64,000 bases of DNA, taken from an uncultured Actinomycetota bacterium. GTDB lineage: Bacteria; Actinomycetota; Actinomycetes; JACCUZ01. A program made the translations under genes and the position numbers. Positions 1-64,000 of this stretch are shown piece by piece. How positions within the stretch are numbered: the stretch's first letter is position 1; the number at the start of each line of letters is the position of its first letter. The notes beneath the pieces are model-generated. The model did no database searches. It saw nothing but the letters and a program-made list of their open reading frames with translations, and was not told where the DNA came from. Where the stretch lies: NCBI GenBank assembly GCA_963846525.1, contig CAWJWE010000001.1, forward strand, positions 164,192 through 228,191, in the 5' to 3' direction.

Positions 1-1094
1 TGCGGGACACCGTCGTCGGCCCGGCCGTCCTGCACCTCGACCTGTCGCTCGGCCAGTGGGCGGCCGACGGGCTGCTCGCCGTCTTCTTCTTCGTCGCGGG
101 CCTCGAGCTCAAGCGCGAGCTGGTGGCCGGCGACCTGCGCGACCCGCGCCGGGCCGCGCTGCCGGTGGCCGCTGCGGTCGGCGGGATGGTCGCCCCCGCG
201 CTGGTCTACACCGCGGTCAACCTCGGCACCGGCGACGGCGCGTTGCGCGGCTGGGCGGTTCCTACCGCGACCGACATCGCGTTCGCGCTCGCCGTCCTCG
301 CGGTGATCAGCAGCCATCTCCCGTCCGCGCTGCGCACCTTCCTGCTGACCCTCGCGGTGGTCGACGACCTGCTCGCCATCACGATCATCGCGGTGTTCTA
401 CACCGACTCGCTCGACGTGGCTCTCCTCGCCCTCGCACTGGTGCCGCTCGCAGTGTTCACCGTGCTGGTCCAGCGCCGGGTGCGCGCCTGGTGGGTCCTG
501 CTGCCGCTGGCGGTCTCGGCGTGGGCGCTGGTCCATGCCTCCGGCGTGCACGCCACCGTCGCCGGTGTGCTGCTCGGTTTCGCGGTTCCGGTCGTACGAC
601 GAGCTCGGGCCGGCGGTCCCGATGCCGGGCCGGGGCTGGCCGAGCACTTCGAGCATCGCTGGCGGCCGTTGTCCGCGGGGGTCGCCGTGCCGGTGTTCGC
701 CTTCTTCTCCGCCGGTGTGGCGGTGGGCGGGTGGCACGGTCTGGGCGAGGCGCTGGCCGATCGGGTGACGATCGGGGTGATGGCCGGACTCGTCGCCGGC
801 AAGGTGGTCGGCATCGTGGCGGCGACCGTGCTGGTCGCGCGGTTCACCCGCGCCGGGCTCGACGAGGACCTGACCTGGACCGACGTGCTCGGTCTCGCGA
901 TCCTGGCCGGTGTCGGGTTCACCGTGTCGCTGCTGATCGGGGAGCTGGCCTTCGGCGCCGGCACCGAGCGCGACGACCACGTCAAGGTCGGGGTCCTCGC
1001 CGGCTCGCTGCTGGCCGGCCTGCTCGCCGCCGTCGTGCTCCGGGCCCGCAACCGGGTGTACCGGCGGCTGCACGAGCAGGAGTCGTCCGATTAG
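1..1094 (+). CDS. nhaA: Na+/H+ antiporter NhaA (5' end cut by window edge)
   Basis: The frame is open from base 3. The translation ([22 protein letters not shown]...[13 protein letters not shown]...[15 protein letters not shown]) is typical of the NhaA family, with many TM segments. Stop at 1092-1094. Confidence 0.9.
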
Positions 1095-1636
1095 AAGGAC
1101 GGCGGCTCAGGTCCGGCGACCGGGCACCGGCCCAGGGCCCGCCCGCACGCTCCGGTGTCGCAGAGCCGGCAGGTCCACCGGGTGGCTCCGCTCCCTCGCC
1201 GGAGGCCGACGAGCACCCGGCCAGCAAGGTCGGCGAGCTGCTCCTGCTCGGCCGGTGTGAGGGTCTCCAGTGCGTCCTGCAGCAGACCGCCGCGCGAGCC
1301 GGTGACCCTGGCCGCCGCCCGGCGTCCGGCGGCGGTCAGCCGGACGGTCGTGGTGCGGCCGTCCTGGCCGGGACCGCGCCGGACGAGCCCGCCGCCCTCG
1401 AGCCGGTCGACCAGCCGGACGGTGCCCGAGTGGGTCAGCCCGAGCACCTGGCGCAGCAGGTCGATGGTCGGCTCGCGGAGGAAGTGGTGCAGCGCCGAGA
1501 GCGCGACGGCGCCGGTCGCTGCCTGGTCGGCAGCGCCCTCGACCGCGTCGGTCATCCGGTCGGTGAGCACCAGGGCCAGCGCACCCACCACGTTCGCTGC
1601 CCGGGCGGGGTCGTGCTGGTCAGGAACCGTGGGCAT
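1091..1636 (-). CDS. MarR-family transcriptional regulator with Cys-rich C-terminal tail
   Basis: 181-aa ORF with a winged-HTH core ([39 protein letters not shown]). The C-terminus is [19 protein letters not shown]. It overlaps nhaA convergently by 4 nt. Confidence 0.75.
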
Positions 1637-1657
1637 CGCGGTGCTCGGCCCGGCCGG

Positions 1658-2053
1658 CTAGCCGAGCTCGTACTCGAGAACCATCGACGCGGTGTCGCCC
1701 ATCGGCGCGGTGAAGCTGCCCGAGCCGCGGATGCCGGCGAGGTCGCCGTCGCCCGAGCCGTCGACGACCGTGAGCTCGCCGACCGCCTGGCTGCCGTCGA
1801 ACGTGCCCACGCTGCGCAGCACGAACGATCCCTCGCGGCCCTCGAGGGTGCCGGACACCACCTGGATGCCGACGAACTCGGCCCGGTCCGCCGCCGAGTA
1901 GGCCATCAGCCACCGGACGTCCGAGCTGCCCTCGATGTCTCCGCTGACGGCCTGCTGGACCTTGGCCTCGGTGAGCTTGCCGCCGCTGTCGCGCTCGGCG
2001 TACGGCTGCTCGTCCCAGCCCTGCACCTGGAAGGTTGCGTTCGCTGTTGTCAT
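1658..2053 (-). CDS. DUF3224 domain protein
   Basis: MTTANATFQVQGWDEQPYAE...GSGSFTAPMGDTASMVLEYELG resembles the DUF3224 family. I chose the ATG at 2053 because of the AAGGA Shine-Dalgarno site just upstream; an alternative ATG lies at 2077. Confidence 0.65.
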   Translation of the reverse strand: MTTANATFQVQGWDEQPYAERDSGGKLTEAKVQQAVSGDIEGSSDVRWLMAYSAADRAEFVGIQVVSGTLEGREGSFVLRSVGTFDGSQAVGELTVVDGSGDGDLAGIRGSGSFTAPMGDTASMVLEYELG

Positions 2054-2134
2054 CGATCCTTTATATGACTCGCTCATACGTTTGTCCAGCCCAGCCGCCC
2101 GGGAGAAGCCGGCACCCGGTCATAGGCTCCGATC

Positions 2135-2476
2135 GTGACTGTCGACCTCTTCGCAGGTATCCCTGTCGGCGACTACGCGCAGGCCGTCGCCTGGTACGAG
2201 CGCCTGCTGGGCTCCGGACCCAGCTTCCTGCCGAACGACACGGAGGCGGTGTGGGAGCTCGCCGAGCACCGGTACGTGTTCATCGAGGTTCGACCCGATC
2301 ATGCCGGCCATGCGATGCACACGATCTTCGTCGATGACCTCGACGCACGGGTCGAGGGGATCACCGACCGAGGGATCGAGCCCGCCGAGCGGGAGACCTA
2401 CTCGAACGGAGTGCGGAAGACGACGTACCGGGACCCGGACGGCAACGAGATCGGTTTCGGCGGCGGACCCGGCTGA
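2135..2476 (+). CDS. VOC/glyoxalase-family protein
   Basis: 113-aa ORF with a GTG start. The translation (VGDYAQAVAWYERLLG...TTYRDPDGNEIGF) is typical of the glyoxalase/bleomycin-resistance fold. Confidence 0.75.
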   Translation: MTVDLFAGIPVGDYAQAVAWYERLLGSGPSFLPNDTEAVWELAEHRYVFIEVRPDHAGHAMHTIFVDDLDARVEGITDRGIEPAERETYSNGVRKTTYRDPDGNEIGFGGGPG

Positions 2477-2704
2477 CCCGGTCCGCCGTGCCGTACTCCT
2501 ACATCAGCGGACGTAATGCCAATGCATGTTGCGCCCCGGAGGCGCCGAGCGCATGGTGCGACGACGGTCTCCGAGCCTGACCACGCCGTCGCGGACCCCC
2601 CCTCGGGTGGCGTGGGCAGCTCGGAACCCAACGCCGTTCGGAGGGGGGACGAAGTGGGTAGACATGCGCGTGCGCCGATCGCAGCCTTCGCGGGTGAAGT
2701 CGCC

Positions 2705-2971
2705 ATGAAGTACTCGGCTCCCCTCCTGCCTGATGGCCACGCTCTCGAGGCGCACAAGTTGGGCCTCCGCCTTCAGATGGCGGCCGAGGTGCTCGACCAT
2801 GCGCACTCCCACGACTACCGTCTGGGCCGGCAGATCATCCGCATGCAGCACATCGTGTGGTGCTTGATCTTCCTCGCTGTCCTCATCCTCGTGATCGCGT
2901 GGGCTCCGCTGGGCGACTGGTGGCAGGCGATCACCGACCTGGCTTACGGGAACACCGAGACCGCTCGGTGA
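2705..2971 (+). CDS. Hypothetical small membrane protein
   Basis: The ATG at 2705 opens an 88-aa ORF with strong G/C bias at codon position 3 and one TM helix (IVWCLIFLAVLILVIAWAPLG). I recognise no family. It lies in a visibly lower-G+C patch next to tRNA-Pro. Confidence 0.4.
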   Translation: MKYSAPLLPDGHALEAHKLGLRLQMAAEVLDHAHSHDYRLGRQIIRMQHIVWCLIFLAVLILVIAWAPLGDWWQAITDLAYGNTETAR

Positions 2972-3046
2972 TGTCCATGGCTAGCGACACGACAGAGGCG
3001 GCCCGGCCCAACGGGCCGAACCGCCCCTGACCTGCACGTTCTCCGG

Positions 3047-3120
<74 letters not shown>

Positions 3121-3204
3121 GAACCCCAGCAGCTGGCGCCTGAGGCGGCACAACCCTAGCGCAGGGGGACGCGGCCCCCCGACTCGAGTGCAGCGCTCCG
3201 ATCG

Positions 3205-3666
3205 CTACTCGTGCCCGGGTACTCGGGTGTGCTGCTGGACGAGGCGGGCGAACACCTGGGCCTGCTCCTGCGCGTGCCGACCCTCCGACTTCTGCACCCC
3301 CATCGCGGCGAGGGCCTGCCCGTCGGCGAGGTCCAGCATCATCCACGCGTCGTCCCGCAGCAGCCGGACGCCGACGATCTCGGCCCACTCCAGGCGTCGT
3401 CGGCCGATCACGTTGACCACCAGGACGTCGTCCTCCGACGCCACGACCCGCACCGAGGCCAGCCGGTGCAGCACGCCAACCGCCACGATGCCGAAGCCGA
3501 CGACGCCGAGCCGCGAGGCGACCCCCCAGCCGTGCGGCCCGCCGGACGGCAGCACCACCGCGAGCCCGACCATGGTGGCGAGCACCGCTGCGGCACAGAC
3601 GTAGACCACGACCCTCGCCCGACGCGGCCGGAACACCGTTCGGCCCGACGTAGGGCGCGCACTCAC
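3205..3666 (-). CDS. Membrane-anchored bacterial PH-domain protein
   Basis: The GTG at 3666 overlaps the hisG stop (GTGA). Two TM helices are followed by VLVVNVIGRRRLEWAEIVGVRLLRDDAWMMLDLADGQ, which looks like a PH-like domain. A gene of this type commonly follows hisG in actinobacteria. Confidence 0.6.
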   Translation of the reverse strand: MSARPTSGRTVFRPRRARVVVYVCAAAVLATMVGLAVVLPSGGPHGWGVASRLGVVGFGIVAVGVLHRLASVRVVASEDDVLVVNVIGRRRLEWAEIVGVRLLRDDAWMMLDLADGQALAAMGVQKSEGRHAQEQAQVFARLVQQHTRVPGHE

Positions 3667-4508
3667 AGCCGGCAGGCGTGGATGTCGGTGACGAGGATCC
3701 CCCGCCCGCCGATCTCCCACAGCTCGTCCATGATCTTGTTCGTCTCCGAGCGCGGCACCATCGCACGCACCGCCACCCAGCCCTTGTCGTGCAGCGGTGA
3801 CACCGTGGGCGACTCGATGCCCGGGGTCAGCTGGACAGCCTGGTCGACGAGCTCCGCGCGGATGTCGTAGTCCATCAGCACGTACCGCCGGGCGATGATC
3901 ACGCCCTGCATCCGCCGGGCCAGCTGCTCCACCGCCGGCGACTCCGGCGCACCCGTCCGCCGCACCAGGACCGCCTCGGACTCCAGGATCGGCTCCCCGA
4001 CGACCTCGAGGCCTGCCTGCCGCAGCGTCGTTCCGGTGGACACCACGTCGGCGATCACGTCAGCGACGCCGAGTCGTACGGCGGTCTCGACCGCTCCGTC
4101 CAGGCGCACCACCTCGGCGTCGACGCCGCGGTCGGCGAAGTACTTCGCCAGCAAGCCGCCGTACGAGGTGGCGACCCGCTTGCCGGCGAAGTCGGCCACC
4201 GTCGTCGCCGTCCCCGGCTTGGCGGCGAACCGGAAGGTCGACTCGGCGAAGCCCAGCTGCAGGATCTCCTCGGCCGGTGCGCCGCTGTCGAGCAGCAGGT
4301 CGCGGCCGGTGATGCCGACGTCGAGCTCGCCGGACCCGACGTAGGTCGCGATGTCCCGTGGTCGGAGGAAGAAGAACTCGGTGTCGTTGGCCGAGTCGAG
4401 CAGCGCGAGCTCACGCGGGTCGGAGCGCTGCCGGTAGCCGGACTCGCGCAGCATGTCAGCAGCCGGCTCGGCGAGTGAGCCCTTGTTGGGCACGGCGACG
4501 CGCAGCAC
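3663..4508 (-). CDS. hisG: ATP phosphoribosyltransferase (long form)
   Basis: Intact 281-aa ORF. MLRVAVPNKGSLAEPAADMLRESGY...ELDVGITGRDLL matches the HisG family. Confidence 0.95.
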   Translation of the reverse strand: MLRVAVPNKGSLAEPAADMLRESGYRQRSDPRELALLDSANDTEFFFLRPRDIATYVGSGELDVGITGRDLLLDSGAPAEEILQLGFAESTFRFAAKPGTATTVADFAGKRVATSYGGLLAKYFADRGVDAEVVRLDGAVETAVRLGVADVIADVVSTGTTLRQAGLEVVGEPILESEAVLVRRTGAPESPAVEQLARRMQGVIIARRYVLMDYDIRAELVDQAVQLTPGIESPTVSPLHDKGWVAVRAMVPRSETNKIMDELWEIGGRGILVTDIHACRL

Positions 4509-4548
4509 GGCGGGCAGGCTCCTCAGGTCGCGGTCGGTGGCGGGGTGG

Positions 4549-4812
4549 TCACAGTCGAGCGTAGACGTCGTCCAGCGTCAGGCCACGCGCCAGCATGAGC
4601 ACCTGCAGGTGGTAGAGCAGCTGGGAGATCTCCTCGGCGGCGCGTTCCGGGCTCTCGTGCTCGGCGGCCATCCACACCTCGGCGGCCTCCTCGACGACCT
4701 TCTTGCCGATCGCGTGCACGCCGGCGTCCAGCGCGGCCACCGTCCCGGAGCCGGCCGGTCGGTCGGCGGCCTTCCCGCTCAGCTCGGCGAACAGCTCGTC
4801 GAAGGTCTTCAC
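4549..4812 (-). CDS. hisE: Phosphoribosyl-ATP pyrophosphatase
   Basis: Intact 87-aa [15 protein letters not shown]...[13 protein letters not shown]...[13 protein letters not shown] matches HisE. Confidence 0.95.
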
Positions 4813-4831
4813 GCGGCCATGCTCGCAGAGG

Positions 4832-5258
4832 TCACGGAAGCTGCGGCAGACCGTCCGCGCCGAGCGGCCAGCCCGGGTTGTGGGCGATCTCCCAGGCGTG
4901 CCCGTCCGGGTCGGACACGATCGCCGTGTAGCCGCCCCACGGCGCCGCCTCCGGCGCCGCGAGCAGCCCCGCGCCGGCCGCGAGGAAGTCGCGCGACCGC
5001 GTCGTCGACCTCCTCCGGAGAACCGAGGTTGATCGCCAGGTGGGTACGCCGGGGACGGCCGGCCGGCACGTCGTCGCCGGCGTCCCTGGACAGCTCGTCG
5101 ATCGGGTACAGCGCCAGCAGCGCGCCACCGGTCCGGAACACCGCGAAGCCGTCCATCTCGATGCCCGCCTCCCAGCCGAGGGCGCGGTAGAACGCGGTGG
5201 ACCGCGCCACGTCCTCGACGCCGAGCGTCACCAGCGAGATGCGCGCGGGCACGGTCAT
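4832..5258 (-). CDS. VOC/glyoxalase-family protein (one apparent frameshift near 4995)
   Basis: The N-terminal frame reads [30 protein letters not shown]...[14 protein letters not shown]. The C-terminal frame reads [43 protein letters not shown]. The two join cleanly with a 1-nt shift. Confidence 0.75.
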
Positions 5259-5260
5259 GG

Positions 5261-5749
5261 TCAGCCCCTCTCCGGCGCCGGCCCGAGCCCGCGCAGCGTC
5301 ACCGCGGTGGCGACCGCGGCGAGCGCCGCCTCGCGGCCCTTGTCCTCGTGCGAACCCTCGAGGCCGGCCCGGTCCAGCGCCTGCCGCTCGTCGTCGCAGG
5401 TGAGCAGCCCGAAGCCGACCGGTACGCCGGTGTCCAGCGCCACCCGGGACAGCCCGTCGGTCGCGGCCTGGCAGACGTAGTCGAAGTGCGGGGTGCCGCC
5501 GCGGATCACGACTCCGAGCGCCACCACGGCGTCGTACCCGGCCCGGGCCAGCCGCGCCGCCGCCACCGGGAGCTCGAACGAGCCGGGCACCCGCACCACC
5601 GTGGGCTCGTCCACCCCGCAGGCGGACAGCCCGCGCAGGGCGCCGGCCACCAGCCCGTCCATCACGGTGGTGTGCCACTGCGCCGCCACGACCGCGACCC
5701 GCAGCCCGCGCCCGTCGACGTCCAGCTCCGGGGACCCGACCCCGCTCAC
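5261..5749 (-). CDS. ribH: 6,7-dimethyl-8-ribityllumazine synthase
   Basis: Intact 162-aa ORF. It carries [11 protein letters not shown] and [14 protein letters not shown], which match the RibH family. Confidence 0.95.
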
Positions 5750-7003
5750 GCCAGCGTCCCCTCGGGCGCCGGGTCGGCCGTCGAGCCGAGCCCCGGCAGG
5801 TCGTGACCCATCCGGTCCCGTTTGGTGCGCAGGTAGCCGATGTTCTCCGGGGTCATGTGCACCTCGAGCGGCACCTGCTCGAGGACGGTCAGCCCCTGGA
5901 CCTCGAGGCCCTCGCGCTTGGCCGGGTTGTTGGTGATCAGCCGGACCGAGCTGACCCCCAGGTCGGTGAGGATCTGCGCGCCCACGCTGAAGTCGCGGGC
6001 GTCCGCGGGCAGCCCGAGGTCGAGGTTGGCGTCGACGGTGTCCCGTCCGCCGTCCTGCAGCCGGTAGGCGGCGAGCTTGTGCAGCAGCCCGATGCCGCGG
6101 CCCTCGTGACCGCGCAGGTAGACGACGACCCCGCGGCCCTCGTCGGCCACCCGTCGCAGCGCGGCGTCCAGCTGCGGCCCGCAGTCGCAGCGCAGCGAGC
6201 CGAGGACGTCACCGGTGAGGCACTCGGAGTGCAGCCGGACCAGCACGCCAGTCCCGGTGCCCAGCTCGCCGCGCACCAGCGCGACGTGCTCGTCGGCGTC
6301 GACCGTGCTCCGGTAGCCGACCGCGAGGAACTCGCCGTACCTGCGTCGGCAGCCGGGCCTCCGCCACCCGCTCGACCAGCGTCTCGGTGCGCTTCCGGTA
6401 GGTCACCAGGTCGGCGATCGATACCAGGGCCAGCCCGTGCTCGTCGGCGAACCGGCGCAGCTCGGGCAGCCGGGCCATCGAGCCGTCCTCGTTGACGATC
6501 TCGGCGATCACCCCGGCCGGGTTCAGCCCGGCCAGCCGGGCCAGGTCGACCGACGCCTCGGTGTGGCCGGTGCGGCGCAGCACCCCGCCGTCCACCGCGC
6601 GCAGCGGGAAGATGTGCCCGGGCCGGGTCAGCTCGTAGGGCTCGGTGGCCGAGTCGACGAGCACCCGGATGGTGCGGGCCCGGTCGGCCGCCGAGATGCC
6701 GGTGCTGATGCCGTCGCGGGCGTCCACCGACACGGAGTACGCCGTGTGCTTGCGGTCCTCGTTCACATACGTCATCGGCGGCAGCTTCAGCCGGTCCAGC
6801 TCCGGGCCTTCCATCGGCACGCAGACCACCCCGGAGGTGTGCCGCACCATGAAGGCGAGCAGCTCGGGCGTCACCTTGGACGCCGCCAGGACCAGGTCGC
6901 CCTCGTTCTCGCGGTCCTCGTCGTCGACCACCACGACGGCGCGGCCGGCCGCGATGTCGGCGACCGCCCGCTCGACGGTGTCCAGCCGGACCGGCTCGCT
7001 CAT
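5746..7003 (-). CDS. ribBA: Bifunctional DHBP synthase / GTP cyclohydrolase II (one apparent frameshift near 6342)
   Basis: The RibB half reads [38 protein letters not shown]. The RibA half reads [26 protein letters not shown]. Removing one base near 6342 restores [18 protein letters not shown]. Confidence 0.9.
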
Positions 7004-7691
7004 GCCACCACCTCCACCGAGGGGCTCGACGGACCGGTGACGAGCCGAGCCCTGGTGCGGGCCCAGACGACGAAGCCCACGACGCAGAAGGCCCCGTAGA
7101 ACCCGTAGAGAACAGCCGACGGGTAGAAGCCCGCATCGAGCAGCGTCGGCACGCCGACGGCATCGACCGCGATCCAGATCAGCCAGAACTCGGTCCACCC
7201 GCGGGCCATGCCGTAGGTCGCGAGGATCGAGCCCGTCAGGATCCACGCCTCGGTGAAGCGCCCGTACGAGCCGATGATGCCGAAAAGCCACCAGAAGGAG
7301 GCCGTCCCGACCGCATAGAGGACGACGAGCTGCGCTCGCTCGCTCCACGTCGCCCAGCGCGGGACGATGGCGCCGCCGTCCGGGGCCCCGCCGGCGTCGC
7401 GGGACCGCTACCACCGGTACCAACCCCACACCGAGACGGCGATGAAGAACACCTGCCGGCCGGCCTGGCCCCAGAGCGTCTCCTGCTGCGGGGTGTCGAA
7501 GACGGCGCCCAGGAAGACGGTGAACAGCAGCACGTTGCCGACGATGCCGACCGGCCAGGCCCAGACCCGCCGGCGCATGCCGCCGAGCGCCGAGGCCAGG
7601 CCGAAGAGCGTTGCCGATGATCTCGCGCCAGAGGATCGCCTTGCTGCCGATGTGCAGCTCGGCCTCGAACAGCCAGCTCGAGGACGTTCAC
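7000..7691 (-). CDS. ribM: PnuC-family transporter inside the rib operon, a RibM/PnuX-type riboflavin transporter candidate (about 2 frameshifts plus an in-frame TAG)
   Basis: Three frames supply fragments: VNVLE / [24 protein letters not shown] / [29 protein letters not shown]...WGWYRW. An in-frame TAG (7408-7410) then precedes ...[20 protein letters not shown]. The position between ribE and ribBA matches known RibM/PnuX genes. Confidence 0.7.
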
Positions 7692-8311
7692 AGGGGATCC
7701 TCTCGGGGAGGTGGTGCGGTGGGATGGCGCGAGCAGTCGCTCGACGTACTTGGCGACGACGTCGACCTCGAGGTTCACCGGGTCGCCGACCTGCTTGCGG
7801 CCCAGCGTGGTGAGCTCGAGCGTCGTGGGGATCAGGCTGACGGTGAACGACTCGTCGTCGACGGCGGCGACGGTCAGCGAGACGCCGTCGACGGTGATCG
7901 AGCCCTTGTGCACGACGTAGCGGGCGAGGTCGGCGGGCAGCGAGACGCGCACGACCTCCCAGTGCTCCGACGGCGAGCGCGCGAGCGATGGTGCCGGTGC
8001 CGTCGACGTGGCCCTGCACGAGGTGCCCGCCGAGCCGGCCGTCCAGCCGCATCGGCCGCTCGAGGTTGACCGGGTCGCCGGCGGCGAGCGCGCCGAGGCA
8101 GCTGCGGTCGAGGGTCTCCCGCATCACGTCGGCGGTGAACCCGGTCGCGGTCGCCTCGACGACCGTCAGGCACACGCCGTTGACCGCGATCGAGTCGCCG
8201 TGCGCCGCGTCCGTCGACGACGGTCGGGCCGCGCACGGTCAGGCGCACGCTGTCGCCCAGGTCGGTCAGCGCGATGACCTCGCCGAGCTCCTCGACGATG
8301 CCGGTGAACAT
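7688..8311 (-). CDS. ribE: Riboflavin synthase alpha chain (about 3 apparent frameshifts)
   Basis: Pieces from three frames assemble the gene: [26 protein letters not shown], then HGDSIAVNGVCLTVVEATATGFTADVMRETL...GHLVQGHVDGTGTI, then VSLPADLARYVVHKGSITVDGVSLTV...NLEVDVVAKYVERL. Confidence 0.85.
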
Positions 8312-9368
8312 CAGGCCTCCCCCGTGCCGCTGCGGCGCACCGGGCGGGCCGCGACCCGCACGTCCGGGCCGCAGCGCGTCACGTCGGTGACGTCGAGCCG
8401 CGACGCCGTCGGCCAGCGTGCCGATGCCGGTGCCGGCCAGCGACGGCGACCCCGGCGCCGAGCAGCGTCGGCGCCAGGTAGGCGACGACCCGGTCGACCA
8501 GCCCGGCCCGGACGAACGCGCCGGCCAGCGTCGGGCCGCCCTCGAGCAGCACCAGGCCGCGGCCCTGGGCGTGCAGGGCCTGCAGCAGCGCAGCCGAGGT
8601 CGACCCGGCCGTCGGCGTCCGGTGCCCAGCTCGGCGGCGGTCGCGACCCAGCGTCGGCGCCGAGTCGTCCAGCACCCGCGCGCCGGCCGGCGTACGGCCG
8701 CGCGGTGTCGACGACCACCCGCAGCGGCTGCTCCCCCGACCGTCGCCCCGGACGGCGTCGCGGACCGTCAGCGCGCGGGTCGTCGGCCAGCACCGTCCCG
8801 ACCCCGGCGACGATCGCGTCGCACTCGGCTCGCAGCCGGTGCGCGTCGGCCCGCGACTCCGGGCGAGGAGATCCAGCGGCTGGTCCCGTCGGCGGCGGCG
8901 ACCCGGCCGTCCAGGGTGGAGGCCACCTTCCAGACCACGAACGGGCGGCCCAGCCGTACGCCGGTCAGCCAGCGCTCGTTGGCCCGCTCCGCCTCGGCGG
9001 CGAGCAGGCCCGCCCTCGACGTCGACGCCGGCCGCGCGCAGCAGCTCGGCCGCCGCCGCCGGCCTGCGCGGTTCGGGTCGGCGACGGCGTAGACGACGCG
9101 GGCGACGCCGGCCGCGAGCAGCGCCTCGGTGCACGGCCCGGTGCGGCCGGTGTGCGCGCACGGCTCGAGGGTGACGACCAGCGGTGCCGCCGGCGGCCCG
9201 GCCGCCGGCCTGCGCCAGCGCGACGACCTCGGCGTGCGGGCCGCCGGCCCGCTCGTGCCGGCCCTCGCCCACGACCTCGCCGGCCCGGTCGAGGACGACA
9301 GCGCCGACGTTCGGGTTGGGATGGGTGGCCTCGCCGACCGACGCGGACAGCGCGACGGCGCGGCGCAT
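8311..9368 (-). CDS. ribD: Riboflavin biosynthesis deaminase/reductase RibD (multiple apparent frameshifts)
   Basis: The gene starts [51 protein letters not shown]. Reductase-domain pieces ([31 protein letters not shown]) appear in other frames. Its stop overlaps the ribE start at 8311. Confidence 0.85.
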
Positions 9369-9499
9369 CGCCGCTTCCTCGCGCTCGGCTCGCCACCCGG
9401 TGCTCCCTCTGCTCGGGCGCGCTCCGGGGGTCCGCCGGGAAGCCGGCGTGCGGGCGCCGACGTGTCGCCGGGGGCAGCAGGCCTCCGACGGACGTCGAG

Positions 9500-9658
9500 C
9501 GCCCGGCGTGCTGCCTCCCATCCGGACTTTCACCGTCGGTCCCGGAGTTCCACCGGGTCAACCGGCCGGGTCGTAGCCATGGCTGGTGCGTCCCGGACGC
9601 GGGTCGCGGACTGTCACCGCCGGTTCGGAATCTCACCGACCCCGGAGCACGCTGTGCG
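9500..9658 (-). promoter_or_regulatory. FMN riboswitch (RFN element) upstream of ribD
   Basis: The minus strand reads CTCCGGGGTCGGTGAGATTCCGAACCGGCGGTGACAGTCCGCGACCCG...GGTTGACCCGGTGGAACTCCGGGACCGACGGTGAAAGTCCGGATGGGAGGC. This matches the conserved RFN core blocks. Confidence 0.85.
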
Positions 9659-9839
9659 TCGTACCTGTCGCGCCCAGTGTGCCACGCAGGCGCTGCGCCG
9701 CGGCACCTGCCCGGCCGCGCATCCGGGCCCGCGGCGCTGCACCCGAAGCACCGTGAGTGCGGCGCGAGGAGTGGCGAAGGATGCAGACCCTGACTCCGCG
9801 CGTCCAGCGAGGGCCGCACCTGCCGAGGAGGACCTGCCC

Positions 9840-10422
9840 GTGACCGGTGGCGCGCGGGTGCGCCAGGTGCCGGACGAGCGGGATCTCGCGCTGGAGGAGG
9901 CGTTCCGCACCGGCGGCGAGGACGGGCTGGCCGCCGCGTACACCCGCTGGTCGCCGCTGGTCTTCACGGTCGCGCTGCGCACCCTCGGCGACCGGGACGA
10001 CGCCGAGGACGTCACCCAGCAGGTGTTCGTCGCCGCCTGGCGCGGCCGGGCCGGCTTCAACCCGCAGACCGGGAGCCTGCCCGGCTGGCTGCTGGGCATC
10101 ACCCGCAACAAGGTGGCCGACCGGTGGGCGCTCCGCGAGCGCGAGCGGCGCGCCACCGATGCCGCGACCCGGGTGGTCGTGGCCGACACTGCCCCGTCCC
10201 CGGCCGACGCGGTGACCACCCGGGTGCTGCTGGCCGACGAGCTGTCCCGGCTGGGCGAGCCGGCCCGGCAGGATCCTCACGCTGGCGTTCTTCGAGGACC
10301 TCACGCACACCCAGATCGCCAGCCAGCTGAGCCTGCCGCTGGGCACCGTCAAGAGCCACATCCGCCGGTCGCTCGGCCGGCTGCGCCGACGGCTGGAGGT
10401 GGACGATGCCGCAGCACGTTGA
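9840..10422 (+). CDS. ECF-type RNA polymerase sigma-70 family factor (one frameshift near 10270)
   Basis: Region 2 reads [43 protein letters not shown]. Region 4 is recovered after a shift as [40 protein letters not shown]. The GTG start is preceded by GAGGAGG. Confidence 0.8.
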
Positions 10423-11163
10423 CCCGGACGACCTGGCGCTGCTCGCGCTCGGCGAGCAGCCCGGACGGGTCGAGCACGAGCGCCATGTCGCCTCCTGCGC
10501 CGAGTGCCAGGCAGGAGCTCGACCGAGCTGCGCGCCGTCGTGGCCCGCGCGCGGACCCTCGAGCCGCGAGCCGACACCCCGTGGCCCGCCGCCGGCCCGG
10601 GTCTGGGAGCGCGTGGCGGCCGAGCTCGCGCTGGACGCGGACGCCGGCGCCACCCCGGACGACCGGTCGCCGACCGCGCCGGCCACGGTCACCGATCTCC
10701 CTCGACGGCCGGCCCGTCGGGCGGCCTGGCCCTGGCTGGCGGCGGCCGCTGTAGTCGGCATCGTGCTCGGCGCTGCCGCGACGGCGCTGGTGCTGGCCGG
10801 CTCCGACGACGACGGCGGCCGGCGGTCCGGTCGGTCGCGACCGCGCAGCTCGAGGCGCTGCCCGACCACTCGGGCAGCGGCGCCGCCGAGATCGTCGGCA
10901 CCGGCGGCCGCGGGCGCTCGAGCTGGACGTCTCCGGCCTGACCCGCGGCGACGGGTTCTACGAGGTGTGGCTGCTGGACGCCGGACGCCAAGCGGCTGGT
11001 GTCGGTCGGGCTGCTGGACACGCAGGGCACCCGCGCCGCCTTCCCGCTGCCGCCGAGCGTCGATGTCGCCGAGTTCCCGGTCGTCGACATCTCGCTCGAG
11101 CCGGTCGACGGCAACCCGGCGCACTGCGGCGACAGCATCGTGCGCGGCACCCTCGCCGGCTGA
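10406..11163 (+). CDS. Anti-sigma factor with zf-HC2-like N-terminus and RskA-like C-terminal domain (several frameshifts)
   Basis: The N-terminus reads [17 protein letters not shown]...[12 protein letters not shown] segment follows ([25 protein letters not shown]). The C-terminal pieces read [10 protein letters not shown]...LVSVGLLD...[24 protein letters not shown]. It overlaps the sigma-factor gene by 17 nt. Confidence 0.65.
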
Positions 11164-11174
11164 GCTGCTGGCCC

Positions 11175-11851
11175 CACCAGGAGCCGGCAGTCGCCGTCGC
11201 GGCCTGCTGCGCGGAGCCCCTCGATCGCAGCGGCCGGGTCGTCGGCGCCGTAGACCGCCGAGCCGGCCACGAACACGTCGGCGCCGGCCTCGGCGCACCG
11301 TTCCACGGTCTCGCGTGCCCACGCCGCCGTCGACCTGGATCCAGAGGTCGAGGTCGCGGCCCTTGACCAGCTCGCGGGCGGTGCGGATCTTCGGCAGCAC
11401 CAGGTCGAGGAACTTCTGGCCGCCGAAGCCCGGCTCGACCGTCATCAGCAGCAGCATGTCCAGCTCGCCAGCAGGTCGGCGTACGGCTCGACCGGGGTGG
11501 CCGGGCGCAGCGCCATGCCGGCCCGGACGCCGAGCCCGCGCAGGGTGCGGGCCAGCCGCACCGGCGCTGCTGCCGCCTCGACGTGGAAGGTGACGCTGCG
11601 CGCGCCGGCCTCGGCGTAGCCGGGCGCCCAGCGGTCGGCGTCGGCGATCATCAGGTGCACGTCGAGGGGCAGCGTCGCTGACCTCGGCCAGCCGCTCGAC
11701 GACCGGCAGCCCGATCGTCAGGTTGGGCACGAAGTGGTTGTCCATCACGTCGACGTGCACCCAGTCGGCGGCGCGGTGCGATCCGGGCGACCTCGCCGGC
11801 CAGGTCGGTGAAGTCGGCCGACAGGATGCTCGGGGAGATCTGGACGCCCAT
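11175..11851 (-). CDS. rpe: Ribulose-phosphate 3-epimerase (several frameshifts; 3' end undetermined)
   Basis: Fragments from different frames assemble the gene: [21 protein letters not shown] / [19 protein letters not shown] / [26 protein letters not shown] / [14 protein letters not shown]...IQVDGG / [26 protein letters not shown]. No minus-strand stop codon occurs in any frame near the expected end. Confidence 0.8.
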
Positions 11852-11888
11852 GGCGCGCGGAGTCTAGGAGGCACCGGCGCGGCCCGGC

Positions 11889-13304
11889 TCAGCCGCGACG
11901 CAGCAGAGCGAGGTACATCGCGTCGGTGCCGTGCCGGTGCGGCCAGAGCTGCACGTCCGGGCCGTGGACCGAGGTCGGGCACGCCGGGCAGTAGCGGCCG
12001 GGCGTCGACCTGGTCGACGTAGCCGGCGCCGGCGGCGGTGCAGCACGTCGGCGACGACGCGTCCGGGTCTCGGCCAGGTGCGGCGAGCAGGTGACGTAGG
12101 CGACCAGCCCGCCGGGCCGGACGGCGTCGAGGGCGCTGCTGAGCAGGTCGCGCTGCAGCGCGGCGAGCCCGGCGACGTCCGCCGGCTGCCGCCGCCAGCG
12201 CGCCTCGGGCCGTCGTCGCAGGGCGCCCAGGCCGGTGCACGGGGCGTCGACCAGCACCCGGTCGAAGCTCGCCCGCCCGCCAGGCCGGGACCCGGCCGTC
12301 CGCGACGACGACGCCGCGGTGGCCCGCCGACCGCGTGCCGCACCAGCGCCGCGCGGTGCGGCGCGATCTCGGCCGCCAGCAGGGCAGCGCCCGCGGCCGC
12401 TCGGCCAGCGCGGCCGAGCAGCGCGGCCTTGCCCGCCGGGGCCGGCGCAGAGGTCCAGCCAGCGCTCGTCGGCGCCCGTCGAGCGGTGCGTCGGCCAGCG
12501 CGAGCGGCGACCAGCTGGCTGCCCTCGTCCTGCACCCCGGCCCGGCCCTCCCGGACGGCCGGGATGCGCGCCGGGGTCGCCGCCGGGCAGCACCGCGGCG
12601 TACGGCGACCAGCGGCCCGGGCCCGGCGCCGGCGGCTCACCAGCTCGGCCACCGTCGGCCCGGCCCGGGCGGGCGACCAGGGTCACCAGCGGCGGCGCGT
12701 TGTCGGCGGCGAGCATCGCGGCCGTCTCCGCCAGCGAGCCGCCGAGGGCGTCCCGCAGCGCGGAGACCACCCAGCGCGGGTGCGAGTGCACGACCGCGAG
12801 GTGGCCGACCGGGTCGGCGTCGTAGCGCCGGCGCGACCTCGGCCAGCCAGCCGGCCAGGTCCTGGCGGCCGACCCTGCGCAGCACCGCGTTGACGAAGCG
12901 AGCCGCGGCCCTCCCCCGCGACCGCGCGGGCGAGCTCGACGGTGGCGCCGACCGCGGCGTGCGACGGGACCCGCATCGCGAGCAGCTGGTGGGCGCCGAG
13001 GCGCAGCAGGTCGAGCACCGGCGCGGTCGACCTGGTCCAGCGGCCGGTCGACGCAGGCGGCCAGCACGGCGTCGTAGCTGCCCCGACCGCGCAGCGTGCC
13101 GTAGGCCGAGCTCGGTGGCGAAGGCCGCGTCGCGCGCGTCGAGGCCGCGGTCGCGCAGCAGCCCGGCAGGGTGAGGTTGGCGTAGGCGTCGCGTTCGGCG
13201 ACCGCGCGCAGCAGGTCGAACGCGACCCGCCGGGGCAGCGTCGGGCCGCGGCTTCCCGCGGCGCGGGGGACGCCGCTCTGCCCCGCACGCGGCGGACCGG
13301 TCAC
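11889..13304 (-). CDS. rsmB: 16S rRNA m5C methyltransferase RsmB/Sun (many frameshifts)
   Basis: The N-terminal NusB-like part reads [20 protein letters not shown]. The methyltransferase part reads [26 protein letters not shown]...[15 protein letters not shown]. The GTG at 13304 overlaps the fmt stop (GTGA). Confidence 0.85.
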
Positions 13305-14232
13305 GTCAGGGTCCCGCCGTCGAGGTCGCGGACGCCGCGCGCCCACGCATCGGCGGCCATCGGCCTGCGACCGGCCGGGCGTACCTCGCCGAGCCGGACG
13401 GCCCGGCCGTCCCCGGTGCCGACCAGCACGTCCCGCCTGGCGACCCGGAGCCTGACCGACGGCCAGCCCGGTCGGCGCTCGGCCGGCTGGACCGGCCCGA
13501 GCCCGAGCCGCTCGTCGGCCCAGGTGGTCCAGGCGCCCGGCGCAGGGGTGCAGGCCCGGACCAGCCGGTCGACGTGGAAGGCGGGCTTCGACCAGTCGAC
13601 CCGGGCGTCCTCGACCGTGAGCTTCGGCGCCAGGCTGACGCCGTCGGCGGGCTGCGGCTGCGCGACCAGCTCGCCGCGCTCGAGGGCGTCGAGGGTGGCG
13701 ACGAGCAGGCCGGCGCCGGCGGTCGCGAGCCGGCCGAGCAGGTCGCCGCTGGTGTCCCGCGGGCCGATCGGCTCGGTCATCACCGACAGCACCGGGCCGG
13801 TGTCCAGGCCTTCCTCGAGAGTGGAACACCGAGGCGCCGGTCAGGTCGTCGCCGTGCAGGATCGCGTGCTGCACCGGCGCCGCACCGCGCCAGGCGGGCA
13901 GCAGCGAGAAGTGCAGGTTCAGCCAGCCGTGGGCCGGCAGGTCGAGCAGGCAGCGCGGCACCAGCGCGCCGTACGCGACGACCGGGCAGCAGTCCGGCGC
14001 GAGCTCCGCAGCCGGTCGTGCAGACGCCGGGTCGCCGGCGCGAGCCGGCTTCAGCGATCTCGATACCGGCCTCCGCGGCGCGGCGCGCCACCGGGGACTC
14101 GGCCTCCCGGCGGCCGCGGCCGGCCCGGGCGTCCGGGCGGGTGAGGACGGCGACCACCTCGTGCGAGGAGTCGAGCAGGGCGTCCAGCGCCGGGACGGCG
14201 ACCTCGGGGGTGCCGGCGAACACGAGGCGCAT
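13301..14232 (-). CDS. fmt: Methionyl-tRNA formyltransferase (several frameshifts)
   Basis: The gene starts [36 protein letters not shown] middle fragment reads [32 protein letters not shown]. The C-terminal domain reads [36 protein letters not shown]. Confidence 0.9.
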
Positions 14233-14244
14233 CGAGAGGGCGGC

Positions 14245-14790
14245 TTAGAGCGCTCGGCCGTGCATCGCGTGCGGGGACAGCTTGACCGGGGGCGCGGTCT
14301 CGCCGGCCCAGTCGGCCTCCCGGATGGCCTTGAGCGCGGCCTTCCGCTGCGCCTTGTCCAGCCGGTCGATGAACAGGATGCCGTCGAGGTGGTCGGTCTC
14401 GTGCTGCACGCAGCGGGCGAGCAGCTCGGTGCCCTCGATGGTGACCGGCTCGCCGTACATGTCGAAACCCTTGGCGACCACGCCGTACGCGCGCACGGTC
14501 GGGGACGCCAGGCCGGGGAACGACAGGCAGCCCTCGTCGTCCTCCTGCTCCTCGTCGGTGAGGTCGAGGGTCGGGTTGACGAGGTGACCCAGGGTGTCGT
14601 CGACGTGGTAGGTGAAGACCCGCAGGCCGACCCCGATCTGCGGAGCCGCCAGCCCCGCTCCGGGCGCCTCGAGCATGGTCTCCGAGAGGTCCTGCACCAG
14701 GGTGCGCAGCTCCTTGTCGAAGTCGACCACCGGCTCGGCCTTGGTACGCAGCACCGGGTCGCCGAAGAGCCGGATGGGCTGGACGGGCAC
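14245..14790 (-). CDS. def: Peptide deformylase
   Basis: The GTG at 14790 is preceded by GGAG. The translation [14 protein letters not shown]...[11 protein letters not shown]...EGCLSFPG...QHETDHLDG carries all three Def motifs, and the ORF is intact. Confidence 0.9.
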
Positions 14791-14919
14791 GGTGACTCCT
14801 GCGGAGACGACGGGTGAACGGGTGAATCGAACCAGTCTACGGAGTGTGCGGCCCGCTCTTCCGCCCCGCGGGCTCGATGCGGTCAGATGGGCGAAGCTAC
14901 CGGACCCGGGAGGACAGCC

Positions 14920-16182
14920 ATGACCCGCCACCCGAAGCGCGTTGCTGGCGTGCTCGACGCTCGCTGCCGCCGCCACCGCCGCGGCCCTGATCACGCCGCC
15001 GGCCGTCGCGGCCAGCCCGTCGCCACCCGGCACACGGTGCGCTTCGCGACGTTCAACGCCTCGCTGAACCGGAACGTCGCGGGGCAGCTGATCAGCGACC
15101 TGTCGACGTCCGGGAACGCCCAGGCGGCGACCGTGGCGGAGATCATCCAGCGGGTGCGTCCGGACGTCCTGCTCATCAACGAGTTCGACTACGACCAGGC
15201 GGGCACCGCCCTGCGGCTCTTCCAGGACAACTACCTGTCCGTGCGGCACAACGGTGCCGCCGCCATCGAGTACCCGTACCGCTTCACGGCGCAGTCCAAC
15301 ACCGGCATCCCCTCCGGGTTCGACCTGAACAACAACGGAGTCATCGGTGGCCCGGCAACGACGCGTACGGGTTCGGCTTCTTTCCCGGCCAGTTCGGAAT
15401 GGCCGTCTACTCGAAGTACCCGATCGACGTCAGCGGCATCCGGACGTTCCAGAAGTTCCTCTGGAAGGACATGCCGGAAGCCATGCTCCCGGACGACCCG
15501 GCGACCCCGGCCGCTGAAGACTGGTACTCCCCCGCCGAGCTCGACGTGGTCCGGCTGTCGTCGAAGAGCCACTGGGACCTGCCGATGCAGATCGGCGGCA
15601 AGACCGTGCACTTCCTGGTCAGCCACCCGACGCCGCCGGTGTTCGACGGGCCCGAGGACCGCAACGGCCTGCGCAACTTCGACGAGATCCGGTTCTGGGC
15701 CGACTACGTCAGGCCAGGGGCCGGTCGCTACATCTACGACGACGCCGGCCGGTTCGGCGGCTTGCCTGCCGGAGCGCACTTCGTGATCGCGGGCGACCAG
15801 AACTCCGACCCGCTGGACGGTGACAGCATCCCTGGCTCGATCCAGCAGCTGCTGGACAACCCCCGCATCAAACGTCGAGCACGCCGGACAGCGCAGGCGC
15901 CGTCGAGGCCACCGCAATCCAGCGCGGGGCGAACCTGACGCACCGGTCGGACCCACGTTCGACACCGCCGACTTCGCGGACAGTTCGGCCGGGCAACCTG
16001 CGCGCCGACTACGTCCTGCCGTCCAAGGCCCTGCGGGTCCGGGACTCGGCTGTGTTCTGGCCGGTGACACTGACCCCCTGTTCAGGCTGACCGGCGTGTT
16101 CCCCTTCCCGAGCTCGGACCACCGGGCCGTCTGGGTCGACGTGCGAGTGCCGTCGCACCACGGCCAGGCAGGGGCGGAGTGA
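14920..16182 (+). CDS. Secreted endonuclease/exonuclease/phosphatase (EEP) family protein (about 3 frameshifts)
   Basis: The ATG follows GGGAGGA. Fragments read VRFATFNASLNRN...VLLINEFDYD, then MAVYSKYPI...HFLVSHPTPPVFDG...HFVIAGDQNSDPLDGDS, then FPSSDHRAVWVDV. The signal peptide is disrupted by a shift near 14960. Confidence 0.75.
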
Positions 16183-16843
16183 CCGACATCGAGATCGCCG
16201 ATCCCCGCATCGAGGCGTACGCCGCCGAGCAGACGACTCCCGAGCCGCCCTGGTTCGCCGAGCTCGCGGCCGAGACCCGGGCGGCGACCCGCGCCCCCGG
16301 GATGATGGTCGGCACCCTGGAGGGCCGGCTGCTCGCGGCGCTGGTGGCATGCTGCGTCCGCAGAGCGTGCTCGAGATCGGGACCTTCACCGGCTACAGCG
16401 CGCTGTCGATGGCCGAGACCCTGCCGGCCGGCGGCCGGATCATCACCTGCGACATCAGCGAGGAGCACCTGGCCATCGCCCGGCGGCACATCGCCGCGAG
16501 CCCGTACGCCGACCGGATCGAGATCCGGTCCGGGCCGGCGCTGGAGACGATCGGGTCGCTGCCGGGGCCGTTCGACCTGGTGTTCATCGACGCCGACAAG
16601 ACCGGCTACCAGGCCTACTTCGACGCCACCCTGCCCAAGCTCTCCCCAGAGGGCGTGATCGTCGTCGACAACGTGCTGTGGAGCGGTCGGCCGCTGGACC
16701 CGGCCGAGACCGGCGAGGACACGGCGGCGATCCGGGAGTTCAACGCCCGGGTGGTCGCCGACGAGCGGGTCGAGGTGGTGATGCTGACCGTGCGGGACGG
16801 GGTCAGCCTGATCAGGCACCGCCGAGCAGCCCCAGCCGGCTGA
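16179..16843 (+). CDS. Class I SAM-dependent O-methyltransferase, caffeoyl-CoA OMT-like (one frameshift near 16340)
   Basis: VLEIGTFTGYSALSMAE...FDLVFIDADKTGYQAYFD...GVIVVDNVLWSG is typical of the family. The GTG start overlaps the EEP gene stop (GTGA). Confidence 0.8.
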
Positions 16844-17450
16844 GGTCGCCACGGAGGGTGTCGGCATCGGTGAACCGCACGGCACGCAGGCCGGCCGCCG
16901 CCGCTGCCGCGACGTTCACCGGGGAGTCGTCCACGAAGACGGTGGCCGCCGGATCCAGCCGGTACCGGTCGACGAGCAGCGCGAAGACGGCCGGGTCGGG
17001 CTTGGCGATCCCTTCCGCGCCGGACACGACGATGTCCTCGAACAGGGTCAGGAAGTCGAAGGTCGCCTCGGCGTGCGGGTAGGTCTCGGCCGACCAGTTG
17101 GTCAGGGCCAGCAGCCGCACTCCCGCCGCGTGCAGGTCGCGCAGCAGCTCCACCGAGCCGGGCACCGGGCCGGCCAGGGTCTCCGGGAACCTGGCCGGGT
17201 AGGCGGCGATGAGCTCGCGGCGGTGCGGGTGCCGGGCGGCAAGCCGCTCGACGGCCTCGTCCCAGCTGCCGCCGGCGTCCTGGGCGTAGTTCCACGCGGC
17301 GAACCCGACCTCGTCGAGGAACTCCTCGATCTCGTCCTCGGGGAGCAGCCGGCGGTAGAGGTGGCGCGGGTCCCAGTCGATCAGGACGCCACCGAGGTCG
17401 AACACGACGGTCGTCGGCACCGCGGCGGTCGGCTGCCGTGGGGTGGTCAT
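16812..17450 (-). CDS. HAD-superfamily hydrolase
   Basis: Intact ORF. It shows motif I (VVFDLGGVLIDW), motif II (LTNWS) and the motif III/IV region (KPDPAVF...VFVDDSPVNV). Confidence 0.8.
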   Translation of the reverse strand: MTTPRQPTAAVPTTVVFDLGGVLIDWDPRHLYRRLLPEDEIEEFLDEVGFAAWNYAQDAGGSWDEAVERLAARHPHRRELIAAYPARFPETLAGPVPGSVELLRDLHAAGVRLLALTNWSAETYPHAEATFDFLTLFEDIVVSGAEGIAKPDPAVFALLVDRYRLDPAATVFVDDSPVNVAAAAAAGLRAVRFTDADTLRGDLSRLGLLGGA

Positions 17451-19493
17451 GCGATCTCCAGGGGGTCGACCCGGAGCCGGACCGAGCCGGCGTCCTTGTG
17501 CGCGCTGCGGACCCCGGATGCGGCCTTCAGCGCCGCAGTGGTCGCCGGCCAGACGCCGCGCGGCGCCCGCACCAGGAACCGCTGCTGGTCGGGGCCGGCC
17601 GGCACCGGCCCGAGGACCTCGGTCTGCTCGGGCAGCTCGGCGGCGGCCAGGAAGCCGGCCAGCGCGTCCGGCGAGCCGGTGAGCGAGGCCATCCGGGCCT
17701 CCGGGGGCAGCCGTAGAGCGGCGCGCTCGGCCAGCTCGCGGTCGGCGAAGCCGGCGTGGTCCCAGCGGACCAGCGCCTGCGCGGCCGGCGCCGCCGTGTC
17801 GGCGAGCAGGACCACGGTGCCGCCGTCGGGACCGGGCCGGACCAGCGCGGCGGCCGCCGTCCAGCGCCGCAGCGCCTCCTCGGCGGCGCGCAGGTCCGGC
17901 CGGCCCAGCAGCGCCCACCCGTCGAGCAGCAGCGCGGCGACGTAACCGCCCTCGGCCACCGGCTCGGCCCCGGGGGTCGCGACGACGAGCGCCGGCTCCG
18001 GGCCCACCGTGGCGACCACGTCGCCGCCGGCCCCGCTGGTGCGCACCGGGGTGCGCGGGAAGGCTCGGCCGAGCTCCTCGGCGGTTCGCCGGGAACCCAC
18101 CACCGTCGCGCGCAGCCGCTGGCCGTCGCAGGACGGGCAGGCCCACCCGGCAGCCAGTCCGCCGCACCATCGGCAGGCCGGTACCCCGTCGGCGCCGGTG
18201 CTGCCCAGCGGGCCGCGACAGGCCGGGCAGCGGGCCGGCGCCCGGCAGGTCGCGCAGGCCAGCCCCGGCAGGTAGCCGCTGCGCGGGACCTGGACGAGCA
18301 CCGGGCCGCGCTCGAGGGCCAGGTGGGCGGTGCGCCAGGCCAGGGTGGGCAGCCGGGCGCCGCGGACGCCGTCGTCGGCGGGGTGGTCGGCACCCGTGTC
18401 GGCCCGCACGGCCGGGGCGGTCCGGCGTACGACGTCGCGGGGGGCGGCGACCGCACGCGCCCAGCCGGACCGGACCAGCCCGGCGCCCTCGGCGGTGCGG
18501 GACAGCCCGGCGACCACCAGCGCGGCGCCCTCGCCGGTCGAGCGCAGCGCCAGCACCGAGCGCACGTGGGGGTAGGGCGCCCGCGGCTCCGCGTGCAGGT
18601 CGTCACCGTCGTCCCAGACGACGGCCAGACCCAGGTCGTGGACCGGGGCGAACATCGCGGCCCGGGTGCCGAGCACCGCGCGGATCTGCCCGCGACGCAC
18701 CCGCAGCCAGCGCCGGTAGCGCTCGGCCGGGCCCGCCTCGGCGGTCAGGACGACGTGCCGGCCGGGGCCGACCAGCGCGGTCAGCGCGGCGTCGAGCCGG
18801 TCGACGTCGCGGTGGTCGGGCAGCACCACCAGGGCACCCCGGTCGCCGGCCAGTGCGGTCGCCACGAGCCGGGCCAGCTCGTCGGGCCAGGTCGGCCCGG
18901 GCAGGGCCGACCACACGGCGCGGACCGTGGCGCCGGCGTGCACCGCGTCCAGCAGCGCGGCTCCGGCCTCGTAGCGCGCCCAGCCCGCGGGGTCCGGCCG
19001 GTCCGGTGCGGCGGGGGGCTCGGTGCCGCTCGACGGCGACGGCCTCGACCTTGGCGTGCCGCGGGGGCACGGCCAGCCGGAGCACGTCGGCCAGGGTGCC
19101 GGCGTACCGGTCGGCGACCTCTCGGGCGAGCCGCAGGACCTCCGGGGCGAGGACCGGCTCGGCCGACACCACCTTGTCCAGGAACGCCAGCCGCCCGGCG
19201 TGCTCGCTGTCGGCCAACCGCTCGGTGACGTACCCGTCGACGAGCCGGCCGGAGAACCGCACCCGGACCCGGACGCCGGGCTGCGCCGCCTCGGCCAGCG
19301 GCTCGGGCACCAGGAAGTCGAACAGCCGGTCGAGGTGCGCCAGGCCGACGTCGACCGCGACCCGGGCCACCGGCAGCTCGGCCGCCGGCTCCGGTCGCGG
19401 TTTCGGCGGCCGGGACCGGGCGGCCCGGACCGTCGAGCGCACCAGGGCGAGCTGCTCCGGCTCGGTGGCGGGCCCGGCACCAGCTGTGGTCAC
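17447..19493 (-). CDS. priA: Primosomal protein N' (one frameshift near 19025)
   Basis: The N-terminal frame reads [25 protein letters not shown]...[14 protein letters not shown]. The main frame carries the Zn-finger cysteines ([17 protein letters not shown]...CRWCG...CPSCDG) and the C-terminal domain. Confidence 0.85.
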
Positions 19494-19539
19494 GCCGTCA
19501 TCCCACCACCCACCCGGGACAGAAGCGGCCGGCGGGCGG

Positions 19540-20734
19540 TCAGGAGGAGGTGGCCGCCTTGAGGGCGTCGACCCGGTCGGTGCGCTCCCAGGTGAAGTCC
19601 GGCAGCTCGCGGCCGAAGTGGCCGTACGCCGCGGTCTGGGCGTAGATCGGCCGGAGCAGGTCGAGGTCCCGGATGATCGCGGCCGGCCGCAGGTCGAAGA
19701 CCGTCGGACACCGCGGCCTGGATCTTCTCGACCGGCACCGTCCCGGTGCCGAAGGTCTCGACGAACAGGCCGACCGGGTGCGCCTTGCCGATCGCGTAGG
19801 CCACCTGCACCTCGCAGCGCCTGGCCAGCCCGGCGGCGACGACGTTCTTGGCGACCCAGCGCATCGCGTAGGCGGCCGACCGGTCGACCTTGGACGGGTC
19901 CTTGCCGGAGAAGGCGCCGCCGCCGTGCCGGGCCATCCCGCCGTACGTGTCCACGATGATCTTGCGGCCGGTGAGGCCGGCGTCGCCCATCGGGCCGCCG
20001 ATCTCGAACCGGCCGGTCGGGTTCACCAGCAGCCGGAAGCCCTCGGTGTCGATGGCCAGCCCGTCCAGCACCGGCTTGACGACCTGCTCGGCGATGTCCG
20101 GCTGGAGCATCGAGTCGAGCGAGATGTCGGCGGCGTGCTGGCTGGAGACCACCACGGTGTCGAGCCGGACCGCGCGGTCGCCGTCGTACTCGATGGTGAC
20201 CTGGGTCTTGCCGTCCGGGCGCAGGTACGGGACCGCACCGTCCTTGCGGACCGCGGTGAGCTGCTGGGCGAGCCGGTGGGCGAGCCAGACCGGCAGCGGC
20301 ATCAGCTCGGGGGTGTCGTCGCAGGCGTAGCCGAACATCAGGCCCTGGTCGCCGGCGCCCTGGCGGTCCAGCGGGTCCTCGTCGCCCTCGGCGCGGTGCT
20401 CGTAGGCGTCGTCGACGCCTTGAGCGATGTCCGGGGACTGCGAGCCGATCGAGATCGACACGCCGCAGGAGTGCCCGTCGAAGCCCTTGGCGGACGAGTC
20501 GTAGCCGATCTCCAGGATCCGCTCGCGGACGATGCCCGGGATGTCGGCGTAGCCCGCCGTGGTGACCTCGCCGGCCACGTGCACCTGGCCGGTCATGATC
20601 AGGGTCTCGACCGCGACCCGGCTCTTGGGGTCCTCGGTGAGCAGGGCGTCCAGGATCGAGTCGCTGATCTGGTCGGCGATCTTGTCCGGGTGGCCCTCGG
20701 TGACGGACTCCGAGGTGAACAGGCGGCGGGACAC
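19540..20734 (-). CDS. metK: S-adenosylmethionine synthetase (one frameshift near 19715)
   Basis: [21 protein letters not shown]...[12 protein letters not shown]...[19 protein letters not shown] matches MetK. The C-terminus [18 protein letters not shown] is recovered after a 1-nt shift. The GTG start is preceded by GGAG. Confidence 0.95.
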
Positions 20735-20796
20735 AGGGCTCCTAGCGGGGTGAGGCAGCATCGGTCGGTACGGACGGCGGGGGCCGGCCGCGAAGT

Positions 20797-22056
20797 CTAA
20801 CGGTCGGGTGTTGCGGGCCAGCGGTCGCGGACGAGGTCCCAGACGGTGTCGGCCAGCGACTCCTTGGGGCCGAGCGGCACCACGGTCTCGCTGCCGTCCG
20901 CGCCGAGCACGACGGCGGCGTTGTCCGCGCCCTCGAACCCGGTGGGGTGCCCGTGGCCGCCGACCTCGTTGACGACCAGCAGGTCGGCCCCCTTGCCGGC
21001 GAGCTTGGCCCGGCCGTGCGTCAGGGCGTCGCCCTCGGCGTCGCCGGTCTCGGCGGCGAACCCGACGACGACCTGTCCCGGCCGGGCCCGGGGTGCGCGG
21101 GCGACCTCGGCCAGCACGTCGGCGGTCCGGACGAGGGCGACCGAGTCGGGTTCGTCCACGCCCTTCTTGATCTTGGTGTCGTGGGTGTCGCGGGGCCGGA
21201 AGTCGGCGACGGCGGCGGCCATCACGACCGCGTCGGCGCTGGCGGCGGCCGAGAGCACCGCCTCGCGCAGCTGCTCCGCGGACACCACGGGGACGACCTT
21301 CGCGCCGGCCGGCTCCGGCAGCGCCACGTTGGCCGCCACCAGGGTGACCTCGGCGCCGCGGGCGAGAGCGGTGGTGGCCAGCGCCCAGCCCTGCCGGCCG
21401 GAGGACCGGTTGCCGAGGAAGCGCACCGGGTCGAGGTGCTCGCGGGTGCCCCCCGCCGAGATCACCACGTGCCGGCCGACCAGGTCGCGGGTCGCGGTGC
21501 GTCCGGCGAGCGCCCGGCGGGCAGCGGCGAAGATCTCGGCCGGTTCGGGCAGCCGCCCCGGGCCGGTGTCGGTGCCGGTCAGCCGGCCGCTGGCCGGCTC
21601 GAGCACCTGCACCCCGCGGCTGCGCAGGGTCTCGACGTTGGCCACCGTGGCGGGGTGCTGCCACATCTCGGTGTGCATCGCCGGCGCCATCAGGACCGGG
21701 CACCGGGCGGTGAGCAGGGTGCTGGTGAGCAGGTCGTCGGCCAGGCCGGCCGCGGCACGGGCCAGCAGGTCGGCGGTGGCCGGCGCGACCAGGACCAGGT
21801 CGGCCTGCTGGCCGATCCGCACGTGCGGCACCTCGTGGACGTCGTCCCAGACGTCGGTGGCGACCGGCTGGCCGGACAGGGCCGCCCAGGTGGCGGCGCC
21901 GACGAACTTCAGCGCCGCGGCGGTCGGCACCACCCGGACGTCGTGGCCGCTCTCGGTCAGCAGCCGGAGCAGCTCGGCGGCCTTGTAGGCCGCGATGCCG
22001 CCGCCGACCCCGAGCACCACACGCGGGCGGGCGGAGTCAGGGGTCACAGCTGTCAC
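20797..22056 (-). CDS. coaBC: Bifunctional phosphopantothenoylcysteine decarboxylase/synthetase
   Basis: Intact 419-aa [19 protein letters not shown]...[10 protein letters not shown]...[25 protein letters not shown] matches CoaBC. Confidence 0.95.
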
Positions 22057-22082
22057 GTCCGATGAACCTCGGTCCGGCCGGG

Positions 22083-22349
22083 TCAGGCCTGGTCGACCTT
22101 CTCGGCGGTCAGCATGCCGGAGTTGATCTCGCGCATGGCGATCGACAGCGGCTTCTCGTGCACGTGGGTCTCGACGAGCGGGCCGACGTACTCGAGCAGG
22201 CCCTCGCCGAGCTGGGAGTAGTAGGCGTTGATCTGGCGGGCCCGCTTCGCGGCGTAGATGACCAGGCTGTACTTGGAGTCGGCGATGGCGAGGAGCTCGT
22301 CGATCGGGGGGTTGGTGATGCCCTCAGGCGCGGCGGCGATGCCGGACAC
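22083..22349 (-). CDS. rpoZ: DNA-directed RNA polymerase subunit omega
   Basis: [35 protein letters not shown] matches RpoZ. The start is the GTG at 22349. Confidence 0.9.
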
Positions 22350-22371
22350 GGGTGACCTTCCGGTTGGAGCG

Positions 22372-22974
22372 TCAGGAGGCGCTTTCGGACCGACGGTCAG
22401 CGTCGGCCCCGGGCGCAACTGCCAAGGCTACCAGTTGGGCGACGACCTCCGGCACGCTCGTGTTGACCAGCGTCACGTCGAACTCCGGCTCGGCGGCCAG
22501 CTCCTCGCGGGCCACCGCGAGCCGCCGCTCGATCACGTCGGCGGGTTCGGTGCCGCGGCCGGTGAGCCGGCGGACCAGCTCGTCCCACGAGGGCGGCGCC
22601 AGGAACACGAGGGTGGCTCCCGGCATCGCCTGCCGCACCTGCCGGGCGCCCTGCAGGTCGATCTCCAGGATGACCGGCCGGCCGTCGGCCAGGTGGTCGA
22701 GCACCGGCTGCCGTGGCGTGCCGTAGAGGTTGCCGGCGAACTCCGCCCACTCGAGCAGACCGCCCTCGTCGACCAGCTCCTGGAACCGCTCCCGGCTGAC
22801 GAACCGGTAGTGCACCCGGTCGACCTCCCCGGGGCGGGGGAACCGGGTCGTGGCCGACACCGACAGCCACACCTCGGGGTGCTCCTCGCGCAGCGCCTTG
22901 ACCACGGTGCTCTTGCCGACCCCGGACGGACCGGAGAGCACGACGAGACGAGTCGCCGGGTCTGCGGTGCTCAG
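22372..22974 (-). CDS. gmk: Guanylate kinase (start uncertain)
   Basis: [19 protein letters not shown]...[22 protein letters not shown]...[11 protein letters not shown] matches Gmk. No canonical in-frame start lies near the mihF stop, so the 5' boundary is approximate. Confidence 0.9.
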
Positions 22975-23300
22975 GCTGTGCCGCCGAACTCCCGCTCGAG
23001 GGACGCCATCTGCTGGGCACCGAGACCGCGGACCCGCCGGCTCTCGGAGATGCCGATCTCCTCCATGATCTTGCGGGCCCGGACCTTGCCGACGCCGGGC
23101 AACGACTCGAGCACCGAGGAGACCTTCATCTTCCCGACGATGTCGTTGCCGCCTTCCCGGCTGCCCTCCTTGAGCACCTCGATCAGCGAGGCACCGGAGT
23201 GCTTGAGCCGGTTCTTCACGGCGGCCCGCTCCCGTCTCGCGATGGCGGCCTTCTCGAGGGCCGCCGCCCTCTGCTCGGGGGTCAACGGGGGCAGTGCCAC
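22971..23300 (-). CDS. mihF: Integration host factor MihF
   Basis: 109-aa ORF with a GTG start. [32 protein letters not shown]...[18 protein letters not shown] matches the actinobacterial MihF family. Confidence 0.9.
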
Positions 23301-23487
23301 TAGAGGTCACCTCGGGCGTCGGAGCAACGGATCAACGGAGGAAGAACGTTGAGGAACCTAGCGACTGCCAGGCCCCGCAAGCAATGCGAGTCGGGCCCTC
23401 AGGACGAGATTCGACCGAACGTCCTAGGGTGTGACGGCCGGTCGGTCATCAGCACGACGCGATCAGTGACGACGACAGAACGCGCGT

Positions 23488-24183
23488 TCAGCGCAACGAC
23501 TCGGCGAGCTCGCGGGCAGCCGCCGCGACGTCGGCTGCACCGGTGATGGGACGTCCGACGACGAGCAGGTCGGCGCCGTCAGCCAACGCTTGACGCGGTG
23601 TCGCGATCCGAGCCTGGTCGCCGGCCGGGCCACCGGACGGACGCACACCCGGCGTGATCAGCCGTACGTCGGGGCCGACCTCGCGGCGTACGTCGGCGAC
23701 CTCGAGCGGCGAGCACACCAGTGCGCGAGCTCCGCCCTCGACGGCGAGCACCGCAAGCCGCAGCACGGCGTCCCGGGGCGTCCCGGCGAAGCCGACGGCC
23801 GACAGCTGTTCCGCGGTCAACGAGGTGAGGACCGTGACGCCGACGACCTGGGTGGCGGGCAACGCGTCGACCGCGGCCCGGACCATCTCCGGGCCACCGC
23901 TGGCGTGCACCGTGAGATAGGTCGGCGCCAGCTCGGCGACCGAGCGCGCGGCGCCGGCGACGGTGTTCGGGATGTCGTGCAGCTTGAGGTCGAGGAACAC
24001 GTCACGCCCGCCGCTGGCCTCGCGGGTCTTCAGCACCGCGTCCTGGCCGTGCCGGAGGAACAGCTCGAGGCCCACCTTCACCGTGCTCACGTGCGGGCCG
24101 GCCGCCGCGGCCCAGCCGACCGCGGTCTCCAGGTCGGGGGTGTCCAGGGCGACGGCGAGCGGAGCGAGGGCATGGTCGGTCAT
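23488..24183 (-). CDS. pyrF: Orotidine 5'-phosphate decarboxylase
   Basis: LAVALDTPDLE...VFLDLKLHDIPNTV...LVVGRPIT matches PyrF and the ORF is intact. The ATG at 24183 is preferred over 24231. Confidence 0.9.
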   Translation of the reverse strand: MTDHALAPLAVALDTPDLETAVGWAAAAGPHVSTVKVGLELFLRHGQDAVLKTREASGGRDVFLDLKLHDIPNTVAGAARSVAELAPTYLTVHASGGPEMVRAAVDALPATQVVGVTVLTSLTAEQLSAVGFAGTPRDAVLRLAVLAVEGGARALVCSPLEVADVRREVGPDVRLITPGVRPSGGPAGDQARIATPRQALADGADLLVVGRPITGAADVAAAARELAESLR

Positions 24184-24196
24184 TGCGGGTCTCCCA

Positions 24197-25168
24197 TCAC
24201 GAGCGGTGGGCGTGGCCGACGGCATCGGCAAGGGTGCTGAACCCGCGCGCGGCCAGCACGTCGACCAGCTCGGCCAGCACCCGGACGGGTGCCGACGGGT
24301 CGGAGAAGATCGCCGTGCCCACCGACACCGCGCTGGCGCCGGCGAGGACGAGCTCGAACGCGTCCCGCCCGGAGGCGACCCCGCCCATGCCCAGGATCGG
24401 CACCTCCGGCAGCGCGGCGTGCACCTGCCAGATGCAGCGCACCGCGACCGGCTTGACCGCGCGGCCGGAGAGCCCGCCGGTGACCCCGGCCAGCACCGGG
24501 CGCATGGTGTCCAGGTCGAGCGCCATGCCGAGCAGCGTGTTGATCATCGACAGCCCGTCGGCGCCCGCGTCGACGCACGAGCGCGCGATGGTGACGATGT
24601 CGGTGACGTCCGGTGACAGCTTGGCGAGCACCGGGACGGACGGCGCGGTGTGCCGGCGTACCGCTCCCACGACCGCCGCGGCGGCATCCGGGTCGCAGGC
24701 GAAGACCAGGCCGCGGTCGGCGACGTTGGGGCAGGAGATGTTCACCTCGACGGCGACCAGGCCGGGCGCCCCCCGCAGCCGGCGGGCCAGCTCGGCGTAC
24801 TCCTCGACGGTGCCGCCCGCGATGGACACCACCGCCCGGGCGCCGCGGTCGTGCAGCCACGGCAGGTCGTGGGTGAGGAACGCGTCGATGCCAGGGCCTT
24901 GCAGGCCGATCGAGTTGAGCATGCCGCTGGCCGTCTCGGCCATCCGCGGCGTCGCCCGGCCGGACCGGGCATCCAGCATGATCGACTTGGTGACCACGGC
25001 ACCGAGCTCGGCGACGTCGAAGAACTGCCCCAGCTCGCGGCCCGCGGCGGCGCAGCCCGAGGCGGTCAGCACCGGATTGGGCAGCACCAGGTCGCCGAGC
25101 CGTGCGGTCATGTCGACGACCGGCGCGGCCCGGCGCGGGGCCTCGACCGTGCGCACGTGAAAGCTCAT
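24197..25168 (-). CDS. pyrD: Dihydroorotate dehydrogenase, class 1B catalytic subunit
   Basis: NPVLTASGC...NSIGLQGPG...EVNISCPN...GLSGRAVKPVA...GMGGV matches PyrD and the ORF is intact. Its start overlaps the pyrK stop. Confidence 0.9.
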   Translation of the reverse strand: MSFHVRTVEAPRRAAPVVDMTARLGDLVLPNPVLTASGCAAAGRELGQFFDVAELGAVVTKSIMLDARSGRATPRMAETASGMLNSIGLQGPGIDAFLTHDLPWLHDRGARAVVSIAGGTVEEYAELARRLRGAPGLVAVEVNISCPNVADRGLVFACDPDAAAAVVGAVRRHTAPSVPVLAKLSPDVTDIVTIARSCVDAGADGLSMINTLLGMALDLDTMRPVLAGVTGGLSGRAVKPVAVRCIWQVHAALPEVPILGMGGVASGRDAFELVLAGASAVSVGTAIFSDPSAPVRVLAELVDVLAARGFSTLADAVGHAHRS

Positions 25169-26027
25169 CAGTGGCCTCCTGAGGCGGGGGCGCCGACCGC
25201 GTCGGCGGGCACCGTGCCCACGTCGTCCCAGCGGACCCGGTCGCCCGGGAAGACCGGGCCGTCCACGCAGGACCGCACCATCCGGGTCCGGCCGTCGTCG
25301 CCGACGACCGGCAGCACGCAGGTCATGCAGACACCGATCCCGCAGGCCATCGACTCCTCGACGGCGCACTGGGCCACCACCCCGCGCCCGGCGGCCACGG
25401 CGGTGACCGCCCGGAGCATGGCCATCGGGCCGCAGGCGTAGACGACGTCGGTGTGCGCGGCCGCCATCACGCCCGGCAACGCGTCGGTGACCCGGCCGGC
25501 GAGCCCGGCCGAGCCGTCGTCGGTGGTGACCGCCACGGTCGAGGCCATCCGCTTGGCGTCCAGCACCCCGAACAGCCGGTCGTCGCTCGCGGCGCCCAGC
25601 ACGAAGTCGACCCGGCAGCCGCGGCCGCGCAGGGCGTCGGCCAGACCGAACAGCGGAGCGCTGCCGTAGCCGCCGCCGACCAGGGTCGCGCTGACCGCGT
25701 CCCGCGGCAGGCTGAACGGCCGGCCGAGCGGGCCGACCACGTCGACCGGCGTGTGCGGGTGCTGCGCGGCCAGCCAGGCCGTGCCCGCCCCGTGCACGGC
25801 GAGCACCACCTCGACGGTGCCGCCGTAGACGCCGCGGCTGCTGACCTTGTAGACCGAGAACGCGCGCCGCAGCGACAGGCCGGAGTCCGCGCCGCCGGTG
25901 GCCAGCGCGACGAACTGGCCGGGCCGGGTCCGCTCGGCGATCCCCGGGGCCACCAGCGTGAGGTGGTGGTAGGCGCCGACCCGCCGGGTGGACAGGATCT
26001 GGCCGGCGACCTGCAGCGGTCCCTCGC

Positions 26028-26031
<4 letters not shown>
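25168..26031 (-). CDS. pyrK: Dihydroorotate dehydrogenase electron-transfer subunit
   Basis: The FAD/NAD-binding part reads RRAFSVY...GGGYGSAPL. The C-terminal 2Fe-2S cysteines read [15 protein letters not shown]...SCVDGPVF. The ORF is intact. Confidence 0.85.
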
Positions 26032-29389
<3,358 letters not shown>

Positions 29390-29390
<1 letters not shown>

Positions 29391-30495
29391 CAGGCGCCTT
29401 CCAGAAGCTGGCTGAAGCGGTCGAACAGGTACGCCGCGTCGTGCGGGCCGGCCGCCGCCTCGGGGTGGTACTGCACCGAGAAAGCCGGCACGTCGTGGCA
29501 CCGCAGTCCCTCGACGACGTCGTCGTTGAGACAGACGTGGCTGACCTCGGCGGCGCCGAACGGCGTGTCGAAGGTCCCCTGTCGGGGCGCCTCGACGGCG
29601 AAGCCGTGGTTGTGGGCGGTCACCTCGACCTTGCCGGTGAGCCGGTCCTGCACCGGCTGGTTGATGCCGCGGTGGCCGTAGCGCAGCTTGTAGGTGCCCA
29701 GGCCAAGCGCCCGGCCGAGGACCTGGTTGCCGAAGCAGATGCCGAAGACCGGCACCCCGCGGCCGAGCAGGTCGGCGGTCAGCTGCGACCGCGCGGTCGG
29801 CGGTGGCCGGGTCGCCGGGGCCGTTGGAGAGGAAGACGCCGTCGGCGCCGGTGGCGAGCACCTGCTGCACCGTCGAGGTGGCGGGCAGCACGTGGGTCTC
29901 GATGCCGCGCTCGGCCATCCGGAGCGGGGTCATCGGCTTGATGCCGAGGTCGAGCGCCGCCACGGTGAACCGCTTCTCGCCGGTGGCGGCGACGACGTAC
30001 GGCTCGCCGGTGGTGACCTCGCCGGTCAGGTCGGCACCGGCCATCGGCGGGGCGTCCCGGACCCGCGCCAGGAACGGTCCGGCTGTCGGTGGCCGCCGAG
30101 GTGATGCCTACCCGCATGGCACCGCGCTCGCGCAGGTGCCGGGTCAGCGCCCTGGTGTCGATGCCGCTGATGCCCACGACGCCCTGGCCGGCCAGCTCGT
30201 CGCCCAGGCTGCGCTGCGAGCGCCACGAGGAAGACCGCCGGCTCGGCTCGCGCACGACGTAGCCGCTGACCCAGATCCGGCCCGACTCCGGGTCGTCGTC
30301 GTTGACCCCGGTGTTGCCCACGTGCGGAGATGTCATCACCACGACCTGGCGGTGGTAGCTCGGGTCGGTGAGCGTCTCCTGGTAGCCGGTCATGCCGGTC
30401 GAGAAGACCGCCTCGCCGAACGTCTCGCCGGTCGCCCCGTAGGACTCGCCGCGGAACGTGCGGCCGTCCTCGAGGACGAGCAGCGCGGGGGCCAC
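29390..30495 (-). CDS. carA: Carbamoyl-phosphate synthase small subunit (at least 2 frameshifts, near 30090 and 29790)
   Basis: Three frames supply [21 protein letters not shown]...[12 protein letters not shown], then [22 protein letters not shown]...[11 protein letters not shown], then [12 protein letters not shown]...SVQYHPEA. Confidence 0.9.
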
Positions 30496-31778
30496 TACTG
30501 CAGCTTCCCGTCGAGGACGGTCGGGCGGCCGCGGAGGAACGTCGCGACGACCGCCCCGGGCAGGGTGCGCCCGGCATACGGCGTGTTGCGCGACCGCGAG
30601 GCCAGCGCGAACGGGTCGATCTCGCGGCGCGCGGCCGGGTCGAGCAGCACCAGGTTCGCCGGCGCCCCCACCTCGAGCGGCCGGCCGTGGTCGTCGACCA
30701 GACCGATCCGGGCCGGTCTGGTCGACATCCGGTCGGCGACACCGGCCCAGTCGAGCAGCCCGGTGTCGACCATGGCCTCCTGCACGACCGAGAGCGCGGT
30801 CTCGAGGCCGAGCATCCCCATCGCCGCCGCCGCCCACTCGCAGTCCTTGTCCTCGTGCGAGTGCGGCGCGTGGTCGGTCGCGACCGCGTCGATCGTGCCG
30901 TCGGCCAGCGCCTCGCGCAGCGCGGTCACGTCGTCGGCGGTGCGCAGCGGCGGGTTCACCTTGAACAGCGGGTCGTACGTCGTGGCCAGCTCGTCGGTGA
31001 GCAGCAGGTGGTGCGGGGTGACCTCTGCGGTGACGTTCCAGCCCTTCGACTTCGCCCAGCGCAGGATCTCGACCGAGCCGGCCGTCGACACGTGGCAGAC
31101 GTGCAGCCGGGAGCCGACGTGGGCGGCGAGCAGCACGTCGCGGGCGATGACCGCCTCCTCCGCGACGGCCGGCCAGCCCTGCAGGCCGAGCACCCCGGAC
31201 AGCTCGCCCTCGTTCATCTGGGCGCCCTCGGTGAGCCGGGGCTCCTGGGCGTGCTGGGCGACGACGCCGCCGAACGCCTTGACGTACTCCAGGGCGCGAC
31301 GCATCAGCACCGCGTCCGAGACGCACTTCCCGTCGTCGGAGAAGACCCGGACCCTGGCAGCGCTGTCGGCCATCGCGCCGAGCTCGGCCAGCCGCTCGCC
31401 CTGCAGGCCCACCGTGACGGCGCCGACCGGCCGGACGTCGCAGTGCCCCGCCTCCCGGCCCAGCCGCCAGACCTGCTCGACCACGCCCGCGGTGTCCGCG
31501 ACCGGGTCGGTGTTGGCCATCGCGTGCACCGCGGTGAAGCCGCCCAGCGCCGCGGCCGACGGTGCCGGTCTCGACGGTCTCGGCGTCCTCCCGGCCGGGC
31601 TCGCGCAGGTGGGTGTGCAGGTCGACCAGACCCGGCAGGGCGACCAGCCCGTCGGCGTCGACCACCTCGGCGCCGGCCCGGCTCAGCCTGCTGCCGATCT
31701 CGACCAGGACGCCGTCCTCGACCACCAGGTCGGCCGGCTCGCCCCCGAGCAGCCGGGCACCCTGCACGACGTACGTGT

Positions 31779-31782
<4 letters not shown>
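30495..31782 (-). CDS. pyrC: Dihydroorotase (one frameshift near 31550)
   Basis: The N-terminal frame reads [12 protein letters not shown]...[18 protein letters not shown]. The main frame reads [15 protein letters not shown]...VATDHAPH. Confidence 0.9.
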
Positions 31783-33394
<1,612 letters not shown>

Positions 33395-33551
33395 TTAAAG
33401 GATGTCCGTTGACCGGGGCCCACCGTAGCAGCGGCGGACCGGGGCACCGACTGCCGCGCCCCGGCGCGTCCCGGCCCGGGCGCGATGCGTGACCTGGCCG
33501 TTCGGACATCGTTTTGCAGACCGGCTGAACTTTCTCGTGACTCTGCGTAAC

Positions 33552-33566
33552 GTCACCCATAGTGAC
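33552..33566 (+). promoter_or_regulatory. Candidate BldD box in the bldD promoter
   Basis: GTCACCCATAGTGAC is a perfect palindrome that fits the reported BldD box TNAC-N5-GTNA. It lies about 95 nt upstream of the bldD ATG. Confidence 0.5.
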
Positions 33567-33659
33567 CGCGATACTGGGTCAGGGCCGCCGCGCATGCGGC
33601 GGCGGGGGAAGCAGCACACAGGACATGTCACCACGGGTGACCAGGAAGGGTGGGCCACG

Positions 33660-34148
33660 ATGGCGACCGAGTACGCGCGGGCGCTGGGGGGACGGCTGCG
33701 AGCCATCCGGACCCAGCAAGGGTTGTCCCTGCACGGCGTCGAGGAGAAGTCCTCCGGACGCTGGAAGGCAGTGGTGGTGGGTTCCTACGAGCGCGGCGAC
33801 CGCGCCGTGACGGTGCAGCGGCTGGCCGAGCTGGCCGACTTCTACGCCGTTCCGGTCTCCGAGCTGCTGCCCGACGGGGCGCCGAGCGGGGCTGCCGAGC
33901 CGCCGCCGAGGCTGATCATCGACCTGGAGAAGCTGCAGGTCGTGCCGGCCGAGAAGGCCGGCCCGCTGGCGCGCTACGCCGCGACCATCCAGGCCCAGCG
34001 GGGCGACTACAACGGCCGGGTGCTCTCGATCCGGCAGGACGACCTGCGCACCCTGGCCGTGATCTACGACGAGACCCCGAGCCAGCTCACCGAGCAGCTG
34101 ATCTCCTGGGGCGTGCTGAACCCGGAGGCCCGGCGGGCCCTGGACTGA
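33660..34148 (+). CDS. bldD: BldD-family developmental regulator (XRE HTH plus c-di-GMP-binding C-terminal domain)
   Basis: MATEYARALGGRLRAIRTQQGLSLHGVEEKSSGRWKAVVVGSYERGDRAVTVQRLAELADFY is near-identical in pattern to Streptomyces BldD. The C-terminal domain carries RGD-YNGRVLSI-RQDD. The pyrR / bldD / nusB / efp synteny also matches Streptomyces. Confidence 0.85.
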   Translation: MATEYARALGGRLRAIRTQQGLSLHGVEEKSSGRWKAVVVGSYERGDRAVTVQRLAELADFYAVPVSELLPDGAPSGAAEPPPRLIIDLEKLQVVPAEKAGPLARYAATIQAQRGDYNGRVLSIRQDDLRTLAVIYDETPSQLTEQLISWGVLNPEARRALD

Positions 34149-34161
34149 GCCCGCCGACGGG

Positions 34162-34572
34162 TCAGGGCTGCAGGCTCGGCTTGAGCTCGAGCAGCCGGCC
34201 GAGCAGCCCGTTGACGAAGGACGGCGAGTCGTCGGTCGACAGCGACCGGGCGAGCTCGACGGCCTGGTCGATCACCACGGCGTCGGGGATGTCGTCCCGC
34301 CAGAGCAGCTCGAAGGTGCCCAGCCGGAGGATCGCCCGGTCGACGGCGGGCATCCGGTCCAGGGACCAGCCCTGGGAGTACGTCGTGAGCAGCTCGTCGA
34401 TGCGGTCCCGGTGCGCCACGACGCCCTCGACCAGCTCGACGGTGAACTCCCCCACCGGCGGGTCCGCGGCGGCCAGCCGGCCGGCAAGTGTCTCGAGGGC
34501 GCTCGCACCGCGCTGCTCGGACTCGAACAGCACGTCGAGCGCGCGCTTGCGGGCCTTGCTCCGGGCGGACAT
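34162..34572 (-). CDS. nusB: Transcription antitermination factor NusB
   Basis: Intact 136-aa ORF. KARKRALDVLFESEQRG...DRMPAVDRAILRLGTFELL...FVNGLLGRL matches NusB. Confidence 0.95.
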   Translation of the reverse strand: MSARSKARKRALDVLFESEQRGASALETLAGRLAAADPPVGEFTVELVEGVVAHRDRIDELLTTYSQGWSLDRMPAVDRAILRLGTFELLWRDDIPDAVVIDQAVELARSLSTDDSPSFVNGLLGRLLELKPSLQP

Positions 34573-34585
34573 CAGCGGGCCGACG

Positions 34586-35152
34586 TCATGAACCGGTGAC
34601 CCGGCCGAGGTAGCTGCCGTCGCGGGTGTCGACCTTGACCTTCTCGCCGGTGGTGATGAACAGCGGCACGGCGATCTCGGCGCCGGTCTCGAGGGTGGCC
34701 GGCTTGGTGCCGCCGGTCGACCGGTCGCCCTGCATCCCCGGCTCCGTGTAGGAGATGGCCAGCTCGACGGCTGCGGGCAGCTCGACGTACAGCGCGGTGC
34801 CCTCGTGCAGGGCGACGACGGCGTCCTGGTTCTCCAGCATGAAGCCGGCCCGGTCGCCGACCGTGTCGGCCGGCACGTGGATCTGGTCGTAGGTCTGCGA
34901 GTCCATGAACACGAAGTCAGTGCCCTCCTTGTAGAGGTACTGCATGTCCCGCTTGTCCACCACCGCGGTGTCGACCTTGGTCCCCGCGTTGAAGGTCTTG
35001 TCGACGACCTTGCCGGACAGCACGTTCTTCAGCTTGGTGCGGACGAAGGCACCGCCCTTGCCGGGCTTGACGTGCTGGAACTCCACGATCGACCACAGCT
35101 GGCCGTCCAGGTTGAGCACCAGGCCGTTCTTCAGGTCGTTCGTCGTCGCCAC
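34586..35152 (-). CDS. efp: Elongation factor P
   Basis: Intact 188-aa [44 protein letters not shown] matches EF-P. Confidence 0.97.
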
Positions 35153-35196
35153 GGTCAGTCCTTCTACTCGCGTGCAGAGTTCGGTGGTCAGGCAGG

Positions 35197-36276
35197 TCAG
35201 AGGACCAGGAGGTCCTTCGAGGTCGTCGTGAGCAGCTCCGGTGCGTCCTCGCCGACGACGAGGGTGTCCTCGATGCGGACGCCTCCGCGGCCGGGGAGGT
35301 AGACCCCGGGCTCGACGGTGACCGGTGTGCGGGCAGCGAGTCTACCGTTCGCCTGGGCGCCGAGCAGCGGTGCCTCGTGGATCTCCAGCCCGACCCCGTG
35401 GCCCAAACCGTGGGTGAACTGCTCGCCGTAGCCCGCCGCGACCACCACCGCGCGGGCTGCGCCATCCACGTCACGGACGTCAGCGTCGACCGCCAGGGCG
35501 TGCCGGCCGGCCCGCTGGGCGCGGCGTACGACGTCGTAGATCTCCCGTTGCCAGTCCGCCGGCTCGCGCCCCACAACGAGGGTCCGGGTGCAGTCGGCGT
35601 GGTAGCCGCCGTACTTCGCACCGAAGTCGATCTTGAGCAGGTCGCCGCGGACGATCTCCCGGTCGGTCGGGCTGTGGTGCGGGATGGCGCTGTTCGGCCC
35701 GGTCGCGACGATCGTGGCGAAGGCGATGCCGTCCGCCCCCAGCTCGACCATCGCGGCCTCCAGCCGGCGAGCCACCTCCCGCTCGGTCTGCCCCGGCGCC
35801 GTGCGGCCCAGCGTCTCGCGCAGCGCGAGGTCCCCGATCGCGCAGGCCTCCCGCAGCAGGGCGAGCTCGCTGTCGTCCTTGACCGTGCGCAGCGTCTCGA
35901 CGGCATGCCCGAGCGGCACCAGCTCCGGCGCACCGTCGACGTCCCGCAGCGCCGCGTGGCCTTCGACGGTCACGTCGTGCGCCTCGAACGCGAGCCGGCG
36001 CAGGCCCTCGCGCCCGGCCCGGGCCATCAGGCCGGTGGCGCACTCCCGATCGACCAGCAGCTCCAGCCCCGGCGACTCCTGGCCGGCCTGGGTGACGTAG
36101 CGGCCGTCGGTGGCCAGCACGTCGTCGCGGTCGGTGACGAGCAGTGCGGCGTTCGACCCGGTGAAGCCGGTCAGGTACCGCACGTTGACGAGTCGGGTGA
36201 CCAGAGCGGCCTCGGCCCCGACCGTCCGGACCAGGTCGCGCAGGCGCTCGCGCCGGTCGGCGTGGGTCTGAGGCAC
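35197..36276 (-). CDS. M24-family Xaa-Pro aminopeptidase/dipeptidase
   Basis: Intact 359-aa ORF. The metal-ligand context reads [20 protein letters not shown]...[13 protein letters not shown]...VTVEPGVY...RIED. Confidence 0.85.
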
Positions 36277-36285
36277 TGCGCCACC

Positions 36286-36771
36286 CTAGAGGTCGCGCGA
36301 CCACAGGCCGATCTGGACGCCGCCGTCGTCCGGGTCCTTGGTGCGGCCCTCGTGCTGGAAGCCGCGGCCACGGTAGAGCCGTTGCGAGCGCTGGTTGTCC
36401 TCGTGGGTCCAGAGCTGGACCCGGCGGTAGGCGCGGCGGCGGGCCTCGTCCAACGTCGCGTCGAGCAGGAGACCGCCCACGCCCTTGCCCCAGTGGCCCG
36501 GCAGCACGAACACCATCGCGACGTGGCAGAGCCCGGGGATCTCGTCGCCGGCGCCGTCGTCGGCCCGGGCCGGCATGGCGAAGGCGACGCCCACCATCTC
36601 GCCGCCGTCCTCGGCGACCGTCAGCCAGGTGCCGTCGAGCCCGATCCGCGACCGCACGGTGTCCTCGACGACGGGCTGCGCCGGACCGCCACGGCGCGCC
36701 TCGTCCGAGGCACGCCACACAGCGACGGCGGCGTCCCGGTCGGCCTCGGTCCCGAGCCGGACCGTGGTCAC
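36286..36771 (-). CDS. GNAT-family N-acetyltransferase
   Basis: The GTG at 36771 overlaps the aroQ stop. The motif A region reads [35 protein letters not shown]...[13 protein letters not shown]. Confidence 0.75.
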
Positions 36772-37205
36772 GCCGTCGTGGCCGCAGCGATCGCCCGCAG
36801 CGCCAGCCGGTAGGAGTCGACGCCGAAACCGGTGATCGAGCCGGTGGCCACGCCCGCAACCACCGACGTGTGCCGGAACGACTCCCGGGCCGCCGGGTTC
36901 GACAGGTGCACCTCGACCAGGGGGGCGGTCAGCGCGGCGCAGGCGTCCCGCAGGGCGTAGGAGTAGTGGGTGAACGCCGCCGGGTTCAGCACGACGGGCG
37001 TCGCGGTGTCCGCCGCCTCGTGCAGCCAACGGACCAGCTCGGCCTCGTCGTCGGTCTGCCGCACCTCGACCTCGAGGCCCAGCTCGGCACCGGCTGCCGC
37101 GCAGGCGGCCACCAGGTCGTCGTGGCTCGCCGTGCCGTAGACCTCCGGCTCGCGCGAGCCGAGCCGGCCGAGGTTGGGACCGTTGAGCACAAGCACGTTG
37201 GTCAC
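36768..37205 (-). CDS. aroQ: Type II 3-dehydroquinate dehydratase
   Basis: [21 protein letters not shown]...[15 protein letters not shown]...[16 protein letters not shown] matches AroQ and the ORF is intact. Confidence 0.95.
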
Positions 37206-38283
37206 GATGACACCTTCCCGAACACGTCGGCCAGCAGGTCCTCGTCGGGGCCGTCGAGCCGGCCCGGCCGCCCGATCCCGTCGAGCACGACGAACCGCAG
37301 CACCGCGCCGCGGGCCTTCTTGTCCACCCTCATGGCGGCGAGCAGCTCCGGCCACCGGGCCCGGTCGTAGGAGGTCGGCAGCCCGAGCCCGGCGAGCAGG
37401 TCGCGGTGGCGCGCGACGTCGCCGGCGTCCAGGCGACCGACCGCGTGGGCCAGCTCCGCGGCGAACACCAGTCCGACCGACACCGCCTCGCCGTGCCGCC
37501 ACCGGAAGTCCTCGACCTTCTCGATCGCGTGCCCGAGGGTGTGCCCGTAGTTGAGGATCTCGCGCAGGCCGGACTCGCGCAGGTCCTGCGACACGACGTC
37601 GGCCTTCACCCGGATCGAGCGCTCCACCACCTCGCGCAGGGCAGCGGAACCGGGCTCGAGCACCCGCTCGCCCTCCTGCTCGACCACCTCGAGGATGCGC
37701 GGGTCGGCCACCAGCCCGGCCTTGACCACCTCGGCCATCCCGCTGACCAGCTCCGCCGGCGGGCAGCGTGGCGAGGACGGCCAGGTCGCACAGGACGCCC
37801 GCCGGCGGGTGGAACGCACCGACCAGGTTCTTGCCCTCGGCCGTGTTGACGCCGGTCTTGCCGCCGACCGCGGCGTCGACCATGCCGAGCAGGGTGGTCG
37901 GCACCTGCACGACCCGCACCCCACGCAGCCAGCCCGCGGCGACATAGCCCGCGAGGTCGGTGACCGCTCCCCCGCCCAGCCCCACGACGACGTCACTGCG
38001 GGTGAAGGCACGCCGGCCGAGCAGCGACCACAGGGCCGCGGCGACGTCGAGCGTCTTGGCGGCCTCGCCGTCCGGGACTGCGGCGAGCACGACCGCCTTG
38101 CCGTCCGCGAGCAGTTGGCGCTCCACGTCCGCGGCAAGGTCGGACAGCGAGCCCGGGTGCACCACCAGGACCTGCTCGGCGGCTGACCCGACCAGCGCGC
38201 CGAGCTGGCCGAGGACGCCGCTCGCCGACCACCACGTCGTACGCCGATTCGCCGGCGACCGTGATCCGGGTGGGCTCGGTCAC
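37202..38283 (-). CDS. aroB: 3-dehydroquinate synthase (about 2 frameshifts, near 38215 and 37760)
   Basis: Three frames supply [20 protein letters not shown], then [46 protein letters not shown], then [11 protein letters not shown]...[12 protein letters not shown]. Confidence 0.9.
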
Positions 38284-38783
38284 GGTCCGGCCCAGCGCAC
38301 GATCTCGTCGGCGACCTCGTCGGGAGTCCGGCCGTCGGTCAGCACGGTCACCGAGGCGACCTCCTCGTAGAGCGGGCGGCGGGCCGCCATCAGCCTGATC
38401 CACTGCGCCCGCGGGTTGCCGATCAGCAGCGGCCGGTCCCGGTTCAGCCCGATCCGCCGGGCGGCGTCCTTGATGCCGACGTCGAGGAAGACGACCGGTC
38501 GGCCGGCCAGCAGACCGCGGGTCCCCGGGTCGAGGACCGCGCCGCCGCCGACCGCGAGCACCCCGTCGTGCTCGGCGAGGGCGGTCGCCACCGCGGCCCG
38601 CTCGAGGTCCCGGAAGTGCTCCTCGCCGTGCTCGACGAAGAGGTCCGCGATGCTGCTGCCCGTCGTGACCTCGACGTCGTCGTCGGTGTCGCGGGACGCC
38701 ACCCCGAGCCGGTCGGCCACGGCCCGGGCGGCCGTCGACTTGCCCGACCCGGGCGGTCCCACCAGCACGACGACCGGCGCCAC
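38280..38783 (-). CDS. aroK: Shikimate kinase
   Basis: Intact 167-aa ORF with a GTG start. [23 protein letters not shown]...RDTD matches AroK. Confidence 0.95.
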
Positions 38784-39966
38784 TCAGGTCACCTGCAGGT
38801 GGGCCGAGGTAGGCCGCGGCGTTGCGCGCGGTCTCGGTCACCGAGTCGCCGCCGAACTTCTCCAGCACGACGTCGGCCAGCACCAGCGCCACCATCGCCT
38901 CGGCCACGATGCCGGCCGCGGGCACCGCGCACACGTCGCTGCGCTGGCTGATCGCCCGGGCCGGCTCGCCGGTGGCGACATCGACGGTGTCGAGGGCCCG
39001 GGGACGGTCGAGATCGGTTTCATGGCAGCCCGGACGCGCAGCGGCTCGCCGGTGGTCATGCCGCCCTCGACCCCGCCGGCCCGGGCGGTGCGCCGGTGCA
39101 GCCCGCCGTCGGCACCGCGCTCGATCTCGTCGTGGGCCTGCGAGCCACGACGCGCCGCGCTGTCGAAGCCGTCGCCCAGGGCGACGCCCTTGATCGCCTG
39201 GATGCCCATCAGCGCACCGGCCAGCCGGGAGTCCAGCCGCCGGTCCCAGTGGACGTGGCTGCCCAGCCCCGGCGGGAGTCCGTAGGCGAGGACCTCGACG
39301 ACGCCGCCGAGGGTGTCGCCGTCCTTCTGCGCCGCGTCGATCTCGGCCACCATGGCCGCGCTCGCGGCCGGGTCGAGGCAGCGGACCGGGTCGGCGTCCA
39401 GCCGCTCGACGTCGTCCGGCTCGGGCCACGACGCCGTCGGGGGCGGTCGCGCCGCCGATGGCGACGACGTGGGAGACCAGCCGGGCGCCGACGGCCTGGG
39501 CGAGGAACGCCTGGGCCACTGCGCCGAGCGCGACCCGGGCCGCCGTCTCGCGGGCGCTCGCCCGCTCGAGCACCGGACGGGCGTCGTCGAACCCGTACTT
39601 CTGCATGCCGGCGAGGTCCGCGTGGCCCGGTCGCGGTCGGGTCAGCGGGGCGTTGCGGGCGAGGCCGGCCAGGGTCTCGGCCGGCACCGGGTCGGCGCTC
39701 ATGACCTGCTGCCACTTCGGCCACTCGGTGTTGCCGATCCGGATGGCGACCGGGCCACCCTGGGTGAGCCCGTGCCGCACGCCGCCGAGCAGCTCGACGT
39801 CGTCCCGCTCGAAGGTCATCCGCGCGCCGCGGCCGTGGCCGAGCCGACGCCGCGCGAGCGCGTCGGCGAGGTCGTCGGTCGTGACCGCGACCCCGGCGGG
39901 CAGCCCTTCCAGGGTGGCGAGCAGGGCAGGGCCGTGCGACTCCCCCGCGGTCAGCCAGCGCAGCAT
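38784..39966 (-). CDS. aroC: Chorismate synthase (several frameshifts)
   Basis: The gene starts [25 protein letters not shown]...[12 protein letters not shown]. Later pieces read [30 protein letters not shown] and [26 protein letters not shown]. The stop at 38784-38786 is reached after removing one base near 38803. Confidence 0.9.
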
Positions 39967-40048
39967 GCGCCGAATCCTCGCAGACGGGGCCGGACGCACC
40001 GGTGGCCTGCCCGGAGTCCGGGCAGGCCACCAGTCGTGCGACCGAGGA

Positions 40049-40716
40049 TCAGGCGATGGTGAGTCGCTTGTTCCCCAGGACGTTGAACCGCTCCTCGCCG
40101 TACTGGAAGGAGTTGCTGGCGCCACTGATCGAGACGCACCTTGAAGAAGCTGGCGAAGACCTCGCCGGCCCGCAGGTTGGCGTACCGCTTGCCGTCCACC
40201 TTGACGGTGATCGTGCTGTTGTCCGGGGCGACGCTCGACGACGCGGAACGAGTGCGGCGAGGTCGCGGCCGGGCGTGCGCGTCGCCGCCGGTGGTGCCTG
40301 CGCGTCGGTGCCGCCGGCGACGTGCCGCCGGTCGGTCGACGGCGAGGCCGTGACCGGGGTCGCCACGGCGACCGGGCGCTGCCACGACGCCGGCGCCTCG
40401 ACGATGAGCGCCTTGAACGGGTCACGCCCGAACGACTTGGCGTTCAGCCGCTGCTGGGGTGCAGTCGCCGGGGGCCTCGACGGCGTCGCTCGGTGCTGCC
40501 GGCGACCACCGGGGTCGAGCGCGGCTGTCGGCCGCGGGCTCCGCGTCGCCGCCGGCGAAGAACAGGAAGTACGCCAGGATCGCCAGCAGCACGACGCCGG
40601 CGACGCCACCGAGCAGGAGCAGCCGGGACCTGTCCGATGACGGCGGGCTCGTCTCGAGTGCCGGACTCGGGTGGCGGCGCGGTGGCACTGTCGAAGGGAA
40701 CGCTCGACTCACTCAT
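40049..40716 (-). CDS. Pilus-locus membrane protein of unknown family, in the PilP position (several frameshifts)
   Basis: Pieces from three frames give MSESSVPFDSATAPPPES..., a TM segment (LLLLGGVAGVVLLAILAYFLFF), a Pro/Ala-rich linker, FGRDPFKALIV and TITVKVDGKRYANLRAGEVFASFFK...NSFQYGEERFNVLGNKRLTIA. It sits directly downstream of pilO. Confidence 0.45.
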
Positions 40717-40725
40717 GCGTGACTC

Positions 40726-41464
40726 CTACTGGCCGGTGGTCGTCGCCGGAGCGGCGATCGCCGTGGTGGTCGGGGCGGCTGCTGCCGGCTGGCTGAGGAA
40801 CACCCGGCCGGTCAGGGCGATCGTGAGGTTGTCCGGCCGTGGTCCTTCCGCGGCGGCCGTGCGTCCGGCGCCGAGCGTGAAGCCACTGACCAGGAACGAG
40901 CGCCGGAAGTTCTCGACCTTGTTGAGGAACTGCTCGAGCTCGAAGTAGCGTCCCGGTCACGTTCACCGTGAGCGGCACCTGGTACAGCGTCCGCGACGGG
41001 CGGCCGGCGCAGCCGGGGTCGTCGTCGCGGCCGCGTCGGTGCCGGTGCGGCGTCGGTGCCCGCTGCGGCGTCGGTGCCCTCGGCGGGCGGCGCCACCGGA
41101 GCGCGACCAGACCGGGTGCGACCAGTGCCACCGGGACCGCCGGGGACATCGAGTCGATGCTCACCCCGGTCTTGCGGCCGGCGGCCGTGAGGTCACGGAT
41201 CAGGGACGGCAGGGCCGGGTTGTCCGGGATCTGGCGGCGCAGGGTGGCCAGCCGGGCTCGCTGCCGGGGCAGGTCCTCCTGCTGTGCCTTGAGGACCTGG
41301 ATCTGCTGCTCCAGACGGGCGTTCGCGTCCGCCCGGCTGACCGCTTTGCCCTTGAGCTCGGCGGCCTCGCTGCGCTTCGGCGAGATCAGCAGGAACCAGC
41401 TGGCCGCGAAGATCGCGGCCACGAGGACGACGGCAAGCGCCGACCACTTTCGGGTGTCGGTCAT
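40726..41464 (-). CDS. pilO: Type IV pilus assembly protein PilO-like (at least 1 frameshift near 40950)
   Basis: It has an N-terminal TM segment and a coiled coil (AELKGKAVSRADANARLEQQIQVLKAQQEDLPRQRARLATLRRQIPDNPALPSLIRDL). The C-terminus TLYQVPLTVNVTG then RYFELEQFLNKVENFRRSFLVSGFTLG is recovered after a shift. Confidence 0.7.
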
Positions 41465-41465
41465 G

Positions 41466-42156
41466 TCAGCTGCCCGCCTTGTCGGTGTAGCGGCCGGAGA
41501 GCAGGTCCTCGGTGACGACGACCTGGCTGTCGAAGGTCACCGAGTCCTCGGTGCCGATCTGCTCCTGAGCCGACTTGGTGAAGTAGGGGTCGGCCAGACC
41601 CGGTCGCCCGGTCAGCGACTTGAGCCAGGCAGCCACGTCGTTGTGCGTGTAGCCCTTGCCCTGGAACGTCACGGTCCCGATGCCGGCCGTGCCGTAGCCG
41701 GTGGCGGCGCCGGCCACCGGCGCGGCAGCGACGGCGCGCGTCGACCTGCTCGGTCGCGGTCGATCTGGGTCAGCCAGACCTTGCCGGGCGTGTTCAGGCT
41801 GAGGTCGTTGAGGAAGTACGACCAGCGGATCTCCTTGGCCATGGCCTGGCTGAGCTCCGCCTCGCCGGCGTCCACGGCGGCGTAGACCGCCGGGACCTCG
41901 TCGTACTTGGCGGCCTCGGCCTGCAGCGCCGTCTGCCGGGCCTGCTCGGTGTCGAGCTGGTCCTGGGCGTCGGACGACCTGGCCGTTGGCGGCGAGCAGC
42001 AGGACGGCCGACGACGCCGAGCGCCGCGAGGACTCCGGCGCCCAGGCCGGTCTGCACCTTCTTGAAGCGCCGCTGCTCCTCGATCTCGGGCGGCAGCAGG
42101 TTCACCCGCGGAAGGGTGACCAGCCCGGTGCCCCGACCAGTGGTCAAGGTGCTCAT
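41466..42156 (-). CDS. pilN: Type IV pilus assembly protein PilN-like (at least 2 frameshifts)
   Basis: LPRVNLLPPEIEEQRRFKKVQTGLGAGVLAALGVVG shows the PilN N-terminal motif plus a TM segment. The periplasmic part reads IRWSYFLNDLSLNTPGKVWLTQI and GTVTFQGKGYTHNDVAAWLKSL. Its ATG overlaps the pilM stop. Confidence 0.7.
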
Positions 42157-43272
42157 GATGCGACTCCCAGGGCCAGGCCGACCGGCACTGCGGCCAGCGG
42201 CTCGACGAACGCGATCTGCTCGGGCGACAGGCCGGTGCGGCCCACCTGCAGGCTGTGCATGGGGGTGCCGATCTGCACCGGCACCCGGGTCGTCACCTGG
42301 AGGCGCTGGGCGAGACCGCCGAGGCGTGCTCCCCCACCGGTGAGGACGAGACGCGAGATCGGCGCGGAGCCGCTCGACGCGAGGTAGTAGTCCAGCGAGC
42401 CGCGGACCTCGTCGACGAAGGCCGCTCCGACGGCCTCCACGACGCGGACGGCCGCCTGGACGTCCATCCCGTCGCCGGCGGTGCCGAGGGCCGAGCTGCT
42501 GCTTCATCGCCTCGGCCTGCTCCTGGGGGACACCCATCCGCTCGGCGACCGCGTCGGTGACGTCCTGGCCGCCCATGAGCAGGATGCGCACGAAGCGCGG
42601 GACCCCGCCCTGGTGGACCACGATGTTGGTGACCCGGGCACCCACGTCCACGAGCGCCTCGACCTCGGCACCCATGCCGAGGTGGTCGGCGTCGGCAAGC
42701 GAGCGGATGACCGCGAACGAGGTGAGGTCGACCATGACCGGGGAGAGCCCGGCCTTCTGGACCGCCTCGAGGCTGGCGTTGACCATGTCCCGGGAGGCCG
42801 CGACGAGCAGACCGCGCAGGATGCGGCTGCCGCCGTCGCCGGTGAGCTCCTCGAGCGGGTGGAAGTCGAGCACCGCCTGCTCCACGGGCATCGGCACGAA
42901 GTCCTGGACCTGGTAGGCGAGCGACGCCTTCAGCTCGTCGGCCGGCATCCAGGGCAGGTCGACCTGGCGCACGATGACCTTCTGGTTCGCGACGCCGATG
43001 ACGACCTTCTTGCTGCTGAACTTCGTGTGGGCCCAGAGCTGCTTGATGGCGGCGGCGACGGTGTCGGGGTCGACGACCTCGCCGTCCCGGACGGCACCTT
43101 CGGGAAGGGCCACCTGGCCGAACTTCTCGAGTGTGACCTGGTCCTTGCCGAACGAGAGCTCGGCGGCGCGCACGCCCGAGGTCCCGATGTCGAGACCGAT
43201 GGCGGATCGAACTGCCACGACGCTTCCCCTCCCAGAGGCGGCTTCTGCCGCGTGGTGACCCTTGTGGGTCAT
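42153..43272 (-). CDS. pilM: Type IV pilus assembly ATPase-fold protein PilM (one frameshift near 42480)
   Basis: IGLDIGTSGVRAAELSF...VVIGVANQKVIVRQVDLPWMPADELKASLAYQVQDFVPM...ALVDVGARVTNIVVHQGG then LVLTGGGARLGGLAQRL indicates an actin-like fold of PilM type. Confidence 0.85.
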
Positions 43273-43320
43273 GTCAAGAGAGGGGATCGGCCGGTTCCGG
43301 GCCGGGCTTGAGCCTTCGGC

Positions 43321-44120
43321 TCAGCCGAGAACGTTGTCGAGGTAAAGGTCTGCCAAAGCACCGCCCCACAGGATCGAGACGAGGGCGCCGGCCAGCATGT
43401 ACGGGCCGAACGGGATGCTCGACTTGCGCCCGGCCCGCCGGACCGCCATCAACAGCAGGCCCACCACACCGCCGAAGAGGAATCCCAGGAACGCGCCGAC
43501 GACCAGCTCGCCCCAGCCCAGCCAGCCGAGGTAGATCCCCAGCACGCCGGCCAGCTTGACGTCGCCGAAGCCCATCCCCGCGGGGTAGATCGAGCGCGAG
43601 CACGAAGTAGAAGCCGTACAGCGCCGCCATTCCGACGGCCGGCCCGCAGCAGGTCGTGCCGCACGGCCGTCCACCAGGGCCGCCGCGCCGAGCAGCACGC
43701 CGGCGACGAGGTAGGACGGCAGCACGAGGACGTTCGGCAGCCGCTTGAGGTCGATGTCGATCATCGCCAGGGCGACGCCGACCGCTCCCAGGTAGAGGAA
43801 GGCCGGCAGGTCGGGCTGCCAGCCCGATGCGCAGCGCGAGGACCGCGAAGACACCGCCGGTGCGCCAGCTCGACGAGGGGGTACCGGGCGAGATCGGCTC
43901 GCCGCAGTCGCGGCAGCGGCCACGCAGGAGCAGCCAGCTGAGCGACCGGCACGTTGTCCCGGGGCCGGACCGGCTGCTCGCATCCCGGGCAGTGCGACGG
44001 CGGGCGGACGACCGACTCGCCGCGCGGGACCCGCCAGATGACGACGTTGAGGAAGGACCCGACCAGCAGGCCGAGCACGAAGCTCGCTCCCGCGAGCGAC
44101 GCAGCGGCCACAGTCGTCAT
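43321..44120 (-). CDS. pilD: Prepilin peptidase PilD, A24 family (at least 2 frameshifts)
   Basis: The N-terminus reads LLVGSFLNVVIWRVPRGESVVRPPSHCPGCEQPVRPRDNVPV. The peptidase core reads ALAMIDIDLKRLPN...GMGFGDVKLAGVLGIYLGW...IPFGPYMLAGALV. Confidence 0.85.
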
Positions 44121-44190
44121 GTCCTTAATATCGTCACCACGTCTAAGGCCTGAAGGCTAATGGCGGCGGACGTGGGTCGAGCAGGGCCCG

Positions 44191-45504
44191 TCAGCGGTCG
44201 ACCTGGCGGTAGTCCGAGACCCGGAAGTCGTTCAGCAACGGGAAGTTGTCCGCCCAGCAGGCGTCCAGACGGATCTCGGCCGTGCCGTTGAACTTGTCGA
44301 GGTTCTTCGCGAAGACCGTGCCGGTGAACTTCGAGTTGCCGTTTCCGCGCAGCGTCCCGTCCGGCACGAACAGCGCCCCGACGACGTCCGCCCCCGCATT
44401 GATGCGAGCGTCGCCGCCTTCGATGATCACCACGATGGACCTCGTTCCGCAGGTCGCACTCGAGTAGCCCGTGATGGAGTTGAGGTTGACCTCGACGCCC
44501 GGGGCCACCTTGAAGTAGAGCACCGTGTTGGGGTAGTTCGCCGGGTTCGGCGACGTGTAGCTCGCCGTCGTGTAGTAGTTCCCCTGGCTCTTCGCCAACG
44601 CCTTCAACGCGGCGTACTGCTGCGGCTGGAGCCCTCGCGCGGTGAGTCCGAACGAGTCCTGCAGGTCCGTCAGCGTAAACTTCGTCGTCGTGAGGTTGTA
44701 GCAGGATCCAGGGGTCGCCTGGGGACCGCCGTAGGGAGTGGACACCGGGTACTCGGTGTTGCCGAAGCCGTAGCACTTGTTGACGTTGTTCAGGACATCG
44801 TTCGAGGCCGAGCACGCGCCGTTGCTCGAGGTCACGCCACCCGTGGTCTTGATGGAGGCCAAGCCGCCGTACCAGATGTCGTTGCCGGTGACCCCGGTGT
44901 GCTTCACGCCGCTGATGCAGCCGCTGGAGAAGATGGTCTCGTTGGTCACGTCCGCAGTACCGACAGCGACGACGCTGTCGGCGTAGACCCCGACCGGGTA
45001 GGTGAACGGCCGCGCTACGACTGTGGCTTCCACCGCTCGTACTCCGGCGGTGGAGACGCTGGTCGTGCCCTTCGACCTGATCCGGTAGACCGACTCGCGC
45101 GTGGTGGGCGGGGCCGCCTTGGCGACCCGCGAGATCCACACTGCGTACTGCTGCCCCCCCGCGCTCACCGTCTGGGCGTTCGCCGGCCCGTTCCACGCAC
45201 CGGTGCAGGCCGTGGCGCTCGTCCACGTGGTCCCGTTGAACGTGAGACCGGACTCGGGGCAGTTGATGCCACTGGCACCGCTGCGCAGGAACTCGATCCC
45301 GGCCGCGACGCCGGCGTCCGCGACGTCCAGCGCGATCGCGCCCTGCCGGTCGCGGTCCGCGTTCTGGCTGTTGGCGACCGCCATGACGGTGGCAGTGATG
45401 CCCAGACCGGACATCGTCGCCACCACCAGCATGACCACGACGATGGCGTTGCCGGCGTCCGCCGAAGCGGCGCGGACACGACGGATCAGGTGAGCGCTCA
45501 TCAT
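44191..45504 (-). CDS. PilX_N-like pilus assembly protein, 438 aa, Cys-rich
   Basis: Intact ORF. The N-terminus GNAIVVVMLVVATMSGLGITATVMAVANSQNADRDRQGAIALDVADAGVAAGIEFL resembles the PilX N-terminal domain, with no G/F cleavage motif. Ten Cys residues are spread through the rest. Its start overlaps the upstream stop (ATGA). Confidence 0.6.
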   Translation of the reverse strand: MMSAHLIRRVRAASADAGNAIVVVMLVVATMSGLGITATVMAVANSQNADRDRQGAIALDVADAGVAAGIEFLRSGASGINCPESGLTFNGTTWTSATACTGAWNGPANAQTVSAGGQQYAVWISRVAKAAPPTTRESVYRIRSKGTTSVSTAGVRAVEATVVARPFTYPVGVYADSVVAVGTADVTNETIFSSGCISGVKHTGVTGNDIWYGGLASIKTTGGVTSSNGACSASNDVLNNVNKCYGFGNTEYPVSTPYGGPQATPGSCYNLTTTKFTLTDLQDSFGLTARGLQPQQYAALKALAKSQGNYYTTASYTSPNPANYPNTVLYFKVAPGVEVNLNSITGYSSATCGTRSIVVIIEGGDARINAGADVVGALFVPDGTLRGNGNSKFTGTVFAKNLDKFNGTAEIRLDACWADNFPLLNDFRVSDYRQVDR

Positions 45505-46175
45505 GCCTTGTTCCTCATGTTGACTTGGGTCTCGTAGACCTGACGGCGGGCGCCGGTCAGGACCGTGAGCGAGATGGTCGCTCCGTTGATGTTGCGCAGC
45601 TCGATGGTGTCGAGCACACCATTCTGGTTGCCCACGCCGGCGGATAGCGGTGCGCAGTCGAGCTCCTGCCAGGTCACGACACCGTCCGGCGTCGGACTGG
45701 CGGCGCAGGCACCGTCGTACTGCCAGAGGTTGGACCGGGGCTGGATTGTGAGGCTCTGGACGTCGGAGGAGAGGATGGGCAGCGCGGCCGGGTTGTCGCA
45801 GGGGAACCCGCCTCCGACATCCGCCGTGAGGAGCAGCCTGCGGCCTGCTGTGTCCCAGCAGTAGGTCAGACGCTCGGGGTCGGCCGCGCTGGAGTCGATG
45901 CTGCCGTTGCCGTTGAAGTCGACCGTGAACGTCATCCCGGTGATCTGACCGCCCGTGATCTTGACCTCTTCGATCTCCGAGGCCTGACGCAGCTCGCGAG
46001 TGATCCGGTTCAGCGCGAGACGCGCCTGCTCGTTGAGGTCGTTGGTCTGGCGGGTGGTCTCGACGCTGCTGCTCGAGGTGGCGACGACCGTGGCGATCGC
46101 CGCGAGGATCACGAAGAACATCATCGACGCCACCAGAAGCTCGACCATGGTGAAACCTGAGTCGTCGCGCTTCAT
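45501..46175 (-). CDS. Minor pilin with prepilin-type N-terminal cleavage/methylation domain (PilW-like)
   Basis: Intact ORF. MKRDDSG/FTMVELLVASMMFFVILAAIATVV shows G-1, F+1 and E+5. It has ATGA overlaps on both sides. Confidence 0.7.
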   Translation of the reverse strand: MKRDDSGFTMVELLVASMMFFVILAAIATVVATSSSSVETTRQTNDLNEQARLALNRITRELRQASEIEEVKITGGQITGMTFTVDFNGNGSIDSSAADPERLTYCWDTAGRRLLLTADVGGGFPCDNPAALPILSSDVQSLTIQPRSNLWQYDGACAASPTPDGVVTWQELDCAPLSAGVGNQNGVLDTIELRNINGATISLTVLTGARRQVYETQVNMRNKA

Positions 46176-47932
46176 CGGTTGTCCTCTGCGTAGCAGGACA
46201 TCGGCGCGACCTGGACGGAGATGGCCGAGCCGGGGTCGCCCACCCGAGTAGGAACGGTGTTGAGCGTGATGATGCCGTCAGTAGTTCCGCGAGCGACGTT
46301 TCCTCCCGCACCGGTCAGGATGTCCAGGGTCGTGAGCGCCGTCCAGCTGGGGATGTACTCGCTCAGCCAATGGTCGGTCCCCGCCACGTTCGCGACCTTG
46401 ATGGTCGCCGGGTCGGGCAGTGCGCTGCCACCGTTCTGGACGGTGCCGACCAGCTGGTAGCTGCCGCTCTTCCAGGCGTAGACGTCGGCCTTGAAGGTTG
46501 CCGTCGCCGAGGGCGTCGTCCCGTCGGTGCTGCACTTCAGGACTGCTCCGTAGACCTGGATCTGGACGACCCCGCGCCCTGACGGTGTGAAGGTCGTCGG
46601 CATGACGTCGATGACCGATCCCGCCGCATGCGTCGACGGACACATTGCGCCAGCGGACCCGCAGGAGCCGGCCCAGGCGTTGACGGCGTGGGTCAGGCCG
46701 GACGTCTGCGTCGTCCACAGGCCGCCGAAGGCGGTGCCGTCCGCACTGCCTCCGGACGACGTGACCCCCAGCTGCTCCTTGGGCCGCAGCGTGACGAGAG
46801 GGACGTTGTTCTGAAGCATCAGGTCGATGCGGTCCGGCAGGTTCGCGAACCGGAACGCTGGTCGCCCTGCTCCCCCTGCGCCGTTCACGGAGGCGAAGAT
46901 GGGGTTGCCCGTCCCATCTGCGGCGTAGCCGACGAGCGGCAGTGCGCGGTCGACCTTGAGGGATCCCCCGGTCACGACGGTCTTGCCGAAGCAGACCGTG
47001 TTGCAACCAGTGCCCTGAAGGTCGCCACCGCTGGTGTCCGTCACGGTGGGGACGGTCTGGGACGGGGGCGCGTTGCCCGAGCTTCGGGCTCCTTGGACAT
47101 TGATGCCCGGGGTCATCGCCACCGAGGCTCCGAGCGCGTCGACCGAGGAGGTGATGCCGGCAGCCGCCGAACCGTCTGCGTTGACGCTGGCAAGGTCCGC
47201 CGTGACCTGGACGCCGCCGGGCAGGGTGCTGGCCACCTTGAGCAGCTCGGCTCGCGCCTGGCCATTCACCAGTGGCTTGGTCGGCTGCGCCTGGTCGATC
47301 CGGGTGTACGTCTTGTGCGACCGGACCTTGCCGTACCGCGTCCACACGACCTGGACGGTGACCGCCATGACGGTGCTCGGGACCTCGTCCAGACCCGCCG
47401 TGTTCTGGTAGGCGTAGCCGGCCTGGGGGGCCACCGCAGCACCGGCGCCGGTGAGGAACTGGGCGACGACGAGAATCCGATAGGTCGAGCCCTCGCCCGG
47501 GAGAGTGCGGCTGCGAACGGTTCGGTAGAAGTCGCCGGCCGGGTCCCCGGGGGCGCGACCGGCGACCGCCGCCGCCGACACGTAGCCCGTGCTGACGTTG
47601 GCGATCGTCGTCCCGGTCGCCACCGGCGTCAGGGACGGAAAGTAGTTGTCGACGAGGTCGACCTTCGCAGCCGGCGCCGCCGCACCGGTGGCGTCGCGCT
47701 GGTTGGAGGCATCCACGTGGAACGGGAGCTGGCGCATGCCCTCCACCTGGTCTTGCGCCAGGTTCCGGGCCTGGGTCGCGGTCTTGGCGAAGACCGACGC
47801 CTTGGTCATGCTCAGGAACATCGGGATCAGCGCCATCACGGCGATGCTGAAGATCATCATCGCGATGAGCAGCTCGACGAGGGTGAAGCCCTCGTCTCCC
47901 TCACGACGACCAGCGAGCTTGTTCATCAGCAT
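46172..47932 (-). CDS. Giant minor pilin (586 aa) with PilV-like N-terminus
   Basis: Intact ORF. MLMNKLAGRREGDEG/FTLVELLIAMMIFSIAVMALIPMF...ARNLAQDQVEGMRQLPF is followed by about 500 aa of Gly/Thr/Ser/Ala-rich sequence that matches no family I recognise. Confidence 0.7.
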   Translation of the reverse strand: MLMNKLAGRREGDEGFTLVELLIAMMIFSIAVMALIPMFLSMTKASVFAKTATQARNLAQDQVEGMRQLPFHVDASNQRDATGAAAPAAKVDLVDNYFPSLTPVATGTTIANVSTGYVSAAAVAGRAPGDPAGDFYRTVRSRTLPGEGSTYRILVVAQFLTGAGAAVAPQAGYAYQNTAGLDEVPSTVMAVTVQVVWTRYGKVRSHKTYTRIDQAQPTKPLVNGQARAELLKVASTLPGGVQVTADLASVNADGSAAAGITSSVDALGASVAMTPGINVQGARSSGNAPPSQTVPTVTDTSGGDLQGTGCNTVCFGKTVVTGGSLKVDRALPLVGYAADGTGNPIFASVNGAGGAGRPAFRFANLPDRIDLMLQNNVPLVTLRPKEQLGVTSSGGSADGTAFGGLWTTQTSGLTHAVNAWAGSCGSAGAMCPSTHAAGSVIDVMPTTFTPSGRGVVQIQVYGAVLKCSTDGTTPSATATFKADVYAWKSGSYQLVGTVQNGGSALPDPATIKVANVAGTDHWLSEYIPSWTALTTLDILTGAGGNVARGTTDGIITLNTVPTRVGDPGSAISVQVAPMSCYAEDNR

Positions 47933-48426
47933 CAGCGCAGTCCGTTCACGGAGACGCGAGAGGTGAGCCCCTCGACCTTGACGGTGTAGACCTTGGATGA
48001 CGACAGCCGGGTCACCTTGACGGATCCCGCCGTGGCCGTGCCACGTGGCGTGAACTGGGCGTTCGCCGTGGTGCTGCCGTCGGCCTGGAGGAAGCTCGGT
48101 GAGGCCAGGAGGACGCCGGGATTCGCGGTCACGCCCTTCGAGACGAGCAGCCCTGTCGAGCAGGTCGAGCGGTAGACCTTCCAGGCGCGTGCCGCGACGT
48201 CGAAGGTCACGCAGTAGTTGATGCCTTCGGCCTGTGCCCGGGACTGCGCGTTGCGCAGCACTTCCTCGATCTGCACCGCAGTACCGCGCTCGTCCTGAGC
48301 GTTCCGGTACCTGCTGAACCCGCCGACGGACACCGCGACGAGGATCGAGAAGATCACCATGGTGACCGACAGCTCGATCAGCGTGAAGCCTCGGTCGCCG
48401 CCACGTCGGTGCAGTCTCTCCTTCAT
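47932..48426 (-). CDS. Minor pilin, FimT/GspH-like
   Basis: MKERLHRRGGDRG/FTLIELSVTMVIFSILVAVSVGGFSRYRNAQDERGTAVQIEEVLRNAQSRA. The ATG at 48426 overlaps the upstream pilin stop. Confidence 0.65.
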   Translation of the reverse strand: MKERLHRRGGDRGFTLIELSVTMVIFSILVAVSVGGFSRYRNAQDERGTAVQIEEVLRNAQSRAQAEGINYCVTFDVAARAWKVYRSTCSTGLLVSKGVTANPGVLLASPSFLQADGSTTANAQFTPRGTATAGSVKVTRLSSSKVYTVKVEGLTSRVSVNGLR

Positions 48427-48872
48427 CAGCAGGTCCCGGTGTCGAGCCCGTTGGCAGCGGTGAACTTGTAGTCCTTCTGGCGACCCTTCGGGTCGGTGAG
48501 AGAGACGCACCACAGGGTCTCGCTGTTCAGGTTCGACGACGCGCCACTGGCCGGGCGTGCGGTGCCGTTCGTGAGATTGATGGTGGACGCATAGCCGTTC
48601 GCATCGGCGAGCACCACGCTGCCCGGCACGCTGACGAAGTCCAGGGTGAGCGTCGAGTTGCCGTCGACGAAGTAGGTGGCGACCTCTTTGGCGAGGTGCG
48701 ACACGTCTGCCTTGGTGGACGCGTCGTGGGCGTTTGCCCGCTGGCTGAGGAAGGCCGGGATCGCGATGGATGTCAGGATGCCGATGATGATCATGACCAC
48801 GAGGAGCTCGACTAGAGTGAAGCCCTGCTCGGAGGAGTTCCGCGCGGGCGACCTTGTCGACCTGGAGCTCAC
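48426..48872 (-). CDS. pilA: Type IV pilin, second paralog
   Basis: Intact 148-aa ORF. MSSRSTRSPARNSSEQG/FTLVELLVVMIIIGILTSIAIPAFLSQ is followed by a C-terminal Cys pair (LWCVSL...DTGTC). Confidence 0.85.
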   Translation of the reverse strand: MSSRSTRSPARNSSEQGFTLVELLVVMIIIGILTSIAIPAFLSQRANAHDASTKADVSHLAKEVATYFVDGNSTLTLDFVSVPGSVVLADANGYASTINLTNGTARPASGASSNLNSETLWCVSLTDPKGRQKDYKFTAANGLDTGTC

Positions 48873-49033
48873 GTCAGACCCCCTTCTTCGCTCGTGATGG
48901 CGGCGTTGAGCCGCGGCTTCACCACTCTGATCGACTCCACGTCATGAATTCTTGAGTCCTGGCGTTCGGCCGGTTGAGGCAATGTGCAGCGCTTGGCCGA
49001 CGCACGAGCTTCCGTCAAGCGGGCAGATGAGTG

Positions 49034-49069
49034 GGGGTGTGCGGAAGTCGCGTGATCTCCGCACACCCC
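49034..49069 (-). terminator. Second strong hairpin between the two pilin genes
   Basis: GGGGTGTGCGGA - 12-nt loop - TCCGCACACCCC forms a perfect 12-bp stem. No clear U-tract follows. Confidence 0.45.
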
Positions 49070-49082
49070 GGTCGGACAATGA

Positions 49083-49113
49083 CTCTGGGCGGCCCCATCG
49101 GGGCCGCCCAGAG
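49083..49113 (-). terminator. Hairpin terminator/attenuator directly after the major pilin gene
   Basis: CTCTGGGCGGCCCC-ATC-GGGGCCGCCCAGAG forms a perfect 14-bp GC-rich stem. It starts 18 nt downstream of the pilA stop (49131-49133). Confidence 0.6.
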
Positions 49114-49130
49114 CTACTCGGAGATCAGGA

Positions 49131-49571
49131 TCACGGGCAGGCGCCGGTCTCCAAACCGCCGGCGGCGGAGTACTTGTAGGTCTTCTGCTTGCCGTCGGCG
49201 TTGGTGAAGCCGATGCACCAGAGGGTGTCGCTGTTCAGGTTGGTGGCGGTCACCTGGTCGGTGCCCTTGCTGACCTTGATGTCGGCGAAAGGAACGCCGG
49301 CGTCGGAGAGGACGACGTTGTCGCCAGGAGGAGCCTGGGCGACGGTGACGTTCGGCACGGCGGCCGGCTCGACGAAGTAGGTCGCGAGCTCCTTGCCGAC
49401 GGTGGACACGTCGGCCTTGGTGGAGGAGTCCCGGGCCTTCTCACGCTGGGAGAGGAACACCGGGATGGCGATGGCGGCGAGGATGCCGATGATGATCATG
49501 ACGACGAGGAGCTCGATCAGGGTGAAGCCCTGGTCCTTCTCCTCCGCCGCCTTGCGGATGCGAGCGAGCAT
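49131..49571 (-). CDS. pilA: Type IV major pilin candidate
   Basis: Intact 146-aa ORF. MLARIRKAAEEKDQG/FTLIELLVVMIIIGILAAIAIPVFLSQ is followed by a C-terminal Cys pair (LWCIGF...ETGACP). It has a strong SD (AAGGACGGAG), its own leader and its own terminator. Confidence 0.9.
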   Translation of the reverse strand: MLARIRKAAEEKDQGFTLIELLVVMIIIGILAAIAIPVFLSQREKARDSSTKADVSTVGKELATYFVEPAAVPNVTVAQAPPGDNVVLSDAGVPFADIKVSKGTDQVTATNLNSDTLWCIGFTNADGKQKTYKYSAAGGLETGACP

Positions 49572-49643
49572 GTGATGCTCCGTCCTTTCAGGACCGATCC
49601 CGATGAGCCGCGCCGCCGGTCCCTCGCGGCACCCTTGTGGGTG

Positions 49644-49736
49644 CCGGCCGAGGCAGCTGGGCTGACCGCGATCTCTGTCACGCGGTTCCCTGGCTTTGCG
49701 ACCCCGTCTCGCGACGGGTGTGCCGTTTCTGGCCGG
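49644..49736 (-). promoter_or_regulatory. Candidate riboswitch-like aptamer (GEMM-I-like motif) in the pilA leader
   Basis: On the minus strand a closing helix CCGGCC/GGCCGG encloses two hairpins. The first is CCCGUC-GCGA-GACGGG and the second is ACCGCG..CGCGGU (extended by GGG/CCC). They are linked by GUCGCAAAGCC. This is only a partial match to the c-di-GMP-I core as I recall it. Confidence 0.35.
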
Positions 49737-49840
49737 TGTGGCTCGATGACATAGAGGTTTTCGGTGCCGTGACGGACCGCGCTTGAGCCGTTGCCGAGGA
49801 CAATTTCCGCGACCACCCGATGGGGCTAGGCCGAACGGCG

Positions 49841-49873
49841 GACGGGCCGGACGCCGAACGGGTCCGGCCCGTC
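49841..49873 (-). terminator. Hairpin terminator after pilC
   Basis: GACGGGCCGGAC - 9-nt loop - GTCCGGCCCGTC forms a perfect 12-bp stem about 20 nt downstream of the inferred pilC stop. Confidence 0.55.
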
Positions 49874-49892
49874 CGACGTGGCCAGCGGTCGG

Positions 49893-51125
49893 CTACTCTG
49901 ATCAGGTCGAAGACCTTGAAGATCGGCATGTACAGCGCGATGATCATCGACCCGATGATGCGCGCCGAGGAAGGCGATCATCAGCGGCTCGATCAGCGCG
50001 GTGAGCGCCTCGGTGGTCGCCTCGACCTCCTGGTCGTAGAACTCGGCGATCTTGTGCCAGCATCGTGTCCAGGGCGCCGGTGTCCTCGCCGACGGCCATC
50101 ATCTGCACCACCATCGGCGGGAAGACCGGGTGCTTCGCCAGCGGCTCGGCGAGCGACTCGCCGCTGCGGACGCTCTCCTGGACGTCGCGTGATGGCGCGC
50201 TCGAGGACGACGTTGCCGGTGGTGTCCGCGACGATGTCGAGCGCCTGCAGGATCGGGACGCCGGACTTCATCATGGTGCCGAGGTTGCGGGCTGAACCGG
50301 CTGAGCGCGATCTTCTGGAACAGCTGGCCGAAGACCGGCAGCTTGAGCTTGAGCGGGTCGAGCGACGTTGCGCACCTGGTCGCGTGTGCTTGACCTTGCG
50401 GCCAGGTGACCATGAAGCGCGATGAAGCCCACCACAGCCGATCGGCGCCAGCGACCTTCATCGCCTCGCTGAGGAACACCAGGACCCGGGTCGGCGCCGG
50501 CAGCGTCGCCGCCGAGGTCGTCGAACATGCCGGCGAAGACCGGGACGATGAAGAGCAGCATGCCGATGACGGCGAGGATGGCGATGACGAACACGACGAC
50601 CGGGTAGGTCATCGCCGACTTGACCTTGCCGCGCAGCTTGACCTCGGCCTCGTAGTTCGTCCGCGATCTGCAGCAGCACCGCGTCGAGGAAGCCGCCGAC
50701 CTCGCCGGCCCGGATCATGTTGACCATCAGCGGCGGGAAGACGTCCGGGTGCTTGGCCATGCGCCTGCGAGAGCGCGCTGCCGGTCTCGACGTCGTTGCG
50801 CGACCTCGCCGAGGACCCGGGCGAGCTCCTTGTTCTCGGTCTGCTCGGCCAGGATCGTCAGCGCGCGCAGCAGCGACAGGCCGGAGTTGATCATCGTCGG
50901 CGAACTGCCGCGACATGACCGCGAGGTCCTTGAGCTTGACCTTCTTGCCGAAGCCCGGGATGTTGATCTCCTTGCTTCATCCCGGCCTTGTGCTCGCTGA
51001 TGCTGACAGCGGCGCGTAGCCCATCTGTCTTGAGCTTGCTGCGCCACCGCGGCCTGGGAGTCCGCCTCCAGCGTGCCGGTGACGATCTTCCCGGTCTGGT
51101 CCCGGACCGAGTACTCGTAGGTCAT
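49893..51125 (-). CDS. pilC: Type IV pilus platform protein PilC (many frameshifts; 3' end approximate)
   Basis: The gene starts MTYEYSVRDQTGKIVTGTLEADSQAAVAQ. Two T2SSF repeats appear across frames (MINSGLSLLRALTILAEQTENKELARVLGEV and MMKSGVPILQALDIVADTTGNVVLERAI). The final helix reads MIIALYMPIFKVFDLI. Confidence 0.85.
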
Positions 51126-51149
51126 GCGTCGCTGCCATCGGATTGCCTC

Positions 51150-52737
51150 TCAGCCTCGGCCGGCGAGCCGGTTGAAGTCCTCGACGTGGTGGCACTTCTC
51201 GAGGCCGACCTCGTAGGTGATCTTGCCCTTCATCACCAGGTCGGCGAGGTGCTGGTCCATGGTGTGCATGCCGTGCTTCGCGCCGGCCTGCATGGCCGAG
51301 TAGATCTGGTGGGTCTTGCCCTCGCGGATCAGGTTGCGGATGGCCGGCGTGGCGACCAGCACCTCGGTCGCGACGGCCCGGCCCGTGCCCGTCGCGCGGT
51401 CTTGGCCAGGGTCTGGCAGACGACGCCCTGCAGCGAGCCGGCCAGCTGGACGCGGACCTGCTGCTGCTGGTTGGGCGGGAAGACGTCGATGATGCGGTCG
51501 ATCGTCTGCGCGGCGTCCTGGGTGTGCAGGGTGGCGAAGACGAGGTGGCCGGTCTCGGCGGCGGTCAGCGCCACCGAGATGGTCTCCAGGTCGCGCATCT
51601 CGCCGACCAGGATGATGTCGGGGTCCTGGCGCAGCACGTGCTTGAGCGCGTTCTGGAAGGACTAGGTGTCCTCCCCCACCTCGCGCTGGTTGACGATGCA
51701 CTTCTGGTGCCGGTGCAGGAACTCGATCGGGTCCTCGACGGTCATGATGTGCTCGCTGCGCGGTCCGGTTGGCCAGGTCGATCAGCGACGCGAGCGTCGT
51801 CGACTTGCCGGAGCCGGTCGGGCCGGTGACGAGGACGAAGCCGCGCGGCAGCGACGCGAAGTTCGGCCACCGACGGCGGCACGCCGAGGTCCTCGAGCTT
51901 GCTTGATCTCGAACGGGATGATGCGGAAGGCCGCGCCGAGCGCGTCGCGCTGGCGGTAGATGTTGACGCGGAACCGGGCCCGGCCCGGGACGCTGTAGGC
52001 GAAGTCGAGCTCGAGGTTCTCCTCGAACTTCTCCCGCTGCTTCTGGGTGAGGGCGGCGTAGAGCACCCGCTGGATGACCGGCGGGGTGAGGATCGGCTGG
52101 TCCTCCAGCTGCTTCAGCTCGCCGTTGAGCGGATCGCGGGCCGGGCGCCCGACGTCAGGTGCAGGTCGGAGGCGCCGCGTGTCGAGCACGTGCATCAGCA
52201 GGTCGTTGAGGCTGATGTCGTTCTCGTCGCCCTCGGCCTCGGTCGAGCCGCGCTGGTAGGCCGACTCCTCGGCCTCCGACTCGGCGACCAGCACCGAGGC
52301 TGCCGTCGCGAGACGCTCACGACGTCGCCCGCGAACGCGGCCGGGGCCGGCGGCGAGCGGTGCTCGTCGACGGGGCGACCTGCTCGCGGCAGCGTAGGCG
52401 GTGGGCGCCTGCGGGCAGCGCGGCTGGCGCCGCGAGCTCGGGCGCCGGCGTCGTACGACACCGGCTGCTCGAGCGCGGCGGCCGGCGGCTGGTACGGCAG
52501 GGCTCCAGCGAGGCCACCGGCCGGCGGGAGCGGGCTCGGCGACCGGGGCCGCTCGGCAGGACCGGGGCGATCGGCGCGGACAGCTCGTCGGCCTCCGCGG
52601 CACCGGGCTCGGCCGACGTAGGAGTAGGTCCACCCGGCGCCCGGGCTCGTCGGCCTCGGCCTCGGGCGCGTCGGCACGGGCACGGCCGCGAAGCCTCCCG
52701 GCTCGTTCGGCACCGGCTGGTATCCGGACGTCTCCAC
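51150..52737 (-). CDS. pilT: Twitching-motility retraction ATPase PilT with Pro/Ala-rich N-terminal region (frameshifts plus an in-frame TAG; start uncertain)
   Basis: The core fragments read [12 protein letters not shown]...[72 protein letters not shown], then [29 protein letters not shown]. An in-frame TAG (51662-51664) follows, then [47 protein letters not shown] and [14 protein letters not shown]. Confidence 0.85.
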
Positions 52738-52850
52738 CTGCTGACCCCTCTCGCTACGGCGGCCCGCGGACCGCGGCACACCTGTCTCGCGAGAGGATCG
52801 GCCGATCGGGCCCTGGCCTTGAGCCGTCGGTGGCCGACCTTGCCAGGTCT

Positions 52851-54534
52851 TTAGACGACGACGCGGAGGATCTCCTCGAGCGAGGTGACGCCCGCGAGCA
52901 CCTTGTCCAGCCCGTCGTCGCGCAGCGTCCTCATGCCCTCGTTCGCGTGGCCACCTGCTCGATCACCGTCGGCGGAGGCGCTGCTCGACGGCGAGCCGCT
53001 CGATCTCCTCGGTGACCGCCATGACCTCGTGCAGCGCCAGCCGGCCCTTGTAGCCGGTCTTGGCGCACGCCGAGCAGCCGACCGGCCGGAACAGCTCGGG
53101 CAGCGGCTCGCCGTCGTGCCACGGGAACCGGGACGCCACCAGGAGCTCCGCGGGTCGGGCGTGTACGCCTCCTTGCACTTCGCGCACAGCCGGCGGGCGA
53201 GCCGCTGGGCGAGCACCGCGTCCAGCGCCGACCCGACGAGGAACGGCTCGATGCCCATCTCGGTCAGCCGGGTGATCGGCCGACGGCGCGTCGTTGGTGT
53301 GCAGGGTCGACAGCACGAGGTGGCCGGTGAGGGCGGCCTCGACGGCGATCTGCGCCGGTCTCGTGGTCGCGGATCTCACCGATCAGCACGATGTCGGGGT
53401 CGGACCGCAGGATCGAGCGCAGCGCCGAGGCGAACGTCAGGCCGGCCTTGGTGTTGGTCTGCACCTGGTTGATGCCGGGCAGCCGGTACTCGACCGGGTC
53501 CTCGACCGTGATGACGTTGACCTCGGGCCTGCTGACGATGTTCAGCGTGGCGTACAGCGTCGTCGACTTGCCGGACCCGGTCGGCCCGGTGACCAGGATC
53601 ATCCCGTACGGCTTGGTGAAGCTCTCGCGAGTAGCGCTCGTAGTTGCTGCTCGGAGAAGCCGAGGTCGGTCGAGGTCCAGCTGCGCCGTGGAGTTGTCCA
53701 GGATTCGCATGACGACCTTCTCGCCCCACACCGTCGGCAGGGTCGCGACGCGCAGGTCGATCTTGCTTGCCCGTGGGCGTTGACCGACAGGCGGCCGTCC
53801 TGCGGGATGCGGCGCTCGGCGATGTTGATGTCGGCCATGATCTTCAGCCGGCTGATGACGCCGGACTGGATCGCCTTCGGCGAGCGCATGACCTCGTGCA
53901 GCACGCCGTCGATGCGGAAGCGCACCCGCAGGTCGTGCTCGGTCGGCTCGAGGTGGATGTCCGACGCGCGGTCCTGGATCGCCTGCGTGATCAGCAGGTT
54001 GACGTACTTGACGATCGGCGCGTCCTCGACGATCTCCTTGACCTTGGAGAGGTCGTCCTCCTCCTCCTGCGCGTCGAGGACGCTGGTGAGGTCGTCGATG
54101 TCGGAGTCGGCGCGGTAGTAGCGGTCGATCGCGGCGGCGACGTCGGCCCGGGTGGCGACGACCGGCTTGACGTCCATGCCGGTGAGCGACGCGGATGTCG
54201 TCGATCGCGAAGACGTTGGCCGGGTCGGCCATCGCGACCAGCAGCTTGCCGTCCTCGAAGCCGATCGGCATGCGCCGAGTGGCGGCGGCACGACCGGCGC
54301 CGGGGACCCGGCCGACGGCGGAGCCGTCGACCGGCGAAGTCGGAGAGGTCGACGAACCGCAGGCCGATCTGGGTGGCGAGCGCGGCGACCAGCTGGGACT
54401 CGGTGAGCACGCCCTGCTCGATCAGCACGCGCCCGAGGGCCCGGCCGACCCGCTGCTGCTCGTCGTAGGCGGCCTGCGAGCTGGGTCGGGCTGACCAGCC
54501 CGCCCTCCAGCAGGATGTCGCCGAGCTGCTTCAC
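52851..54534 (-). CDS. pilB: Type IV pilus assembly (extension) ATPase PilB (many frameshifts)
   Basis: The N-terminus reads [19 protein letters not shown]. ATPase-core fragments include [12 protein letters not shown], the Walker A site [48 protein letters not shown] and [15 protein letters not shown] Cys cluster reads CAKCKE...[12 protein letters not shown], and the C-terminus reads [26 protein letters not shown]. Confidence 0.9.
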
Positions 54535-54797
54535 GCGCCGTCCCTTCCCGTGTACGAGATGTCCTCCCTGACCATCGGGTCAGGCAGGTGCGTTCCTGAA
54601 GCAGTCGCGCGACGGCTCACCAGTGAGCGAGCAGTGCGGCGATCTGGCCCATCGAGCGGGCCAGCGCCGAGTCCGGCGGTACGGCGACCACCTGGCCTCC
54701 GTGCGAGCACCAGCGTCACGCTGACCGGCGGGTCGGGACGGCGGCGACGCCCGCCCGTCAGACCGGTCGCGCAGGCCCCACATCGGCCACGGCCACC

Positions 54798-55376
54798 TCA
54801 GGCCCGGACGGCCTCGGTCTCGACCTCGTCGAGGACCGCGTAGAGCAGGGCCAGCAGGACGTTCTTGACCGACTCCTTGTCGGTGGCGTCGCACGGCGAG
54901 GATGGCCACGTCGGACGGGATGTCCAGCTGCTGCCGGACCCCCTCGATCAGCGCGTGGTCCTCGGCGCCGGCCCGGTTGAGCGCGACGACGTACGGCACC
55001 CGCGCCATCGTCCGGAACGCGCTCGAGGATGCCGCGCAGCCTCCTGCACGGAGTCCTCACGGGACGCGTCGACGAGCAGCAGGTAGCCGATCATGCCCTC
55101 GCCGAGGATCTCCCACATGAAGTCGAAGCGGTCCTGGCCCGGGGTGCCGAACAGGTAGAGCACCAGGTCGCGGTCGATCGTGATGCGACCGAAGTCCATC
55201 GCCACGGTCGTCTCGGCCTTGCGCTTGCGGGTCGAGTCGGTGATCCCGCGCTCGGTCGAGAGCACGGTGATCTCGCTGATGGTGCGGATCAGCGTCGTCT
55301 TGCCGGCGGCGAACGGGCCGGTGACGACCACCTTCACTGCCTGTCCGCCGCGGCGGCGAGCCCGTCCGGTTGCCAC
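54798..55376 (-). CDS. Small Ras-like GTPase of the MglA/CvnD ('ATP/GTP-binding protein') type (about 2 frameshifts)
   Basis: [21 protein letters not shown] (P-loop)...TVAMDFGRI...[19 protein letters not shown]...GYLLLVD is followed by [35 protein letters not shown] and [21 protein letters not shown]. The GTG overlaps the upstream stop. Confidence 0.75.
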
Positions 55377-56647
55377 TAGAGACCCCTCACGCCGGCGATG
55401 AGCCGCAGCATCAGGCTGCGGTTGACGTTGGGGTCCCGCTCGATGACGGACAGCGCATCCGGGTCCGGAGCGGTCGCGGTGGCACCGACGACGTCGCCGA
55501 GCCCGGACATCGAGGCCGACGGCCCCGCCTGCACGTGCACGGCGCGGACGGCAGGTGCCGACGGCGTCTCCTCGAAGTCGGCCTGCCGCTTGGGCAGGAA
55601 CGGCTCGGGCCGCGGCGGCACGACGTCCTGCGGGACGTGCGCCCCGCCGAGCATCACCGGGCCGTCGGCGCCGGCCGTGGCGGTGGCCAGCTCACGCTCG
55701 CCGCCGTCGGCGTCCGGGGACGACAGGCCCTGCTGACCGGCGTCGCCCTCGTCACCGGCGGACGAGCTGGCGTGGGCCTCGGCCATCGCCTTCGCGGCCT
55801 TCCCGGGCTGCTTCGCCGGCGGCGCGGGCGGAGCTTCCTCGGTCGGTGTCTCCTGGACGGGGACGAACGGCGCGTCCTCGAGCGGGGCGAGCAGGCGCTG
55901 GCGGCGCACGACGACGGTGACGTGGTCGTCGGCCTCGCCCGACTCCGGGCGGACCTCGAGCAGGCCGCGCTGCACGAGAGCGGCGAGGGTCGACACGACG
56001 GCGTACTGGCCGCTGCCGGTGAGGTCGACCAGCTCGGTGACGCTGCGCCGTCCGTCGACCAGGGCGAGCAGCGACCACTCCTCGCGGGTGACCTCCGGGT
56101 CGGTCGGCAGCACGACCGGCATGGACGAGGACGGCCCGGGGCGACGGCACGACCTGCGACACGCGTCTCCCAGGTCGAGCTGGCGGGACTCGGCGTCGGC
56201 GAGGACCGCCTCGACCGACAGCGTCACGCCGACGTCGTCCGGGTTGGCCTCGTCCATGACGAAGGCGAAGTCGCCGTCGCGCCAGCGGAGCAGGTCGAAC
56301 ACGGCGTCGACGGACTGGTCGGTGGCGGCCCGGCGGAGCAGGTCGGCGTCGACGGCGCCGTGCTCGAGCAGGGCCCGGACGACGCCGAGGCCCTCGCCCT
56401 GGCCGGCGGCGTCGACGGCGGCGGTCAGGGCCTCGTCGGTCGAGCGTGCCGCTGCCGACCAGGCGCCGGGCCAGCGGCTGCCGCGAGCTGTCCGCCGACG
56501 CGCCGGTGATCTGGCCGCTGGTGAAGAAGACGACGCCGTCGCGAGCCGTCGCTGGGCCAGGTGCAGCCCGCCGGTCTTCTTGGTGAAGCTCAGCAGCTGG
56601 AAGATGTCCGGCAGGCTGAACGCGTCGAGCGAGCCCTCGAGCTTCAT
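55376..56647 (-). CDS. DUF4388 (PATAN) domain protein with disordered Pro/Ala-rich C-terminal half (at least 2 frameshifts)
   Basis: The DUF4388 signature reads [30 protein letters not shown]...[19 protein letters not shown]. This is followed by [46 protein letters not shown], a low-complexity region and a conserved-looking tail ([19 protein letters not shown]). Confidence 0.65.
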
Positions 56648-56649
56648 CG

Positions 56650-57183
56650 TCAGCTCCAGCTCGGTCGTCTCGGTCGACGCGGCTGGCCGGCCGTGCTCGT
56701 CACGTAGGTGCGGCTGGGTCGACGACCTGCAGCGGTGCGGCGCGGGCCGCTCGGGGACGTGCCTCGTAGGCGCAGCTCGACGCGCAGCGCATCGGCGACG
56801 GCGGCGGCGGCCCGGCGCACCTCGAAGAGCATCAGGCCGACCTTGGCGCCCTTGGCGGCGACGGCGACCAGGACGGCCTCGTCGTCGGCCGAGATCAGGA
56901 AGACGGTGCCGTTCTCGCCCTCGACGTAGACCTGGGACAGGGCGCCGCGGCCGAGGCCCTCGGCGGCGCGCTCGCCCAGCGAGAGCAGGGCGGCGCTCAT
57001 GGCGGCCACCCGGTCCTCGTCCATGCCGGCCGGCAGGGCGGAGGCCATCGCGAGGCCGTCGAAGGACACCACGGACGCAGCCTCGATCTCGGGCACCTGG
57101 CCCACCAGCTCGCTCAGGATCCGGTCCAGCTGGCTCGACCTGCTCGGGCCAGCCGACGACTGGTCGCCATACGCTTCGCTCAT
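56650..57183 (-). CDS. Roadblock/LC7 (MglB-like) domain protein (3' end uncertain)
   Basis: LDRILSELVGQVPEIEAASVVSFDGLAMASALPAGMDEDRVAAMSAALLSLGERAAEGLGRGALSQVYVEGENGTVFLISADDEAVLVAVAAKGAKVGLMLFEVRRAA matches the Robl_LC7 fold. Confidence 0.75.
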   Translation of the reverse strand: MSEAYGDQSSAGPSRSSQLDRILSELVGQVPEIEAASVVSFDGLAMASALPAGMDEDRVAAMSAALLSLGERAAEGLGRGALSQVYVEGENGTVFLISADDEAVLVAVAAKGAKVGLMLFEVRRAAAAVADALRVELRLRGTSPSGPRRTAAGRRPSRTYVTSTAGQPRRPRRPSWS

Positions 57184-57232
57184 CGTCCACCTCGTGCCGC
57201 TGCTGCCGGGCGACGTTCGACCCGTTCCGTCC

Positions 57233-58170
57233 CTAGACCCATCGGCGGGGTTGCCCGATGCTTGAGCGACGGCCGGACGACGGCGGTGAGCCGCTCGGAG
57301 GACCCGGAGGAGCAGCGGGTGCCTCAGCGCGCAGCGCGCGCTCCCCCGCCGCCCGCAGGACCCGGGCCAGCTCGGCACGTCGACCTCGGCGCCGGTCATC
57401 AGCGACACCTGCAGCACGGCCTGGTGGACCAGCAGGTCCAGGCCGTCGACGACCGGGCCGCCGCGCGCCACCCAGGCGGCCGCGAGCGGGGTCGGCCACG
57501 GGTCGTAGAGCACCTCGAAGAGCACGCCGACTGCGCGGCGGCACCGCCGGCGACCAGCGCGTCGGTGCCGCCGGCGGCGGTCGTCGCGACCACCAGCGGC
57601 GCGTCCAGCGCCGTCGCGCGGCGCGGCCCACGGCTCGACCTCGAGGGTGCACCCCGGCGCCGGCCGCGGCCGGCTCGAGACCGGCTCGGCGGGCCGGGTC
57701 GCGGACGTAGGCCGGCACCGAGCGGGTCACCGCCGCCAGAGCGGCGACCGCCGAGCGCGGCCGTGGCGCCCGCCGCCGAGCACGACCGCGCCGGTCGACC
57801 GTGCTGACCCCGCGGGTCGGCGCAGCGCGGCCGACCATGCCCGGGACGTCGGTGTTCTCCCCCACCCGGCGGCCGTCCCGGAGCAGCACGGTGTTGGCGG
57901 CGCCGACGGTCTCGACGACCGGCGAGGCGGCGTCCAGCAGCGGCAGCACGGCAGCCTTGAGCGGCATGGTCAGCGACAGTCCGGCCCACGACGGCGTCGA
58001 GGCCGGCCAGGAAGCCGGCCAGGCCGGCCTCGTCGACGTCGTACGCGTCGTAGGTCCAGCCGGTCAGCCCGAGCGTGGGCGTAGGCAGCGCGGTGCAGCG
58101 CCGGCGACAGCGAGTGCCCGACCGGGGAGCCGAGCACCGCGGCCCGGCGCGTCGCGGGACCCGCGGTCAC
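57233..58170 (-). CDS. aroE: Shikimate dehydrogenase (several frameshifts; 3' end uncertain)
   Basis: Fragments across frames read [21 protein letters not shown], then [43 protein letters not shown], then [17 protein letters not shown]...[13 protein letters not shown]. The GTG overlaps the mltG stop. Confidence 0.8.
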
Positions 58171-59291
58171 TGGTTGGACTTGAGCTCGTCCTTGAACCGG
58201 AGGAACTCCTGGTAGTCGCCGGTGAACTTCGTCGTGCCCTTCTCCGGGTCGGTCGTGACGAAGTACAGCCAGTCGCCCTCGGTCGGGTTGACCGCTGCGG
58301 TCATCGCGGCGCAGCCCCGGCGAGTTGATCGGTGCCGGGCGGCAGCCCGGTGTTCTTGTAGGTGTTGTACGGCGAGTCGGCGCCGAGGTCCTCGTAGGTG
58401 ACGATCTCCTTGTCGGCCTTGAGCGCGTAGTTGACCGTCGAGTCGAACTGCAGCGGCATGCCCTGCTCGAGCCGGTTGTAGACGACCCGGGCGACCTTGC
58501 CGAAGTCCTCGGCGTAGCCGGGCCTCGGCCTCGACCAGGCTGGCGATGATGACGATCTCCTCCGGGGACGCGCTGGGTGCGCTCGACCCCGGCCTTGTCC
58601 GCCGCCGCCGCGTACGCCGTCGAACAGCTGGGTCAGCACGCCGGCGGCGTCGGCGTTCGGCTGCACGTCGTAGGTCGCCGGGTAGAGGAAGCCCTCCGGG
58701 TTGCCCTCGGCGTAGTCCGGGCAGACCGAGCTCGCCGGCCGTTGCTTGAGCGCCTTCTCGTAGTCCTCGAGCGGCAGCTCGGTGCTCCTTGGCCAGCCGC
58801 TGCAGGGTCTCGTCGAGCCGCAGGCCCTCGGGCAGGGTGACCCGCGCCTGGATCCGGGCCGCGGGGTCGAGCACGGCGGCCAGGGCGTCGGCGGCCGGCA
58901 TCTTGTGCTGCAGCTGGTAGAAGCCGGGCTGCAGGTTGGACGCGTCCGGGTCGGCGTTGGCGGCCTCGATGAACGCCTGGGTGCTCTTGACGACGTCCTC
59001 GGACTTCAAGCGTCTCGGCCACGTCGGCGGCGGTCTGGCCGGACTTCGACCTCGATGACGACCTCGCCCTCGCCCGGGCCGGGGTAGTCGGGGGCGCTCG
59101 AGGACGAGAAGGTGTCCTTGAGCTTGCTGATGCCGCCCATGGCGAGCACCGCGCCGCCGCCGAGGACGGCCGACCACGAGGAGCAGGGCGACGACGACGG
59201 CGAACCCGTCCTTGCCGCGGTTGCTTCTTGCGCCGCCGGCGACGGCGCCGGGGCGCGCCTCCTCCTCCGACCACACGGACAGATCCGTCAT
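58167..59291 (-). CDS. mltG: Endolytic murein transglycosylase MltG/YceG (several frameshifts)
   Basis: The gene starts [12 protein letters not shown] followed by a TM segment. Later fragments read [64 protein letters not shown]...[14 protein letters not shown] and [21 protein letters not shown]. Confidence 0.85.
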
Positions 59292-59301
59292 GCCTCGCCT
59301 C

Positions 59302-59810
59302 TCACGTCGTCCGGCGCACCCGCAGCCTCGCGGGCGGCAGGCTCGTCGCCCCGTGTGCGTGCGCTCGACCAGCCGGCCAGGTGCCACGCCGGACGCCCTC
59401 TCGGCGTCCAGCGCGCCTTGCAAGATGATGACAGCAGCGGCCTGGTCGATGACGCTGCGGCCCGTGCGCGTGTCTACCCCGCTCGCCTGCAGTCCACGCT
59501 GGGCACCGACCGTGGAGAACCGCTCGTCGACCAGCCGGACCGGCGACCGCGAGACGGTCGGCCAGCTGTCCAGCGTACGCGGCGGCGGCCTCGGCGGCCG
59601 GTCCGGGCCGACCGGACAGCGACGTCGGCAGACCGACGACGACCTCGACGGCGTCACGCTCGGTGACCAGCGCCGGCCAGCGCCGCCAGGTCGCCCTGGT
59701 CGCGGCGCAGCGTCTGCGACGGGGGTCGCGATCAGGCCGGCCGGGTCGCAGGCGGCCACCCCGACCCGGACCGAGCCGACGTCGACACCCAGCCGTACGC
59801 CGGCCCGCAT
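59302..59810 (-). CDS. ruvX: Holliday-junction-resolvase-like nuclease RuvX/YqgF (at least 2 frameshifts)
   Basis: Fragments read [31 protein letters not shown], then [30 protein letters not shown], then [11 protein letters not shown]...[19 protein letters not shown]. Confidence 0.8.
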
Positions 59811-59827
59811 GGTCGCGCCTCCCGACC

Positions 59828-62831
<3,004 letters not shown>

Positions 62832-63265
62832 CTACTGCGCCTTCCGCCGCTTCGCCGCGCGCGCGGCGGCCTGCTGGGCCCGGGTCTGGTCGGCCACCTT
62901 GCGCCGGGTGCGGGCACCCGGGCCGGTCGGCGAGCGCGCTCCGGACGCCGTAGGTGAAGGCGGCGACCTTGACCACCGGGCCGCCGAGGGTGGCCGCGAA
63001 CAGTGCGGTGAGCGCCGAGACGTTGGTCGTCGCCGCCTGCACGTTGGAGGTGATGGCGTCGACCCGGACCAGCTGGGCGTTGGTCGTGGTCACCGTGGTG
63101 GTGACCTCGTTGAGCAGCGGGACGGTCTCGTCGGACACGCCCTTGATCATGCTGCCGGGTCTCGTCGAGGACGCCGCCGAGCTTGACCAGCGGGATCGCC
63201 AGAGCGCCCACCAGCAGCACGAACGCCACGGCCGCGATGAGTCCCGCGACGTCTCCGACCGACAT
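62832..63265 (-). CDS. DUF948-like membrane protein (about 2 frameshifts)
   Basis: MSVGDVAGLIAAVAFVLLVGALAIPLVKLGGVLDET continues as SMIKGVSDETVPLLNEVTTTVTTTNAQLVRVDAITSNVQAATTNVSALTALFAATLGGPVVKVAAFTYGV. The tail is basic. Confidence 0.6.
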
Positions 63266-64000
63266 GCGCCGACCCTATCGCGGGCCCTGAGACCGTCGAT
63301 CCTCGATGCACTGACACGACGAGTCATGCCGGCGCGTCTGGTGCGCCGCGCAACGTGGCTCACTCGATGGCCGTGTCCACAGCGGGTCGCGCGTGGCCGG
63401 CCGCCGTCCACCGGTCGGCGTCCGGCCGGCCGGACCGCGGTGCCGGGCCGATGGTCGGCGCGTGGCGTCCTACCGAAGCGGTCCGGCCGCTCGCTCGACC
63501 CGCGACGCGCTCGAGCCGCTCGGCGTCGGCTGGCGGCGAGCTGGCCGGCCCGCTCTGGCGTCTCCCTACCGCGGCGTGCACCGGCCGAGCGACCGCCGAC
63601 GGCGAGCCCTCGCCGCTGCAACGGGCCCTCGACGTCGCCGAGCGTGCTGCCCGACGGGTGCCGCATCGGCGGCTGGGCAGCCGCGCACCTGCTCGGCGCT
63701 GAGCGAGCTCGACGGGCGGGCTCGGTCGGCGAGCGCTCGAGCCGGTGCCGGTCATGCCTGCCGCCGCCGCTGCGGATCCGGCGCCCGGCCCGGGCTGGTG
63801 CGTGGCGCTCGGAGCTCGGCGGACGACGAGCGGCGTCGACGATCGGCGGCGTCGTCTGCACGGTCAGCCGTCCGGACCGGCATTCGACCTGGCCCGGCTG
63901 CGCGACCTGCGCAGCGGCGTGGTCCGCCTGGACGTCCTGGGCCGGCAGGTCGGCCTGTCCCCGGCGGCTGTGCTGCGCTCACGCCGCGGCGCCGCCGTCG

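Follow-up and report, generated by a model that had tools for sequence, protein, structure and literature searches.

The 64,000-nucleotide stretch of DNA from an uncultured Actinomycetota bacterium analyzed here (the window) very probably carries a native, vertically inherited cluster for a secretin-less type IVa pilus (T4aP) that is likely functional, and whose many frame breaks are errors of the assembly. The cluster is an ordinary new example of a known machine. A few of its parts are unusual: a riboswitch before pilA1, an MshEN motif in PilB, an N-terminal extension of PilT and a protein with a predicted HR-like domain encoded after PilO. Between 40052 and 54534 the minus strand encodes the full set of PilB, PilT, PilC, pilins, a PilX_N-like protein, PilD, PilM, PilN, PilO and an extra membrane protein. 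The original prediction had both the component list and the approximate coordinates right, and all genes were recovered on the minus strand. Frameshift-aware alignment to orthologs of G013, a relative from the same family, placed aroC, aroK, aroB and aroQ (36780-39969) on one side of the cluster and genes for a small GTPase, a PATAN protein, a roadblock protein, AroE and MltG (54801-59291) on the other, again all on the minus strand. The pil locus therefore lies in the gap between aroE and aroC, as proposed, but aroE (about 57320-58164) does not adjoin pilB, because the roadblock/PATAN/GTPase module (54801-57183) is located between them.

The extension ATPase gene pilB (52851-54534, about 554 aa, 15 frame breaks) contains fragments that match Pfam T2SSE and MshEN in the window's own sequence, and its product is 92% identical to the intact PilB of G013 in a frameshift-aware alignment. 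The best match of this G013 ortholog is TIGR02538, at 656.2 bits against a curated cutoff of 675.65. The read-through of the window gene has no stops and encodes Walker A, Walker B, the His box, a tetra-Cys motif and an 11-residue motif. The N-terminal c-di-GMP motif was recognized in the G013 ortholog by NF053729 (57.1 bits, cutoff 38), and the 11-residue motif occupies residues 4-14 of the window read-through. The retraction ATPase gene pilT (51150-52737, 12 frame breaks and one TAG) also gave a T2SSE match in the window's own sequence, and the G013 ortholog matches TIGR01420 with 488 bits (cutoff 319) over residues 168-507. A 10-residue stretch of PilT was found in the window's own frame, and the window encodes AIRNLIRE, with Walker A/B and the His box in the read-through. 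Together with the missing secretin (see below), this bears out the earlier claim of a PilT-family ATPase in a secretin-less type IVa-like pilus. PilT carries an N-terminal extension of ~170 aa that is disordered, and in which the motif ETSG[FY][KQ]P..EPGGF is kept in the family. An in-frame TAG is located at 51662-51664, a site where relatives have a conserved Trp; it is probably an assembly error too, whereas as a true mutation it would leave this strain without retraction.

The platform protein gene pilC (49900-51138, about 406 aa, 16 frame breaks) matches T2SSF in three fragments that cover both gene halves. After frame correction PilC has no stops and is 83% identical to PilC of G013, whose best NCBIfam match is PilC with 420 bits in a full-length alignment, below the lineage-specific equivalog cutoff (700). 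The prepilin peptidase/N-methyltransferase gene pilD (43324-44108, 7 frame breaks) was recognized by A24_N_bact and Peptidase_A24 matches to its fragments; the read-through has both catalytic Asp motifs (DIDLK and GFGDVK), no stops and 73% identity to the G013 ortholog.

The block of pilins, minor pilins and PilX_N-like protein (44191-49571) is free of frame breaks. It encodes two major-type pilins and three prepilin-type minor pilins, and all five match N_methyl and carry the motif G/FT[LM][VI]EL, which agrees with the class III signal peptide (G-1, F+1, E+5) and T4a-like hydrophobic alpha1N of T4aP pilins; PF07963 and TIGR02532 scored above cutoff. PilA1 (49131-49571, 146 aa, leader ...KDQG/FTLIELLVV) and its paralog PilA2 (48426-48872, about 140 aa, leader ...SEQG/FTLVELLVV, 71% identity to G013 PilA2) both match N_methyl/TIGR02532 and have a Cys pair at the C-terminus. 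The minor pilins comprise a GspH/FimT-like protein (47932-48426, about 164 aa, GDRG/FTLIELSV; N_methyl 32 bits, PF12019 GspH 23.5 bits, cutoff 21), a large protein of 586 aa with a prepilin N-terminus (46172-47932, GDEG/FTLVELLIA, N_methyl) and a protein of 224 aa (45501-46175, DDSG/FTMVELLVA; N_methyl 21.5 bits, cutoff 21.2). The adjoining Cys-rich protein (44191-45507) is encoded by an uninterrupted reading frame with high GC3, and its 438 aa lack a prepilin cleavage motif. Since PF14341 (PilX_N) scored only 16.7 bits against a cutoff of 25.5, the PilX_N assignment is a weak one.

PilM (42156-43218, one frame break at about 42492), which has an actin-like ATPase fold, gave PilM_2 scores of 135.6 and 38.7 bits on its two fragments and is 87% identical to its G013 ortholog, which in turn matches TIGR01175 with 214 bits (cutoff 133). 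PilN (41469-42156) and PilO (40735-41464), with about 4 frame breaks each, were identified by alignment to the G013 proteins (60 and 61% identity), which match PF05137 with 35 bits (cutoff 22.8) and PF04350 with 45.7 bits (cutoff 22), respectively. The PilM-PilN-PilO alignment subcomplex is specific to T4aP (PMC6916266).

Directly after pilO lies the gene for the extra, bitopic protein (40052-40716, up to 5 frame breaks), which consists of a TM helix, an FGRDPFKAL motif, a Thr/Gly-rich linker and a C-terminal beta domain of 7 strands. It matched no Pfam or NCBIfam family, and each of its 152 homologs is annotated as hypothetical. None of 44 family members matched Pfam PilP (PF04351), and a profile search of PDB sequences with this family did not find PilP; a six-frame genome search for PilP was uninformative, as the controls were silent as well. 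An AF2 model of the C-terminal domain reached a pLDDT of 92.9. Foldseek aligned it with GspC HR (TM 0.67/0.71, rmsd 2.0 Å), PulC HR (0.61/0.62), PilP (0.61/0.53) and GspB (probability 1.0), all with E >= 0.09. The predicted fold of the domain is thus similar to PilP and GspC HR, although a secretin is absent, and both the gene position and the order of anchor, linker and beta domain fit PilP/GspC HR proteins.

The absence of a pilQ secretin, noted before for the locus, extends to the whole genome (G000) and to three relatives (G013, G007 and G023): PF00263 was not found in any of them, while six diderm controls matched. PilQ belongs to diderm systems only, and a monoderm pilus should indeed lack it. 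A search for PilY1 likewise gave zero matches, but here the controls were silent too, which leaves its absence unproven.

Relative to the G013 orthologs we counted 98 frame breaks, of which about 64 fall in pil genes, although alignment may have over-called them in the low-complexity PilT extension, PilN, PilO and the extra protein. The original prediction had seen such breaks in pilB, pilC and pilT, where they are indeed present, but pilD, pilM, pilN, pilO and the extra gene are broken as well, and 34 of the 98 breaks fall in the flanking genes (mltG 11, aroE 10, PATAN 5, GTPase 3, aroC 2, aroB 2, roadblock 1). It had further reasoned that real frameshifts would make this a decayed locus. A decaying pseudogene cluster whose frameshifts and TAG are real, and whose pilus is lost, could account for this load of breaks across eight genes of the cluster and for the nonsense codon in the core of pilT. 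We consider it very improbable, because like breaks occur in mltG, aroE, aroC and aroB and because protein conservation is untouched. Frame-corrected identities between the window and G013 are no lower than those between the intact loci of G007, a separate genus, and G013 (PilB 92 versus 91%, PilC 83 versus 77%, PilT 83 versus 76%), and the same holds for the flanks (MltG 78 versus 74%, AroE 75 versus 66%). Although PilB, PilC and PilD contain 7-16 breaks each, they read through without an in-frame stop. Every catalytic motif is retained, and the pilins and minor pilins are wholly intact. Furthermore, 85 of the 98 breaks are insertions and none coincides with a homopolymer of at least 5 bases. 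Natural bacterial indels are biased toward deletion, and the excess of insertions hence counts against decay.

The breaks are spread over the assembly, which comprises 3.3 Mb in 15 contigs and is only 58.8% 'complete'. Using a codon-phase HMM, we observed five or more same-strand frame switches in 22.8% of the 2-kb bins, on nearly all contigs, compared to 2.9% in the loci of relatives. Further T2SSE genes are split as well, on contig C7 and at 601k on contig C1. On this indirect evidence, the ~64 breaks in the pil genes are very likely errors of a patchily unpolished assembly and not mutations, and the cluster itself is most likely functional.

The original prediction described the locus as inserted and the aroE-aroC gap as a docking site. 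A recent horizontal transfer into this site would be in line with the GC content, which is 0.66-0.68 across 44-52 kb and about 0.73-0.76 in the flanks (5-8 points lower). The arrangement is, however, an inherited synteny common to several Actinomycetota classes, and we regard such an insertion as scarcely credible. G013 and G007 have an intact, collinear pil locus, and matching gene order and flanks were also found in other orders of Actinomycetes (Cellulomonas, Sanguibacter, Demequina and Angustibacter) and in other classes (loci L107-L110 and L114-L116). Among the pilD-pilM loci with enough flanking sequence, 32 of 50 have aroC-aroK-aroB downstream. Of 20 PilD sites from across the phylum, 12 are situated between aroE and aroC, and 8 of these 12 carry pil clusters and come from families that do not belong to the class of the window. 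Pil protein identities follow those of the flanking housekeeping genes, and neither an integrase nor a tRNA nor repeats were seen at either edge of the cluster. The locus is therefore most likely native and vertically inherited. That the aroE-aroC interval hosts pilus genes in many actinobacteria was correctly foreseen, as was the retention of at least a prepilin peptidase there, and some genomes indeed keep only the peptidase: L113 has the order aroE-pilD-aroC, and a lone prepilin peptidase also occupies the interval in L101, L102 and L104.

A c-di-GMP-I (GEMM-I) riboswitch aptamer was detected in the pilA1 leader on the minus strand (49649-49734), at a distance of 78 nt from the pilA1 start. 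RF01051 aligned here over its entire length with 51.5 bits (gathering score 35, E = 7.7e-9), and it was also found 5' of pilA1 in G013, G007, G023 and G006. In C. difficile, pilA1 is also under c-di-GMP riboswitch control. Pilus expression and activity appear to be tied to c-di-GMP at two levels, by the predicted riboswitch and by the MshEN motif of PilB, and the locus would accordingly respond to this messenger. The adjoining roadblock/PATAN/small-GTPase module may add spatial control.

Piliation, retraction and the biological role can be proposed from gene content. PilD would cleave and methylate the prepilins PilA1, PilA2 and the three minor pilins, and PilB, docked onto PilC as the platform and onto the alignment complex of PilM, PilN and PilO, would polymerize them into a filament, which is probably primed by the minor pilins and the PilX_N-like protein. 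Depolymerization by PilT would make the pilus retractable, so that it could serve in attachment to surfaces and in movement of the twitching type. Since ComEC is present, DNA capture by the pilus is possible. An intact cluster that serves mainly as a competence pilus, rather than in adhesion or twitching, is nevertheless unlikely. ComEC was found in the genome and its relatives, and many bacteria take up DNA by means of retractile T4aP (PMC6370729, PMC6916266). But ComEC is near-universal (10 of 14 control genomes were positive), and comEA, dprA and other competence genes do not adjoin the locus. Control by c-di-GMP and the MglA-like GTPase/PATAN module better fit surface behavior and polarity, and the only studied actinobacterial T4P, that of Actinoplanes, reportedly serves zoospore adhesion.

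T4P are less rare in Actinobacteria than had been implied. Type IVa pili were already noted there in genomic surveys (PMC3244431, PMC6668835), and the PilA-type T4P of Actinoplanes missouriensis zoospores, from the same phylum, have been studied experimentally (Kimura et al., 2019, J Bacteriol 201:e00746-18, as cited in PMC11522434). The genomic context of the Actinoplanes type differs from that of the window, since in the Micromonosporaceae-type loci L050 and L092 pilD is divergent from pilB/T/C and aro genes are not nearby.

The closest parallels in parts are the monoderm T4aP of Firmicutes (Streptococcus sanguinis, Clostridium perfringens and C. difficile; PMC6916266), which likewise lack a secretin and combine PilB, PilT, PilC, PilD, PilM, PilN and PilO in one cluster with more than one major-type pilin, several minor pilins and a PilT-family retraction motor. 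The locus described here belongs to a different phylum, lies within a shikimate operon and is adjoined by the roadblock/PATAN/GTPase module. Its PilT has the disordered N-terminal extension, its c-di-GMP riboswitch is of class I and not class II, and it encodes the post-PilO protein with the predicted PilP/GspC-HR-like fold, whereas PilP-type parts are missing in monoderms according to a review (PMC6916266). In E. coli K-12 (hofM-N-O-P-Q-aroK-aroB) shikimate genes also directly follow the alignment-complex genes, and the PilO homolog is followed by a small anchored protein whose beta domain is of the HR type, as predicted for the extra protein of the window. Unlike this hof/pilMNOPQ linkage, the locus has no secretin, aroC precedes aroK and all pil genes form one cluster; its putative PilP-like protein has a TM helix as its anchor and is unrecognizable by sequence. 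Within the phylum, the lone-peptidase actinobacteria share the PilD family and its chromosomal position with the window but lack pilB/T/C/M/N/O at the site, and these sites look like a reduced state of the complete arrangement seen here.

The pil locus occupies positions 40052-54534 on the minus strand of a window that has about 73% GC and is crowded with spurious ORFs. A GC3-based ORF filter yielded fragments too broken up for gene calling. We scanned the minus-strand stop-to-stop fragments between 40 and 54.6 kb against Pfam, and the matches confirmed the pil gene set named in the original prediction. PilB fragments matched T2SSE and MshEN, the PilT fragment matched T2SSE, and three PilC fragments matched T2SSF. 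PilD was recognized by A24_N_bact and Peptidase_A24, and PilM was matched as well. A prepilin N-methylation motif was found in five proteins, which carry the G/FT[LM][VI]EL signature as stated in the original prediction; one minor pilin was GspH/FimT-like and a PilX_N match was weak. The pilins and the entire minor-pilin block are encoded by clean ORFs (44191-49571). Over window positions 44000-52000, which hold the genes for the pilins, the minor pilins and PilC, GC content drops to 0.66-0.68, compared to 0.72-0.76 in the flanks. An sX6 sRNA match at 44752-44860 (21.6 bits against 40) was set aside as a chance hit.

An intact, collinear locus was found in G013, a genome of the same family (97% complete, one contig), in the order mltG, aroE, roadblock, PATAN, GTPase, pilB, pilT, pilC, pilA1, pilA2, minor pilins, pilD, pilM, pilN, pilO, an extra gene, aroC, aroK, aroB, aroQ, pepP and efp. 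In G013, PilT reaches 488 bits on TIGR01420, whose cutoff is 319, and PilM reaches 214 bits on TIGR01175, whose cutoff is 133; PilN and PilO likewise score above their respective Pfam cutoffs. PilB matches TIGR02538 best, slightly below the cutoff (656 bits, cutoff 675.65), and the best matches of PilC are PilC equivalogs, under their lineage-specific cutoffs. Family matches and motifs thus uphold the reading of the locus as a type IVa-like pilus system with PilT. The predicted lack of a pilQ secretin was borne out, since a six-frame search, positive in six diderm controls, revealed no secretin domain either in the window genome or in those of three relatives. The same kind of search for PilY1 (PF05567) gave zero matches, with the controls equally silent.

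The genes of this locus are heavily frameshifted, which could reflect decay or assembly errors. Using a frameshift-aware dynamic programme, we aligned the window with 22 proteins of G013 and counted 98 frame breaks. Within the pil locus, breaks were found in PilC (16), PilB (15), PilT (12), PilD (7), the extra gene (5), PilN and PilO (4 each) and PilM (1). Flanking genes were affected as well: MltG (11), AroE (10), PATAN (5), GTPase (3), AroC and AroB (2 each) and roadblock (1), while AroK, AroQ, PepP, Efp, PyrB, PilA1 and PilA2 had none. These counts are possibly over-called in the low-complexity parts, namely the N-terminal extension of PilT, PilN, PilO and the extra protein. Housekeeping genes beyond the pil locus were broken at equal density. 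Natural bacterial indels are deletion-biased; here, 85 of the 98 breaks were insertions. None of the 98 fell at a homopolymer of at least five bases, and homopolymer errors were rejected as the cause, because maximal runs near breaks (mean 2.43) are as long as in the background (2.51).

Once frame-corrected, the window proteins resemble those of G013 as closely as do the proteins of G007, an intact genome of another genus. Identities to G013 for the window and G007, respectively, were 92 and 91% for PilB, 83 and 76% for PilT, 83 and 77% for PilC, 73 and 73% for PilD, 78 and 74% for MltG, 75 and 66% for AroE, and 91 and 92% for Efp; hence, there is no sign of relaxed selection. The read-through sequences of PilB, PilC and PilD contain zero stops, and read-through encodes Walker A/B, the His boxes, the tetra-Cys motif of PilB, AIRNLIRE of PilT and both catalytic aspartates of PilD. 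The assembly (3.3 Mb, 15 contigs) has a completeness score of only 58.8%, and T2SSE genes on other contigs are likewise split. A coarse codon-phase HMM was blind to breaks only about 75 nt apart and was replaced by one with a higher switch rate, calibrated on the window. In the window genome, it found at least five same-strand frame switches in 22.8% of the 2-kb bins and at least eight in 11.5%, and bins with at least five were spread over nearly all contigs. The intact loci of the relatives had 2.9% and 0% of such bins, respectively. The breaks in the flanks, the insertion bias, the retained identity, the open read-through with its motifs and the genome-wide pattern lead us to conclude that the frameshifts are almost certainly assembly artefacts and not mutations. 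Consequently, when a pilus locus in a long-contig MAG appears heavily "frameshifted", it should not be counted among pseudogene clusters. To tell the two apart, one can simply compare how densely flanking essential genes are broken, look at the direction of indels, and measure frame-corrected identity against identity between intact genera. The HMM also marked dense switch patches (5-11 per 2 kb) at window positions 4000-14000 and 60000-64000, where alaS and other genes are probably affected.

One lesion in pilT differs in kind from the frame breaks. An in-frame TAG at 51662-51664 (minus strand) lies in the PilT core, in place of the conserved Trp that relatives carry in GEDTWSFQNAL. It might be a real nonsense mutation, but with so many errors nearby one miscalled base is the likelier explanation. 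Originally, the site presumably read CCTGG, a methylation-type motif, which makes a systematic base-calling error plausible.

The original prediction took the pilus locus to be inserted between shikimate genes, and this view does not hold, since the same synteny recurs across the phylum. Scanning species-representative genomes with the PilD of G013 gave 80 loci from named Actinomycetota. Fifty contained pilD-pilM and extended at least 6 kb further downstream. In 32 of the 50, among them loci of Cellulomonas, Actinotalea, Sanguibacter, Angustibacter, Flavimobilis and Demequina, aroC-aroK-aroB followed directly after pilO, and several of the 32 have aroE immediately before pilB. We also fetched the neighbourhoods of 20 PilD sites sampled evenly over the phylum. 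In 12 of the 20, PilD lies in the aroE-aroC interval, so that the comparison suggested earlier does find pil genes recurring there. Pil clusters are present at eight of these 12 sites, in families that do not belong to the class of the window. One of them (L115) has the full order mltG-aroE-pilBTC-pilA-pilD-pilMNO-aroCKBQ-pepP, and another, from a different class (L109), has PATAN and GTPase genes before pilB too. At the remaining four (L113, L101, L102, L104) the peptidase stands alone, in line with what the original prediction had supposed for actinobacteria. The order in L113 is aroE-pilD-aroC, and the genomes of the other three are about 6-7.5 Mb in size with about 68% GC. In L101, the lone peptidase is about 6 kb away from aroC, with other genes in between.

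The lone peptidase looks like a leftover, reduced state of the pil operon, and the simplest reading of these gene orders would be an ancestral aroE-pil-aroC operon that was repeatedly reduced. A likeness extends beyond Actinomycetota, as hofM-N-O-P-Q-aroK-aroB of E. coli K-12 likewise links alignment-complex genes to shikimate genes. With the window, one more lineage speaks for retractile type IVa pili being an ancient trait of Actinomycetota that is inherited vertically and tied to the shikimate operon. Between aroE and pilB lies a module of roadblock/LC7, PATAN (DUF4388) and small GTPase genes (54801-57183, minus strand), which is kept in G013 and G007 and may regulate polarity or the motor.

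According to reviews, the actinobacterial pili studied so far are of the Tad/Flp type (PMC6916266). Type IVa systems have also been predicted in Actinobacteria (PMC6916266, citing PMC6668835), Gram-positive pil operons with pilT were described in 2011 (PMC3244431), and type IV pili of Actinoplanes zoospores were characterized in 2019, as cited in PMC11522434 and PMC10733313. The rarity implied by the original prediction was therefore overstated, and with these systems on record the locus belongs to an already known type of pilus machine. Its main interest lies in a PilP-like protein, an extended PilT and a conserved riboswitch.

The PilP-like protein is the product of the extra gene after pilO (40052-40716, minus strand), which is kept in several families. 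Its layout comprises a TM helix, the motif FGRDPFKAL and a linker rich in Thr and Gly, with a beta domain at the C-terminus. None of its 152 metagenomic homologs has a Pfam domain, and a Pfam scan of 44 family members returned only low-complexity noise such as New_glue. A six-frame search for PilP (PF04351) gave zero matches, with equally silent controls, and a profile search against PDB sequences retrieved no PilP, only TM and Pro-rich stretches of VirB10 and DotF. The full-length AF2 model was poor (pLDDT 61.9), and its fold search was weak. The domain-only AlphaFold model was confident (pLDDT 92.9, pTM 0.79) and matched the HR domains of GspC (TM 0.67/0.71, rmsd 2.0 Å) and PulC (TM 0.61/0.62), PilP (0.61/0.53) and GspB (probability 1.0), while unrelated structural matches had TM values below 0.45. 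In this model, the domain best resembles the secretin-coupling HR-domain family. Since all Foldseek E-values were at least 0.09, we speak of a resemblance in fold together with an equivalent position, short of proven homology. The architecture with an HR-like domain and the pilMNO(P)-aro order common with Proteobacteria make it conceivable, if rather doubtful, that the protein is a genuine coupling protein of the PilP/GspC type, strongly diverged and kept without a secretin, and the locus a synteny relic of the pilMNOPQ-aro order of a double-membrane ancestor that lost only pilQ. If so, the HR domain would be re-used, for example in stabilizing PilN-PilO or in contacting the thick cell wall.

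PilT (51150-52737, minus strand) carries an N-terminal extension of about 170 amino acids, as does PilT of the locus L011 (14300-15763). The extension begins with a conserved ETSG[FY][KQ]P..EPGGF..GWTYS, followed by a Pro/Ala-rich stretch, and ends before the ATPase core with [12 protein letters not shown]. In Cellulomonas-type loci this tail differs (R[VI]G[ML]), and in other classes (L080, L108-L110) the N-terminus of PilT is an MshEN/GspE-N-like domain with no such extension. Further T2SSE-family ATPase genes of the window genome are located on contigs C2 (15469-16002), C7 (97975-98572), C1 (600966-601687) and C5 (196247-196996). Two of these four, possible PilT/PilU paralogs, share 56-62% identity with the PilT core. 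Frame breaks likewise interrupt the genes on C7 and at C1:601k.

In the pilA1 leader, 78 nt upstream of the gene, positions 49649-49734 (minus strand) match the c-di-GMP-I riboswitch aptamer model RF01051 with 51.5 bits, above its gathering score of 35. On RF03167, the model of the GGC variant, the aptamer also reaches 52 bits, below the gathering score of 59. RF01051 likewise precedes pilA1 in G013, G007 and two further relatives (G023, G006) and was not found at gathering in the loci L024, L035 (Angustibacter) and L038. An MshEN-type c-di-GMP motif (NF053729; 57 bits against 38, on an ortholog) lies at the N-terminus of PilB, where the window encodes [11 protein letters not shown]. Together, the riboswitch before pilA1 and the motif on PilB suggest c-di-GMP control at two levels, pilin supply and motor activity. 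Most likely, the locus encodes a pilus that retracts, serves in surface attachment and twitching-type movement, and is controlled by c-di-GMP; given that ComEC is present in the genome, DNA capture may be an additional role. How a single-membrane pilus is built and regulated can be approached experimentally through the riboswitch, the MshEN motif of PilB, the extended PilT and the PilP-like protein, and cultured relatives with the same locus exist in Cellulomonas, Sanguibacter, Demequina and Angustibacter.

Follow-up and report, generated by a model that had tools for sequence, protein, structure and literature searches.

The window analysed here, a stretch of 64,000 nucleotides from an uncultured actinobacterium, carries on its minus strand pilA1, whose 146-aa product matches Pfam N_methyl (E=1e-9). 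Two strong hairpins follow the pilA1 stop codon, so that the gene is likely a monocistronic transcription unit. Its upstream neighbor pilC is frameshifted as written in the window, the true stop, inferred from relatives, being the TAG at 49895–49893. A terminator hairpin after pilC had been proposed in a first-pass annotation of this DNA; the hairpin itself is real and about 17 bp long, but it has no U-tract and the terminator scan does not call it, making it a possible U-less terminator between pilC and pilA1. In a permissive Rfam scan the same pairing came out as a spurious miRNA match. As seen at pilC, the assembly contains indel errors, and single leader bases are therefore not fully certain, e.g. 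the A-C mismatch in P0. Comparison of pilin orthologues identified Frankiales/Mycobacteriales-type MAGs as the closest relatives and does not support an earlier placement in the Nocardioidaceae. A six-frame motif regex of the window returned no GGDEF, EAL or HD-GYP, a search of low sensitivity that is lowered further by frameshifts. The features of the locus are collected in Table 1.

Table 1 Features of the pilA1 locus, listed in the direction of transcription (window coordinates)
Feature	Position	Strand	Sequence or basis
GC-rich hairpin, ~17 bp, 20 nt 3' of the true pilC stop	49841–49873	-	Sequence and pairing
Promoter-like boxes	49757–49787	-	CTCAAG 49787–49782; ACCGAAAA 49765–49758
Conserved 5' leader block	49738–49750	-	GUCAUCGAGCCAC; GAGCCAC 49744–49738 is the 5' strand of P0
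c-di-GMP-I (GEMM-I) aptamer including P1	49644–49736	-	RF01051, own model R1, covariation
P1 closing helix	49736–49729 with 49652–49644	-	CCGGCC(AG)/(CU-C-)GGCCGG
First hairpin, 2+6 bp, GCGA cap	49723–49698	-	6-bp part CCCGUC-GCGA-GACGGG at 49718–49703
Linker between the two hairpins	49702–49692	-	GUCGCAAAGCC
AAA linker	49697–49695	-	
P3 hairpin	49695–49655	-	Third A of the AAA linker is part of the first pair
P3 sequence	49690–49659	-	GGG-A-ACCGCG...CGCGGU-CAG-CCC
Hairpin c	49626–49645	-	CGGCACCC-ACAA-GGGUGCCG; (G)GCACCC-ACAA-GGGUGC(C) at 49645–49628
Stem e	49613–49629	-	CCGC 49629–49626 with GCGG 49616–49613
SD mimic d, in the loop of stem e	49623–49617	-	GGGACCG
P0 3' strand	49605–49611	-	GCGGCUC; RNAalifold and pairing
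Anti-SD d'	49596–49590	-	CGGUCCU, then GAA(A) loop
GUCC/GGAC pairing at the SD	49594–49591 with 49585–49582	-	
SD region	49589–49578	-	GAAAGGAC-GGAG; SD hairpin GUCCU:AGGAC
pilA1, major type IVa pilin, 146 aa, putatively regulated gene	49131–49571	-	MLARIRK...GFTLIELL; Pfam N_methyl and orthologues
Two strong hairpins 3' of the pilA1 stop codon	49034–49113	-	

Every structural element that the first-pass annotation had described upstream of pilA1 is present on the minus strand where it had been placed, and the resemblance to a GEMM-I core noted there is borne out by family models. RF01051 matches the minus strand at 49734–49649 over model positions 1–87 of 87, with 51.5 bits against a gathering score of 35 and E=3.8e-7 (whole 64-kb window versus 4227 families), and our own covariance model R1 scores the aptamer at 105.9 bits. 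The first hairpin reads GC/ACA/CCCGUC-GCGA-GACGGG/GUC/GC, corresponding to 2-bp and 6-bp stems with 3-nt internal loops and a GNRA cap. By covariance-model alignment the ligand-contacting residues G20, A47 and C92 correspond to G49724, A49697 and C49653, all canonical, settling a G20 equivalent that had appeared ambiguous. The positions of the interhelical Vc2 pair C44-G83 fall on C49700 in the GUC internal loop and on G49662 in the CAG bulge; their equivalents are conserved in our alignment A1, and the pairing itself, a three-dimensional feature, is predicted here. The GCGA loop is of the GYRA type and the 11-nt receptor positions of RF01051 are deleted in the window; GEMM RNAs have been described in two types, with a GAAA loop and an 11-nt tetraloop receptor or with a GYRA loop and no receptor. 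A missing GGGGUUACC block, earlier held against the assignment, is not part of the RF01051 consensus and occurs specifically in the Vc2 sequence of V. cholerae. Judged from its sequence, the element is very probably a genuine c-di-GMP-I aptamer.

The aptamer helices are maintained by compensatory changes before orthologous pilin genes. In alignment A1 87.6% of cells were paired with nine compensatory pairs, an observed value reached by none of 500 shuffles. Alignment A4, which comprises 109 metagenomic aptamers among the matches listed and was fitted to the covariance model, yielded 89.2% paired cells versus 31–44% for slid controls and 18 compensatory pairs, including all eight of P1. Compensatory changes affect six P3 pairs in A1 and eight in A4, and the first hairpin is paired in 100% of the A1 cells and shows a compensatory GC-to-AU exchange, whereas P1 is invariant within the pilin clade and covaries only in the metagenomic set. 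The AAA linker is invariant in A1, with ACA in locus L004. Binding-pocket residues are invariant across diverged copies, while the helices vary by compensatory substitutions.

On the pilin strand, 64–86 nt before the ATG of MLARIRK-type pilins, the aptamer occurs in 16 of 80 actinobacterial pilin loci, all of the riboswitch-bearing genome loci coming from uncultured Frankiales/"Mycobacteriales"-like MAGs, and a pilin-linked aptamer is also found on at least seven metagenomic contigs. Rfam thresholds were passed by 21 copies in 20 pilin-linked loci, two loci (L027 and L033) each carry the aptamer twice, and the RF01051 scores of 19 related copies ranged from 40.8 to 55.2 bits. Length differences among the aptamers are not multiples of 3, indicating that the region is non-coding. 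Orthologous pilin genes mostly lack the element, with no Rfam matches in 17 riboswitch-negative pilin loci (Cellulomonas, Demequina, Kineococcus, Kineosporia and others), and a degraded copy in L078, with GGUAUUUCC and CGCGACGG, fails Rfam. The rarity implied by the first-pass annotation does not hold, as at least 120 metagenomic contigs of high GC carry the same subclass, in most cases upstream of non-pilin genes; per-phylum riboswitch counts are absent from the supplement of a 2025 riboswitch census. We consider it highly likely that the window aptamer regulates pilA1 in cis.

Two readings would depart from a functional c-di-GMP sensor at this site. The aptamer could sense 3'3'-cGAMP or another cyclic dinucleotide, or belong to the c-di-GMP-I-GGC variant, whose ligand is, to our knowledge, not identified. 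The GGC-variant model RF03167 does score slightly above RF01051 in a permissive scan (52.0 vs 51.5 bits), and two other copies (L020, 66.6 bits; L025, 61.5 bits) pass its threshold, but the window stays below the RF03167 gathering score of 59. At the diagnostic site the RF03167 consensus is GACGCGAAGCC, with G in place of A at the A47 position, which we take to be the meaning of the name GGC; CGCAAAG, carrying A in place of this G, is the sequence of the window and of every pilin-linked copy but L004 (CGCACAG), and G occurs at the site in none of them. We therefore rejected the GGC assignment. GEMM-Ib RNAs selective for cGAMP reportedly carry A at position 20, which is G in all copies (G49724 in the window, invariant in A1), and the 3'3'-cGAMP assignment was rejected for that reason. 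With G at position 20 and A at position 47, a ligand other than c-di-GMP appears very improbable. Still less probable is that the element is a decayed relic, or a structured leader or protein-binding site resembling GEMM-I by chance. The degraded L078 copy and the lack of the element before most orthologous pilin genes would be in line with decay, but such a reading is at odds with the full-length alignment at E=3.8e-7, with pocket residues that stay invariant while helices change by compensatory substitutions, and with the fixed position before pilin genes.

A conserved promoter-like box lies within the ~270-nt leader originally claimed, so that a leader of about 180 nt is more probable, with the mRNA probably starting at ~49752. 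The promoter-like boxes are kept at a fixed distance in 19 of 19 leaders. Described WhiG/sigma-28 consensus sequences are T(A/C)AA-N16-GCCGA and CTCA-N16-17-GCCGA with an invariant CGA in the -10 element (PMC12871210, PMC8325347). The window box, TCAA-N17-ACCGA or equivalently CTCA-N18, deviates by one additional spacer nucleotide and by A instead of G as the first -10 base. A strict consensus is present in 9/19 riboswitch-positive compared to 24/91 other pilin-like genes, and a promoter scan detected no sigma-70 promoter. By its sequence the promoter resembles the sigma-28/WhiG type.

RNAalifold detected, unprompted, a long-range helix, P0, between the conserved 5' leader block and a strand beyond the aptamer, with 95% of cells paired and two covarying pairs (CG/UA/UG and GC/AU/CG). 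The P0 hairpin is also present in riboswitch-free relatives, at the very 5' end of their pilin mRNAs; by this sequence comparison an ancestral 5' stem-loop holds the aptamer in its loop. A four-way junction of P0, P1, hairpin c and stem e is predicted, with linkers of 1/0/0/1 nt. Hairpin c varies in sequence among relatives with the hairpin retained, and the final 3 nt of the P1 3' strand take part in its lowest 3 bp. Through pairing of CCUCG (49653–49649) with CGAGG (49626–49622) it can extend to 13 bp (-23.3 kcal/mol), excluding P1. This lower extension is formable in 89% of cells, a value not above shuffles for the anti-P1 pairing, and the P1-closed and P1-open states are separated by ~1.5 kcal/mol, P0 being able to form in both. 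Stem e is paired in 86% of cells with two covarying pairs, and in L039 and L056 it has changed to CGGGC:GUCCG with the layout preserved. Pairing of the rare-codon start ATGCTCGCTCGC with the 5' GAGC was considered as part of the switch and rejected as riboswitch-specific, since riboswitch-free relatives have the same start.

Downstream of the junction, the masking of the SD by GUCC/GGAC pairing foreseen in the first-pass annotation is conserved, with 88% of cells paired for d':SD and 90% for d:d', whose geometry suits an H-type pseudoknot (L1 = GA, L2 = 0). Of 25 pilin leaders with a riboswitch, 22 are predicted to form the SD hairpin, and leaders lacking a riboswitch also lack the GGUCC and GGGACC elements. 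In L167 d, d' and SD change together in a three-way compensatory manner. In a second clade (L034, L141, L183, L199 and L004) the SD hairpin is kept and the d partner is not clear, and within the clade of the window the SD is ambiguous between GAAAGGA and GGAG. The energies amount to -13.1 kcal/mol for the d:d' duplex, with d:d' duplexes not better than those of shuffled GC-rich upstream controls (z -1.8 to +2.0), and to -5.7 kcal/mol for the SD hairpin. In local modelling of 17 leaders, 10 had an open SD with d free and a closed one with CCGCGAGG masked, whereas whole-leader RNAfold of 17 leaders gave no consistent change in SD accessibility between an enforced aptamer and a forbidden P1. Default TIR occlusion, compared between 22 riboswitch-positive and 55 riboswitch-negative leaders without phylogeny correction, was mixed: in riboswitch-bearing TIRs the SD core is more open and only the AUG more paired than in riboswitch-free leaders. 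A scan of 49000–50100 found no terminator-like sites, and a terminator-type platform was rejected because no U-tract follows the competing hairpin. A statement in one review holds that Actinomycetota favour translational riboswitch platforms. Action on translation initiation is slightly favoured.

The explanation that best accounts for the locus as a whole, with a probability of roughly 0.6, is a WhiG-like promoter followed by a class-I c-di-GMP riboswitch acting on pilA1 as a translational ON switch. The mRNA, beginning at ~49752 from the sigma-28/WhiG-like promoter, would carry the aptamer in its leader, where each of the alternative helices is formable. Closure of P1 would bring P0, P1 and hairpin c together with the small stem e in a tight four-way junction. 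Binding of c-di-GMP would lock P1 and release CCGCGAGG, letting stem e form and present the mimic GGGACCG, which would pair with the anti-SD CGGUCCU as an H-type pseudoknot and leave the SD GAAAGGAC free for translation of the pilin. Without ligand, the P1 3' strand would be drawn into the 13-bp extended hairpin together with CCG-CGAGG, disabling the mimic, and the anti-SD would close on the SD, keeping translation low.

The direction of this switch is finely balanced, with ON, the direction that we favour, given about even odds. The same riboswitch could act as an OFF switch, high c-di-GMP lowering pilin synthesis, if the ligand compacted the four-way junction such that the mimic stayed trapped in the loop of stem e, or was inaccessible in some other way, and the anti-SD remained on the SD. 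We regard this as rather unlikely, although with the aptamer enforced the nested MFE fold of the window leader keeps the SD and AUG hairpins closed, and GEMM-I OFF switches such as Cd1 exist. CGAGG, which adjoins the P1 3' strand, overlaps the SD mimic, so that opening of P1 removes an anti-sequestrator rather than a sequestrator, and other pilus-linked cyclic-dinucleotide riboswitches, among them that of C. difficile pilA1, are ON switches. An OFF direction would be coherent with the repressive c-di-GMP input to WhiG-driven pilus genes in Actinomycetota, known from Rubrobacter, where RsiG sequesters WhiG (PMC12871210, PMC8325347). The promoter, however, resembles the WhiG1-type CTCA consensus no less closely than the WhiG2-type one, and RsiG reportedly does not regulate WhiG1 (PMC12871210, PMC8325347).

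An effect mainly on the fate of the mRNA instead of ribosome binding is improbable. Here, ligand-stabilised P1 would stack on P0 and the 5' stem-loop would protect from 5'-end-dependent decay, or Rho-dependent or U-less termination would be modulated at the extended hairpin. The origin of P0 as a stem-loop at the 5' end of riboswitch-free pilin mRNAs, into whose loop the aptamer was inserted, and the strength of the 13-bp hairpin (-23.3 kcal/mol) speak for such a role, but the extended hairpin has no U-tract, P0 is formable in both states, and the riboswitch-specific d, d' and SD hairpin point to the ribosome-binding site. As a bolder reading, held at less than even odds, pilin output in these actinobacteria may integrate two stacked c-di-GMP inputs on one gene, a WhiG-type promoter, possibly RsiG/c-di-GMP-controlled, and the GEMM-I aptamer inserted into P0 with its four-way junction and pseudoknot anti-sequestrator. 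If true, this could give band-pass or feed-forward behaviour. We know of no description of such an expression-platform architecture for GEMM-I.

With RF01051/Vc2-type GEMM-I RNAs the element shares the full-length model match, the GNRA-capped 2+6-bp hairpin with 3-nt internal loops, the AAA linker, P3 and P1, the G20, A47, C92 and interhelical C-G pair positions, and the 5'-UTR placement before an extracellular/motility gene, pilus genes having been included in the founding gene list of the family. It differs in its uncultured Frankiales-like actinobacterial host, as Actinobacteria were not among the common hosts in the original description, in a predicted SD/anti-SD/SD-mimic relay with a possible pseudoknot in place of a terminator-type platform, and in being nested in a pre-existing 5' stem-loop with a predicted four-way junction. 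The Geobacter pilM GEMM-Ib RNA likewise places a GEMM-I fold before a type IV pilus gene, as a transcriptional ON switch in which 3'3'-cGAMP favours expression; unlike it, the window has G at position 20 and no terminator and precedes the major pilin, not pilM assembly genes. Cdi2_4 of Clostridioides difficile pilA1 similarly combines c-di-GMP, a leader RNA and the major type IV pilin of a monoderm host, but is a class II aptamer of unrelated fold acting by transcription anti-termination in a Firmicute. The WhiG/sigma-28-RsiG system (Rubrobacter, Actinoplanes, and predictions for Cellulomonadaceae) likewise has c-di-GMP as its signal, and the pilin promoters of the loci studied here carry CTCAAG-N16-17-(G/C)CCGA boxes resembling the published WhiG consensus, from whose strict form the window box departs by its longer spacer and one -10 base; that system exerts protein-based control of transcription. 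No c-di-GMP route to pilus genes of actinobacteria other than the RsiG-WhiG protein switch has been described, and neither of the two papers on this switch mentions a riboswitch (PMC12871210, PMC8325347).

The element belongs to a well-known family of RNAs, found here in a little-studied setting, and is not a new kind of element. Since a link of GEMM-I to pilus genes was known before and the aptamer subclass is abundant in high-GC metagenomes, its novelty is modest, and knowledge of the riboswitch class itself is unchanged. Type IVa pili have hardly been studied in Actinomycetota; according to a passage in a 2019 review, only Tfpc/Flp pili have been studied in this phylum. A riboswitch on the major pilin mRNA would offer a testable RNA-level link between c-di-GMP and a surface appendage in uncultured soil Frankiales-like bacteria. 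The leader also shows a naturally occurring graft of an aptamer into a 5' hairpin that predates it and, as a putative compact high-GC translational GEMM-I platform, offers a potential sensor part.

In the Rfam 15 scan of the whole window, which gave three hits at curated thresholds, the leader of the major type IV pilin gene pilA1 matched c-di-GMP-I (RF01051) at 51.5 bits (E=3.8e-7; gathering score 35), with the whole model aligned (1-87/87). The leader feature is therefore real and a member of a known riboswitch family. This supports the GEMM-I interpretation of the first-pass annotation, whose described elements were all found on the minus strand. The equivalent of V. cholerae Vc2 G20, previously called ambiguous, was fixed by the covariance-model alignment, as were those of A47 and C92, the other ligand contacts of the class, and of C44 and G83, its universally conserved tertiary pair. 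The block GGGGUUACC, not evident at first pass, is not part of the RF01051 consensus. The tetraloop reads GCGA, and the alignment shows deletions at the model's 11-nt receptor; in the original GEMM description, the receptor almost never accompanies GYRA loops. The other two matches in the window were an FMN riboswitch (9504-9654, minus strand, 85.3 bits) and a tRNA gene (3047-3120, minus strand).

Coordinates of features in the window and, for the last four rows, in two relatives with duplicated aptamers (L027, L033)
Feature	Coordinates	Strand	Remark
pilA1 ORF	49571-49131	-	146-aa type IV pilin, N_methyl motif
RF01051 match	49734-49649	-	c-di-GMP-I
Vc2 G20 equivalent	G49724	-	unpaired G preceding G-C pair, RF01051 alignment
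Vc2 A47 equivalent	A49697	-	first A of AAA linker, RF01051 alignment
Vc2 C92 equivalent	C49653	-	C following P3, RF01051 alignment
Vc2 C44-G83 pair positions	C49700, G49662	-	interhelical; internal loop and bulged, RF01051 alignment
Promoter-like boxes	49757-49787	-	resemblance to WhiG/sigma-28 consensus
P0 (long-range 5' helix)	49744-49738 with 49611-49605	-
Stem e, 4 bp	49629-49626 with 49616-49613	-	two covarying pairs
d (SD mimic), GGGACCG	49623-49617	-	in stem e loop
d' (anti-SD), CGGUCCU	49596-49590	-
SD-proximal AGGAC	49586-49582	-
L027, copy 1	3030-3126
L027, copy 2	3829-3923
L033, copy 1	3832-3929
L033, copy 2	4617-4714

In a 15-sequence alignment the GEMM-I structure paired 87.6% of cells, compared with 25–44% in slid controls, and nine pairs carried compensatory changes; 0 of 500 shuffles attained the observed value. 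The helices proposed earlier are kept across orthologous leaders. Copies range from 87 to 98 nt with length differences that are not multiples of three, which argues against coding. The closing helix P1 is invariant inside the pilin clade. Among 109 same-subclass metagenomic aptamers covariation extends to all eight P1 pairs, and 89.2% of cells are paired over the whole fold (controls 31–44%), figures that carry the caveat of an alignment fitted to the model.

A pilin query against the genome collection returned 80 actinobacterial loci. Our own covariance model R1, built on 15 aptamers, recovers the aptamer at 67–106 bits from the window and from 16 of these loci (among them L001, L004, L013, L020, L022, L025, L027, L033, L034, L039, L052, L056, L059, L067 and L079), with two copies each in L027 and L033, and also detects a weak copy in L078. 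L027 and L033 contain two pilin genes in tandem, and each of these genes has a complete unit of promoter, riboswitch and leader to itself. Every R1 copy lies on the pilin strand, 64–86 nt 5' of an ORF starting MLARIRK, and all hosts are uncultured MAGs labelled Frankiaceae, Frankiales, Mycobacteriales, Motilibacteraceae or unclassified Actinomycetota, so the initial guess of Nocardioidaceae is unsupported. Rfam models confirm 21 copies in 20 loci, of which 15 belong to the 16 genome loci and five are metagenomic pilin loci; L004 has no Rfam match, though it reaches 68 bits with R1. None of 17 sampled pilin loci (Cellulomonas, Demequina, Kineococcus, Kineosporia, Angustibacter, Actinotalea and others) had any Rfam match, which argues that the pilin gene is widespread but the riboswitch a clade-specific addition. 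One further pilin leader (L049, ~760-894) has a platform-like GUCCUGGAGGAC and an upstream CCAGGAC with no aptamer detected, and may represent aptamer loss.

In 19 of 19 leaders two boxes lie at a fixed distance upstream, CTCAAG (variants CTTAAG, GTAAAG) and, ~16 nt on, (G/C)CCGA, with GUCAnCGAGC ~12 nt beyond. The actinobacterial WhiG (sigma-28 family) consensus reads T(A/C)AA-N16-GCCGATAA for WhiG2 and CTCA-N16-17-GCCGAACT for WhiG1, and type IV pilus genes are driven by WhiG-type sigmas, as shown or predicted, in Rubrobacter, Actinoplanes, Cellulomonadaceae and others (PMC12871210, PMC8325347). The strict consensus precedes 9 of 19 riboswitch-bearing pilin genes, 200–220 nt from the ATG, and 24 of 91 other pilin-like genes at 35–137 nt (~90–115 nt for most riboswitch-free major pilins). 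The window box, TCAA-N17-ACCGA, has a spacer longer by one base and a mismatch at one -10 position. From this resemblance to the consensus we infer a WhiG-like promoter, which would place the transcription start near 49752 and give a leader of ~180 nt; the 270 nt first proposed span the promoter-like boxes themselves. A consensus scan of 49000–50100 found no sigma-70 promoter and no canonical terminator. The hairpin after pilC (49873-49841) is real but lacks a U-tract; it may be a U-less terminator. A small conserved motif, CUAGCCCCAUCGGGUGG (49813-49829, minus strand), lies between this hairpin and the promoter box and recurs in several relatives.

Upstream of pilA1 lie PilC (T2SSF), PilT-like fragments and PilB (T2SSE); downstream follow a paralogous second pilin, three minor pilins and, farther on, PilM. 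Two strong hairpins follow pilA1 (~49113-49083 and 49069-49034, minus strand), and the second pilin gene (48872-48426, minus strand) is preceded by a CTCAAG-N16-GTCGA box of its own near 48956 but not by a riboswitch. Several pil-cluster genes are interrupted, and single-base frameshifts affect many genes across ~37900-54600 (pilC at ~49960 and 49899, pilB at ~54470 and ~54300, pilT, the aroC region). These are probably indel errors of long-read assembly and not pseudogenes, because frames are broken in a similar way in L052, a Microflora-Danica-style MAG and the closest relative. Relatives' PilC ends in ...FDLIE* or ...FDLIK*, and the window has one extra base there (CTGATCaGAGTAG); the true pilC stop is therefore TAG 49895-49893, 20 nt before the hairpin. 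The PilB N-terminus (~54534-54330, minus strand) contains two MshEN-like repeats with a weak Pfam MshEN match and the canonical RLG Arg displaced in both; the extension ATPase may be a second point of c-di-GMP input.

RNAalifold applied without hints to 17 full leaders paired a 5' GAGCCRC with GYGGCUC ~45 nt past the aptamer. In this helix, P0, 95% of cells are paired, with exchanges CG/UA/UG and GC/AU/CG at two positions. Riboswitch-free leaders (for example L012, L032, L054, L003; Kineococcus L019, L023, L028; Kineosporia L071, L072, L074) begin with the same GUCAUCGAGCCGC, and their GCGGCUC closes a short stem-loop. Because these relatives share the 5' hairpin, the aptamer, hairpin c behind P1 and the next segment appear to be a ~100-nt insertion in the loop of an older stem-loop. 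For the window, a four-way junction of P0, P1, hairpin c and stem e is predicted, its linkers measuring 1, 0, 0 and 1 nt.

The SD mimic d, the anti-SD d' and the SD-proximal AGGAC occur only in riboswitch-bearing leaders when compared with riboswitch-free ones. Consistent with the suggested masking of the SD by GUCC/GGAC pairing, d' can pair with the SD arm in 88% of cells, and with d in 90%. In L167 all three elements are altered jointly (GGGAU, AUCCC, GGGA), and in L103 d' is GGUUC, forming wobble pairs with d as well as the SD arm. The spacing within CCGC-GA-GGGACCG-GCGG...CGGUCCU fits the loop lengths typical of a classical H-type pseudoknot, which d:d' may form. Alternatively, the P1 3' strand can enter a 13-bp extended hairpin, CCUCG-GC-CGGCACCC/GGGUGCCG-CGAGG, that takes up the stem e 5' strand along with the two G at the start of d; it is formable in 89% of cells, yet not above shuffles. 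By nearest-neighbour energies only ~1.5 kcal/mol separates the P1-closed junction from the P1-open extended-hairpin state, and the d:d' duplex (-13.1 kcal/mol) is much stronger than the SD hairpin (-5.7 kcal/mol). In local modelling of 17 leaders, ten, the window's clade among them, formed d:d' and had an open SD as long as d was free; masking CCGCGAGG closed the SD.

The best-supported model is a translational switch, in which c-di-GMP would lock P1 and free d, and d would then capture d', leaving the SD open. We put this ON direction at only about 50%, because whole-leader folding had no consistent effect, d:d' duplex energies were no better than those of GC-rich shuffles, a second clade (L034, L141, L183, L199, L004) is without clear d, and default SD occlusion of initiation regions was not clearly greater in riboswitch-bearing than in riboswitch-free leaders. 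It also weighs here that in Rubrobacter c-di-GMP is known to act repressively on pilus genes driven by WhiG, as an OFF switch would. Rival readings to the translational ON switch are an OFF switch, an action on mRNA stability or on Rho that P0 and the extended hairpin would mediate, and a relic.

A ligand other than c-di-GMP is a further rival. The cGAMP-type change is absent, position 20 being G. RF03167 (c-di-GMP-I-GGC), run with permissive filters, scores the window at 52.0 bits, under its own threshold of 59. Its consensus is GACGCGAAGCC, and the window and every pilin-linked relative read CGCAAAG except L004 (CGCACAG), and none has G at the position in question. Two relatives exceed the threshold (L020, 3226-3301; L025, 1445-1522), both with A and not G at the variant-distinguishing position; this looks like a scoring artefact and a likely misassignment in routine annotation, since both models share receptor-less, P1-containing features. 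The diverged copy preceding a pilin in L078 (3843-3934; 27 bits with R1, under Rfam thresholds) has changed pocket residues, GGUAUUUCC replacing GGCACACCC and CGCGACGG replacing CGCAAAGC, and is either decayed or of altered specificity.

GEMM is named for genes of environment, membranes and motility, and its founding gene table lists pilM, pilO, pilQ, pulF and cpaA. Known pilus-gene riboswitches include the Geobacter pilM GEMM-I ON switch, whose ligand is cGAMP, and the class-II switch of C. difficile pilA1. A literature search found no riboswitch on actinobacterial pilin genes, and the actinobacterial WhiG-pilus studies make no mention of any (PMC12871210, PMC8325347). New here are the association with this gene and clade, and the nested platform. 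The aptamer type itself is common among environmental bacteria of high GC, its subclass pattern occurring in at least 120 metagenomic contigs (L081-L200; GC 0.43–0.76, mostly 0.6–0.76), and routine Rfam annotation can detect it. Among the 126 matches listed, only seven precede MLARIRK pilins, 103 other ORFs, and 16 were unscorable. The non-pilin genes among these matches include secreted subtilases (L091, L126, L128, L132; some behind tandem aptamers), glycoside hydrolases (L086, L146), a camelysin-like protein (L095), DUF3344 (L147) and a recurrent secreted family of ~215 aa starting MPYIIRP, with no Pfam match. Tandem aptamers 96–134 nt apart occur, among the matches listed, in L128, L133, L140 and L177.

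Follow-up and report, generated by a model that had tools for sequence, protein, structure and literature searches.

A candidate kinase-less, conservon-like G-protein module beside type IV pilus motor genes in an uncultured actinobacterium

A module of four genes was found in the 64 kb stretch of DNA analysed here (the window). They encode a Roadblock/LC7 protein, a PATAN (DUF4388) protein with a winged helix (wHTH) and a putative adaptor role, a small Ras-like GTPase and a short conserved protein. The module is best read as a conservon-like G-protein switch of a known general kind, in a new form without a kinase, and it is a strong candidate for regulating the pilus motor of single-membrane bacteria. 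Judged from sequence and from analogy, the chances are about even that this kinase-less switch would be dedicated to the type IVa pilus machine, with the PATAN protein as an adaptor acting on PilB/PilC. The host is an uncultured high-GC actinobacterium, and the module adjoins its type IV pilus motor genes.

Table 1. Positions in the window of the module, the adjoining motor genes and the promoter-like motifs.
Feature	Positions	Strand	Basis
Sigma-28/WhiG-type promoter-like motif 5' of the roadblock gene	57239..57266	-	CTCAAG-N14-GCCGATGG; fits CTCA-N16-GCCGA
Roadblock/LC7 gene, CvnB-like	56650..57183	-	Pfam Robl_LC7 6.9e-18
PATAN (DUF4388)-winged-helix-disordered linker-FLPxR motif-C-terminal helix gene, ~420 aa	55376..56647	-	Pfam DUF4388/PatA_N 1.2e-23
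Small Ras-like GTPase gene, MglA family group 2-5 catalytic type, G4 'NRxx'	54798..55376	-	Pfam ATP_bind_1 2.2e-18, Ras 2.7e-6; TIGR small_GTP 1e-10
Conserved small ORF, 54-61 aa	54617..54783	-	Alignment of intergenic region; one frameshift in window
Sigma-28/WhiG-type promoter-like motif 5' of pilB	54572..54600	-	TTCAGG-N..-CCCGATGG; motif scans
pilB extension ATPase (MshEN + T2SSE), frame-shifted	52851..54534	-	tblastn with intact L001/L005 PilB; T2SSE 1.1e-54 on window fragment
Sigma-28/WhiG-type promoter-like motif 5' of pilT	52795..52823	-	CTCAAG...GCCGATCC; motif scans
pilT retraction ATPase, frame-shifted, approximate ends	51150..52737	-	tblastn; L005 ortholog T2SSE 8e-48
pilC platform protein, frame-shifted, approximate ends	49897..51137	-	tblastn; L005 ortholog T2SSF 1e-68

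A preliminary description of this DNA had reported three of the four genes, which all lie on the minus strand. Its positions and domain identities were borne out, the latter by Pfam searches with hand-corrected translations (Table 1), and so were the two junctions: the roadblock stop codon and the PATAN ATG are separated by 2 nt (1 nt in intact relatives), and the PATAN and GTPase genes overlap by 1 nt (TAGTG). The roadblock, PATAN and GTPase genes are translationally coupled. It had overlooked the fourth gene, the existence of separate promoters and the frameshifts. The triad had also been placed directly upstream of pilB; the pil genes do follow on the same strand, but the 263-nt gap before pilB holds the small ORF and a conserved promoter-like motif.

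The product of the small ORF gave no Pfam match. Its core reads GRHRRPDPPVxVTLVLxDGxExxLPxDSALARSMGQxAALLAHW, and an HMM search found the ORF in 25 loci in addition to the window, with divergence by codon position of 0.26/0.19/0.45. It still adjoins pilB in a locus with a 7.5 kb insertion (L033), and divergent versions occur in L038 and L040. The genes that follow the module on the same strand are pilB, pilT, pilC, two pilin genes, minor pilins, pilM and pilO. With PilB (MshEN and T2SSE), PilT, PilC (T2SSF), prepilin-type pilins, PilM and PilO on one strand, this is a type IVa pilus cluster. The intact pilB ortholog in L005 matches T2SSE at 3e-143 and MshEN at 7e-25 (Pfam), and PilT carries an N-terminal Pro/Ala-rich extension of ~200 aa.

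By its catalytic residues the GTPase belongs to groups 2-5 of the MglA family, as these are defined by Wuichet & Sogaard-Andersen 2015 (PMC4316618): G1 reads GxxxxGK[ST], a Thr replaces the intrinsic Arg beside the G2 Thr, and G3 is GTPGQ. The G1 P-loop, G2 ETTVAMDF and G3 GTPGQ are invariant in 35 orthologs and present in the window. The protein is not an MglA proper (group 1), since it has no Arg (E-T-T), GTPGQ rather than TVPGQ and a G4 other than [NT]KxD; PDB MglA matches reached only 5e-4. In the same 35 orthologs G4 is NR[AST]x followed by DD and G5 is CDA[TV]D, whereas the CvnD-type G4 NxFD and G5 DAR of conservons were not found. Because G4 has neither the Lys nor the Asp of NKxD, the guanine specificity of the enzyme is uncertain. 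In a regular-expression scan of G4/G5 over 150 GTPase cluster representatives, many proved to be truncated or frame-shifted gene calls.

The roadblock protein is of the CvnB type. In addition to Robl_LC7 it matches the PDB sequences 7f8m (2.8e-21), CvnB5 (3leq, 1.1e-11) and Rv3364c (5e-10). The PDB sequence search returned no MglB chain at E<=1, with MglC at 0.029, and the MglB equivalog NF052242 (NCBIfam) was matched with 16.2 bits against a cut-off of 200. The protein carries a 'DG' pair, which PMC4316618 reports for group 2-5 MglB partners. The GTPase, called MglA/CvnD-like in the preliminary description, and the roadblock protein form a pair of the conservon (CvnB/CvnD) type and not of the MglA/MglB type.

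In the PATAN protein, 156 residues align to the 122-position profile PF14332. An AF2 model from a 90-sequence alignment spanning three lineages had a pLDDT of 78, with the core (residues 1-235) above 90, the linker below 50 and a helix at 404-416 at ~92; a model from a 29-sequence alignment (pLDDT 46) was discarded. Helices 57-119 are inserted in the beta-rich core of the model, which corresponds to the alpha-clip insertion of PATAN domains. There are 1422 homologs, of which the best 120 share 59-89% identity and are nearly all full length. Sequence profiles of the protein gave PDB matches to kelch repeats, which were rejected as spurious, and a Foldseek search of the PDB with the PATAN-wHTH core found no significant structural relative (best E 0.39).

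What had been called a long disordered tail is indeed a disordered, variable linker, but it contains two conserved motifs, EPFLPxR and the C-terminal helix. The helix is conserved across three lineages; EPFLPxR is invariant, although it is not clearly kept in the Coriobacteriia type. Membrane targeting by an amphipathic C-terminal helix is disfavoured, and a protein interface is favoured instead, because the helix is acidic in Coriobacteriia and particular residues in it are conserved. As a lead, EPFLPxR resembles the C-terminal LPxR motif that PMC4316618 reports for CvnA kinases and describes as absent from the partners of group 3-5 GTPases.

The wHTH at residues ~185-235 raises the alternative that the module is a transcriptional regulator, in which the PATAN-wHTH protein would bind DNA, the GTPase and the roadblock protein would set its activity, and the output would be the expression of pil or other genes. 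We regard this as unlikely. The segment is MarR_2-like (E 1e-4 to 1e-5) and modelled with a pLDDT above 90, but its score of 22.6-25.7 bits stays under the Pfam cut-off of 27. Pfam returned MarR_2, HTH_9, HTH_47 and DUF7303 for it and no DUF742 at E<=10, although the HMMER filters may hide very weak matches. The conservon parallel speaks for gene regulation, since known conservon phenotypes are gene-expression changes and conservon/AGPS mutants have altered transcriptomes (PMC13343842); in addition, the GTPase of group 3 MglA systems has a REC-like + wHTH protein as its partner, and these systems were predicted to regulate transcription (PMC4316618). For cyanobacterial PatA-type proteins, however, DNA binding was judged unlikely, and the PATAN domain of Synechocystis alone binds the N-domain of PilB1 and the NTD of PilC, switches pilus-driven movement and reverses phototaxis (10.1101/2021.06.11.447907). 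Moreover, the pil genes at the locus already have candidate sigma-factor and riboswitch control. An adaptor that acts on the pilus motor is the reading we prefer.

The linkage to pilB was counted in 40 related loci, of which 38 reach the GTPase gene. The distance between this gene and pilB is <=600 nt in 27/38 loci; pilB lies 2-3 kb downstream with an inserted Wzy_C gene in 3/38 and 7.5-9 kb downstream in 2/38; in the other 6/38 the sequence ends before the position of pilB is reached, and absence of pilB was shown in no locus. The preliminary description had named, as one finding that would refute its idea, a triad equally common away from pil genes in related genomes. These counts do not refute it. 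The 5' neighbour varies by lineage (aroE in one, whiA in another), while the pil linkage is retained. In Frankiales-type loci, whiA is upstream of the module and pilB lies behind a ~9 kb glycosylation island. L034-L036 were considered as triads without pil genes and rejected as such, because L039 has its pilB behind this island, beyond the flanks of L034-L036.

In Coriobacteriia MAGs the order is aroE-pilB'-Robl-PATAN-GTPase-pilB-pilC-pilins-pilD, and one Coriobacteriia locus (L046) has the PATAN and GTPase genes without a roadblock gene. More distant GTPase genes are preceded by a gene whose product ends in the C-terminal motif of the PATAN protein, and are followed by pilin genes or pilB. 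The module is kept next to pilB in two actinobacterial classes, Actinomycetes and Coriobacteriia. Every carrier found is an uncultured MAG or a metagenome contig, and a search of 185,579 species representatives with two peptide patterns returned no cultured strain with the module.

Promoter-like motifs of the sigma-28/WhiG type precede the roadblock gene, pilB and pilT (Table 1); the consensus and the predicted WhiG control of actinobacterial pilus clusters are from PMC12871210. On the minus strand of the window, 4/4 matches to [CT]TCA-N16-17-[GC]CCGA lie just 5' of the roadblock gene, pilB, pilT and pilM, and they are conserved across loci. The roadblock motif is found with the same spacing, 76-151 nt 5' of the roadblock core, in nearly all of L001-L040, the Frankiales-type loci included. 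In most loci the conserved block CTTCAG...CCCGATGG ends 32-83 nt 5' of the pilB start, and the pilT motif lies, also in most loci, 56-60 nt 5' of the pilT start. A function as promoters is suggested by this placement and conservation and not by the number of matches in the window, which is not above chance (5 vs 6.3 +/- 2.6). A scan for generic sigma-70 promoters and terminators in 54300-57500 found none. As pilB is preceded by a promoter motif of its own, a transcript common to the module and the motor genes is not required. Several features of the locus are candidates for layers of pilus control: the G-protein module, the WhiG-type motifs, the c-di-GMP riboswitch of the pilin gene and the MshEN domain of PilB.

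The same data bear on a further alternative, namely that the module belongs to the WhiG regulon as a G-protein switch for polarity or development in general, with the pilus as one client or a mere neighbour; the pilB linkage would then reflect co-expression at one life-cycle stage. Such a role would be in line with a WhiG-type motif of the module that is separate from that of pilB, with the Frankiales-type arrangement, where the module follows a developmental gene and lies 9 kb from pilB, and with Myxococcus MglA, which serves two motility machines (PMC11580455). Yet the linkage to pilB survives changes in the 5' neighbour and in the intervening DNA, the inserted DNA is mostly pilus-related (Wzy_C, glycosylation island), and distant relatives have the GTPase directly beside pilin genes and pilB. 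This alternative, too, has a small chance in our estimate, and we return to the pilus-dedicated switch.

Among known systems, conservons (CvnA-CvnB-CvnC-CvnD; Mfp of mycobacteria) resemble the module in several respects. They occur in the same phylum, CvnB-type structures are nearest to the roadblock protein, and the GTPase has TT in G2, GTPGQ in G3 and no Lys in G4. The genes are tightly coupled, a third gene separates those for the roadblock protein and the GTPase, and by analogy the roadblock protein would be the GAP (MfpD). In PMC13343842, homologs of CvnB and CvnC are given GAP and GEF roles. Unlike a conservon, the module has no CvnA sensor kinase and no detectable DUF742/CvnC, its G4 (NRxx) and G5 (DA[TV]) differ, it includes an extra small ORF, and it sits in a pilus cluster with WhiG-type promoter motifs, in one copy per locus as opposed to many paralogous operons. 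The absence of kinase and DUF742 genes noted in the preliminary description was confirmed, as no gene of the window from alaS through aroC is left unassigned; no HATPase_c/HisKA was found beside the module in the Pfam-annotated contexts L038-L040 and L046-L049. The PATAN protein had been proposed to replace both. By gene order it occupies the CvnC slot, but not that of the kinase. Because AGPS surveys are anchored on cvnA (PMC13343842), the module would go uncounted there.

MglA/MglB of Myxococcus xanthus and Thermus thermophilus (group 1) likewise consist of a small Ras-like GTPase and a roadblock-fold partner with a link to the function of type IV pili; PilB of Myxococcus is recruited by MglA-GTP via the effectors SgmX, FrzS and SopA. 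In contrast, the GTPase of the module has no intrinsic arginine finger, GTPGQ instead of TVPGQ and a non-canonical G4, and its roadblock protein falls short of the MglB family. Furthermore, the putative effector is encoded in the same operon, whereas mglA is not beside the genes of its partners, and the host is monoderm. The PatA-type PATAN-REC regulators of cyanobacteria (PixG, PixE, LsiR, TaxP2) share the PATAN domain with the alpha-clip insertion. The PATAN protein of the module, however, has no receiver domain (no Response_reg match in Pfam; its C-terminal half is linker plus one helix) and no chemosensory kinase input; instead, it combines a wHTH with a disordered linker and a C-terminal helix that is conserved, and its presumed input is the GTPase, not phosphorylation.

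Gene neighbourhoods of MglA/MglB with PATAN were reportedly noted computationally by Makarova et al. 2006. In such neighbourhoods the same three protein kinds are encoded together as in the module. Both the general neighbourhood and a possible pilus link are already in print in PMC4316618 and 10.1101/2021.06.11.447907: the former describes PATAN neighbourhoods in groups 1 and 5 and a REC-like+wHTH protein in group 3, and the latter, a preprint by Han et al., proposes the link to the pilus apparatus. The association is called occasional there, and the available portions of these reports make no mention of an embedding in pil clusters of Actinomycetota. The partners in groups 3-5 are reported to be without LPxR, whereas the PATAN protein of the module has its invariant EPFLPxR. 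A literature search found no paper describing the arrangement, which agrees with the earlier belief that it has not been characterised experimentally.

From these parallels a mechanism can be proposed. The GTPase, an MglA-family member with TT in G2, GTPGQ in G3 and no intrinsic arginine finger, would cycle between nucleotide states, and a dimer of the CvnB-like roadblock protein would be its GAP, as MfpD is for MfpB. The PATAN protein would serve as effector or adaptor; its alpha-clip insertion appears to resemble the start of PilB-type ATPases, and, as in cyanobacterial PixE/PixG, the domain may contact PilB at its MshEN/N1 domain, PilC at its N-terminal domain, or both. The C-terminal helix, which is invariant, and EPFLPxR might tie the protein to the GTPase or the roadblock protein, or keep it autoinhibited. 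The output would be an on/off or spatial gating of pilus extension, and c-di-GMP inputs, through the riboswitch on pilA and a WhiG-type sigma factor, would be layered on top.

A more far-reaching version is tentative, and we think it rather doubtful. Here the module would correspond, in monoderms, to the MglA-SgmX-PilB pathway and would link the MglAB polarity modules to the actinobacterial conservons, as an ancient pilus-dedicated switch of Actinomycetes and Coriobacteriia. The PATAN adaptor would mimic the alpha-clip start of PilB and be released or tethered by the NRxx GTPase, the ~55-aa protein would act on PilB, and conservons would have arisen from such a module by replacement of the PATAN adaptor with a kinase and DUF742.

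How single-membrane (Gram-positive) bacteria choose site and time for type IV pili is little understood, and the module, if the proposal is true, is a compact candidate. It would extend G-protein control of the pilus motor to Actinomycetota and would join MglA/MglB polarity, actinobacterial conservons and cyanobacterial PATAN regulators, which have so far been separate fields. The module consists of four small soluble proteins, and intact relatives allow their synthesis and in vitro tests against PilB and PilC.

None of the three genes of the preliminary description is a complete ORF for the right protein in the window. The GTPase frame meets a stop at 54948, after 142 codons; corrections of 1 nt each near 55036, 55022 and 54894 restore it. 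In the PATAN gene, at least 6 single-base insertions fall within the stretch that encodes its domains, and in the roadblock gene the C-terminal tail is frame-shifted and the domain core intact. Many 1-nt insertions occur across the window, alaS and aroE included. Compared with the intact relative L001, 253 indel events were counted in 13.9 kb, 188 of them insertions, and every gene is affected (indels not a multiple of 3: 44 in alaS, 21 in aroE). The frameshifts are a property of the sequence, most likely a long-read assembly, and not decay of the module; intact relatives speak for assembly error. Early termination of the GTPase and several frameshifts in all three genes might suggest decaying pseudogenes in the host organism, but this is very improbable and was rejected on the comparison with L001: the indel rate is similar in every gene, mltG among them, and insertions prevail, conserved residues are still perfectly encoded in the shifted segments, close relatives in other assemblies are intact, and the same errors fuse housekeeping genes into single ORFs elsewhere in the window. 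Triplets of insertions that restore the frame had looked non-random, but only 5/10 genes have a net indel length divisible by 3.

The three translations of the minus-strand genes (window G+C content about 73%) matched, with hand-corrected sequences, Pfam Robl_LC7 (6.9e-18), DUF4388/PatA_N (1.2e-23) and ATP_bind_1 (2.2e-18; Ras, 2.7e-6), respectively, and the GTPase also matched NCBIfam small_GTP (1e-10). Roadblock, PATAN and GTPase genes are translationally coupled. The PATAN stop and GTPase start overlap in TAGTG, and the roadblock stop is separated from the PATAN ATG by 2 nt in the window and by 1 nt in intact relatives. The three co-oriented genes and their junctions, as given in the preliminary description, were thus confirmed. 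On the coding strand the order is alaS, ruvX, mltG, aroE, roadblock, PATAN, GTPase, pilB, pilT, pilC, two pilin genes, three minor-pilin-like genes, pilM, pilO, aroC, aroB and aroQ. From alaS to aroQ no room is left for a kinase or DUF742 gene, whose absence had been noted before.

The triad had been placed directly upstream of pilB. It lies next to pilB on the same strand, but the intervening 263-nt gap contains an overlooked small ORF (54–61 aa in relatives), which was detected by HMM in 25 related loci and the window. Since its divergence by codon position is 0.26/0.19/0.45, it fits a coding sequence. The product has no match in Pfam. In the related locus L033, the small ORF still adjoins pilB despite the insertion of 7.5 kb of metabolic genes into the region; Frankiales-type loci carry divergent versions after the GTPase gene. 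The product usually has an AHW end. The C-terminal extension of the roadblock protein is variable and Pro-rich and always ends in (P/Q)(S/T)WS (also L005, 9900-9999; L036, L038).

Coordinates of the module and of other features in the window
Feature	Position	Strand	Remark
Roadblock gene	56650-57183	-	
Roadblock C-terminal extension	56650-56770	-	
PATAN/DUF4388 gene	55376-56647	-	
PATAN alpha-clip insertion	~56330-56480	-	
GTPase gene	54798-55376	-	
Small ORF	54617-54783	-	
PilB N-terminus	54380-54534	-	first ~55 residues
Sigma-28/WhiG-type promoter motif	52795-52823	-	CTCAAG-N14-15-GCCGA, before pilT
PilT N-terminal extension	~52130-52737	-	
c-di-GMP-I riboswitch	49649-49734	-	51.5 bits (gathering score 35); leader of major pilin gene 49131-49571
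Sigma-28/WhiG-type promoter motif	43284-43312	-	CTCAAG-N14-15-GCCGA, before pilM
FMN riboswitch	9504-9654	-	85 bits
tRNA gene	3047-3120	-	

Detectable relatives of the PATAN protein number 1422; the best 120 are 59–89% identical, nearly all full-length and almost all metagenomic. Scanning 185,579 species-representative genomes for two PATAN peptide motifs returned 37 loci, all from MAGs of uncultured Actinomycetota. These and three Frankiales/Mycobacteriales-type contigs form the linkage sample, in which 38 loci reach the GTPase gene. pilB follows within 600 nt of this gene in 27/38, 2–3 kb downstream behind an inserted Wzy_C gene in three, and 7.5 kb or 9 kb downstream in two; it was not seen in six, where the available sequence stops before. 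The inserted gene encodes an O-antigen-ligase-like membrane protein (L028 12232-14244, L032 12068-14155, L026). The Frankiales type has uvrC-rapZ-yvcK-whiA upstream instead of aroE and, in L039, a glycosylation island of ~9 kb with Wzy_C at its end between module and pilB. Hence, the linkage to pilus genes survives change on both sides. The island (L038–L040, 12–21 kb) comprises glycosyltransferases, DegT, a flippase, methyltransferases and Wzy_C; pilin glycosylation by the inserted genes is plausible.

More distant GTPases (57–67% identity, N-terminal half) were retrieved by searching 1.8 billion cluster representatives. In L041 and L043, a gene with the C-terminal motif of the PATAN protein at its end is followed by the GTPase gene and then by minor pilins and PilB or by PilB, respectively. 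The Coriobacteriia MAG loci L046/L047 read aroE, pilB-like, PATAN, GTPase, pilB, pilT, pilC, pilin, pilD, with the roadblock gene absent; L048/L049 have this layout plus a roadblock gene. Two short contigs (L044/L045) carry the GTPase gene and then two roadblock-like genes. Because a second PilB-like ATPase (MshEN+T2SSE) is encoded immediately upstream of the roadblock/PATAN genes (L046 3267-4940, L048 5399-7036, L049 3581-5254), the Coriobacteriia module has a homolog of the extension ATPase on either side. From these contexts and from the counts (pilB within 9 kb in 32/38, sequence end in 6) it follows that the triad is not equally common away from pil genes, one of the points on which the preliminary description had let its idea depend.

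Matches to [CT]TCA-N16-17-[GC]CCGA, the consensus given for actinobacterial WhiG/sigma-28 factors (PMC12871210), number five in the window, which is not above the chance expectation of 6.3 ± 2.6. All four coding-strand matches lie just 5' of the roadblock gene (57266), pilB (54600), pilT (52823) and pilM (43312), and the placements are repeated across related loci, in several also before pilA. With separate motifs before these genes, module and motor genes appear to be transcribed separately within one regulon. The motifs before pilT, pilM and, in several relatives, pilA suggest a single alternative sigma factor for the entire pilus locus. For several families of actinobacteria, a 2026 preprint predicts that WhiG controls the pilus clusters (PMC12871210). 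The module, sharing this motif, might instead be a WhiG-regulon switch with a wider role in polarity or development; set beside the close linkage to pilB, we consider this unlikely. In the pilA leaders of L001, L006, L011, L013, L020, L028 and L031 the motif is found ~225 nt before the gene and precedes the riboswitch.

The c-di-GMP-I riboswitch is kept before pilA in 6/6 close relatives examined (L001, L002, L005, L006, L008, L011), with two copies where pilin genes are tandem, and is not present in the Coriobacteriia locus L046. By eye, the PilB N-terminus contains two repeats, and the PATAN alpha-clip insertion two degenerate copies, of a pattern like xLGxxLLxxGLVxxxQLxxAxxxQ, which we take to be the 24-residue MshEN c-di-GMP-binding motif. 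PilT has a Pro/Ala-rich N-terminal extension of ~200 aa (also L005, 14076-14700), in which the first ~22 residues are conserved and a GWTYxFV motif is present. This extension, unusual for PilT, could be a docking site.

In the published scheme for MglA-family GTPases of prokaryotes, groups 2–5 carry TT in G2, GTPGQ in G3 and no arginine finger (PMC4316618). The GTPase matches this signature in all three points and has neither group 1 (MglA) features nor the NxFD/DAR motifs of group 2 (CvnD). G4 (NR[AST]x, then two acidic residues) and G5 (CDA[TV]D) are invariant in 35 orthologs. Hits of the roadblock protein were CvnB5 (1e-11), Rv3364c and unnamed Robl proteins; structure-sequence comparison gave no match to MglB, and the NCBIfam MglB equivalog reached 16 bits, far below its cut-off of 200. 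Consequently, the pair is conservon-like as judged by sequence. In contrast to a conservon, defined by kinase and DUF742, the module lacks both; judging from the order of the genes, its PATAN-wHTH protein holds the CvnC position.

Across 18–90 aligned homologs, the PATAN protein comprises the PATAN domain with inserted helices, a winged helix and the helix DHVxVVxRRQxLLAxLE, then a linker of variable sequence, acidic or rich in proline, and finally an EPFLPxR motif and a C-terminal helix of 22 residues, both invariant. AF2 on the 90-sequence alignment modelled residues 1–235 at pLDDT >90, the terminal helix at ~92 and the linker at <50. The long disordered tail described before is thus correct for the linker, but the two conserved motifs had been overlooked. 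Foldseek found no similar solved structure for the core (best E 0.39); an N-terminal fragment of PilB matched weakly (TM 0.31). In the cyanobacterium Synechocystis, the PATAN domain by itself binds the PilB1 N-domain and the NTD of PilC and switches movement by pili, and its alpha-clip insertion is similar to the start of PilB-type ATPases (10.1101/2021.06.11.447907). The output could also be DNA binding through the winged helix; with a MarR_2-type Pfam match that is sub-threshold, this appears rather improbable. A 249 aa PATAN-wHTH paralog without linker or C-terminal helix is the first gene of a chemosensory cluster (L050 8001-16750), followed by CheR, REC, a PilB-like ATPase, two CheW, MCP and CheA. 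This is a further PATAN-PilB association, here with Che input.

The preliminary description regarded the triad as a candidate switch for the pilus motor. The GTPase would be the switch, set by the roadblock dimer, and the PATAN protein its effector on PilB/PilC. EPFLPxR and the terminal helix may couple effector to switch or autoinhibit the effector; the output would be gating or placement of pilus extension. Taken together, we give this reading about even chances. Of the homologs of CvnB and CvnC, MfpD acts on its GTPase as a GAP and MfpC probably as a GEF, respectively (PMC13343842); in Myxococcus, adaptor proteins carry MglA-GTP action to PilB (PMC11580455). All support for the module comes from comparing genomes of uncultured organisms.

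Gene neighbourhoods of PATAN with MglB and with MglA were recorded in 2006 and 2015, and a possible pilus link was voiced in 2021. The association is already known and the module not categorically new. Full-text literature searches turned up no account of a roadblock-PATAN-GTPase module that lacks a kinase and sits in actinobacterial pilus clusters, in agreement with the earlier belief that the arrangement is uncharacterised, nor any of the small ORF. Conservon surveys are anchored on cvnA (PMC13343842) and would therefore miss the module, which is relevant to pilus and bacterial G-protein research.

That the module genes are pseudogenes is highly improbable, even though the GTPase frame in the window runs into a stop at 54948 and is restored by correcting three single bases, at least six single-base insertions fall in the domain-coding part of the PATAN gene and the roadblock tail is likewise frame-shifted. 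The indels look like uncorrected long-read assembly error rather than decay, since against the intact relative L001 every gene is hit, with alaS (44 events not a multiple of 3), mltG and aroE among them; several long ORFs are artificial housekeeping-gene fusions (e.g. 58170-60560, AlaS C-terminus + RuvX + YceG); shifted stretches still encode the invariant residues; and the related genomes include many MAGs from long reads. Over 13.9 kb aligned to L001 there are 253 indel events, 188 of them insertions. Insertions are mostly single G or C in GC-rich contexts, and the indels disrupt almost all genes (44000-64000 against intact relatives; likely the whole window).
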